The position numbers were made by a program, and so were the translations under genes. The notes under the pieces were generated by a model. That model was not told the origin of the DNA, made no database searches, and saw only the letters and a program-made list of their open reading frames with translations. A DNA stretch of 32,000 nt from positions 900,001 through 932,000 of the forward strand of contig NZ_LN885086.1 of the NCBI RefSeq assembly GCF_001458695.1, given 5' to 3'. Origin of the DNA: Candidatus Nitrospira inopinata (lineage in GTDB: Bacteria > Nitrospirota > Nitrospiria > Nitrospirales > Nitrospiraceae). Numbering within the stretch: position 1 is the stretch's first letter; every line of letters begins with the position of its first letter. Positions 1 to 32,000 of the stretch are shown here, one piece after another.

Positions 1-756
1 GTCGTCATTCGCCAGATGGTCGCTGACGCCGGACCGTCTTGTGTGGAGATCGGCGCCGCCCAGGTCTTCCACCGTGACCTCCTCGCCGGTCGCCGCCTTC
101 ACCAACGGCGGGCCCGCCAAATAAATCGCGCCGGTTCCCTTGACGATGATGTTTTCATCGCACATGGCCGGCACATAGGCCCCGCCCGCCGTGCACAGCC
201 CCATCACCACGGCGATTTGCGGAATCCCCAGCGCGGACATGCGGGCCTGGTGATAGAAGATCCGTCCAAAATGGTCCCGGTCGGCAAAGACCTCCGCCTG
301 CATCGGGAGAAACACGCCACCGGAATCCACTAGATAGATGCAGGGCAATCGGTTGGCCAGGGCGATCTCCTGGGCCCGCAGATGTTTCTTGATCGTCAAG
401 GGGAAATACGTGCCGCCCTTGACAGTGGCGTCGTTGGCCACGATCACGCAGGGCCTCCCGGACACGACACCGACGCCGGTCACGAGCCCCGCCGAGGGAA
501 CCTGATCCTCGTACAGGCCGGAGGCGGCAAGGGGACTCAGTTCCAACCAGGGCGCGTCAGGATCGAGCAGGGCGGCGAGCCGCTCGCGGACGGTCATCTT
601 GCCACGTGTTTTGTGAAGCGCCACCGCCTCCGGCGACCCGCCTGCCCGAGCCACGGCCAGCCGCTTGCGGAGGTCGGCCACCAGTCCTTCGTAATGGAGT
701 CGATTCGACCGATAGGCATCGGACGTGGGAACCACCGACGTGGCCAGCACCCTCAT
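1..756 (-). CDS. mccB: 3-methylcrotonyl-CoA carboxylase, carboxyltransferase (beta) subunit; N-terminal 252 codons only, gene continues past the window edge
   Basis: Absent from the ORF track because it is open at the window edge. My minus-strand translation from ATG 756 gives [159 protein letters not shown]. This matches the acyl-CoA carboxylase CT fold and, block by block, the MCCase-beta pattern. The leucine/BCAA catabolic context agrees. Confidence 0.85.
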
Positions 757-762
757 GGTTCG

Positions 763-1170
763 TCACCTCGACGTGGGGAGTTCCTTGACGAAGCGCACGA
801 TGTCTTCCAGCGACGTCCCAGGCCCGAACAGGGCCTTGACACCCGCTTCTTTCAACGCAGGCACGTCCTCATTCGGGATGATCCCGCCGCCAAAAACCAC
901 AATGTTCTCGGCTCCCTGTTCGCTCAACAGTTCCAACACGCGCCGAAACAACGTGTTGTGTGCGCCGGAGAGGACGCTCAACCCGATCGCATCGACGTCT
1001 TCTTGAATCGCGGTGTTGACGATCTGTTCCGGCGACTGATGGAGACCGGTGTAGATGACCTCCATGCCGGCGTCGCGCAACGCGCGCGCGATCAATTTCA
1101 CGCCCCGGTCATGGCCGTCGAGCCCGACCTTACCGATCAAGATCCGCAGGGGAACCGTCGCCACCGTCAT
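763..1170 (-). CDS. Cobalamin (B12)-binding small subunit of an acyl-CoA mutase (isobutyryl-/methylmalonyl-CoA mutase family)
   Basis: 135 aa. Carries the DxHxxG B12-binding signature ([10 protein letters not shown]) and a Rossmann-like B12 domain ([22 protein letters not shown]). Its start overlaps the stop of the upstream MBL gene. Confidence 0.85.
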
Positions 1171-2009
1171 GTCCGAGCCTCCTGGAGATAGTACTTGCCC
1201 TCCTGATCCTTCTTGACGTAGCCGGCCTGGATGACGGGATCATGTTCGAAGAACAGGAGCCACTGTTCGTCAAAAGCCAGGTCCAGCACCCACCGTTTCG
1301 TTTCCAACGTCTGGAGCGGATAGAGGTCGTACCCCATGATGTAGGGGAGCGGCAGGTGCGACACGGTGGGGATCAAATCGCCGAGGAAGAACGCCGTGCG
1401 GCCTTCCGACGTGATCTTCACCCCTTGATGGGCGCGGGTGTGGCCGGCGGTGATGACGGCGCTGACGCCGGGGAGCAGTTCCGTGTCGCCGTACAAAAAC
1501 TCCCATTGATTGGCTAGGGCGACGGGCACGACATTGTCTTTCCTGTAACTGGCCTTGGTCCGTTCGTTGGCATGGATCGCGTCCTCATATTCGCTGCGCT
1601 GGATGACATAGGTCGCCTTGCGAAACGTCGGGGCCACGATCCCGTCTTCCCGCCTGGTCGTATTCCCGCCCGCATGGTCGAAGTGGAGATGGGTGTTGAT
1701 CACCAGATGAATGTCGTCCGGCTCGAGACCCACCTGTTTCAACGAATCCAGCAAGGTCGGCCGCCGATCCAGGCCGAACATCCGATGGAACTTGCCGTCC
1801 TCCTTGGAGCCGATCCCCGTATCCACCAGAATGTTGGTCCCCTTTGCTCGGATCAGCAAACAGGTAAGACTCAGGTCGATCCGGTTCAGCTCATCGGCGG
1901 CGCAACATTTTCCCCACAGCACCTTGGGGACGACACCGAACATCGCGCCGCCGTCGAGCCGGAACCGGCCATCCGAAATCGGATAGAGTTCAAATGAGCC
2001 GAGCTTCAT
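1167..2009 (-). CDS. MBL-fold metallo-hydrolase
   Basis: 280 aa with the HxHxDH motif ([11 protein letters not shown]) and later His/Asp ligands (AGHTRAH, FFEHD). GAGAGGAA lies upstream of the ATG. It sits between the two mutase subunit genes. Confidence 0.8.
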
Positions 2010-2092
2010 GATCTCATTCCTCTCTCGCCACTCTCGGCCCTGTTAGCTTCTCATCCTCGTTCTTTCGCTTCACCGCCACCTGCTGCGCATCC

Positions 2093-3709
<1,617 letters not shown>

Positions 3710-3768
3710 GCCGGCTTCCTCCCATGACACGGGCGCTCAGAAAGCGGCCTTATTTCTCTATGGCTATT

Positions 3769-4659
3769 TCACATGGCTACCGTTGATCGTTCCCCGGCCT
3801 CGTCATAGAGATAAAACCCGCGACCGGTCTTCCGCCCGAGCCACCCCGCTTCGACGTAGCGACGAAGGAGAGGGCAGGGACGAAATTTCGGATCGCCCAG
3901 TTCTCGATGCAACACCTCGCAGATCGCCAACACCGTATCCAAGCCGATCCGGTCAGCCAGAGCGAGCGGCCCCACCGGATGGTTCGCTCCCGCCGTCATC
4001 GCGCGATCGATCGCCTCCGCCGAAGCCACTCCCTGCTCCAGCGCAAAGATCGCTTCATTGATCATCGGCATCAGCACCCGATTCACGATGAAACCCGGCA
4101 CGTCATTCGCCACAACCGGCGTCTTGCCGAGGTGTTTCGCCACATCCAGCGCCAGCGCCACGGTCTCGTCGGACGTGCTGAGCCCTCGCACGACCTCCAC
4201 CAAGTTCATCACCGGCGCCGGATTCATGAAGTGCAGCCCGACGACTCGATCGGCTCGACCGGACACGGCCCCCAGTTTCGTGATCGGGATCGACGAGGTG
4301 TTGCTCGCAAGCACGGTGTCGGGTCGGCAGATCCGCCCCAGCTCGGCAAACAGTGTTTGCTTTTGTTCCTGATTCTCTGGAATCGCCTCGATGACCAGGT
4401 GGACTTCATCCAATCGGTCGAGGGTGGTCGATGGGTGAATGAGGGCCAGGACCTCTTCCACTCGACCAGCCGCCAGCGCGCCTCGTTCCACAGCCCGTTC
4501 TAGTCCCACTCGAATCTTGGCGATGGCTCCTTTCAATTGAGACTCCATCACGTCGATCAGTTCCACGTGATAGCCGGCCATCGCACAGACCTGGGCGATC
4601 CCTCGGCCCATCTGGCCTGCCCCGACGATACCGATTCGCGTGATCATGTCGCTGGTCAT
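3769..4659 (-). CDS. hbd: 3-hydroxybutyryl-CoA (3-hydroxyacyl-CoA) dehydrogenase, NAD-dependent
   Basis: The N-terminal Rossmann motif IGIVGAGQMGRGIAQ starts right after MTSDMITR. Family blocks are present (HFMNPAPVMNLVEVV, PGFIVNRVLMPMINEA, HPVGPLALADRIGLD). I moved the start to ATG 4659. The 51-codon extension in the ORF track overlaps the thiolase gene and looks non-coding. Confidence 0.9.
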   Translation of the reverse strand: MTSDMITRIGIVGAGQMGRGIAQVCAMAGYHVELIDVMESQLKGAIAKIRVGLERAVERGALAAGRVEEVLALIHPSTTLDRLDEVHLVIEAIPENQEQKQTLFAELGRICRPDTVLASNTSSIPITKLGAVSGRADRVVGLHFMNPAPVMNLVEVVRGLSTSDETVALALDVAKHLGKTPVVANDVPGFIVNRVLMPMINEAIFALEQGVASAEAIDRAMTAGANHPVGPLALADRIGLDTVLAICEVLHRELGDPKFRPCPLLRRYVEAGWLGRKTGRGFYLYDEAGERSTVAM

Positions 4660-4735
4660 GGCTGGTGACTCGATCTCCTGTTCACCACGCTGATGATGGT
4701 GCTCTATCTCTGTTCCGGACTCCTCATCACACTCG

Positions 4736-5932
4736 TCACGGTTCCCGCTCCACGACCACTGCCAGGGCCTCTCCGCCGCCGATACAGAGGGCCGCCAGTC
4801 CCCGCCGCACATCCCGCTCCTGCATGGCGTGAATCAATGTCGTAAGCAGCCTCGCGCCCGTGGCCCCGATAGGATGGCCCAACGCCACCGCTCCTCCATG
4901 GACGTTCACCTTCTTCACGTCGAGCCCCAGTTCCCGGTTGATGGCAAGCGAGACGGAGGAAAAGGCCTCGTTGATCTCGAACAGATCGATCTCGCCGATG
5001 GAGAGGCCGGTCTTCTTGAGCACCAGTTTGATGGCCTCGACCGGCGCGATCGTGAACCATTCCGGCGCCAAGGCCGCGCCGGCGTAGCCGACCAGGCGAG
5101 CCAGGGGGGTGAGGCCGAGCCGAGTCGCCTCACTCTCCGCCATCAGGACCAAGGCCGCTGCTCCATCGTTGCAGGAGGGAGAATTGCCGACCGTCAAGAC
5201 TCCGTCTTCTTGAAACACCGGCTTGAGTTCCCGCAACCGACTCAGATCGACCCGGTTCGGCTCTTCATCGTCTTGAACTGTCACCGGCGGGCCTTTCCGT
5301 TGCGCCACCTCGACCGGCACGATCTCCCGCTTGAAGAGCCCGGTCGCAATAGCTTCCCTGGCTCGGCGATAACTCTCCAGCGCGAAATCATCCAGTTCTT
5401 GCCTCGTTAGTCTATATTTGGCCGCGCACAGTTCCCCTCCCTTGCCCATGTGGAACTGGTGATAGACGTCCCACAATCCGTCCTTCACCAGACTGTCCAC
5501 CAGTTCCGCATGGCCCAGCCTGTAACCCTGTCTCGCCTTCTCCAACAGGTAGGGAGCGCGGGTCATGTTCTCCATGCCGCCGGCCACTACAACCTTGGCC
5601 TCGCCGAGACCGATAGCCTGCGACGCCATGATCACCGTCATGAGGCTCGAACCACAGACCTTGTTCACCGTCGTGGCGCCGACTGAGTGGGGGATACCGG
5701 CTCCGATCGACGCTTGCCTGGCTGGCGCCTGACCCAGTCCCGCACTCAAGACACAGCCCATATAGACCGTGTCCACCTGTTCAGGAGACACCCGAGCCCG
5801 TTTCAAGGCCTCGGCAATCGCCAGGCTTCCCAGCTTGGTGGCCGGCACCTGACTGAAACAGCCCTGAAAACTCCCCATCGGCGTGCGTGCCGCGCTCACG
5901 ATGACGGTTGGTTCTCCCTTGAGAGGACTCAT
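4736..5932 (-). CDS. Acetyl-CoA C-acetyltransferase (thiolase II)
   Basis: Thiolase blocks are present: active-site Cys region VNKVCGSSLMTV, NEAFSSV, and the C-terminal GGAVALGHPIGATGARLL..LCIGGGEALAVVVE. ATG 5932 forms an ATGA overlap with the E2 stop, so it is preferred over 5947. Confidence 0.9.
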   Translation of the reverse strand: MSPLKGEPTVIVSAARTPMGSFQGCFSQVPATKLGSLAIAEALKRARVSPEQVDTVYMGCVLSAGLGQAPARQASIGAGIPHSVGATTVNKVCGSSLMTVIMASQAIGLGEAKVVVAGGMENMTRAPYLLEKARQGYRLGHAELVDSLVKDGLWDVYHQFHMGKGGELCAAKYRLTRQELDDFALESYRRAREAIATGLFKREIVPVEVAQRKGPPVTVQDDEEPNRVDLSRLRELKPVFQEDGVLTVGNSPSCNDGAAALVLMAESEATRLGLTPLARLVGYAGAALAPEWFTIAPVEAIKLVLKKTGLSIGEIDLFEINEAFSSVSLAINRELGLDVKKVNVHGGAVALGHPIGATGARLLTTLIHAMQERDVRRGLAALCIGGGEALAVVVEREP

Positions 5933-7134
5933 AGATTCCGCTCCCAATCACTGTGTTCGATCGCGTCCTTCACCCTGGCCATGAACCGATCGGCCGTAGC
6001 TCCGTCGATCACCCGATGGTCGAACGAGAGGCTCAAGTAGGCCATCGACCGGATCGCAATGGCGTCATGGATGACCACCGGCCGTTTCTGGACCGCGCCA
6101 ACCCCCAGGATCGCGATTTGCGGCTGATGAATGATCGGCGTGCTGAACAGACTGCCGAACCCTCCGTGGTTGGTGATCGAGAAGGTCCCTCCCAAGACCT
6201 CGTCCGGATTCAATCGTTTGCTCCTCGCCCGTTCCGCCAGGTCGGCGATCTCTTCCGCCAGTTGCATCAAGCCCTTTCGATCCGCATGCCGCACCACCGG
6301 CACGAGCAAGCCGTCCTCCAACGCCGTGGCGATCCCGATGTGGATGTCTTTTTTGATCACGATCCCTTCGTCGCTCCACGACGAGTTCATGATGGGAACG
6401 TCTCTGATCGCGCGGGCCACCGCCTGGATGACGAACGGCAGATAGGTAAGCGGCCGACCTTCCCGGAATTTGACGATCCCCGAAAAGTCCGCTTCAAAGA
6501 CCGTCGTCACATGGGCGGCGGTCCGTCTGCTGTTGACCATCCGTTCGGCGATGGTCTTCCTCATCAGCGTGAGCGGGACAATCTCGTCGCCCGTTTCATG
6601 TTCCTCGGTCGTTGCGGACCGCTCGGTGGTGGAAACTGATTGCGCCGCCTCTGTGTGGCGATGGGCGATGAAGTCCTCCACGTCTTTCTTGGTGATCCGG
6701 CCTCCGGCGCCGGTTCCTTTTACTTGCGAGAGATCCACGCCATATTGTTTCGCCAGGTGACGGACGGCCGGCGAATAATGGAGCGTTGTTTCGGCCTCTG
6801 CGCCACCAGCCCCCCTGGTCGCCCGTTCCTCTTCAGCAACGGACTCTCTTGAGCGGACCACGACTCCGCCGACCCGATTGATCACTTCAGTTGGAGGCGC
6901 GCCATCGATGCGGCCCAACACGGTGCCGACCGGCACGGTCTCGCCTTCCTTCACAAGGATCTCGGACAACCGCCCCGCTGCGGGAGAGGGAATTTCGAGC
7001 GCCACCTTTTCGGTCTCGACCTCCAGGAGCGACTGATCCCGTTCGACCATACCACCGACTGGAATGAGCCACTTCACGACCGTGCCTTCCGCGATGCTTT
7101 CCCCCAATTGGGGCATGAGGATGTCCGTCGCCAT
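5929..7134 (-). CDS. Dihydrolipoamide acyltransferase (E2) of a 2-oxoacid dehydrogenase complex, probably branched-chain (bkdB-like)
   Basis: N-terminal lipoyl domain (MPQLGESIAEGTVVKW..VETEKVALEIPSPAAG), a peripheral subunit-binding domain (SPAVRHLAKQYGVDLSQVKGTGAGGRITKKDV), and a C-terminal catalytic domain with DHRVIDG. Confidence 0.9.
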   Translation of the reverse strand: MATDILMPQLGESIAEGTVVKWLIPVGGMVERDQSLLEVETEKVALEIPSPAAGRLSEILVKEGETVPVGTVLGRIDGAPPTEVINRVGGVVVRSRESVAEEERATRGAGGAEAETTLHYSPAVRHLAKQYGVDLSQVKGTGAGGRITKKDVEDFIAHRHTEAAQSVSTTERSATTEEHETGDEIVPLTLMRKTIAERMVNSRRTAAHVTTVFEADFSGIVKFREGRPLTYLPFVIQAVARAIRDVPIMNSSWSDEGIVIKKDIHIGIATALEDGLLVPVVRHADRKGLMQLAEEIADLAERARSKRLNPDEVLGGTFSITNHGGFGSLFSTPIIHQPQIAILGVGAVQKRPVVIHDAIAIRSMAYLSLSFDHRVIDGATADRFMARVKDAIEHSDWERNL

Positions 7135-7154
7135 GGGTCCCCTTCTGATCCCTT

Positions 7155-8147
7155 TCAGTACGCCGCCAGTTTTCTCGCCGCCGCCACGATGTCGCTGGTT
7201 TTCGGCAGAAAAAATTCCTCCAACGGTGTGCTGAACGGCACGGGCGTATCCGGCGCGGCGACACGCAGGATCGGCCCGTCCAGACTGTCGAAACAGTCTT
7301 CCGCAAGCAACGCCGCCAGTTCCGCACCGATGCCGCCGGTTTTGTTGTCCTCGTGCACCATGATGGCCTTACCGGTTTTCCGGACCGACCCGTAGATCGT
7401 GTCCTTATCAAGCGGCATCAAGCTCCGCAGATCCACCACCTCGATGTCGATACCTTCCGCCGCCAACTGTTGCGCCGCCTCGAGCGCGAGATGCACCATC
7501 GCGCCATAGGTGATGACCGAAATATCGTTCCCCGGCCGTCTAATGGCCGCTTGGCCGATCGGCACGATGTAGTCTTCGCGCGGTAACACCTCTTTGATCC
7601 GCCGATAGAGGAACTTGTGCTCGAAATAGATCACGGGGTTGGGATCGCGGATCGCGGCCTTGAGCAACCCCTTCGCGTCGTAGGGCGTGGAGGGAGCCAC
7701 CAGCTTGAGCCCCGGCGAATGAAAGAACCAGCCTTCGGGACATTCCGAATGGAAGGGCCCTCCATGGACTCCGCCGCCGAAGGGAGCACGGATCACCATC
7801 GGCACCGGCGCGCCCCAACGATAATGGTTTTTGGCCGCGACCTCGGTAATCTGGTCGAAGGCGCAGGAGATGAAATCCGCAAACTGCATCTCCACCACCG
7901 GCCGTAGCCCCATCATCGCGGCGCCGATCGCCGCGCCGACGAAACCCGACTCGGAAAGCGGCGCATCCAACACCCGCCACTCACCGTACTTCTCGATAAA
8001 GCCCTCGGTGATCTTGAAGGCCCCCCCATAGGTGCCGATGTCCTCGCCCATCAGGAACACCCGTTCGTCCCTGGTCATTTCCTCGTCCAGCGCCTGCGAA
8101 ATGGCCTCCAGATAGGTGACCTCGGTCGATGCCGTGCCTGTGCTCAT
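7155..8147 (-). CDS. 2-oxoacid dehydrogenase E1 component, beta subunit (bkdA2-like)
   Basis: Transketolase-like pyrimidine-binding and C-terminal domains (FLMGEDIGTYGGAFKITEGF..RVLDAPLSESGFVGAAIGAAMMGLRPV). ATG 8147 overlaps the E1alpha stop as ATGA. The 67-codon Arg/Gly-rich extension in the ORF track is rejected. Confidence 0.9.
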   Translation of the reverse strand: MSTGTASTEVTYLEAISQALDEEMTRDERVFLMGEDIGTYGGAFKITEGFIEKYGEWRVLDAPLSESGFVGAAIGAAMMGLRPVVEMQFADFISCAFDQITEVAAKNHYRWGAPVPMVIRAPFGGGVHGGPFHSECPEGWFFHSPGLKLVAPSTPYDAKGLLKAAIRDPNPVIYFEHKFLYRRIKEVLPREDYIVPIGQAAIRRPGNDISVITYGAMVHLALEAAQQLAAEGIDIEVVDLRSLMPLDKDTIYGSVRKTGKAIMVHEDNKTGGIGAELAALLAEDCFDSLDGPILRVAAPDTPVPFSTPLEEFFLPKTSDIVAAARKLAAY

Positions 8148-9145
8148 GGTTCCACCTCGTCGGGATTTGCAAAGACCCCCTCTAACACTTCCCGTCCTTC
8201 GGGTAACGGACTCTGCTCGGCGAACTCCAACCCCGCGTCGATTTCCTTCTGCACCCTGAGACCGACTTCGCGGAAGTGGGCCTCGTCGGCATAGCCCAGT
8301 TCGAGCAACCGTTGCTCGGCCCTGAGGATCGGATCTTTCTTTTTCCATTCCTCCAACAGCTCGCGGGGCACGTACTTGGCCGCGTCATGTTCCGAGTGGC
8401 CGTGCATCCTCATGGTCTTAAATTCCAGAAACGTCGGTCCCTCCCCCGCGCGGGCCCGCGCGATAGCCCGTTTGGCCGCGAGAAACACGGCGGCCACGTC
8501 GTTTCCATCCACGATTTCACCCGGCATCCCATAGGCCTTCGCCCGATCGACGACGTCGGCGATCGCCATCTGGAGACGGATTGGCGTGGAATAGGCATAT
8601 TGATTGTTGTTACAGAAGAACACGACCGGGAGTTTGCGCACCGAGGCGAAGTTCATCGCCTCGTGAAAGTCGCCGCGACTTGTGCCGCCGTCGCCGGTTC
8701 CGGTGAAGACGACGCGTCGCTCACCCCTGATTTTGAACGCCAGCGCCGCTCCCGCCGCGACCGGCAGGTTGTCGGCAAGGTGGCTCACGAAGCCGATGAT
8801 GCCGCGTTTTAAGTCTCCCATGTGGACATTGCCGTCCTTCCCCTTGGTCGGGCCGGTCCGTTTGCCCAAATACTGGGCCAGCACTTCGCCCGGCGTGATG
8901 CCGCGAATCAAGAAGGCGCCCATGTCCCGATGGAACGGCGCGATCACATCGTCCCGTTCGAGGGCCGAGGCATAGCCGACGGCAATTGCCTCCATCCCAT
9001 GACTGGTGTAACAGCCGCCGACGATCCGCCCCTGACGATAGAGGGCGGAGATCCGGTCCTCCAACGATCTGGTGAGGCGGAGGTAGTAATACATTTGGAG
9101 CCACTCGGCCCGTTTGATGTCGCTGACGACGTCGGCTCGGTCCAT
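8144..9145 (-). CDS. 2-oxoacid dehydrogenase E1 component, alpha subunit, TPP-dependent (bkdA1-like)
   Basis: 333 aa with a TPP-binding region (TGTGDGGTSRGDFHEAMNFASVRKLPVVFFCNNNQYA). A strong Shine-Dalgarno sequence (GGAAGGAGGG) lies upstream of ATG 9145. Confidence 0.9.
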   Translation of the reverse strand: MDRADVVSDIKRAEWLQMYYYLRLTRSLEDRISALYRQGRIVGGCYTSHGMEAIAVGYASALERDDVIAPFHRDMGAFLIRGITPGEVLAQYLGKRTGPTKGKDGNVHMGDLKRGIIGFVSHLADNLPVAAGAALAFKIRGERRVVFTGTGDGGTSRGDFHEAMNFASVRKLPVVFFCNNNQYAYSTPIRLQMAIADVVDRAKAYGMPGEIVDGNDVAAVFLAAKRAIARARAGEGPTFLEFKTMRMHGHSEHDAAKYVPRELLEEWKKKDPILRAEQRLLELGYADEAHFREVGLRVQKEIDAGLEFAEQSPLPEGREVLEGVFANPDEVEP

Positions 9146-9196
9146 AGGTCCCTCCTTCCATTTCTCCTCGCCAACCCGTGAACAGTCGTTCCGTCG

Positions 9197-9949
9197 CTAC
9201 AGGGCCGGCATTTCCCTCCATGACAGCATCGGACCATCCTGCCGGCACAAGGGACAGTCCATCGGCTCCCACTGCGGCATCGAAAGGTCCACCGTGTAAT
9301 AAAAGGGATAGGTGCTCATCAGTTCGTCCATCAACGGAAACTGCCCGCTGTCGCGGCGGGCGAAGACCGTCATGCCGGCCAGGATCCCTCCATGGTCTGT
9401 GATGACGTTGCCGAGTTTTCTCACACACTGGCCGCGCGTGGTGACGTCGTTGAGCGAGAGAAACCGCTCACCGGCATGGATGGTTCCGCCGGCGATGTCC
9501 GTCCCGATCCGGCCGGTTTCACTATTGTACGGGGTGAGGACGACCCGCAGAGGCATCCGGGCCCCAATCTGTTCGGCAACGGCCTGTGCCAATGTTTGGG
9601 CGGCGGAGGTCGTGGCGACGATCCCGGCGAGGGGCCGGTCATGAAACGTCCGGTCGATCCAGTCAGCCATGTCGCGCGCGATCGGCGCGATCAGGTCCTG
9701 AAACCGGGCGATGGATTCGAATCGCAGGTACGTCGCCGTGTGGTGACCGGACACTGTTTCGACGTGGGTCTCAAAGAAGACCGACCGGGAGCGACAGAGA
9801 ATGGCGAGCAACTCTTCCAGGGAGAAGTTGCTGTGGGGCCCTGGTCGAACGATGGCCTTGAGTTTGGCTTCAATGTCCGGGCTTGCATAGAGGTCGAGAT
9901 GGCGGCGTGTCAATTCTTCGAGTGCCATCCGGTCCATCATCGTGGTCAT
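9197..9949 (-). CDS. Phosphoribosyltransferase-fold protein of unknown specificity
   Basis: 250 aa with a degenerate PRPP-binding loop (ERFLSLNDVTTRGQC, compare the consensus hhhhDDhhTTG). AAGGAGG lies 5 nt upstream of the ATG. No closer family assignment is possible by eye. Confidence 0.5.
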   Translation of the reverse strand: MTTMMDRMALEELTRRHLDLYASPDIEAKLKAIVRPGPHSNFSLEELLAILCRSRSVFFETHVETVSGHHTATYLRFESIARFQDLIAPIARDMADWIDRTFHDRPLAGIVATTSAAQTLAQAVAEQIGARMPLRVVLTPYNSETGRIGTDIAGGTIHAGERFLSLNDVTTRGQCVRKLGNVITDHGGILAGMTVFARRDSGQFPLMDELMSTYPFYYTVDLSMPQWEPMDCPLCRQDGPMLSWREMPAL

Positions 9950-10015
9950 GGCCGCCTCCTTTCTCTTCTGCGTGTGTGTCGTTCGTTCCCGTCATTCCGC
10001 CCCCACCATGTCCTC

Positions 10016-10999
10016 TCACGCCGCGCCCACCACCCTGGTTCGTAAGACGCCGATCGGCTGAATCTCCAGTTCCACCACGTCACCGGGTTTCAGGTACCGA
10101 TCGAATTCGAGCCCGCAGCCCCCTCCCACCGTGCCCGACCCGAACACGTCGCCGGGATAGAGTGGCTCCCCCCGCGAGACGTGGGCGATCATCTGCGGGA
10201 ACGACCAGTGGATCGTTCCAAAACATCCCCGTGACCATTCTTCTCCGTTGACCCGCGCCACCATCGTGAGCGAATTGAGATCGGCGATTTCGTCCGGCGT
10301 GACCAGGCAAGGGCCGAGCGCGGTCGCGAAGTCCTTCCCCTTCGCCGGCCCCAATCGACAAGCCATCTCTCGAAATTGAATGTCGCGCGCGCTGAAGTCG
10401 TTCATGATCGTGTAGCCAGCGATGTAGTCCGGCGCATCCCGTTCGGCAATGTCCCGACCGCCTTTTCCGATCACGCAGGCCAGTTCCAACTCATAGTCCA
10501 ATTTCGTGGTCTCCAAGGGCCAAGGCAGGTCCTCATCCGGCCCGATGATCGTGCGTGGATTGCCCTTGTAATAGACGGGAGCTTGGTACCATTCGGGGGG
10601 GATCGGCTGTCCTCGTTTTTTCGACGTGGCGGCGATATGGGCTTCAAACGCGATGAAGTCACGCAGCGACGGAGGGTTGGGCAAGGGCGCGGCAAGCTGC
10701 ACTGTCTCCAACTGATACCAGACCATTTCGCCCGACGGCCCCCTGGCCTTGGAGCCGAGCAAGACCGCATAGTCCACGGCCCGACGTGCCGCCGCCATGG
10801 TCGAAGCCTCGCCTTCCAGAAACTCCAACATGGTTGCCGGCATCTGGGCGTTGGCCAACCGAGAGGGTTGCGCCTCTCCTTGATCCTTGAGCCAACGAGC
10901 GTAGGCCATGTTGATGTCGATGACCTGAGAGTCGTAGAGAGCCCCCACCCTCGTAAAGGTTCCCACTGGCGTGACGACCCGAAAACTGACCAGTTTCAT
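10016..10999 (-). CDS. Fumarylacetoacetate hydrolase (FAH) family protein
   Basis: 327 aa with FAH-fold blocks (LDYELELACVIGKGGRDI..GYTIMNDFSARDIQ..GPAKGKDFATALGPCLVT..YPGDVFGSGTVGGGCG). ATGA overlap with the hmgA stop. Follows hmgA in a tyrosine-degradation arrangement. Confidence 0.85.
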   Translation of the reverse strand: MKLVSFRVVTPVGTFTRVGALYDSQVIDINMAYARWLKDQGEAQPSRLANAQMPATMLEFLEGEASTMAAARRAVDYAVLLGSKARGPSGEMVWYQLETVQLAAPLPNPPSLRDFIAFEAHIAATSKKRGQPIPPEWYQAPVYYKGNPRTIIGPDEDLPWPLETTKLDYELELACVIGKGGRDIAERDAPDYIAGYTIMNDFSARDIQFREMACRLGPAKGKDFATALGPCLVTPDEIADLNSLTMVARVNGEEWSRGCFGTIHWSFPQMIAHVSRGEPLYPGDVFGSGTVGGGCGLEFDRYLKPGDVVELEIQPIGVLRTRVVGAA

Positions 11000-12105
11000 C
11001 CTCTGCTCCAGCTCACGGCGTAGTCATCGACTTCCACCGTTTCCATCTGCGGTTCCACTTCGAAGGGCGACCGGGATTCGATCATCACGGCCACTTCATT
11101 CGTGTGGGTCTTTCCCTTGGCCGCCTGCACGGCTTGCGGCTGCGGTCCATGGTGAATGCCCTGAGGATGCAACGTGAGCATACCTGGTTCAATGCCCGCA
11201 CGACTGAAGAATTCTCCCTGGTGATAGAACAACACTTCGTCGTAATCCATGTTGCGGTGATAGAACGGGACGCGCAGGGCTTCCGGATCCGTTTCAAGCG
11301 GCCTCGGCGCAAAGGTGGACACGAGGCAGCCTCCGGCTTGGAAGGTGACGTGGGCACTCGGCGGCAAATGGTAGCGAGGGCTCGTGACCGGCCGGAAATC
11401 GCGCACGTTCAACTTGGCGACCCAGAGATCGCCTTTCCATCCGACGACGTCCATCGGATAGAAGGGATAGAGCAGGCTGGTGATGGCCCCTTGCCGTTTG
11501 ATCCGGACTTCCCATGGCTGATCTTCTGCCTCCGACGATTCGATCGCCTCCAACTCCGGCGCCACCAACACGCCCTTGTCGAACAAGGCATGGTGACCCA
11601 AGGGGCCTCGATCCGGTATGACGATGGGTTCCGGCGTTTCGATGATCAAGCCATACGCTGGTCCATCGTCCACGTGAACCCGATAGGTTGTCCCTTTCGG
11701 GATAACGACATAGTCTCCCGCCTCATAGGGCAGGACTCCGTAGTCCGTCTCGAATCGTCCCCGCCCCTGATGGACAAACCACAGTTCATCACCGTCTCCG
11801 TTCCGAACGAAAAAGGTCATGGACTCCGTCAGGCAGGTCAGCAAAAGCCTCACGTCCCGGCTCTGCATGACCGGGACCGTCTTGCCATCATGGAACAAAC
11901 GCTCTCTCTCCCACAGTTGCGCGCAGAAAAACGCGCGTGGCTTCAGCGGCCCTTCGATCTTCACCCACGCGGTCGGAGGATGGACGCGATAGAGATGCGA
12001 GGCCGGACCGTTGAACCCATTCCGCCCATGTTCTTCCTCGTGGAGCCCCTCGGGAATCCCCACATGGGCCTGGTTGGGAGTCTTGCCCTTTCGGAGGAGA
12101 TACAT
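10996..12105 (-). CDS. hmgA: Homogentisate 1,2-dioxygenase
   Basis: Cupin-type HGD sequence (HEEEHGRNGFNGPASHLYRVHPPTAW..GDGDELWFVHQGRGRFETDYG..FYHRNMDYDEVLFYHQGEF). ATG 12105 has a GAGAGGAGG Shine-Dalgarno sequence 7 nt upstream and is preferred over 12123. Confidence 0.85.
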   Translation of the reverse strand: MYLLRKGKTPNQAHVGIPEGLHEEEHGRNGFNGPASHLYRVHPPTAWVKIEGPLKPRAFFCAQLWERERLFHDGKTVPVMQSRDVRLLLTCLTESMTFFVRNGDGDELWFVHQGRGRFETDYGVLPYEAGDYVVIPKGTTYRVHVDDGPAYGLIIETPEPIVIPDRGPLGHHALFDKGVLVAPELEAIESSEAEDQPWEVRIKRQGAITSLLYPFYPMDVVGWKGDLWVAKLNVRDFRPVTSPRYHLPPSAHVTFQAGGCLVSTFAPRPLETDPEALRVPFYHRNMDYDEVLFYHQGEFFSRAGIEPGMLTLHPQGIHHGPQPQAVQAAKGKTHTNEVAVMIESRSPFEVEPQMETVEVDDYAVSWSRG

Positions 12106-12136
12106 CGAGACGCCTCCTCTCAACGAACGGCTTGCC

Positions 12137-12721
12137 TTACGACGCCCGTTTTAACTCCGTCTTCGCCGGCAGCGGCAACGAATCGTAATCGACGATGGTC
12201 TCTCTCCGGCCTGTCACCTGCTCCCGTTCGATGTCTTGATAGAGCGACTCGACCGTGCTTCTTACGAAGGTCTTGGCCTTTTCTCCGCCGTGCTCCCGTT
12301 GAATCAACTCGATGAAGAGTCCGCTCCCGGGAAAGATCGGCTGTGTAAACCGTTGCTTCAGGGGACCGAACCCGTCCCGCCCCTCCTTAACAGGCCCGCT
12401 GAACCGGACCCCGTGGGCTTCCCACTCCCGGCAGGCCGCCTCAATGTCGTCCACCTCGATGGCGAAGTGTTGGACCCCTTGACCGTGCTTGTCGATGAAG
12501 TCGTTGATCTGCGATCGCAGGCCCTTGTCGCGGCCCTGCATGAGCGCGATTCTCGCGTTGCCGCTTTGAACCACAACCGTATCCATCGAGGATTTCTCGG
12601 TCCCCACGTCCCGAGCGGACCAGAGCACTTCAAATCCCAGGATCTTGGTGAAGAGAAATTCGGCGGCCTCGAGATTCTCGACGCAGAGGGTGATGTGGTC
12701 GATCCCCATGGCCTGGCGCAT
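12137..12721 (-). CDS. VOC-superfamily dioxygenase resembling only the C-terminal catalytic module of 4-hydroxyphenylpyruvate dioxygenase
   Basis: 194 aa from ATG 12721 (AAGGAGG 6 nt upstream). HPPD-like metal ligand contexts are present: IDHITLCV, GQGVQHFAIEVDDI, LFIELIQRE, and a C-terminal ..SLYQDIEREQ. It is the first gene of the hmgA/FAH operon. Confidence 0.65.
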   Translation of the reverse strand: MRQAMGIDHITLCVENLEAAEFLFTKILGFEVLWSARDVGTEKSSMDTVVVQSGNARIALMQGRDKGLRSQINDFIDKHGQGVQHFAIEVDDIEAACREWEAHGVRFSGPVKEGRDGFGPLKQRFTQPIFPGSGLFIELIQREHGGEKAKTFVRSTVESLYQDIEREQVTGRRETIVDYDSLPLPAKTELKRAS

Positions 12722-12754
12722 GGCGGCCTCCTTGGCTCGGATCGTCAACATATT

Positions 12755-12796
12755 TATGCTATCGCATAATAGCATAGATACATCATTTTTTGTCAA
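12755..12796 (-). promoter_or_regulatory. Putative promoter/operator of the HPPD-like/hmgA/FAH operon
   Basis: Perfect inverted repeat TATGCTAT-N6-ATAGCATA (12755-12762 / 12769-12776), 34 nt upstream of ATG 12721. On the minus strand there is a TTGACA -35 hexamer (12791-12796) and a TATTAT -10-like hexamer (12766-12771) that falls inside the palindrome. The spacing is about 19 nt, which is not ideal. Confidence 0.45.
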
Positions 12797-12875
12797 TGTC
12801 TCTTTTTACGGAACATCTGACTTCCTTATTTCCACCATTCTGTATTGTAATCATGCGACATTTTGAGTATGATGA

Positions 12876-12911
12876 CACGTGATCGTGCCAATAATATTTT
12901 TCTATCACGTG
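12876..12911 (+). promoter_or_regulatory. Inverted repeat CACGTGAT-N20-ATCACGTG upstream of the heme-oxygenase-like gene
   Basis: The 8-bp arms lie at 12876-12883 and 12904-12911. Each contains the CACGTG palindrome. They flank an AT-rich spacer holding a TAATAT -10-like hexamer (12892-12897), about 50 nt upstream of ATG 12959. Confidence 0.4.
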
Positions 12912-12958
12912 GTTGCTCAATACGGTTCCGGTGATCTTAAAAATGCGGAGGTTGTCCC

Positions 12959-13687
12959 ATGACCTTCCACGACGACATGCGGTGCGTCGTGCTGGCGCAC
13001 GGCGCCGTCAACAACCGGTATCTGCGACGGTTCCGATCCGGTGACCTGTCCGATCAGGAGTTCCGCGACTTCGCGGTCGAGTTCTACAACTTCGCCCGGT
13101 TTTTCCCTCAGATCCTCGCCTCGCAACTGGTGAACACGGAGGACGAGCGGGTGGCCGACGAGCTGACGAGGGTGCTCTATTCCGAATTGGGCGACGGAGA
13201 CCCCTCGCGCCGCCATGAACTGTTATATCGGAACTTCCTGCGATCGGTGGGGATCGACGTGCATAGCGCCCTGACCAGGCCTATGTTGCCTTCGACCCGC
13301 GCCTACATCGAGGGCATGCAACGGCTCTACAGCGACGGAAACCACGCCAGGGCGCTCGGAGCCTCCTTCGGTCTTGAGAACATGGCCATCACGATGTGGG
13401 ACCATCTGATTCCCGGCCTGCGAACGCTCAAAGCCTCACGCTACCCCGGCATGGATCTCACCTATTTCACGTTTCATCGCGAGCTGGAATCGACACATGA
13501 GCAGGCGATGGAACAGGCGGTGGCAGCGGTGGAGCACAGCGCCGGTGACGGTTTGCCGATCGAGGATCAAGCGGCGTTTCGTGAAGGTGTCCTGCACGTC
13601 TTGAACTATCTCGAAGCGTTCTGGTTGGGCCTCGATCGTCTTGCGCCGGACAGAGCGACGAGGCGGGAGCAGCATCAAGCCGCCTGA
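12959..13687 (+). CDS. Heme-oxygenase-like di-iron (HDO) / CADD-PqqC-TenA superfamily iron-containing redox enzyme
   Basis: 242 aa with an all-helical pattern. Ligand motifs are spaced as in CADD-type proteins: SELGDGDPSRRHELLYRNFL (E..H), FGLENMAI (E), and FHRELESTHEQ (H, E at +4, H at +7). GGAGG lies 8 nt upstream of the ATG. Confidence 0.65.
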   Translation: MTFHDDMRCVVLAHGAVNNRYLRRFRSGDLSDQEFRDFAVEFYNFARFFPQILASQLVNTEDERVADELTRVLYSELGDGDPSRRHELLYRNFLRSVGIDVHSALTRPMLPSTRAYIEGMQRLYSDGNHARALGASFGLENMAITMWDHLIPGLRTLKASRYPGMDLTYFTFHRELESTHEQAMEQAVAAVEHSAGDGLPIEDQAAFREGVLHVLNYLEAFWLGLDRLAPDRATRREQHQAA

Positions 13688-13715
13688 CGCCGCTCGATCA
13701 CAGACACGAGGGACC

Positions 13716-14678
13716 ATGACCGAAATCGCCAAGTACTTGGAGGCCGTCAAGGAGCGATATGGGCTCAAGAGCGACTACGCGCTCGCGGACAAGCTGGGTA
13801 TCACGCAACCGGACGCCAACTTGATGCGGAGAGGCTTGAAGATCCCCAAGCCGGAACTCTGCATCAAGATCGCCAAACTGCTTGATAAAAATCCCGTCGA
13901 GCTGCTGCTGATCGCTCAAAAGGATAAGGCGCCTGCCTCCGCAAAGAGTTATTGGACGTTGGCGCTCACGGCTGTGGACGTCATGCTGCACGTGCCCAAG
14001 ACACCCAAATACCTGCCGCGCAAAGTCGAGGCCATCGGCCGAGAGCTCCGCCAGCTCGAAACGCAAACCTTGATGTACGAAGGAGCCGAGGCGAACGCGG
14101 AAGCCGTCCGGCTCGTCCAGACGGCCGAACGGTCCATCGACGCGGTCATGGAACGGTGGAACATTTGGAAACGGGGTGAGGCGCTCTATCCGACCTATCT
14201 GCTGGCCAACCAAGAAGCCGCCAAGCGGGGCGTCGTCATCCGCCGCTTGCTGATTTTGACGAAAGAACAGATGCACCAGGAGTCGGTCGTGGCGGACGCG
14301 GTGCGGGTGATGGACGATCAGCAACGGGCCGGTATCCACATCTTCTTCGCCTTTCGGGAGGAGTTGATGCGGGCGCCGGCTTTTCGCCGGTTCGAGGAAG
14401 ACTATCGCGCGCAGGGGGCAGCCCAGGACATGAACGCCGCGATGTTTGACCGGGAGATTCTGCTGTTTTCCCGCTCCTACGGCCAGGTGCCGCTCGGCCT
14501 GGTCGGCATGCCGACTCCGCTCACGATGATCAATCAACTGGAGATCACCTGGAAGCCTGAGCTTTTGCGCGATCTGGACCCGGCGCCGTTGTTCGACATG
14601 ACCCGCTACGTCTTCGAGTACGGAGGGCACCAGGCCTTTAAGCAGGAAGTGGCTCGGTTCAAGAAGTCGGTCGCTTGA
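13716..14678 (+). CDS. HTH (Xre/Cro-like) domain protein with an uncharacterised C-terminal domain of about 230 aa
   Basis: I prefer ATG 13716 (GAGGGA upstream) to the 13641 start, which overlaps the previous gene. The N-terminus is helix-turn-helix-like: MTEIAKYLEAVKERYGLKSDYALADKLGITQPDANLMRRGLKIPKPELCIKIAKLLDKNPVELL. I cannot assign the rest to a family. Confidence 0.55.
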   Translation: MTEIAKYLEAVKERYGLKSDYALADKLGITQPDANLMRRGLKIPKPELCIKIAKLLDKNPVELLLIAQKDKAPASAKSYWTLALTAVDVMLHVPKTPKYLPRKVEAIGRELRQLETQTLMYEGAEANAEAVRLVQTAERSIDAVMERWNIWKRGEALYPTYLLANQEAAKRGVVIRRLLILTKEQMHQESVVADAVRVMDDQQRAGIHIFFAFREELMRAPAFRRFEEDYRAQGAAQDMNAAMFDREILLFSRSYGQVPLGLVGMPTPLTMINQLEITWKPELLRDLDPAPLFDMTRYVFEYGGHQAFKQEVARFKKSVA

Positions 14679-14726
14679 TCACGCCACGTCGATGGCAGAC
14701 GTGGCGAACGAACAAAGGGGGATGGC

Positions 14727-16706
14727 ATGGCCTCCCTGTTCAAGGGGTTCGAACGGATCGAGGAGGCCCGCGAACGGCTGACCGGCCAGAGTTTCATGAC
14801 CGGCCTCTTCATGGGACATCCTGATTTCGCTCTGCTCCTCCACGAGGGGGAACCTCCTGACCAAGTGGCGGTCTGGGAAGCCTATCGCCCCCGGCTCACC
14901 TCCTTCCTCACCTCGCAGGTCGATCCCGATGAAATCGAACGGACCGGAAAGATCCCTGAATCGGTCTTGAAGGGGCTCTTCACGCTCGGCGCCTTCGCCA
15001 TGAAAATCCCGCCGGCCTATGGGGGGCTGGGATTCTCCTATACCAACTACGGCCGGGCGCTCACGCTGATGGCGAGCTGGAGCAACGTGCTTGCCTTGAC
15101 CGTCGCGGTGCCACAGTCCATCGGCATCGCCATGCCCCTTCTGCTATTCGGCACCGAGGAGCAACGACGAGCCTATTTGCCGATTGTGGCGCGCGAAGCG
15201 ATTTCGGCCTTTGCCCTCACCGAACCGGCCACGGGCTCCGACGCCGCCAACATCAAGACCGAGGCGGTCTTGGACAAACGCGGCGACACGTTCCTCGTCA
15301 ACGGCGAAAAACTCTGGTGCACCAACGGGCCGATCGCCCGGTATCTCACCCTGATTGCGCAGGTGCCGGCTAAGAAAATCACGGGCGAGGGGAAGGGGAC
15401 GGTCGTGTGGGTGCCGGTCCCTGAAGGCAGAGGGGCGGACTCCAAGGTCCCCACCGCCTTCGTCCTCGATATGGAGACGCCTGGTATCATCGTGCGGCAA
15501 CGGTGCCGATTTGAAGGCTGCCGCGGCATCGAAAATGGCCACCTCACCTTCACCGACGTGCGGATTCCCGCCGCCAACCTCATCGGCGAAGTGGGGCGGG
15601 GGTTGAAGTATGCGCTGACCATCCTGAACATCGGCCGGGGCATCAGCATTCCGGCCATCTGCCTCGGCATGGCCAAACAGGCCTGGCAACCGACGCTCGA
15701 CCGGGCCAACGAGCGATTCACGTTTCAAAAACCCCTAAGCGGCCACCAGACCCAACGGATGAGGCTCGGGCGCATGGCTGCCAATCTGTTCGCGATGGAA
15801 TCGCTCGCCGCCGCCGCCTGGCGCCTGGCCGACCGCCACACGTTCGACGTGCGGATCGAAGCCGCGATCACGAAAATCTTCTGCTCGGAGGGGACGATTC
15901 AGTTCCTCAAAGACGCCCAGATCATCTTCGGCGGCATGGGCTACGAAACAGCCGACTCCAAACGAGCCCGCGGCGAGCCGGCCTTCGGCATCGAGCAGTT
16001 GGTGCGGGACGCCGAAATGTACCGGATCGGAGAAGGGGCGACGGACGTGCTCCGGCCGTTTATCGCCCGCGAGGGATTAGGCCCCCACCTTGAGCGAGCG
16101 GGCCGCTACGTCGCAGGGGAACTGCACGGCACCGCGAAGCTTGTCGAGTGGCTCACCCTGGCTCGCTTCTACATCCCGTGGTATCTCGGCCTGTGGCGGC
16201 CTAACCGACTTCCAGACCGACCTGAGTTCCGCCACCCATCCGCAGCACCGTTGTTCCAATACATCGAGCGAACCAGCCGCCGCCTGGCCAAAGCGATCTT
16301 CTGGGCGATGGTTCGCCACGGCCAAGCGCTTCGGGACGACCAAGGCCGACAGAATCGCATTGAGATGGTGGCGGAGGATCTGCTCGTCATCGCGGCGGCA
16401 ACGTTACAGGCTGCATCATCGAGTCGAGCGGCCGACGACTCTTCGAGATGGAGATTGGTTGAGCTGATCGCCATGGAAGCGAGGGAGCGGATTGATTGTG
16501 CGATCCGTGAGATCCGCGGATCGAATCACGACCAGATGGTGGCAACGATCGGCGAGCAGGCAGCCGAAGGGACCTCTGGTTGGTTGAGCGACGGCATCAT
16601 CCCTCGCCGGCTCCGCGACTACCGTCCCGCCGCTGACCAGGCTTCACTGACCGATCAGACCGAGCATGACCGCACTCCCCACTCCGTGGCAAGCCCGCGC
16701 TATTGA
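14727..16706 (+). CDS. Acyl-CoA dehydrogenase family protein, long form with a C-terminal extension (VLCAD/ACAD9-like architecture)
   Basis: 659 aa with ACAD blocks (ISAFALTEPATGSDAANIKT, FLVNGEKLWCTNGP, FQKPLSGHQ, IFGGMGY, and the catalytic-base region MYRIGEGATDVLR). About 200 extra C-terminal residues follow. Confidence 0.85.
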   Translation: MASLFKGFERIEEARERLTGQSFMTGLFMGHPDFALLLHEGEPPDQVAVWEAYRPRLTSFLTSQVDPDEIERTGKIPESVLKGLFTLGAFAMKIPPAYGGLGFSYTNYGRALTLMASWSNVLALTVAVPQSIGIAMPLLLFGTEEQRRAYLPIVAREAISAFALTEPATGSDAANIKTEAVLDKRGDTFLVNGEKLWCTNGPIARYLTLIAQVPAKKITGEGKGTVVWVPVPEGRGADSKVPTAFVLDMETPGIIVRQRCRFEGCRGIENGHLTFTDVRIPAANLIGEVGRGLKYALTILNIGRGISIPAICLGMAKQAWQPTLDRANERFTFQKPLSGHQTQRMRLGRMAANLFAMESLAAAAWRLADRHTFDVRIEAAITKIFCSEGTIQFLKDAQIIFGGMGYETADSKRARGEPAFGIEQLVRDAEMYRIGEGATDVLRPFIAREGLGPHLERAGRYVAGELHGTAKLVEWLTLARFYIPWYLGLWRPNRLPDRPEFRHPSAAPLFQYIERTSRRLAKAIFWAMVRHGQALRDDQGRQNRIEMVAEDLLVIAAATLQAASSSRAADDSSRWRLVELIAMEARERIDCAIREIRGSNHDQMVATIGEQAAEGTSGWLSDGIIPRRLRDYRPAADQASLTDQTEHDRTPHSVASPRY

Positions 16707-16820
16707 TGAGTGCATGGATCCCGCCATCGCCGTGAAGCGAAGCAGTGCTGCCGTAGGTCTCCCTAGCCAGTCGGGAAATGCCAAGACCAGTCCCAACGGT
16801 TCTCGCAAGGATTCAGGCTA

Positions 16821-19800
16821 CTATAGTCGAGCTGTGGCTTTCTTCACGTAGCGATGGAAGAGCCAGTCGAGAAATGTCTTGGAAAAATCGGGATCGTCGG
16901 TAATCTGTTTGTAAAACTTGAAGTTCGTGTCGATCATCTCTTGCAACTGGTCGTTGACGACATGGTCAAACGTCAGCCGAGCATTTTCCTTGGTGTTCAC
17001 TTCAACAGCCTTGGCTAAGGCTTCGTTTCTAGACAACTTAGCTTCAAGCTGTTCGATAAAGACCCTGTCCTTCTCGGTAAAATCCGTTCCGAATCGCTCG
17101 TTCAGTTCCCGAATGATCTGCGAAAGGGCCTCGACCTCGTCAACCGGCGGCATCTCGACATCTTTCGTTTTGATCGGCTCAAGCTCGCTCGCTCCACGCC
17201 TGAGCCTGATGCGGCCGCTGCCGGTCTGTTGAACTCGATACGACTCCACATCGATCTGTTGCTGGATTTCGACCGGGAGCCGCTCTCGTGTCACCGGCAG
17301 CTTGCGGAGGAGCAATCGGCCGAAGACATACAGTTTTTCCAAGTCCGCATCGGCAAACGAGATGATCTGGGAGAGAAAGGCATACAGACTGACGAAATCC
17401 TTCAGATGGCCGTGAAACGGCACCCGGTCATCCTCGCGTGCGGCCAGATACCGATCGACGGCCGGTTGCAGAGCGGCGTGCAACCGGTCCTGCGTTCCTT
17501 TCGGATCGAAATAGACCGACGCAAACCGGTTGACCTCATCGGTCGTGTAAAAGTGAACGTCCGCTAACTTCGTCTGCAGATCGTACAAGAGGTTCGGGTC
17601 GGTGCCTTCCTTCAAGAGCGTCCGATCGTAATAGGGTTCGAACGCCTTCTGGATGTCATCGGCTTCGTTGACGAAGTCCAGCACGAACGTCTCTTCCTTC
17701 CCGGGGGCCACCCGATTCAGCCGGGAGAGCGTCTGCACGGCGTTAACGCCGCTGAGTTTCTTATCCACGTACATCGTGTGCAGCAACGGTTGGTCGAAGC
17801 CGGTCTGGAACTTGTACGCCACGATCAGGATTCTGTACTCGTCGCGCTTGAACGTTTCAGCCGTCTGGGACTCAGGGAAGCCGTTCATGTTCGCTTCGGT
17901 GTAGTCGGCGCCGCCGTCACGAACCGTACCTGAGAACGCCACGAGCGCCTTGAAGCCGTAGCCCTTCTCTTTAAGATACCGATCCACGGCCTGCTTGTAG
18001 CGCACGGCGTGCAGCCGCGAGCGCGTGACGATCATCGCCTTGGCCTTGCCGCCAATCCGGTGGATGACTTGGCCGGCGCAATGGTCCACCATGATCGCGA
18101 CCTTCTTCTCGATCGCGTGCGGGTGGAGATCCACGAACGACTTCAGCAGGTAGGTCGCCTTGTGCCGATCGTAGCGGGGATCTTCCGAGATCGTCTTGAG
18201 GAGGTTCCAATAGGTTTTGTAGGTGGTGTAATTTTGGAGGACATCCAGGATAAAGCCTTCCTCGATGGCCTGCCGCATGGTGTAGAGGCTGAAGGGCGCA
18301 TACCGTCCATCCGGCTGTCGGGAGCCGAACAGTTCGAGCGTCTTCGGTTTCGGCGTCGCCGTAAAGGCAAAGTAACTGACATTCGGCAGTTGGCCGCGCT
18401 TCTTCACCTCCCCAATGATCCGGTCTTCCAGATCCTCCCCTTCCTCGCGGTCTTCCTCCTCGGCCAGTTCGAGGCTCCCCGCGGCAAGCACCTGCTTGAG
18501 ACTCTTGGTGCTCTCTCCTGTCTGGGAAGAGTGGGCTTCGTCGATGATCACCGCGAACCGCTTGCCGGGAAGGGCGCCGATTTCGTTGGCGATCACCGGG
18601 AATTTCTGGAGCGTCGTGACGATGATCGTCTTGCCATCTTCCAACGCCTGTTTGAGCTGCCGCGAAGTCGAATCGATGTTTTCGACCACCCCGACCGTCT
18701 GCTCGAATTGCCGGACGGTTCGCTGAAGCTGGCGGTCGAGCACGCGTCGGTCCGTGATGACGATGATGGAATCGAAGACCCGACGATCCGATGCGTCATG
18801 AAGAATGCTGAGCTGGTGCGCCAGCCAAGCGATCGAATTGCTCTTGCCGCTGCCGGCGCTGTGCTGGATCAGATACCGATGGCCGGGGCCCGAATCTTTC
18901 GCTTCCCGCACCAGATTGCGAACCGCATCAAGCTGATGATAGCGCGGGAAGATCAGCGACCGTTCGCCCGTCTTGCGCCCCTTCTCATCTTCCCCCTCAA
19001 CAACCTGCACAAAGTGCTGGATCAGGTTCAGGACGCTATCCCGAGTCCAGATTCGCGCCCACAGGTAGGAGGTGGCAAAGCCGTTCGCCACAGGGGGATT
19101 CCCTGCTCCGCCATACCGACCTTGATTGAACGGCAGGAATCGCGTCCTGACCCCCTGCAAATGGGTGGCCACATACACCAGGTCCGGATCAACGGCGAAA
19201 TGCGCGAGGCACCGGCCGAAGGCGAACAGGGGCTCCTTGGGATCGCGGGTGCGCTGATACTGCCGGATCGCGTCCTGGACGTTTTGCCCGGTGAGCGGAT
19301 TCTTCAATTCGGCGGTGAAGATCGGCAGGCCGTTCAGGAACAGGACCACATCGAGGCTCTTGTCGTTTCTTTCGCTGTATTTGAGCTGGCGAACGACGGC
19401 AAAGAGATTGGCTTCGTACAGCTTCTTGACCTCTTCATTGAGCCCGCTCGACGGACGGAAATAGGCCAGGCGGAACGAGCAGCCGTCCGATTTGATGCCC
19501 TTCCGCAATACCTCCAGCGTCCCGCGTGTCTTGACCTCGGAGGCCAGCCGCCTCAGCAGTCGGTCCCTGGCCTCGGCGCCGTGCTGCTTCGTGAACTTCT
19601 CCCATTCCTTCGGCTGGGTGGCATAGATGAAATGAAGGACGCCTTCAGGAATCAAGCACAGCGCGCGGTCATACTCCTCGGGCGCGATCCGGCGATAGCC
19701 GCCCGGCGCATTCTCGTACCACGCGCCGGGAAGGCCGGCGTACCCTTCCCCGCCTGTCGCGGCCGGTCCCGTACCTTCGAGTAACACGCGCTCGATGGCG

Positions 19801-19832
19801 GCCTCGAAGTTCTTCTCGGAGATGTCCACCAT
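16821..19832 (-). CDS. hsdR: Type I restriction endonuclease, R subunit (HsdR)
   Basis: About 1003 aa. N-terminal PD-(D/E)xK nuclease region (DVVLFLNGLPIFTAELKNPLTGQ). SF2 helicase motifs are present: HSAGSGKSNSIAWLA (Walker A), AVIIDEAHSSQTG (DEAH), FAFTATP, and ..QTLSRLNR. ATG 19832 overlaps (TGATG) the stop of the reconstructed abiEii frame and has GGGAAGG upstream. The ORF track's 19883 start is also possible. Confidence 0.9.
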   Translation of the reverse strand: MVDISEKNFEAAIERVLLEGTGPAATGGEGYAGLPGAWYENAPGGYRRIAPEEYDRALCLIPEGVLHFIYATQPKEWEKFTKQHGAEARDRLLRRLASEVKTRGTLEVLRKGIKSDGCSFRLAYFRPSSGLNEEVKKLYEANLFAVVRQLKYSERNDKSLDVVLFLNGLPIFTAELKNPLTGQNVQDAIRQYQRTRDPKEPLFAFGRCLAHFAVDPDLVYVATHLQGVRTRFLPFNQGRYGGAGNPPVANGFATSYLWARIWTRDSVLNLIQHFVQVVEGEDEKGRKTGERSLIFPRYHQLDAVRNLVREAKDSGPGHRYLIQHSAGSGKSNSIAWLAHQLSILHDASDRRVFDSIIVITDRRVLDRQLQRTVRQFEQTVGVVENIDSTSRQLKQALEDGKTIIVTTLQKFPVIANEIGALPGKRFAVIIDEAHSSQTGESTKSLKQVLAAGSLELAEEEDREEGEDLEDRIIGEVKKRGQLPNVSYFAFTATPKPKTLELFGSRQPDGRYAPFSLYTMRQAIEEGFILDVLQNYTTYKTYWNLLKTISEDPRYDRHKATYLLKSFVDLHPHAIEKKVAIMVDHCAGQVIHRIGGKAKAMIVTRSRLHAVRYKQAVDRYLKEKGYGFKALVAFSGTVRDGGADYTEANMNGFPESQTAETFKRDEYRILIVAYKFQTGFDQPLLHTMYVDKKLSGVNAVQTLSRLNRVAPGKEETFVLDFVNEADDIQKAFEPYYDRTLLKEGTDPNLLYDLQTKLADVHFYTTDEVNRFASVYFDPKGTQDRLHAALQPAVDRYLAAREDDRVPFHGHLKDFVSLYAFLSQIISFADADLEKLYVFGRLLLRKLPVTRERLPVEIQQQIDVESYRVQQTGSGRIRLRRGASELEPIKTKDVEMPPVDEVEALSQIIRELNERFGTDFTEKDRVFIEQLEAKLSRNEALAKAVEVNTKENARLTFDHVVNDQLQEMIDTNFKFYKQITDDPDFSKTFLDWLFHRYVKKATARL

Positions 19833-20009
19833 CAGGCCGACCTTCCCTTCTTGTTCGGCCGCCACGGCCCACCGGCCGGCCACGGGCGCTCGAACGATTC
19901 ATGTGTTGCCGCAGCAATGGTCGGGGGCATGAGAAAGTCCTGCAAGAAACCGATCACGTCCTTCAATGAGACACCTTGGAGACACCTTGCAAGTCCAAGC
20001 CAGCCCGCT

Positions 20010-20783
20010 TCAGGAAGCCCTTCCATTGTGCCTGCTTGTCCTTATTGCCCCAAAATCTTCTGTGAGGCACACGGGAGAAACGGTCGGCAGCGGCATCCGG
20101 CGGCGCTCAAAGGAGCCACGGATAGCTTGAGTAAGATCAGCCCCATCAAACCCGAACTGCCGGGTCAGGGACCAGAGATCGAAGAAATCCTTCGTGCGGC
20201 TATTCGCAATTCCAAGTTCGACCATGGACTGAAACTTCTCCGCGATCACGGTCTCGCGCGGATACGCCAACAGACGAGGCGCTGGAAAATCGAGGAGGGT
20301 GGGATACGTCAAAAAGACGGGCTTTGGCAGGACGACATCGCCAAACCCGATATCCACTTGGATCGGAATGCGGGCCACTCCCAGCCTTGCCTCGAAAGAC
20401 AAGCGAACACCTTGATATTCTTCCCCGTCGCGAATCTCCTCCCCGGTGATGGAGTCGGCAAGGAACTTGAGCCCATCATCCTCGACGGGCGTCCGACAGA
20501 TTTCCTGGAACTCTTTGACGAGCGCAGCAACGTCGTTGGAGCCTTTCCTGAGCAGGTTGAGATCGCGCGTCGCCCGCTGCGGCGTGCCGCTCCACACGGA
20601 GAACACCATCGCGCCCTTCAACACGAACCGCTCGCGCGCAGCCGAACGGCTCAACCGGTACCGCAGGCGTTCCAGCGCATAATAAATGAGCGTCAGTGGA
20701 AAGTCCTCGCCGCGCTCGCGCGAGCGGTTCAGCAAACACTGGCGTACCGAGGCCGCGACATCCTTGACCGATTTCCGAGTCAC
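20010..20783 (-). CDS. abiEii: AbiEii/AbiGii-family nucleotidyltransferase toxin (type IV TA), C-terminally truncated by frame disruptions
   Basis: 257 aa with the DUF1814-type N-terminus (SVRQCLLNRSRERGEDFPLTLIYYALERLRYRLS..RFVLKGAMVF..ATRDLNLL). ATGA overlap with abiEi. The conserved C-terminal segment continues in two other frames down to 19832 (see findings). Confidence 0.8.
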   Translation of the reverse strand: MTRKSVKDVAASVRQCLLNRSRERGEDFPLTLIYYALERLRYRLSRSAARERFVLKGAMVFSVWSGTPQRATRDLNLLRKGSNDVAALVKEFQEICRTPVEDDGLKFLADSITGEEIRDGEEYQGVRLSFEARLGVARIPIQVDIGFGDVVLPKPVFLTYPTLLDFPAPRLLAYPRETVIAEKFQSMVELGIANSRTKDFFDLWSLTRQFGFDGADLTQAIRGSFERRRMPLPTVSPVCLTEDFGAIRTSRHNGRAS

Positions 20784-21394
20784 GCCGTGGCCTCCAGATA
20801 CGGACGCATCACGGCGGTCACCCGGCAGATCTTGGCATAGCGCCAGAGCTCATCCATCCCGCCGCGGTGCTTGCGCCGGTAGTCCCGCAGCGCCTCCAGA
20901 GCCACATCCAGTCCGATCTTGTTCCGGAACTTGAAACAATCGGCCACGGTTTTGGCCTGGCTGAATACCCGGACAGGCACGTTTTCGATGTTGTGCTGCT
21001 CGACGCCCGACTTCAGCGTCGTCCCCGACATGCGGACGATCCGAAGGGGCGGATGCGCCTTCTTCGGAGCGCGGCTTTTTTGATCAATGGCCAGCCAGAT
21101 TTCAAAGGGAGCCTGAGTCGTCAGACCGTGAAAACGCAGAGCGGACAGCAGGCAGACCACGCCCTGCGGTATGCGTTTGCAGGCCTGCGCGAGATGATGA
21201 TGCTCGGTTTGATCGCCTTCGGGGAGCACGTACAGGCCGCGCGAGAATTGCTGGAGCAGGCCGCGCTGATACAGCCGCCTGAGATAAACCGGCGGAATCC
21301 CCCGGTGGGTGAGATCGCGCGTCCGGATCACCTTCAGTTGCCGCGCGATGTCGAGAACCTGCTGCGTTTTTGATTTATTCGACTTAGTCGCCAC
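20780..21394 (-). CDS. abiEi: AbiEi-family antitoxin / transcriptional autoregulator (type IV TA)
   Basis: 204 aa, GTG start. N-terminal winged-helix AbiEi_4-like region (VIRTRDLTHRGIPPVYLRRLYQRGLLQQFSRGLYVLPEG) followed by GVVCLLSALRFHGLTTQ. It sits immediately upstream of, and overlaps, the AbiEii toxin gene. Confidence 0.8.
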   Translation of the reverse strand: MATKSNKSKTQQVLDIARQLKVIRTRDLTHRGIPPVYLRRLYQRGLLQQFSRGLYVLPEGDQTEHHHLAQACKRIPQGVVCLLSALRFHGLTTQAPFEIWLAIDQKSRAPKKAHPPLRIVRMSGTTLKSGVEQHNIENVPVRVFSQAKTVADCFKFRNKIGLDVALEALRDYRRKHRGGMDELWRYAKICRVTAVMRPYLEATA

Positions 21395-21404
21395 TGTTAT
21401 AAAT

Positions 21405-21432
21405 CGTCGGCATTTGTCGATAAGTGCCGACG
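21405..21432. promoter_or_regulatory. Inverted repeat CGTCGGCA-N12-TGCCGACG upstream of abiEi (candidate AbiEi operator)
   Basis: The 8-bp perfect arms lie at 21405-21412 and 21425-21432, 11-38 nt upstream of the abiEi GTG. A TATAAC -10-like hexamer (minus strand, 21396-21401) is adjacent. Confidence 0.4.
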
Positions 21433-21698
21433 TTTTGTAACAGCGTCACGAGGGGAGGTCAAGGATTTTCGTGGCTTGGGGGGAGGGCCGATTATAGGGT
21501 TGGGGCAATTCAGAGAAGGATGCGCGGATTGGATAAAAACACCATCACTTTTCGACAAGTGCAAGCATTTTTATCCAGTTGGCGGCGGTTCCGTCATCAG
21601 CATGATGGTGGTGCTGCTGACGATGATCATCAGTATCCTGGGCAAGTTAACGAAACTGGAGCGTGGTCACCGTGATGATGACGATCATCGTCGGACGG

Positions 21699-21785
21699 CT
21701 TTCCTCACTTCGTCACCCCGGCGCAGGCCGGGGGCCAGTCTTCGTTACTCTGGATTCCGGCTTCCGCCGGAATGACGAATGGCGG
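21699..21785. repeat. GC-rich REP/MITE-like double-hairpin element, copy 1
   Basis: 87 nt. By my hand alignment 79/87 positions are identical to 24172-24258, in the same orientation. It contains the hairpins CCCCGGC-gcag-GCCGGGG and ATTCCGGC-ttcc-GCCGGAAT. Confidence 0.85.
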
Positions 21786-21935
21786 CTCACGCCGGCATCA
21801 CCCACTCCTCCCGCACTTCAATCTTCTCCGTCTCGGAGGCGGACCTGCCTGCCAATAGGCAGGGATGAGAGCGATGCGGTACTTTTCTAGCGTGGTGCAG
21901 CCTACCGAGAGCCTTGGCTACCGGCGTGCCGACGC
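21786..21935 (-). pseudogene. Relic 3' end of a second hsdS gene
   Basis: The minus strand reads ..LEKYRIALI, then a 20-nt hairpin-containing interruption (CCTGCC-aata-GGCAGG at 21848-21863), then SASETEKIEVRE in another frame. Compare the intact HsdS C-terminus LKEYRTALISAAVTGKIDVRE. DNA identity to 24259-24340 is about 70% by eye. An in-frame stop lies just upstream, so there is no TRD. Confidence 0.6.
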
Positions 21936-21961
21936 ACTGTCTTCTCGTCGGAAAACAAACC

Positions 21962-22462
21962 TTACCGAAACCTGACGCCCAGCCTTCTCAGCATCTCGAA
22001 CGTATCCACAAAAGGCACATCAAACGCCTGACACACATTTGGAATTGGGACCTTTCTCTTAATCGAGGGGTTCCAAACTTCCTCGGTGACGACGACACAG
22101 CCCTTGGCCTTCGCGTAGGCCACCAGCCAGCCATCGGCGCCACTGGCGAAATCGGCCTTGGCCGCATCGGAAAACTGGCTCTGCGCCCGGACCCAAGCCA
22201 TGACCTCACCGTAAGCCCGAATGACATCGTCCTTATCCGTCGAGACGAACGCATCATTAAAATTGCTCTTCGCCCAAGCCGCTAGCTTGTCCTTTCCTCG
22301 CCCCAACTCCTGCTTCACACGATCAATACTTCGAAGGTGACCGTTCGCTGCCTGTTGCTCTAGGCTATCCCAGAACCCAGGAACCACATCGAAGGAATAG
22401 TATCGGCGCGCAGCCTGAATAAAGACGTTCGCGTCAAGCACATACGTCGGCCCATTCGTCAC
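21962..22462 (-). CDS. PIN-like nuclease domain protein (DUF4411-like)
   Basis: 166 aa, GTG start overlapping the upstream stop (GTGA). The pattern is YVLDANVFIQAARRYYSFDVVPGFWDSL..SIDRVKQEL..GADGWLVAYAKAKGCVVVTEEV..KVPIPNVCQAFDVPFVDTFEMLRRLG. I recognise this as the DUF4411 / PIN-like layout, with acidic residues in PIN positions. Confidence 0.7.
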   Translation of the reverse strand: MTNGPTYVLDANVFIQAARRYYSFDVVPGFWDSLEQQAANGHLRSIDRVKQELGRGKDKLAAWAKSNFNDAFVSTDKDDVIRAYGEVMAWVRAQSQFSDAAKADFASGADGWLVAYAKAKGCVVVTEEVWNPSIKRKVPIPNVCQAFDVPFVDTFEMLRRLGVRFR

Positions 22463-23613
22463 CGCGGTTCACCAGAGCCAAGCAAGCCGATGTATCGGTC
22501 GAAGGCTCTCCCGTAAAGCCCCGTCAGCCGATACGCTTCGGAGTACAAAAGTTGGCCTTCTTTTACCGCTTGGGCAACGGCGCGGGCAAATTGCCGACCG
22601 ACACGACCGTTTTGGGTCGCGTAGAAGTCTCCACCTTCCGGCCGCCTCGCAGCGTTACGACGTTCATCCTCCTGATAAACCTCGTAGAACTGTAGAAACT
22701 CCGCGCGTTGAATGAGTGCGAGGTCAAGTGCCCGGCGTGCGATAACGAGGACACTGACTTTAAAGTGCCGAGCAAGCCATTGAAACGGCTCATTCTCCCT
22801 TCTCGCCGATGCCCAGACTTCGCGCAACTCGCGCTCAGGAACCAAGCACTCTGCCGCGACCAGATTGCATGCCTGCTCCGTCGGGTCATCTGCAGGCCGA
22901 AGTTCTCGCAAATCGAAGGCGGCGCTGCTACCGAACCACACGTGCGCTAACTCATGCGCGAGCGTGAACATCTGGGCTGCCTTACTATCCGCTCCATTGA
23001 CAAAGACCAGCGGAGCAAAATCGTCAACCAGAACGAAACCGCGAAACTCCTGGGGATCGAGTTTGCGATGCGTGTTGTTCCCCACGATGCCATTGACGAC
23101 GACCAGAATGCCGACGGCTTCCATCGCATCGCGCAGCGCCTGCAAGGCGTCCGTCCAGGTTGGTCGCTGAGCAGCCCAACCCGTTTCAAACCGGAGTGTA
23201 CGCCGGATGCGATCCGCAACCACTTGGGGCGACTCGTTCCGCCTTGCCGACCCGACAAATGGCAAGCGGTCCTGGCCTTGATCGATCAGGAACTCGCGCA
23301 TCCAGGCCTGACGTTGCTGCATTGTCTGGACGGTGTGAAGGAGTTCAGGGCTGGGCCGACTCGGCGTGCCGCCATCGAGCGTCCGGAAGTGAGGGATGGG
23401 TAACCGCTCTTCGGGCGGCGCCGGAAGGAAGAAGAATCCCAGCGGGGTGAGCGTGGCTTTAGCCAGAGATTCGAGCTGGTGCAGCGTGGGTTGGCTTTCG
23501 CCCGATTCCCACTGCTGGATTTTGGGAAACCTCCGACGGAGGACACCAGCCGGCAGGCCAGAGCGATCGACTGCCCAGCGCAAAACGTCCCGGCTAACGG
23601 CGACTCTGCTCAT
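22459..23613 (-). CDS. Xre-type HTH domain fused to an ImmA/IrrE (COG2856, M78) zinc metallopeptidase domain
   Basis: 384 aa from ATG 23613 (GAGAGGTGG upstream). The ORF track's 417-aa start is less likely. The N-terminal HTH region is IQQWESGESQPTLHQLESLAKATLTPLGFFF. The HExxH Zn site is in FTLAHELAHVWFGSSA. Confidence 0.8.
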   Translation of the reverse strand: MSRVAVSRDVLRWAVDRSGLPAGVLRRRFPKIQQWESGESQPTLHQLESLAKATLTPLGFFFLPAPPEERLPIPHFRTLDGGTPSRPSPELLHTVQTMQQRQAWMREFLIDQGQDRLPFVGSARRNESPQVVADRIRRTLRFETGWAAQRPTWTDALQALRDAMEAVGILVVVNGIVGNNTHRKLDPQEFRGFVLVDDFAPLVFVNGADSKAAQMFTLAHELAHVWFGSSAAFDLRELRPADDPTEQACNLVAAECLVPERELREVWASARRENEPFQWLARHFKVSVLVIARRALDLALIQRAEFLQFYEVYQEDERRNAARRPEGGDFYATQNGRVGRQFARAVAQAVKEGQLLYSEAYRLTGLYGRAFDRYIGLLGSGEPR

Positions 23614-23726
23614 AAAGCTTCGCCACCTCTCTATCAGGATCTCTTTGCCTGGCTGCTGCCGGTCAAGAGTCTTTGTCCATCGATCTTCCCTGTCAAGGCC
23701 GTGATCGCACAAGGCCTATTCCTGTC

Positions 23727-23780
23727 CGTCATGCCAGGGCCTGCCCCGGACGGTGATCCGGGGAACGCGGGAATCCGGGC
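23727..23780. repeat. GC-rich REP-like hairpin element (different sub-type)
   Basis: Hairpin CCCCGGA-cggtga-TCCGGGG (23744-23763), followed by GAACGCGGGAATCCGGG. On the minus strand it translates to the IPAFPG-type pseudo-peptide typical of such repeats. It lies immediately 3' of the GIY-YIG gene. Confidence 0.5.
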
Positions 23781-23782
23781 TC

Positions 23783-24070
23783 CTACAAAAGGGACTCGTA
23801 CAAATCCTGCCACTCGGGATTGAGCTTCTCGATCAGCGCGAGTTTCCATCGCCGCTTCCATTCTTTGATCGCCTTTTCACGCCTGATCGCCGACTCCATG
23901 GACTCGTGGGGCTCGTACCAGACAAGCCTGTGGACTTGATACCGCTTCGTAAAGCCCTCCACGAGGTCTTGCTTGTGTTCCCAGACCCGTTTGACTAAAT
24001 CGGAGGTGACCCCAACATACAAGGTCCCGTTCCGGCGACTGGTGAGTATGTACACGCACGGTTGTTTCAT
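23783..24070 (-). CDS. Small stand-alone GIY-YIG nuclease family protein (COG2827/UPF0213-like)
   Basis: 95 aa: VYILTSRRNGTLYVGVTSDLVKRVWEHK..GFTKRY..LVWYE..AIRREKAIKEWKR. This includes the GIY...YVG motifs, the conserved Arg and the Glu of the GIY-YIG fold. Confidence 0.85.
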   Translation of the reverse strand: MKQPCVYILTSRRNGTLYVGVTSDLVKRVWEHKQDLVEGFTKRYQVHRLVWYEPHESMESAIRREKAIKEWKRRWKLALIEKLNPEWQDLYESLL

Positions 24071-24171
24071 GGACCATCGTCGCCCCGTCTCAATCGTCAG
24101 TATCTCGACGGCCCCTGGGATCTATGCCGCGCTTCACTTTTTCCCCCACGACACCTCACCAGAGTTCAGCC

Positions 24172-24258
24172 CTTTCCCCTCTCCGTCACCCCGGTGCAGG
24201 CCGGGGGCCGGTCTTCGTTACTCTGGATTCCGGCTTCCGCCAGAATGACGACTGACGG
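24172..24258. repeat. GC-rich REP/MITE-like double-hairpin element, copy 2
   Basis: 87 nt, direct repeat of 21699-21785 (79/87 identical by hand alignment). It overlaps the last ~13 codons and the stop codon of hsdS. Confidence 0.85.
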
Positions 24259-25576
24259 CCGATGCCGATGCAACGCATTCCTCCCGGACGTCAATCTTCC
24301 CCGTCACTGCGGCGGAGATGAGGGCGGTGCGGTATTCCTTGAGCTTCTCGATTCCTTCGCGGACCTTGGCGATCAGGGCATCGAGCTTGGCGGTTTCGCG
24401 GCCCAACAATTCCGCGATGGCTTGCTGTTCTTTGGTACTTGGAATCGGGGTCATAATCTCAAAAAATTCTTCGGGATAAAGGCGCAGGCGAGATTTCCAA
24501 ACTCCCTTCGAAAAGCGCGTGAGTTCAGACACATGAGGCGGAACCCGACACAGGTGGTCATAGTATCGTGGCAGCAATACCCCGTCTTTGAGCCGATAGA
24601 CGTTATATGAGGGGCTCACCATTCCTGGCTCGCCTGCAATGCCCAGCGCTCCCATCCAAGCCCACATCGTATTAATGACAAGATCATCACGCTCACAGAG
24701 CTTGTACCCTTCATGTGACTCAGCTTCGATCATGTATACTTCTTTTGCGGATCGCTTCGTCACTCCTGTTATGTGAGAAACAGTGAGAAGCTCTTCCTCT
24801 CCTTCGAGCGATCTACGGTCAATTTCGCGAAAGAGAACTTTGTTTCTGTTAATTTTCCAATTCGCCGGGATCTTGCCGAGCCATTCGACGCCGGAGTCTT
24901 TCATCGGCACGGTAGGGTCGAGGCCTTTGGTCACGGCCTGGGTGATGAGTGCGGCGCGCTTCTCCTGGAGCAACTTGATCAGCCGCTCCTTCTTGTCCAC
25001 CAGCGCATCAATCTTCTGCGTCGCTCGGTCGAGGAAGGCGGCGATGGCGCGTTGCTCGTCCACTTTTGGTATCCAGACAACCAGTCTTCCTAATTGACTT
25101 GGATTAATCGCCGGATAGCCAACGCCTTCTGAATACGCTTGCACAGCCTGAACGAATTGTTCTGATTGCACGATTCGCCAAAGGAAGGGCGGATGGAGCC
25201 CAGAGTGAGGCCGCAAGACTGCAAATCCAGTAGAAACAATCAGGTTGTCTGGCGGATCATTGAGATAGGCGATGGCTTTCAGGTAGGTACGAACAGTGGA
25301 GATGATGGTGTCCCCTGACCGTACTTTGCGGCGGGCGCGGCTTGGCGCGTTCTCAAATCGGAGTTCCTCTGTGCCAAGAACATTGCCAGTTGAATCGACA
25401 TTGCTGATGTCAACATATCGAAGCTCATAGTCAGGACTGGTTTCCTCATTAAGTGTTTCTGAATTCATACCGCAACAGTATTTCAGCGGTCTGACCTCCC
25501 AATGCGTCGGAATTTCTCCCAGCCACTCCACGCCGGAGTCCTTGTAGGCCGGATAGGGTTTGAAGCGGCACGGCAT
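24218..25576 (-). CDS. hsdS: Type I restriction-modification specificity subunit (HsdS), two target-recognition domains
   Basis: There is an internal duplication. KDSGVEWLGEIPTHWEV.. and KDSGVEWLGKIPANWKI.. each begin a TRD. The central conserved helix is IDALVDKKERLIKLLQEKRAALITQAVTKGLDP and the distal one is LDALIAKVREGIEKLKEYRTALISAAVTGKIDVRE. I prefer ATG 25576, which does not overlap darG; the ORF track starts at 25705. Confidence 0.9.
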   Translation of the reverse strand: MPCRFKPYPAYKDSGVEWLGEIPTHWEVRPLKYCCGMNSETLNEETSPDYELRYVDISNVDSTGNVLGTEELRFENAPSRARRKVRSGDTIISTVRTYLKAIAYLNDPPDNLIVSTGFAVLRPHSGLHPPFLWRIVQSEQFVQAVQAYSEGVGYPAINPSQLGRLVVWIPKVDEQRAIAAFLDRATQKIDALVDKKERLIKLLQEKRAALITQAVTKGLDPTVPMKDSGVEWLGKIPANWKINRNKVLFREIDRRSLEGEEELLTVSHITGVTKRSAKEVYMIEAESHEGYKLCERDDLVINTMWAWMGALGIAGEPGMVSPSYNVYRLKDGVLLPRYYDHLCRVPPHVSELTRFSKGVWKSRLRLYPEEFFEIMTPIPSTKEQQAIAELLGRETAKLDALIAKVREGIEKLKEYRTALISAAVTGKIDVREECVASASAVSRHSGGSRNPE

Positions 25577-25605
25577 TGCCGCGGTCTCGGCTCCACGCAA
25601 GCGCG

Positions 25606-26658
25606 TTACTGGGCTGGTTGTTCCGCAATCCATCCCTTCTCCCGAAGCACCTTGGCAGCGAGGTGGATCTGCCCAGGCGAGAACCGACGCTTGCGGTCGG
25701 CCCATCCATAGAAATGTTCGAGCAGCCCGTCCTCGGACGCCGGGTGCTCGCGCGTTACAATCCAGTGGACTGTCGCAAGGAGCTCGAGGCCGAACGGCGA
25801 TTCAAACCCTTCGACCAGCCCGGCAACCCGCTCGAAGCGTTTCAGAGTCTGCGGTCGTTCTTCCAGCGTGCGCCGTGCGTCGTCTACTGCGCCGGGGACA
25901 ATTTCAAGAACCTTATCGGGCGCATCGCCGCCGGAGCCGTAGCCGGAGATGTAGTAACCGTCAATTTCACTCAATACGTGCCGCATGTTCTCAGCGTACG
26001 GTCCGTAAGGCCCCTTCGCGAAACGAAGTCGCAAGGATTCGCCCGCCTCCTGCATGAAATACATAAGCTTGTGAACTTCTAGCAGGGACACGAACGGATC
26101 CAGTAGACCTGCGAGGTAACGCTCCATGAGTCCTAACAGTGCGGCGCGTCCAGGAGTCATCTTCGGTGCCTTACCCTTTCTCATACTTCTGGGTAGAACC
26201 GGTGTGCCGGCTGGTTCGAACACAACAGCACGAACGTTGGAAAGTTCAGACATGGACCGCTCAATGAGGGTACGCACCTTTGCCCAGTCGAGCCCTCCTA
26301 AACCTGCCCCGAGCGGTGGCAGCGCGACGGAGCGAATGTTTCGTTGCCAAATCTCCCTCACCAGTGCTTTGAGCCCAGCCTCGACGTCCTCAATGCGTGC
26401 TTTGCCACGCCAGTGCCGCTTGGTGGGGAAGTTGATGATGTAGCGCGGATTCGCCAACCGGCCGGTTTCGAAGACGAACATGCGTCCGGGCTGTACCTCC
26501 CTCCTGCGGCAGGCGGCGGCATAGGCCTTGAAGTTCTCGGGCCATGCCTTCTTGAATTGCAACGCGATACCTCGCCCCATGAATCCGACGCAGTTCACCG
26601 TGTTCACGAGGGCTTCGGTGTCCTCTTCGAGGATGTTCCCTTTCTTGTACTCGATCAT
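25606..26658 (-). CDS. darG: DarG-type antitoxin: N-terminal macrodomain plus C-terminal DarT-binding domain
   Basis: 350 aa. The macrodomain is GNILEEDTEALVNTVNCVGFMGRGIALQFKKAWPENF..INFPTKRHWRGKARIEDV..VALPPLGAGLGGLDW. AGGAGG lies 7 nt upstream of the ATG. It sits directly downstream of darT. Confidence 0.85.
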   Translation of the reverse strand: MIEYKKGNILEEDTEALVNTVNCVGFMGRGIALQFKKAWPENFKAYAAACRRREVQPGRMFVFETGRLANPRYIINFPTKRHWRGKARIEDVEAGLKALVREIWQRNIRSVALPPLGAGLGGLDWAKVRTLIERSMSELSNVRAVVFEPAGTPVLPRSMRKGKAPKMTPGRAALLGLMERYLAGLLDPFVSLLEVHKLMYFMQEAGESLRLRFAKGPYGPYAENMRHVLSEIDGYYISGYGSGGDAPDKVLEIVPGAVDDARRTLEERPQTLKRFERVAGLVEGFESPFGLELLATVHWIVTREHPASEDGLLEHFYGWADRKRRFSPGQIHLAAKVLREKGWIAEQPAQ

Positions 26659-26674
26659 CGTCGCCCCTCCTGCT

Positions 26675-27325
26675 CTAAAAGTACCATTCGGGACGAACCT
26701 CTACACTTGGCGGAGGATTCAAGCCCGCGAGCGCTGTAGTTGCGCGCAAATGGATGGCAGCCGATCGAACGCCGACACGCTCGACAAGCGTAAATGGGAA
26801 TTTCTCGTACAGCAGGAACTCGGCCTGCTTCCGCTCCTTGATATCAGAGTCTCGGAAATCCCGAGATGCTATTGCGTTCCAGTCGAGATCGCCCAGATTC
26901 CCTACGGTTGCGTAGAACTCGGTGTAGTAGGCGCCAGCGTTGGAGAGCGAGAATGCCCATCGCACGCCATTGGTATCTGCCCACTGAACGACGGTGTGCA
27001 GATCCGCTTCCAAGTGCACGATGGGCTCCTGCCCGCCACAGTAGATCAGCTCTAGGTGATTTGCACGATGGATCACGTATAGCATCACCGAGCGAGGACA
27101 AAAATAGAAGGGAACGTACTCGCCAACCTTGGTCCCGGTGTGGCAATGAACCTCCAACTCCTCAAGCCGTCTGCGCTTGATCCCGGACATGCCGATCGTC
27201 TGAATAGGTCCACCGGAGGTGAGCATCGCTCTGTCCGACAGCAACCCACCGCATCTAACGATGCCGGGCAAGTTGTCCACGTGCGTAATGTGGTAGATCT
27301 TGGGGCGCGAGGGCGGTGTGCTCAT
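26675..27325 (-). CDS. darT: DarT-type (DUF4433) ssDNA ADP-ribosyltransferase toxin
   Basis: 216 aa: KIYHITHVDNLPGIVRCGGLLS..GEYVPFYFCPRSVMLY..WAFSLSNAG.., with the catalytic-Glu context KERKQAEFLLYEKFPF. Paired with a macrodomain gene. Confidence 0.85.
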   Translation of the reverse strand: MSTPPSRPKIYHITHVDNLPGIVRCGGLLSDRAMLTSGGPIQTIGMSGIKRRRLEELEVHCHTGTKVGEYVPFYFCPRSVMLYVIHRANHLELIYCGGQEPIVHLEADLHTVVQWADTNGVRWAFSLSNAGAYYTEFYATVGNLGDLDWNAIASRDFRDSDIKERKQAEFLLYEKFPFTLVERVGVRSAAIHLRATTALAGLNPPPSVEVRPEWYF

Positions 27326-27449
27326 GTTGCCATGGTCTCAAGTTACGGCCCGATCATGGGGGCAGGCCGGCGGACCGCCCGTCGGGATCATAATCTCATC
27401 GGCAGGTATATCCAAGTGCTCCCCTGCTCCGATCCCCCAAGGTCATCGC

Positions 27450-29504
27450 TTACGCTCCCGCGCACCCGCCACCGGTCAATTCGCCAAGTATGTGCACAAT
27501 GTCCTGCTCAATGGAGCGGATGTCCGCCTCGATGTCCTCCAACGGTCGAGGCGGCTGGTACGTATAGAAATACCGGTTGAAGTTGATCTCGTAGCCGACC
27601 TTGCCGACTTGGCCATCCTTGTGGTCCACGACGGCACGGTTGATCCAGGCATCCTGGACGTGCGGCTTCACTTCCCGGTCAAAGTAGGCCTGAATGTCTT
27701 CTTTGAGCGGCACGTTCTCGGTATCACGCAGTTCGGGGTCCGGCTCCGGGTTGCCGTCCTCATCCCGGCAAATCTCGGCGGTCTCGTCCCGTTCGGACAG
27801 GGCGTTCAGAATCGCTTCGCGCAGCGACTTGGAGAGTTTTAGGTCCACCTTTTCCTGTGCCTTGTCGAGTTCTTCGATGAACCGCGCTCGGTCTTTGAAG
27901 AGAGTAGACGGAAGGGTCTGAAGCATGGCCAGAATGGCCCCCTGTTTCTTTCGACCTTCCTCTTCCTCCTTGACCCTTTCCTTCGCATGCTTCTTTTTGC
28001 TGACCGCCAAATTCTTCAACGCCGTTTGTTCATTCAGCCTAGCAATCCGTTCAGGGCTGGCCTGGAAGTTGAGCCGCAGCGGGCACTCGACGGTGATCTT
28101 GCGGTAGCCGAAGTCGGTCGTGTTGAAGATCTTGCAGTGCTCGCCTTCCCTGAACGCCGTGAACAGGTCGGTGATCTGCTGAATCTGCTCCGCCGAGATT
28201 TCCCGCCGCTTGTCGCCGAGGCTCCGGCGCATCGGGACCCAAAAGCTGGAGGCGTTGATAAGCTGCACCTTGCCCCTGCGCTTCCTTTCTTTCCGGTTCG
28301 TGAGCACCCATACATAAGTGGCGATGCCGGTATTGTAGAAAAGCTGCTCCGGCATGGCGATGAGGGCTTCCAGCCAGTCGTTCTCCAGAATCCAGCGACG
28401 GATTTCGCTCTCGCCGCTTCCGGCGTCGCCCGTGAAGAGCGGCGAGCCGTTCATGATGATGGCCACGCGGCTGCCGCCGTCTTTCGTGTCCTTCATCCGG
28501 TTGAGCATGTGCTGGAGAAAGAGCAGTTGGCCGTCGCTGATTCGCGGGAGGCCGGCCCCGAACCGGCCGGCATGACCGCGCTCGTGTTCCGCCTCGACGG
28601 CCTCTTGGTCGCGTTTCCAGTCCTTGCCATAGGGAGGATTCGCCAGGAGGTAGTCGAACTGCTTGTCCGCGTGCTTGTCATTGGAGAGGACGCTGCCAAA
28701 GGCAATGTTCTCGGCGTCCCGGCCATCTGGGCTGGTCATCAACATATCCGCTTTGGAGACCGCCCAGGTTTCAGGATTGACTTCCTGGCCGAACAAGTAC
28801 ACGTCGGCATGTGGGTTGATTTCCAGAATCCGCTCTTTGGCGATGGTGAGCATGCCGCCCGACCCACAGCAGGGGTCGGCCACGGTGCGCACGATATGGT
28901 TCTTGGCGAGCACGTCTTTGTCCTGCGCCAGCAGCAGGTTCACCATGAGCCGGATGACTTCGCGCGGCGTGAAGTGCTCGCCGGGGTTCTCGTCGAGGGC
29001 TTCGTTGAACTTGCGGATGAGCTCTTCGAAGATGTAGCCCATCTCATGGTTGGAGACCTTGTCGGGATGCAAGTCAATCGTTTTGAACCGCTCCATGACT
29101 TGGAAGAGCAACCCAGCCTCGTCGAGCTTCTTGATCGTGTTGTCGAAATCGAACTTCTCCAAGACCTCCTTCATGTTCGGGGAGAAGCCGTTGATGTAGT
29201 TACGCAGATTGGCAGCCAGGTTCGGCGCGTCGGCCAGCAGCTTGTCGAAGTCGTAGCGTGACGTATTGTAGAAGGCGTAGCCGGAGACTTTGCACAAGCG
29301 TGGCGCCGGGTTCTCCAGCTTCTTGGCCTTGAGCTTGGCATTTTCTTCTAGAACTTTTTCTTTCGTCGGCGCCAGCACGCAGTCGATGCGCCGCAGGACC
29401 GTGAAGGGCAGGATGACGTCCTGATACTTGCCACGCTTGAACGTGTCACGGATCAAATCCGCCACGTTCCAAATGAAGCTGACTTTCTCGCCGAAGTTGT
29501 TCAT
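27450..29504 (-). CDS. hsdM: Type I restriction-modification DNA methyltransferase subunit (HsdM), N6-adenine
   Basis: 684 aa. HsdM N-terminal domain (IWNVADLIRDTFKRGKYQDVILPFTVLRRID), SAM motif I (VADPCCGSGGML), and catalytic motif IV (YLLANPPYGKDW). Confidence 0.9.
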   Translation of the reverse strand: MNNFGEKVSFIWNVADLIRDTFKRGKYQDVILPFTVLRRIDCVLAPTKEKVLEENAKLKAKKLENPAPRLCKVSGYAFYNTSRYDFDKLLADAPNLAANLRNYINGFSPNMKEVLEKFDFDNTIKKLDEAGLLFQVMERFKTIDLHPDKVSNHEMGYIFEELIRKFNEALDENPGEHFTPREVIRLMVNLLLAQDKDVLAKNHIVRTVADPCCGSGGMLTIAKERILEINPHADVYLFGQEVNPETWAVSKADMLMTSPDGRDAENIAFGSVLSNDKHADKQFDYLLANPPYGKDWKRDQEAVEAEHERGHAGRFGAGLPRISDGQLLFLQHMLNRMKDTKDGGSRVAIIMNGSPLFTGDAGSGESEIRRWILENDWLEALIAMPEQLFYNTGIATYVWVLTNRKERKRRGKVQLINASSFWVPMRRSLGDKRREISAEQIQQITDLFTAFREGEHCKIFNTTDFGYRKITVECPLRLNFQASPERIARLNEQTALKNLAVSKKKHAKERVKEEEEGRKKQGAILAMLQTLPSTLFKDRARFIEELDKAQEKVDLKLSKSLREAILNALSERDETAEICRDEDGNPEPDPELRDTENVPLKEDIQAYFDREVKPHVQDAWINRAVVDHKDGQVGKVGYEINFNRYFYTYQPPRPLEDIEADIRSIEQDIVHILGELTGGGCAGA

Positions 29505-29574
29505 CGCTCCAATCTCATCTCGCTCCGAAACACAGACGACAAGCTTGACGGCGCCCAGCTTGGGCCGCAGCCGC

Positions 29575-29745
29575 TCAATTTGGATCTGGGAGCCAGTTGC
29601 TCTTTACCGTGGTCTTCTTTTTGATCTCGCGACAATTCGGACAATGATACGGACGTAGTCCATGCGGCTCGGTCGGATGAGAAGTCGCAGCCACTACATC
29701 TCGGGGAGGGTGCTTGTGACCGAACTTGCAGATCATGACTGCCAT
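29575..29745 (-). CDS. Small hypothetical protein (56 aa) with a possible zinc-ribbon-like Cys/His pattern
   Basis: MAVMICKFGHKHPP..RPYHCPNCREIKKK.., read from ATG 29745 (GGGAAGGG upstream). It is the first ORF of the island on the tRNA side, 70 nt upstream of hsdM. Coding status is uncertain. Confidence 0.35.
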   Translation of the reverse strand: MAVMICKFGHKHPPRDVVAATSHPTEPHGLRPYHCPNCREIKKKTTVKSNWLPDPN

Positions 29746-29879
29746 TGACCCTTCCCTATAGGTATTGGGGTTTTGGAGAGGGATACGCCACTTCCTGTGG
29801 GAAATCAACCCGGTTTGCGAGGCAAGACGGGGCATGAATGGAGGCAATCTTCGGCGCCCTGGTTCCCCGTTGATTGTGG

Positions 29880-29955
29880 TGGTGAGCCGGCTGGGACTCG
29901 AACCCAGGGCCCTCGCCTTAAAAGGGCGATGCTCTACCGACTGAGCTACCGGCTC
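29880..29955 (-). tRNA. tRNA-Lys (anticodon UUU)
   Basis: Minus strand: GAGCCGG-TA-GCTCAGTCGGTAGAGC-A-TCGCC-CTTTTAA-GGCGA-GGGCC-CTGGG-TTCGAGT-CCCAG-CCGGCTC-A-CCA. This folds into a full cloverleaf with the anticodon loop CTTTTAA and an encoded CCA end. Confidence 0.9.
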
Positions 29956-30069
29956 ACGTGATGAGGCGTGGTTCGTGAAGCGTCAACCGTCAATCGACAC
30001 ACGGAACGAGTCCAGGAAAACGAGCCTCCATCCTACCATCGACGGCTGACGATTGACCATCGACGATTG

Positions 30070-31383
30070 TCAGCGTTTTAAACGGCGGGGAGAACAGTCC
30101 AACGGATTGCGAAGCATGATCGTTTCGGCCCGTTTGGAGCCGGTCGAAATCATGTCGATTCGACATTGAACCAGTTCTTCAATGCGGCCCAGGTACCGTT
30201 TGGCTTCCATGGGCAGCCGCTTGTATGTCGTGGCGCCCGTCGTCGAAGCGACCCATCCCTTCATCCGTTGGTACACCGGCCGACAGTCGGTCAAGACGTC
30301 GAGATCCGAGGGCATGTCTTTATAGAGCTTCTCTCCGTGCCGGTATCCGGTGCAGAGCAGCACTTCCCGGTGCCCATCGAGCACATCGAGCTTGGTCAGC
30401 GCGAGCGACGTGAGGCCGTTCACCTGCGCGGCGTACCGTACAAGGACGGCGTCGAACCAGCCGCACCGTCGAGGGCGTCCGGTGGTCGATCCGAATTCAT
30501 TTCCACGCTCTTGCAACCGTTGACCGGTCTCTTCAGTCAGCTCGGTCGGAAACGGACCGCTGCCCACCCTGGTCGTATAGGCCTTTGCGATGCCCAACAC
30601 GCCGTCGATCATCGTGGGGCCGACCCCCGTGCCGGTGCAGGCGCCGCCAGCCGAAGCGCTGGAGGACGTCACGTAGGGATAGGTGCCGAAATCCACGTCG
30701 AGGTGCGTCCCTTGCGCGCCCTCGAAAAGAATCGTCTTGTTCTTCCGAATCTCCCGATTGAGCAACGTGGTCGTATCGGTGACATGGCTTCTGAGACGGT
30801 CGGCGTAGCCCATGTACTGGTGAAACACCTTGTCGACTTGATAAGTCTCGACCTTGTGAAACTGTTCCAAAAACCAATTCATCTCGACGAGATTTTCTTC
30901 CAGCTTCCTTCTGAACAGCGGAGGATTGAGGAGATCGCCCACGCGAATGCCGATCCTCGCCATTTTATCGGCATAGGAAGGACCGATCCCGCGGCCCGTG
31001 GTCCCGATGCGCCGCGACCCCTTCGACTGTTCCGACGCGCGCTCGATCGCCTTGTGGTACGGCAAGATGAGATGCGCACGGTCGCTCACGGCGAAGTTCT
31101 TGCCGATCGCGACGCCCTTGGTCTGGAGTTGATCCATTTCTTCGATCAAAGCGCCCGGGTCCACCACCACGCCGTTGCCGATCGCGCAGGTGACGCCTCG
31201 GTACAAAATACCGGACGGAATCAGGTGAAAGACGTACGTGCCCCGCTCGTTGATGACCGTATGGCCCGCGTTCGAGCCGCCTTGATAGCGCACCACGACG
31301 TCGGCGTCCCGGGCCAAGATGTCCACGATCTTGCCCTTGCCTTCATCACCCCATTGGGCGCCGATAATGACCAAATTGCCCAT
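30070..31383 (-). CDS. purA: Adenylosuccinate synthase
   Basis: 437 aa: MGNLVIIGAQWGDEGKGKIVD (P-loop), GGSNAGHTV, GTTGRGIGPSYADK, and LTKLDVL blocks. Confidence 0.95.
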   Translation of the reverse strand: MGNLVIIGAQWGDEGKGKIVDILARDADVVVRYQGGSNAGHTVINERGTYVFHLIPSGILYRGVTCAIGNGVVVDPGALIEEMDQLQTKGVAIGKNFAVSDRAHLILPYHKAIERASEQSKGSRRIGTTGRGIGPSYADKMARIGIRVGDLLNPPLFRRKLEENLVEMNWFLEQFHKVETYQVDKVFHQYMGYADRLRSHVTDTTTLLNREIRKNKTILFEGAQGTHLDVDFGTYPYVTSSSASAGGACTGTGVGPTMIDGVLGIAKAYTTRVGSGPFPTELTEETGQRLQERGNEFGSTTGRPRRCGWFDAVLVRYAAQVNGLTSLALTKLDVLDGHREVLLCTGYRHGEKLYKDMPSDLDVLTDCRPVYQRMKGWVASTTGATTYKRLPMEAKRYLGRIEELVQCRIDMISTGSKRAETIMLRNPLDCSPRRLKR

Positions 31384-31630
31384 TGGCAGCCGTTCCCGTC
31401 CCGCCGGTGAACACGAAAAAATGGCTCTGACCTGCCTCCGAGATCAGAGCCGCGGAGCGCCATGGTAGGATTCTCGCTCGGCCTTTGTCAAGCCGGTCCT
31501 CACCCGTGCTTCCCTTCCAGGTTCAGGCTGGGAAGCCCAGCGATCCGCAATGCTTGATCTTGAGTCGTCCTACAAATCACGAACGGAACGGGGGCGAAGG
31601 GTCGGTCTCCGGAGGGGGCGGGAGGTTTTC

Positions 31631-31659
31631 TTGACTGGCCTAGACCTGCGTGTTAGCAT
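31631..31659 (+). promoter_or_regulatory. Sigma70-like promoter upstream of tRNA-Ala
   Basis: TTGACT (31631-31636), a 17-nt spacer, then TAGCAT (31654-31659), about 47 nt upstream of the tRNA 5' end. Confidence 0.4.
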
Positions 31660-31706
31660 GCCCTCCACCTTGCACGTTCAATCCGTCGGAATATCCAAAT
31701 GAGCGT

Positions 31707-31782
31707 GGGGCTGTGGCGCAGCTGGGAGCGCGCGTGAATGGCATTCACGAGGTCGCGGGTTCAATCCCCGCCAGCTCCACCA
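31707..31782 (+). tRNA. tRNA-Ala (anticodon GGC)
   Basis: GGGGCTG-TG-GCGC-AGCTGGGA-GCGC-G-CGTGA-ATGGCAT-TCACG-AGGTC-GCGGG-TTCAATC-CCCGC-CAGCTCC-A-CCA. The G3:U70 pair is the Ala identity element. The anticodon is GGC. Confidence 0.9.
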
Positions 31783-31894
31783 TACCAACCCGTGGATGAA
31801 CCGCGTACTCCTTCTCGTCTTATCGAAAGCGATGTGCACGGAGAGAGTCTTCGGTCCTCTTAGCGCCGGCCACTCGCGTATCGCCTAGCGTTGC

Positions 31895-32000
31895 ATGCTG
31901 CAGATCGATTCCGTCAGCAAACAATATTCGACCAAGGTGCTGCTCACCGAAGCATCCGCGCATCTTCGGCCCAATTCACGAGTCGGCCTGGTCGGCCCGA
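31895..32000 (+). CDS. ABC transporter-type ATP-binding protein (possibly ABC-F), first 35 codons only
   Basis: MLQIDSVSKQYSTKVLLTEASAHLRPNSRVGLVGP.. is the canonical lead-in to a Walker A loop (GxVGxNGxGKS), which is cut by the window end. Confidence 0.55.
   Translation, partial: MLQIDSVSKQYSTKVLLTEASAHLRPNSRVGLVGP

Follow-up and report, generated by a model that had tools for sequence, protein, structure and literature searches.

What do two direct repeats inside a restriction operon enclose, a single mobile cassette or several modules of separate origin? This question is raised by a 32-kb stretch of a Nitrospira genome (the window), in which two copies of an 87-nt double-hairpin element (REP1 and REP2), each beside an hsdS 3′ end, bracket exactly three genes. 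A preliminary description of this DNA read the three genes as a cassette gained or exchanged by recombination between hsdS-3′/REP junctions.

Genes of the locus

According to Pfam and PADLOC matches, which place all three subunits (hsdM, hsdS and hsdR) in one locus, this is a Nitrospira Type I restriction-modification operon on the minus strand, arranged as hsdM-darTG-hsdS...hsdR. Its genes are as follows.

27450-29504, minus strand: hsdM
26675-27325, minus strand: DarT, inserted between hsdM and hsdS
25606-26658, minus strand: DarG, also inserted between hsdM and hsdS
24218-25576, minus strand: hsdS, Type I specificity subunit of 452 aa with two target-recognition domains
23783-24070, minus strand: ssn-like gene for a 95-aa single-domain GIY-YIG protein, adjoining repeat copy 2
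22459-23613, minus strand: M78/ImmA-type metallopeptidase of 384 aa, resembling the RosmerTA antitoxin RmrA
21962-22462, minus strand: DUF4411 PIN-like protein of 166 aa, predicted toxin partner of the M78 protein
20780-21394, minus strand: AbiEi
20010-20783, minus strand: AbiEii
16821-19883, minus strand: hsdR

The three bracketed genes had been described as GIY-YIG, HTH-peptidase and PIN-like. The GIY-YIG, M78 peptidase and PIN-like DUF4411 assignments stand, but an N-terminal HTH domain was not detected in the M78 protein by the Pfam scan. PADLOC matched this protein weakly to several RmrA models (best E = 2e-12) and DUF4411 to none of its models, including RmrT. None of the ten ORFs from hsdM to hsdR has a Y1 (IS200/IS605-like) transposase domain, and neither a tyrosine or serine recombinase domain nor an invertase was found among the ORFs of the locus. 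A neighbouring ORF (30070-31383) is purA.

The repeat is a composite of two sequences

The elements around these genes are listed below; SRM stands for Ssn-related motif, and L numbers denote loci compared with the window.

24259-24420, minus strand: distal conserved region of the intact hsdS (...ETAKLDALIAKVREGIEKLKEYRTALISAAVTGKIDVREE...), of which 24259-24316 is the hsdS-derived part of copy 2
24172-24258: REP2 (copy 2), 87-nt doublet of two inverted SRMs, SRM-A at 24184-24211 (+) and SRM-B at 24223-24250 (-)
23722-23782: degenerate hairpin remnant directly past the ssn stop, at the position of the downstream SRM(-) of relatives
23675-23705, minus strand: relicA, short hsdS 3′ remnant of weak similarity (ATCACGGCCTTGACAGGGAAGATCGA), upstream of M78
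21786-21960, minus strand: relicB, degenerate frameshifted hsdS 3′ end directly past the DUF4411 stop and adjoining copy 1, of which 21786-21843 is the hsdS-derived part of copy 1
21699-21785: REP1 (copy 1), second 87-nt SRM doublet, SRM-A at 21711-21738 (+) and SRM-B at 21750-21777 (-)
21585-21698: unexplained 114 nt from REP1 to the conserved palindrome; the L091 counterpart is the ssn ORF, the right SRM and relic2
21523-21584: conserved palindrome GGATAAAAA...TTTTTATCC, located past the final hsdS relic of the window and likewise of L024, L011, L091 and L114

A repeat search of the window and my own count confirmed the two same-orientation 87-nt copies, identical at 79 of 87 positions. Comparing the window with itself to fix the boundaries extended the similarity to an ungapped direct repeat of 145 nt (21699-21843 and 24172-24316; 121/145 identical, 83%), whose longest exact run is 31 nt (21738-21768). 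Judged by its segments, the 145-nt repeat is composed of an SRM doublet and, joined to it, the terminal ~58 nt of an hsdS 3′ end. The core was indeed better conserved than the adjoining hsdS-derived sequence (42/58), and the earlier denial that the two junctions are a recent simple duplication is upheld. Each hairpin half occurs exactly twice in the 32 kb with up to 3 mismatches allowed, where shuffles expect 0.00. With about 60% G+C in the window and elements that are themselves GC-rich hairpins, chance similarity between low-complexity palindromes could be suspected; the probability of this is vanishingly small, being ruled out by the extent of ungapped identity, the shuffle expectation, and orthologous junctions in other genomes, including the collinear L091.

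Copy 1 is predicted to fold into a three-way double hairpin, with an outer stem and two hairpins (-24.8 kcal/mol, z = -4.3). The predicted fold of copy 2 is weaker (-18.6 kcal/mol, z = -1.3), two stem substitutions weakening its hairpins. Two other identities for the element were rejected: neither copy has a terminator-like site, and the only Rfam matches in the window are two tRNAs.

Each copy was said to be immediately preceded by an hsdS 3′ end. This is so in kind, with the intact gene at copy 2 and a relic at copy 1, but the stop codon of hsdS (24218-24220) lies inside the 87-nt element, in the spacer between the REP2 hairpins. The hsdS frame continues across one hairpin (...RHSGGSRNPE*), SRM-B coding for the C-terminal tail of the protein.

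The hairpins accompany a putative nuclease gene

Ssn nucleases and their hairpin motifs were first described in 2025 (Chenal et al. 2025, Nat Commun, PMC11893778). By fit to the published motif, each 87-nt core is a REPIN-like doublet of two inverted, NTS-like SRMs of the form CGTCAYYCCGGC-loop-GCCGGRRYCCAG. The published pattern, HGTCWYN(0-2)YYVSBRHN(0-5)WNVSBRGN(0-2)RNCYNB, has three matches in the window against 0.35 expected, and relaxing one loop position marks all four hairpins. SRM-A fits strictly and SRM-B, in the opposite orientation, after this relaxation; compared with the Neisseria NTS consensus, SRM-B has 25 of 28 positions in agreement and three mismatches, of which two make up a compensatory stem pair. 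The hairpin remnant past the ssn stop no longer matches the pattern.

Between the repeats, the gene for the 95-aa GIY-YIG protein has the appearance of one for an Ssn-family single-strand DNA nuclease. The Pfam GIY-YIG domain covers residues 4-76 (E = 1e-16) with no second domain, and the GIY and YIG tyrosines and the metal-binding and catalytic residues (Tyr7, Tyr18, Arg28, Glu65 and Asn84) do not vary in an alignment of 12 sequences from several phyla. By sequence, its only relative in the PDB is the UPF0213 protein 1ZG2 (E = 4e-4). The SRMs are putatively its cognate sites and the usual flanks of its gene: among 74 close metagenomic relatives, an SRM lies upstream in 62, downstream in 64 and on both sides in 57, and contigs of Sulfuricaulis and Omnitrophica have the gene bracketed by the same hairpin in inverted orientation. 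In the window, 101 nt separate REP2 from the start of ssn downstream of it. No SRM occurs across 22 kb of L011, a locus without ssn. The view of the element as a neutral REP junction was not borne out, since the SRM doublet is tied to the GIY-YIG gene. As for M78-DUF4411, the hairpins are incidental, because in L011 these genes are flanked by hsdS 3′ repeats without the 87-nt element. The SRMs are better conserved than the hsdS remnants, probably because they are functional or homogenised sites, while the relics are decaying pseudogene fragments.

No ssn follows REP1 in the window. In L091, an SRM doublet collinear with REP1 stands ahead of ssn; by this correspondence REP1 is an orphan, the left flank of an ssn unit that L091 retains at this position. 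A ghost of ssn past REP1 was also considered and dropped, as the similarity of 21585-21698 to the ssn unit was reached by 75 of 500 shuffles; the L091 synteny alone was kept. REP1 and REP2 have a 16-nt spacer deletion in common, yet the sequences past their right ends are unrelated; this does not fit neatly with the ssn unit having simply been copied in full from its old to its new site.

hsdS 3′ ends delimit separate slots

Three hsdS 3′ ends delimit slots in the window: the intact one, relicA upstream of M78 and relicB after DUF4411. Slot 1 holds the SRM doublet, ssn and the SRM remnant; slot 2 holds M78-DUF4411; slot 3 holds the orphan SRM doublet REP1, and the AbiE pair and hsdR follow. 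RelicA (about 23675-23705) is probably a third hsdS remnant, dividing the supposed cassette in two. It is weak alone, with a score reached by 8 of 500 and 33 of 1000 shuffles, and it has a derived GCCTTG in common with a statistically significant L091 relic at the same position. RelicB is broken by a palindromic insertion of ~20 nt (CCTGCCTATTGGCAGGCAGG) also found in the relics of L011 and L024, which suggests that these relics are old and orthologous.

Is the same arrangement found in related Nitrospira loci? The modules occur there separately, always between hsdS 3′ remnants. L024 has hsdS-ssn-relic-AbiE, and L133 has an hsdS 3′ duplication of ~80 bp on both sides of an SRM-ssn-SRM unit of ~390 nt. 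L114 has tandem units, one of them decayed, with ssn and without M78-DUF4411. Conversely, L011 has M78-DUF4411 alone (hsdS-M78-DUF4411-relic). In L091, the order of the modules is opposite to that of the window (hsdS-ORF-relic-M78-DUF4411-relic-SRM-ssn-SRM-relic-AbiE). Across loci, HsdM is 83-94% identical, as against only ~37-39% for HsdS. The repeat made of an hsdS 3′ end and an SRM doublet recurs in an unrelated Type I family, where L099 has about five tandem units of ~220 nt, each an hsdS tail plus an SRM doublet, and L118 has a 267-nt repeat (87% identical) reaching from inside hsdS to ssn.

The L011 relic is 90% identical to the intact hsdS end of L024 and only 78% to that of L011 itself. 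Together with the contrast between HsdM and HsdS, this speaks for recombination among alleles. The hsdS 3′ identity matrix behind this comparison has low resolution, with segments of ~60 nt, and was used only for the L011 and L114 contrasts; a tree of the hsdS 3′ copies for dating the duplications was dropped for the same reason.

The comparison with relatives, proposed earlier, gave other cargo between such junctions; among same-population contigs no hsdS-abiEi empty site, deletion variant or circle was found. These were 7 JGI contigs, of which 3 were set against the window, and 15 Logan contigs (10 among the matches listed), retrieved by GIY-YIG and hsdS look-ups with the window's proteins, and every one compared was 100% identical to the window. 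As these contigs lack a polymorphic state, recombination is inferred only from comparisons between species. It had also been asked whether related genomes carry the genes without the repeats. M78-DUF4411 of L011 does lack the 87-nt element, but hsdS 3′ repeats still flank it there.

Origin of the layout

Taken together, the hsdS 3′ end is probably, with appreciable room for doubt, a hotspot at which cargo is stacked, kept up by homologous recombination, with the SRMs belonging to ssn. The conserved distal region of hsdS may serve as a homology arm for the host's homologous recombination, for which hsdS allele replacement and unequal crossing-over or gene conversion are possible occasions. At every event the resident 3′ end would become a downstream relic, and cargo between copies would be stacked, swapped or deleted. 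To judge from the relatives, the ancestor may have been L091-like (hsdS-M78-DUF4411-relic-SRM-ssn-SRM-relic-AbiE); since then, the lineage of the window would have come to carry an ssn unit at the intact hsdS end, the older one having decayed to REP1.

Recombination at hsdS 3′ ends, as originally proposed, is thus a fair description, and the cargo of relatives differs; what fails is the single unit of three genes. That GIY-YIG, M78 and DUF4411 form one 2.4-kb cassette, moved as a unit via two hsdS-3′/REP junctions, is very unlikely. Exactly these genes are bracketed by the direct repeats and the Logan unitig L001 spans repeat to repeat, but L001 ends there because the 31-nt exact run common to both copies breaks the k=31 assembly graph. 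The relatives hold the modules separately and also in another order, the third hsdS remnant lies between ssn and M78, and L011 has M78-DUF4411 between hsdS 3′ repeats without any 87-nt element. Could the relics instead be what is left of complete hsdS genes once in tandem, whose downstream bodies were deleted? Multi-gene hsdS arrays exist in other bacteria, and the locus has several hsdS 3′ ends in direct orientation. Nevertheless, this alternative, raised together with the cassette, is unsupported and highly improbable: in all twelve loci examined (the window, L011, L024, L091, L114, L133, L093, L109, L081, L022, L099 and L118) the relics extend over no more than the final ~35-140 nt, that is the conserved distal region, and start directly at the cargo boundary, with no fragment of a target-recognition domain.

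A more active part for the nuclease is the least unlikely of the rivals to the hotspot, but unlikely still. An IS-like SRM-ssn-SRM unit would transpose into the hsdS 3′ end and generate a flanking duplication of 35-140 bp through single-strand cuts beside the SRM, followed by fill-in or template switching, with other cargo arriving later. The NTS-ssnA-NTS architecture has been noted as IS-like, and Ssn cleaves just upstream of its motif (Chenal 2025, PMC11893778). Clean hsdS 3′ duplications directly flank SRM-ssn-SRM in L133 and L114, and the composite of hsdS tail and SRM doublet is amplified in the unrelated Type I family. Against this, Ssn has no known transposition activity, and SRM-free cargo is also flanked by hsdS 3′ duplications (M78-DUF4411 in L011, a 21-mer tandem array in L081 and palindromic DNA in L022). 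Moreover, among the 80 ssn loci tested, long target-gene duplications occur in hsd loci only; the flanking repeats elsewhere are SRM/BIME arrays or partial unit duplications, and a long target-site duplication was accordingly rejected as a general property of ssn insertion. It is quite unlikely, too, that the hsdS-3′/SRM junctions are cassette boundaries of an integron-like, recombinase-free capture system driven by Ssn and hairpins. Nicks made by Ssn in single-stranded DNA, at hsdS-3′/hairpin junctions immediately 5′ of SRM-B copies in like orientation, would release or expose unit-length segments that end in hsdS 3′ sequence and could invade any other hsdS 3′ end. If this were true, a small single-strand nuclease with its hairpins would drive the duplication, stacking and exchange of defence modules in Type I operons, and Ssn would be a genuine ssDNA-restriction partner of the restriction-modification system.

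As to the role of Ssn outside Neisseria, the window and L011 offer a comparison of occupied and unoccupied states, hsdS-SRM-ssn-M78 against hsdS followed directly by M78; L133 adds flanking duplications that are clean, and L114 and L099 add units in tandem or in decay. The association with the hsdS 3′ end is recurrent in two unrelated Type I families. The locus makes it testable whether Ssn and SRMs promote local duplication and recombination, and whether a single-strand nuclease is a functional accessory of restriction systems. The hsdS 3′ remnants could also be a simple sequence marker of accessory defence cargo inside Type I operons.

Comparison with known systems

The closest counterpart is SsnA/NTS of Neisseria meningitidis (PMC11893778), which has a single-domain GIY-YIG protein of ~95 aa, a hairpin with oriented flanks (CGTCAT...GGAATCCAG), hairpins on both sides of the gene and repeats clustered around particular genes. 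Unlike SsnA/NTS, the unit of the window lies inside a Type I operon, fused to the hsdS 3′ end, with hsdS translated through one hairpin; its hairpins are doublets co-duplicated with hsdS sequence, and only two doublets lie in the 32 kb as against hundreds of dispersed copies.

The M78-DUF4411 pair resembles RosmerTA, HTH-ImmA(M78) and HTH-DUF955 + DUF4411 systems, the last a predicted three-component toxin-antitoxin (Ernits 2023, PMC10440598; Matelska 2017, PMC5499597), in that a gene for an M78 peptidase is co-transcribed with a small toxin-like gene behind it. It differs from RosmerTA in the weakness of the RmrA matches and in a DUF4411 without an RmrT match, its toxin-antitoxin role being predicted.

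Extra partial hsdS sequence beside the expressed gene is also seen in phase-variable Type I systems. Those systems have silent hsdS′ copies and a recombinase, whereas the copies in the window are direct, not inverted, and are frameshifted relics without target-recognition domains, with no recombinase gene in the locus. An integron-like or integrase-driven cassette or island, with an att duplication of a gene 3′ end, would likewise differ, as no recombinase gene lies within or next to the element. Accessory defence or toxin-antitoxin genes occur embedded in Type I operons, and the "minimal mobile elements" of Neisseria are exchanged through flanking homology. The locus is similar to both, with DarTG, AbiE, M78-DUF4411 and ssn between conserved hsd genes, content that varies among relatives at one position, and no dedicated recombinase; unlike in both, the slot boundaries are repeated hsdS 3′ remnants. 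No description of slot boundaries so marked was found in the literature searched, in which the remnants were not queried directly, nor was a paper pairing GIY-YIG with repetitive extragenic palindromic sequences.

Finally, in REP/REPIN sequences with RAYT (TnpA-REP), too, a dedicated nuclease gene lies between copies of its own repeats. The enzyme here is a predicted GIY-YIG nuclease and not a Y1 (HUH) transposase, which is not encoded in the locus. As in REP/REPIN/BIME, the inverted hairpin doublets of the window fold into one long stem, and tandem mosaic arrays occur (L099).

A direct repeat adjoining and entering hsdS

The Type I operon lies on the minus strand, in an hsd island flanked by tRNA-Lys/purA on one side and an acyl-CoA dehydrogenase gene on the other. 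REP1 and REP2 denote two 87-nt hairpin elements at 21699-21785 and 24172-24258.

Genes of the hsd island, in reading order
27450-29504, minus: hsdM (first)
26675-27325, minus: DarT
25606-26658, minus: DarG
24218-25576, minus: hsdS, before REP2
23783-24070, minus: GIY-YIG (ssn-like), after REP2
22459-23613, minus: M78 peptidase
21962-22462, minus: DUF4411, followed by an hsdS relic and then REP1
20780-21394, minus: AbiEi, after REP1
20010-20783, minus: AbiEii
16821-19883, minus: hsdR (last)

A tRNA-Lys(UUU) gene (29880-29955) is directly upstream of hsdM and a tRNA-Ala(GGC) gene (31707-31782) lies past purA; the whole island adjoins a tRNA gene, and an integrase is absent from it. The DarT-DarG toxin-antitoxin pair (25606-27325) between hsdM and hsdS is a second cargo slot of the same operon, and DarTG is likewise downstream of a related hsdM in a Verrucomicrobiia locus (L018; L-numbers denote loci from other genomes or metagenomes).

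A direct-repeat search of 19000-27000 found one long direct repeat, 21699-21843 and 24172-24316, of 145 nt without gaps and 83% identical. By my own count, the identities are 79/87 in the core, 42/58 in the adjoining stretch and 121/145 overall, and the longest exact run common to both copies is 31 nt (21738-21768). When up to 3 mismatches are allowed, the window contains exactly two occurrences of each hairpin half, where shuffles expect 0.00. The 87-nt repeats of the preliminary description, with 79/87 identity, are thereby confirmed as a real feature. Copy 1 forms an outer stem around two hairpins (−24.8 kcal/mol, z = −4.3); the fold of copy 2, which bears two stem substitutions, is weaker (z = −1.3).

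It had been described that hsdS ends immediately before the repeat. The 3′ end of hsdS does adjoin the repeat, but the reading frame crosses one hairpin to give ...GKIDVREECVASASAVSRHSGGSRNPE*, and the stop codon (24218-24220) lies within the 87-nt element. The 452-aa product is exactly that of the gene called on public contigs. The part translated through the hairpin is 24218-24258, and the protein ends in ...RHSGGSRNPE*. Since the relatives L024, L133, and L114 read through likewise, many HsdS proteins have a repeat-encoded tail.

The repeats resemble Ssn-related motifs

The GIY-YIG protein is a member of a very large and very conserved family with at least 7968 matches. The best 120 of these, mostly on short contigs, are 78-100% identical (the best being the window's own protein) and include, according to source-record names, Binatia, Omnitrophica, Deltaproteobacteria, and several Pseudomonadota. 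In an alignment of relatives, the catalytic residues are invariant. This 95-aa protein is about 80% identical across distant phyla, with a mean column identity of 85%; such identity, unusually high for its size, suggests either horizontal spread or strong constraint. Gene flanks were compared in eight GIY-YIG loci. In the unrelated contexts of Sulfuricaulis (L101) and Omnitrophica (L103), inverted copies of the window-type hairpin tightly bracket the gene: GTCATTCCGGCGAAAGCCGGAATCCAG lies 9-14 nt ahead of the start codon, and its reverse complement 0-6 nt past the stop codon.

SsnA is a 94-aa single-domain GIY-YIG protein and a site-specific single-strand DNA nuclease, which binds the NTS hairpin CGTCATTCCCGCGMAVGCGGGAATCYRG and cuts just upstream of it; its homologs across phyla have flanking "Ssn-related motifs" (SRMs) (Chenal et al. 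2025, PMC11893778). The window minus-strand hairpin CGTCATTCCGGCGGAAGCCGGAATCCAG is identical to the Neisseria NTS at 25/28 positions; of the three mismatches, two make up a compensatory stem pair. The degenerate SRM pattern of that paper has three matches in the window versus 0.35 ± 0.59 in 100 dinucleotide shuffles. When one loop position was relaxed, all four window hairpins were marked.

Hairpins matching the relaxed SRM pattern
21711-21738, plus: REP1
21750-21777, minus: REP1
24184-24211, plus: REP2
24223-24250, minus: REP2

Given the NTS likeness and the pattern on all four hairpins, the 87-nt elements are therefore doublets of two inverted SRMs tied to the ssn-like gene, an arrangement comparable to a REPIN. 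Among 74 metagenomic ssn relatives with enough flank, an SRM was found upstream in 62, downstream in 64, on both sides in 57, and in the canonical orientation in 43. A relative without ssn (L011) has no SRM in 22 kb. The window protein and hairpins fit the published Ssn/SRM system; the gene is ssn-like, with a predicted nuclease role. An SRM-pattern match (TGTCATTCCGGCGAAAGCCGGAATCCAG) also lies within the hsdM coding region of the pseudomonadotal L099 (1402-1429). L167 has, in a non-hsd context, a partial tandem duplication of an ssn 3′ end and SRM doublet (~4810-4960 and 5290-5370).

The cargo is composite

Relatives were found by an hsdM-anchored genome scan, and their layouts were obtained from protein and DNA comparison. 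The closest by hsdM within Nitrospiraceae are L024 (94%) and L011 (83%).

Layouts of related loci
L011: hsdS-M78-DUF4411-relic; M78 starts 10 nt past the hsdS stop; without ssn, SRM, or AbiE
L024: hsdS-SRMs-ssn-SRMs-relic-AbiE
L091/L111: hsdS-137-aa ORF-relic-M78-DUF4411-relic-SRM doublet-ssn-SRMs-relic-AbiE-hsdR
L093: hsdS 3′ end-SRM-near-identical second hsdS 3′ end-ssn-SRMs-hsdR
L133: hsdS...GACGTGCGGGAG / SRM / ssn / SRM / GTCCGCG...GAGGTCTAG
L114: two tandem units, most of ssn deleted in the first
L077, L056 (more distant): hsdS-M78-DUF4411(-hsdR), tightly packed, relic absent

The relatives thus differ in the presence, order, and copy number of the units. In L133, a duplication of the hsdS end (~80 bp) surrounds a unit of ~390 nt, and the native stop survives in the downstream copy. 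These layouts, with an order that varies between genomes, indicate that M78-DUF4411 is a module independent of ssn and its SRMs. Other cargo between hsdS 3′ ends, which the preliminary description proposed to look for, was indeed found (L011, L024, L091/L111), but its single three-gene cassette does not hold: the modules are separate in L011 and L024 and in another order in L091, and a probable remnant splits the interval in the window.

This remnant (~23675-23705) is in the same place as one directly upstream of M78 in L091. The L091 remnant has a score of 28, reached by 0/1000 shuffles; that of the window is weaker (8/500 and 33/1000 shuffles reach its score). Both have a derived GCCTTG. Because of the M78-upstream remnant, the hsdS 3′ ends in the window are counted as three, and the interval is split into two slots. 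Several hsdS 3′ remnants delimit separable cargo. The 137-aa ORF of L091 (1308-1721), in the slot after the intact hsdS and before the relic upstream of M78, adds another type of cargo at the hsdS 3′ hotspot; it has no Pfam match on record and, read by eye, is apparently membrane-associated.

The window and L011 are collinear over the block M78, DUF4411, relic. A palindromic insertion of ~20 nt is present in the relics of the window, L011, and L024, while intact hsdS genes lack it. As judged by sequence comparison, the hsdS relics are old and orthologous. The insertion, CCTGCC...GGCAGG, lies at 21850-21870 in the window, 16297-16318 in L011, and 14090-14110 in L024, which represent three Nitrospira lineages. 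In all loci compared, the relics are confined to the conserved distal part of hsdS, and no target-recognition domain was found in them.

Origin of REP1

The relic after DUF4411 (21786-21960) and REP1 are collinear with the L091 relic and the SRM doublet ahead of ssn, and the similarity runs ~35 nt beyond the second hairpin. After REP1, the window has no counterpart of the L091 ssn ORF or right-hand SRM and lacks most of the next relic; 114 nt (21585-21698) replace the ssn stretch, and a conserved GGATAAAAA...TTTTTATCC palindrome comes next. Because of this collinearity and the loss of ssn, REP1 is most plausibly the left flank, now orphaned, of an older ssn unit. By eye, compared with the doublets of L091 and L024, REP1 and REP2 have a common 16-nt spacer deletion, and are thus each other's closest relatives. 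A simple copy of a whole unit does not explain the unrelated sequence beyond their right ends.

Recurrence and proposed mechanism

In L099, which has an unrelated Type I family, about five tandem units of ~220 nt lie between hsdS and ssn, each consisting of at least the last 35 nt of hsdS and an SRM doublet. In L118, of the same family, a 267-nt direct repeat (87% identical) starts within hsdS, and the second copy runs up to ssn. Junctions of an hsdS 3′ remnant with an SRM doublet repeatedly bound stacked cargo, in two Type I families that are unrelated to each other. Of the 80 closest metagenomic ssn loci, 6 adjoin Type I genes belonging to one or the other family, probably an undercount since many of these loci are short. 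Duplications of hsdS 3′ ends also surround SRM-free inserts, namely a 21-mer tandem array in L081 and palindromic non-coding DNA in L022. The L081 array (4700-5010, Hydrogenedentota MAG) has ~12 tandem 21-mers (GACTTACGGACGTCTGTGAAC-like) between the hsdS stop and a 39-nt duplicate of the hsdS end.

Cargo has probably been stacked, swapped, and deleted by homologous recombination on the conserved distal part of hsdS, possibly through allele replacement, unequal crossing-over, or gene conversion. The identities across loci, 83-94% for HsdM versus ~37-39% for HsdS, are consistent with this. The L011 relic, which is 90% identical to the intact hsdS ends of other loci versus 78% to its own, and the near-identical L114 tandem copies (97%) also fit the proposal. 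As described previously, conservation is higher in the SRM core than in the hsdS part (91% versus 72%), which fits functional or homogenised sites beside decaying pseudogene fragments. Ssn cleavage at hsdS-3′/SRM junctions may itself promote duplication or stacking. The source population showed no polymorphism among the contigs compared, as 10/10 from Logan and 3/3 from JGI match the window at 100% identity; a Logan unitig spans exactly from repeat to repeat because of the 31-mer common to both copies. Each component belongs to a known kind, namely Ssn/SRM, a toxin-antitoxin-like pair (M78-DUF4411), and cargo within a Type I operon. The remnant-SRM boundary arrangement was not found described in the literature searched, by queries not aimed directly at hsdS 3′ remnants.

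A conserved GGATAA(A/T)A...TTTTATCC palindrome always comes after the last hsdS relic, also in L011, where AbiE genes do not follow.

Palindrome after the last relic
window: 21523-21584
L024: 14165-14215
L011: 16376-16425
L091: 4438-4483
L114: ~5420-5465

A hairpin at 21405-21432 with a 12-bp stem (CGTCGGCA...TGCCGACG, then TTTTGTAAC) is just upstream of abiEi, and L091 and L024 have its motif ahead of abiEi too. It may act as an operator for AbiEi rather than as a terminator.

Follow-up and report, generated by a model that had tools for sequence, protein, structure and literature searches.

A coupled ImmA/IrrE-type protease and DUF4411 PIN gene pair inside a type I restriction operon of Candidatus Nitrospira inopinata resembles the VapBC52 toxin-antitoxin system

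What does a metallopeptidase gene that runs directly into a nuclease gene do in the middle of a type I restriction-modification (R-M) operon? The question is raised by two genes of Candidatus Nitrospira inopinata, here called A and B, which a preliminary description had presented as an uncharacterised pair; "the window" below denotes the whole 32,000-nt stretch of DNA that was analysed. Gene A has the following features.

22459-23613, minus strand: gene A, ATG start, 384 aa, a predicted VapB52-like antitoxin/sensor
Domains of gene A: Xre-type HTH (about residues 1-65), linker with FR motif, Peptidase_M78 (ImmA/IrrE) with helical sub-domain (about 90-350), helical C-terminal tail (about 352-380)
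23623-23631, minus strand: Shine-Dalgarno-like GAGAGGTGG, 9 nt 5' of the gene A ATG, read from the sequence
23383-23388, minus strand: FR motif, codons F76-R77, in the HTH-peptidase linker, probable self-cleavage site
22942-22956, minus strand: HELAH zinc/catalytic motif (H220-E221-x-x-H224), CAT GAG TTA GCG CAC
22915-22917, minus strand: F233, at the VapB52/CapP cysteine-switch position in the alignment
22876-22878, minus strand: E246, third zinc ligand by sequence conservation

Consistent with the earlier reading of gene A as an Xre-type HTH joined to an M78 peptidase, Pfam placed Peptidase_M78 at residues 182-295 (E 3.6e-16), and a sequence-based PDB search aligned residues 7-351 with VapB52 (9vzy_A, E 7e-24; 29% identity by BLASTP). 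The C-terminal tail (352-380) lies outside that alignment and is kept within the protein's own clade. Because no Pfam HTH model matched the N-terminus at E 0.01, its HTH status rests on alignment to the N-terminal domain of VapB52 and on the predicted fold, the N-terminal domain of the AF2 model resembling P22 c2, ImmR, DdrO and C.Csp231I. Among PDB entries to April 2026, the top Foldseek matches of the AF2 model were CapP (7t5t) and PprI/IrrE (8sln and 3dti). H220, E221, H224 and E246 are invariant both in 28 close homologues and in 135 diverse representatives. F76-R77 aligns with the DFRRLDG motif of VapB52 and is invariant in the same 28 homologues; in the diverse set, 121 proteins have F or Y at the first position and 131 have R at the second. 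The identical NCBI record, from Ca. Nitrospira inopinata, is named "ImmA/IrrE family metallo-endopeptidase", and the 384-aa length from the ATG start is common to the NCBI protein and most homologues. A consensus promoter was not found in the 170-nt spacer 5' of gene A, and a coding-strand scan of 21300-24400 for promoters and terminators showed nothing.

The features of gene B and of its junction with gene A are these.

21962-22462, minus strand: gene B, GTG start, 166 aa, a putative DUF4411 PIN-like nuclease and VapC52-like toxin
22459-22462, minus strand: GTGA overlap, in which the gene B GTG start shares bases with the gene A TGA stop (translational coupling)
22433-22435, minus strand: D10, acidic active-site residue (this and the next three from alignment)
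22307-22309, minus strand: E52, acidic active-site residue
22133-22135, minus strand: D110, acidic active-site residue
22079-22081, minus strand: E128, acidic active-site residue

The current annotation of gene B is "PIN domain protein". The DUF4411 model covers the protein over its full length (Pfam, E 5.2e-59), as the preliminary description had proposed for this 166-aa product, and the PDB search returned 9vzy_D and 9vzz_A, both entitled "DUF4411 family protein", at E 1e-9. Identity with VapC52 is 25%, and the best fold matches of the AF2 model (pLDDT 69) were VapC PIN toxins. D10, E52, D110 and E128 align with D6, E48, D99 and E117 of VapC52, and they are invariant or nearly so in 30 homologues. 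The plus strand reads TCAC at 22459-22462 (GTGA in coding sense), so that the GTG of B overlaps the TGA of A; the coupling claimed earlier is thus read directly from the sequence, with both genes on the minus strand, which had been left unstated. The peptides quoted in support of the two assignments (FTLAHELAHVWFG, YVLDANVFIQA, GADGWLVAYA, VVTEEV, IPNVC and TFEML) were all found in the sequence. Similar junctions recur in related loci: of the 69 that were scored, 23 overlap by 4 nt and 18 by 1 nt. The pairing itself is near-obligate across bacteria and archaea: gene A lies directly upstream of gene B in 79 of 80 related loci from many phyla. The family to which the antitoxin belongs is a large one, with 1429 clusters at 50% identity (E<=1e-30).

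The description of the pair as uncharacterised did not hold. An association of COG2856-Xre fusions with PIN genes was predicted by Makarova et al. in 2009, who named Rv2515c (PMC2701414), and the pairing of HTH-DUF955 with DUF4411.1 was catalogued by Matelska et al. in 2017 (PMC5499597). A working toxin-antitoxin (TA) pair followed in 2019, when Rv2514c was found to be toxic and Rv2515c to rescue (PMC6504116), and the crystal complex of the same pair, VapBC52 (Rv2515c/Rv2514c) of Mycobacterium tuberculosis, was published together with its mechanism in 2026, with 1:2 stoichiometry (PDB 9VZY/9VZZ; PMC13273310). In VapBC52, ssDNA activates the M78 domain of VapB52, leading to HExxH-dependent self-cleavage at the FR motif, named as the probable cleavage site, which frees the N-terminal domain; VapC52 cleaves tRNA (PMC13273310).

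A-B and VapBC52 are built alike, with the antitoxin gene first, an antitoxin made of an HTH, an M78/helical sub-domain and C-terminal helices, and a DUF4411 PIN toxin; they also share the FR linker motif, the HExxH...E signature and four PIN acidic residues. On the grounds of full-length homology, the retention of catalytic and cleavage-site residues, the near-obligate coupled pairing and mobility, we put the probability at roughly three in four that A-B is a VapBC52-type ("Rosmer-like") TA module, in which an ImmA/IrrE-protease antitoxin restrains a DUF4411 PIN toxin that is freed when A cleaves itself. The earlier suggestion that a protease/antitoxin senses a signal and controls a PIN nuclease agrees with these later results on the homologous pair (PMC13273310).

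Read in this way, protein B would be a Mg-dependent PIN ribonuclease, most likely an anticodon- or variable-loop nuclease of tRNA like VapC52. The N-terminal HTH domain of A would bind the B dimer, with the C-terminal helices of A blocking the active site, and the HTH would probably also autoregulate the operon. Once its M78 domain was activated, for which the trigger in VapB52 is ssDNA from DNA damage or phage replication, A would cut its own FR linker; with the N-terminal domain lost, B would be freed and translation would stop, resulting in growth arrest or abortive infection. We infer the toxicity, neutralisation, trigger and RNA target of A-B by homology, and since identity with VapBC52 is only 29% for A and 25% for B, A-B could have another trigger and cut another RNA.

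Three differences from VapBC52 bear on this comparison. The cysteine-switch Cys, which occludes the zinc site in VapB52 and CapP and serves as a fourth ligand of the metal during auto-inhibition, is replaced by Phe in protein A; a disordered N-terminal extension of about 23 residues is present in VapB52 and absent from protein A; and A-B lies inside a type I R-M operon of a nitrifier, whereas actinobacterial DUF4411.1 genes are mostly mono-cistronic (Matelska et al., PMC5499597). Position 233 is F throughout the clade of protein A, and of the 135 diverse representatives 73 have S there and 33 have F, Cys falling outside the five commonest residues. The cysteine switch thus looks like a feature specific to VapB52 and CapP rather than one that defines the family. 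With most family members lacking it, the published gating model for VapB52 may not generalise, and because the clade of protein A is among those without the switch, restraint of its protease, and possibly its trigger, may differ from VapB52.

Matches to other known systems were weaker. PADLOC 2.0.0 gave weak RmrA, CapP, PDC-M69B and PD-Lambda-2_B matches to protein A, and none of its models, RmrT included, matched protein B. The RosmerTA systems (RmrT/RmrA; the NetFlax "ImmA protease antitoxin" node D25) resemble A in joining an HTH to an ImmA/M78 protease and have interchangeable toxins, and for D25 both PIN-like partners and phage protection by several members have been noted (PMC10440598). 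Those RmrT toxins that have been characterised, the Kita phage toxin among them, are membrane-acting rather than nucleases, unlike protein B; since RmrA gave at best a weak match of 45 bits (E 1.6e-12) to A, and RmrT none to B, we rejected assignment to RosmerTA. Assignment to CapH/CapP-regulated CBASS was rejected as well, the capP model covering the M78 domain only (E 5.8e-12) and CapH and CBASS genes being absent from the window, as was PD-lambda-2, whose match at A was weak. NCBIfam yielded only the spr1629 antitoxin family, below threshold (41.7 bits against a cut-off of 335). CapP/CapH (CBASS), IrrE/PprI-DdrO and ImmA-ImmR, which are activated by DNA damage or ssDNA, share with A the M78 fold with a helical DNA-sensing sub-domain and an Xre-type HTH substrate. 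However, CapP, IrrE and ImmA cut a separate repressor to turn transcription on, whereas a VapB52-type A carries HTH and protease in one chain and would, as its output, release a toxin.

How the pair came to lie where it does can be read from its surroundings. In minus-strand order, with assignments from Pfam and PADLOC unless stated, the operon runs as follows.

27450-29504, minus strand: hsdM
26675-27325, minus strand: DarT
25606-26658, minus strand: DarG
24218-25705, minus strand: hsdS
23783-24070, minus strand: GIY-YIG gene, 95 aa, stand-alone nuclease (Pfam GIY-YIG, E 9.6e-17)
then gene A and gene B
20780-21394, minus strand: AbiEi
20010-20783, minus strand: AbiEii
16821-19883, minus strand: hsdR

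The pair therefore shares the strand of hsdS and hsdR and falls between the two, close to DarTG and AbiE, just as had been described, and this co-directional position places it among the cargo embedded in type I R-M operons. Such cargo is common ("guilt by embedding"; Payne et al.). PrrC-EcoprrI, TgvAB and other embedded systems likewise have a nuclease module, probably tRNA-acting, in the hsdS-hsdR gap and in the orientation of the hsd genes; PrrC, however, belongs to the ABC-ATPase type of anticodon nuclease, is rarely met outside R-M operons and is under the control of the R-M complex, and A-B is unrelated to it in sequence. A 64-aa ORF at 19832-20026 was considered as the missing C-terminus of AbiEii, and the search gave no match.

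Around the pair is a direct repeat.

24172-24316, minus strand: direct repeat copy 2, the intact hsdS 3' end with the same hairpin element as copy 1
21699-21843, minus strand: direct repeat copy 1, downstream of gene B, an hsdS 3'-end pseudo-fragment (ETEKIEVREEWV) followed by a GC-rich hairpin of about 95 nt

The two copies, each 145 nt long and 83% identical to one another, flank a 2473-bp unit made up of the GIY-YIG gene, A and B, and the hairpin element of copy 1 folds at -53.9 kcal/mol (z = -3.7). This bracket is the mark of an insertion, and it was by inserting between hsdS and hsdR that the A-B copy in the window entered its type I R-M operon. The island's far end carries a tRNA-Lys gene, for which no att-like repeat of at least 13 nt was found. 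Both the GIY-YIG gene and the flanking repeat were missing from the preliminary description. A tblastn search of the 80 related A-B loci found no relative of the GIY-YIG gene, which probably does not belong to the A-B pair and is selfish or hitch-hiking in its own right.

An inserted cassette of this kind also resembles a selfish element, and the pair might accordingly be mainly an addiction or stabilisation module that retains an island, a plasmid or the hsd operon, with no dedicated anti-phage role. A-B relatives occur on 48 plasmids, among which 25 are conjugative. Judged from Pfam summaries (the PADLOC summary being dominated by redundant HsdS models), most of the 80 homologous pairs have unrelated housekeeping genes around them and lie outside defence islands. 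Moreover, VapC52 protected against phage only when overexpressed alone and co-expression of VapB52 abolished the effect (PMC13273310), so that no member of the family can yet be credited with protection against phage by the intact pair. Set against this, the antitoxin differs from a labile peptide in being a large and stable protease with the features of a sensor, and this points to activation by a trigger; phage protection is known for the related RmrA-type systems (PMC10440598); and only type I R-M recurs as a neighbour, HsdS accounting for 6 of 61 upstream neighbours, far above the expectation for random positions, in counts that rest on a greedy longest-ORF heuristic for gene calls and from which 11 loci were dropped. 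We regard a pure addiction role as possible, though unlikely. The neighbourhoods also qualify the earlier proposal that such pairs accompany defence genes: it stands for type I R-M, which does recur, and fails for most pairs, which adjoin unrelated genes, so that the link to defence is weaker than had been implied.

Could the recurrence of R-M instead reflect a functional coupling? The surrounding R-M system might mask the pair in the manner of PrrC, or DNA ends or ssDNA produced by restriction or RecBCD might trigger the M78 domain, such that tRNA cleavage would back up a failed or inhibited restriction. The hsdS-A-B-hsdR arrangement is found in about 7-8 of the 80 loci, across several phyla (L003, L008, L046, L048, L058, L079, and L045 with degenerate hsd genes), and the hsdS/A and B/hsdR junctions of nested loci are often only 0-50 nt. 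Since the embedded copies do not group together as nearest relatives, these embeddings arose independently. There is also precedent, PrrC being a tRNA nuclease embedded in a type I R-M operon and TgvAB working better inside its own R-M cluster, and ssDNA is the trigger of VapB52. However, R-M genes are missing next to about 90% of the pairs, so the module works alone; in the window the GIY-YIG gene and spacers separate A-B from hsdS; and unrelated cargo is so often embedded in type I R-M operons that coupling is not implied (Payne et al.). We therefore consider coupling improbable. A related and equally speculative idea is that the clade without the cysteine switch is gated unlike VapB52 and CapP, and that repeated capture between hsdS and hsdR means layering, in which restriction-made DNA ends or ssDNA, or restriction failure, would lead to self-cleavage of A and tRNA cleavage by B, a PrrC-like back-up assembled from unrelated parts.

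Least probable of all, and by a wide distance from the preferred reading, is that protein A acts as an ImmA/IrrE/CapP-style anti-repressor that cuts a separate repressor to induce hsd, abiE and darTG, with B merely accessory: this is the mode of the founding members ImmA-ImmR, IrrE-DdrO and CapP-CapH, and CapP and IrrE are the closest folds of A among entries released to April 2026, but no separate Xre- or CapH-like repressor gene adjoins A, the HTH is fused to A itself, B accompanies A in 79 of 80 loci regardless of neighbours, and VapB52 cuts itself rather than a partner.

The VapBC52-type reading makes of A-B an ordinary new member of the VapBC52 family that lies inside a restriction operon, and it opens no new class of system. 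For Ca. Nitrospira inopinata, two vaguely named genes gain annotation as a VapBC52-type TA pair with a testable mechanism. For the family, the interest lies in the near-obligate pairing, the large antitoxin family, a cysteine switch that is mostly absent and the repeated entry into R-M operons.

Genes A and B encode a new, divergent example of VapBC52, a type of toxin-antitoxin pair that is already known and was recently characterised, with A the predicted VapB52-like antitoxin and B the predicted VapC52-like PIN toxin. Both lie on the minus strand, as does a small nuclease gene between hsdS and A that the preliminary description had passed over.

23613-22459, minus: gene A, ATG start, 384 aa
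22462-21962, minus: gene B, GTG start, 166 aa
23783-24070, minus: stand-alone GIY-YIG nuclease gene, 95 aa (Pfam E 9.6e-17)
29880-29955, minus: tRNA-Lys(UUU), 375 nt upstream of hsdM

As had been described, the two genes are translationally coupled, the TGA of A sharing bases with the GTG of B (GTGA on the coding strand, 22459-22462); an SD-like GAGAGGTGG can be read 9 nt 5' of the ATG of A. The HTH-M78 and PIN-like assignments also held: Pfam placed protein A in Peptidase_M78 (E 3.6e-16) and protein B, end to end, in DUF4411 (E 5.2e-59), while by predicted structure the N-terminal domain of A matched Xre-type HTH proteins (P22 c2, ImmR, DdrO and C.Csp231I) and the best matches of B were VapC PIN toxins. 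Database proteins identical to A and B, both from Candidatus Nitrospira inopinata, carry the names 'ImmA/IrrE family metallo-endopeptidase' and 'PIN domain protein', respectively.

Searched by sequence, the PDB returned a single family for each protein, with A matching 9vzy_A (E 7e-24, residues 7-351) and B matching 9vzy_D and 9vzz_A (E 1e-9; each bears the title 'DUF4411 family protein'). The M. tuberculosis proteins in these entries, VapB52 and VapC52 (Rv2515c/Rv2514c; NAR 2026; PMC13273310), share only 29% identity with A and 25% with B by BLASTP. The predicted structures, of moderate confidence (pLDDT 71 for A, 69 for B), agree with a VapBC52 identity, the best fold matches of A as a whole being CapP, PprI/IrrE and an M. 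tuberculosis regulator; 9VZY was not among the matches because the fold library ends at April 2026.

The earlier view of the pair as an uncharacterised module does not stand, even though its annotation was correct. The association of a COG2856-Xre fusion with PIN was predicted as a three-component TA by Makarova et al. 2009, who cited Rv2515c (PMC2701414); the HTH-DUF955 + DUF4411.1 pairing is in the catalogue of Matelska et al. 2017 (PMC5499597); TASmania validated Rv2515c/Rv2514c as a toxin-antitoxin pair in 2019 (PMC6504116); NetFlax in 2023 connected antitoxins of the ImmA-protease type with PIN toxins and with RosmerTA (PMC10440598); and the 2026 VapBC52 paper gave structure and mechanism (PMC13273310). 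It is because of this prediction, cataloguing, validation and structure that the pair is assigned to a known kind. The pair is absent from PADLOC 2.0.0, which has no model for B and gave only weak RmrA and CapP matches on A.

The antitoxin family comprises 1429 clusters (50% identity) at E<=1e-30. Scanning one genome per species gave 80 loci that encode close DUF4411 relatives, in Nitrospirota, Planctomycetota, Acidobacteriota, Bacteroidota, Bacillota, Chlorobiota, Zixibacteria, methanogenic archaea and others. A homologue of A lay directly upstream of the DUF4411 gene in 79 of the 80, the last being cut by a contig end; of the 69 junctions scored, 23 overlap by 4 nt and 18 by 1 nt. Relatives were carried by 48 plasmids, 25 of them conjugative, and by only 2 of 50,697 phage records.

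The link between homologous pairs and defence genes proved weaker than the earlier description suggested. Type I R-M families were the only recurrent neighbouring families by Pfam (first neighbours, n=123: Methylase_S 6, ResIII 6; second neighbours, n=112: ResIII 3, N6_Mtase 2, HsdM_N 2), but flanking genes were mostly unrelated, housekeeping ones. The hsdS-A-B-hsdR nesting, called by tblastn with the window's Hsd proteins and ORF maps, recurs in several phyla (related loci L003, L008, L046, L048, L058 and L079), with L045 showing the same position among degenerate hsd genes, and the junctions of nested copies are often very tight, overlapping or near-abutting. Because the embedded pairs are neither a clade nor one another's closest relatives, and the Hsd proteins of their loci are 24% to 83% identical to those of the window, we infer that capture into the hsdS-hsdR gap has been repeated and independent.

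Defence cargo inside type I R-M operons has already been described (PrrC, TgvAB and the 'guilt by embedding' of Payne et al.); the pair, with DarTG and AbiE as companions, neatly illustrates this known pattern. The window's operon is an unusually crowded case. Its minus-strand order is hsdM, darT, darG, hsdS, GIY-YIG, A, B, abiEi, abiEii, hsdR, in agreement with the hsdS, hsdR, DarTG and AbiE neighbours described earlier. It forms one co-directional unit (16821-29504, minus) into which three TA/Abi modules are nested, one (DarTG) in the hsdM-hsdS interval and two (the VapBC52-like pair and AbiEi/AbiEii) in the hsdS-hsdR interval. AbiEii (20010-20783, minus; 257 aa) covers only positions 3-249 of the 299-position PADLOC profile and may be truncated at its C-terminus; an overlapping 64-aa ORF (19832-20026) did not match AbiEii. 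In the region 25576-25705 (minus), the hsdS ORF as listed shares 100 nt with darG, but its profile matches begin only at residue 47, the true start probably being M44, at about 25576. The 16.8-29.5 kb island adjoins the tRNA-Lys(UUU) gene; no att-like direct repeat of at least 13 nt was found at its far end, nor was an integrase seen.

Two direct copies of a 145-nt repeat (21699-21843 and 24172-24316, 83% identical) flank a 2473-bp unit that carries GIY-YIG, A and B, an arrangement resembling a scar left by insertion or recombination. In each copy the last ~24 hsdS codons lead into a GC-rich, REP-like hairpin element of ~95 nt, found in the window only in these two copies; the live hsdS frame extends through the element to a stop at 24218. 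Downstream of B, the hsdS fragment in the repeat copy (21699-21843) is dead, reading ETEKIEVREEWV versus VTGKIDVREECV in the live gene. On the simplest reading, the cassette would have recombined into the hsdS-hsdR gap via homology to the hsdS 3' end, entering upstream of an AbiE module already in place. The GIY-YIG gene is probably not part of the A-B pair, since tblastn gave no match to it across the 80 related loci; it may represent a small selfish element tied to the hairpin repeats.

In B, D10, E52, D110 and E128 are invariant or nearly so among 30 homologues and align with D6, E48, D99 and E117 of VapC52, mutation of which abolishes activity. In homologue alignments of A, H220, E221, H224 and E246 are invariant, as is F76-R77, which lies in the linker that follows the HTH domain; the VapBC52 authors locate this FR motif at the active site of the protease and regard it as the probable point of self-cleavage (PMC13273310). 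By homology, B would be a PIN ribonuclease, probably tRNA-specific, whose activity A would block by way of its HTH domain and C-terminal helices; a signal (ssDNA in VapB52) would lead the M78 domain to cleave A at the FR linker, freeing B. The sequences themselves establish the homology, the conserved residues, the pairing of the genes and their translational coupling; the toxicity of B, its neutralisation by A, the trigger and the target RNA are putative, by analogy with VapBC52. In that study phage protection was seen only when VapC52 was overexpressed alone and not when VapB52 was co-expressed (PMC13273310), and protection by an intact pair has been reported for no member of the VapBC52-type family.

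In auto-inhibited VapB52 and CapP the zinc is ligated by a Cys, whereas A has Phe at the aligned position (F233; window 22915-22917). Among 135 diverse family representatives of A compared at this position (37-54% identity, drawn from P0241-P0390), Ser occurs in 73 and Phe in 33, with Cys outside the five commonest residues. Given this prevalence of Ser and Phe, the published cysteine-switch model probably fails for most of the family and is unlikely to apply to the window's member, and, because the switch is missing, the gating step in the clade of A may differ from that of VapB52.
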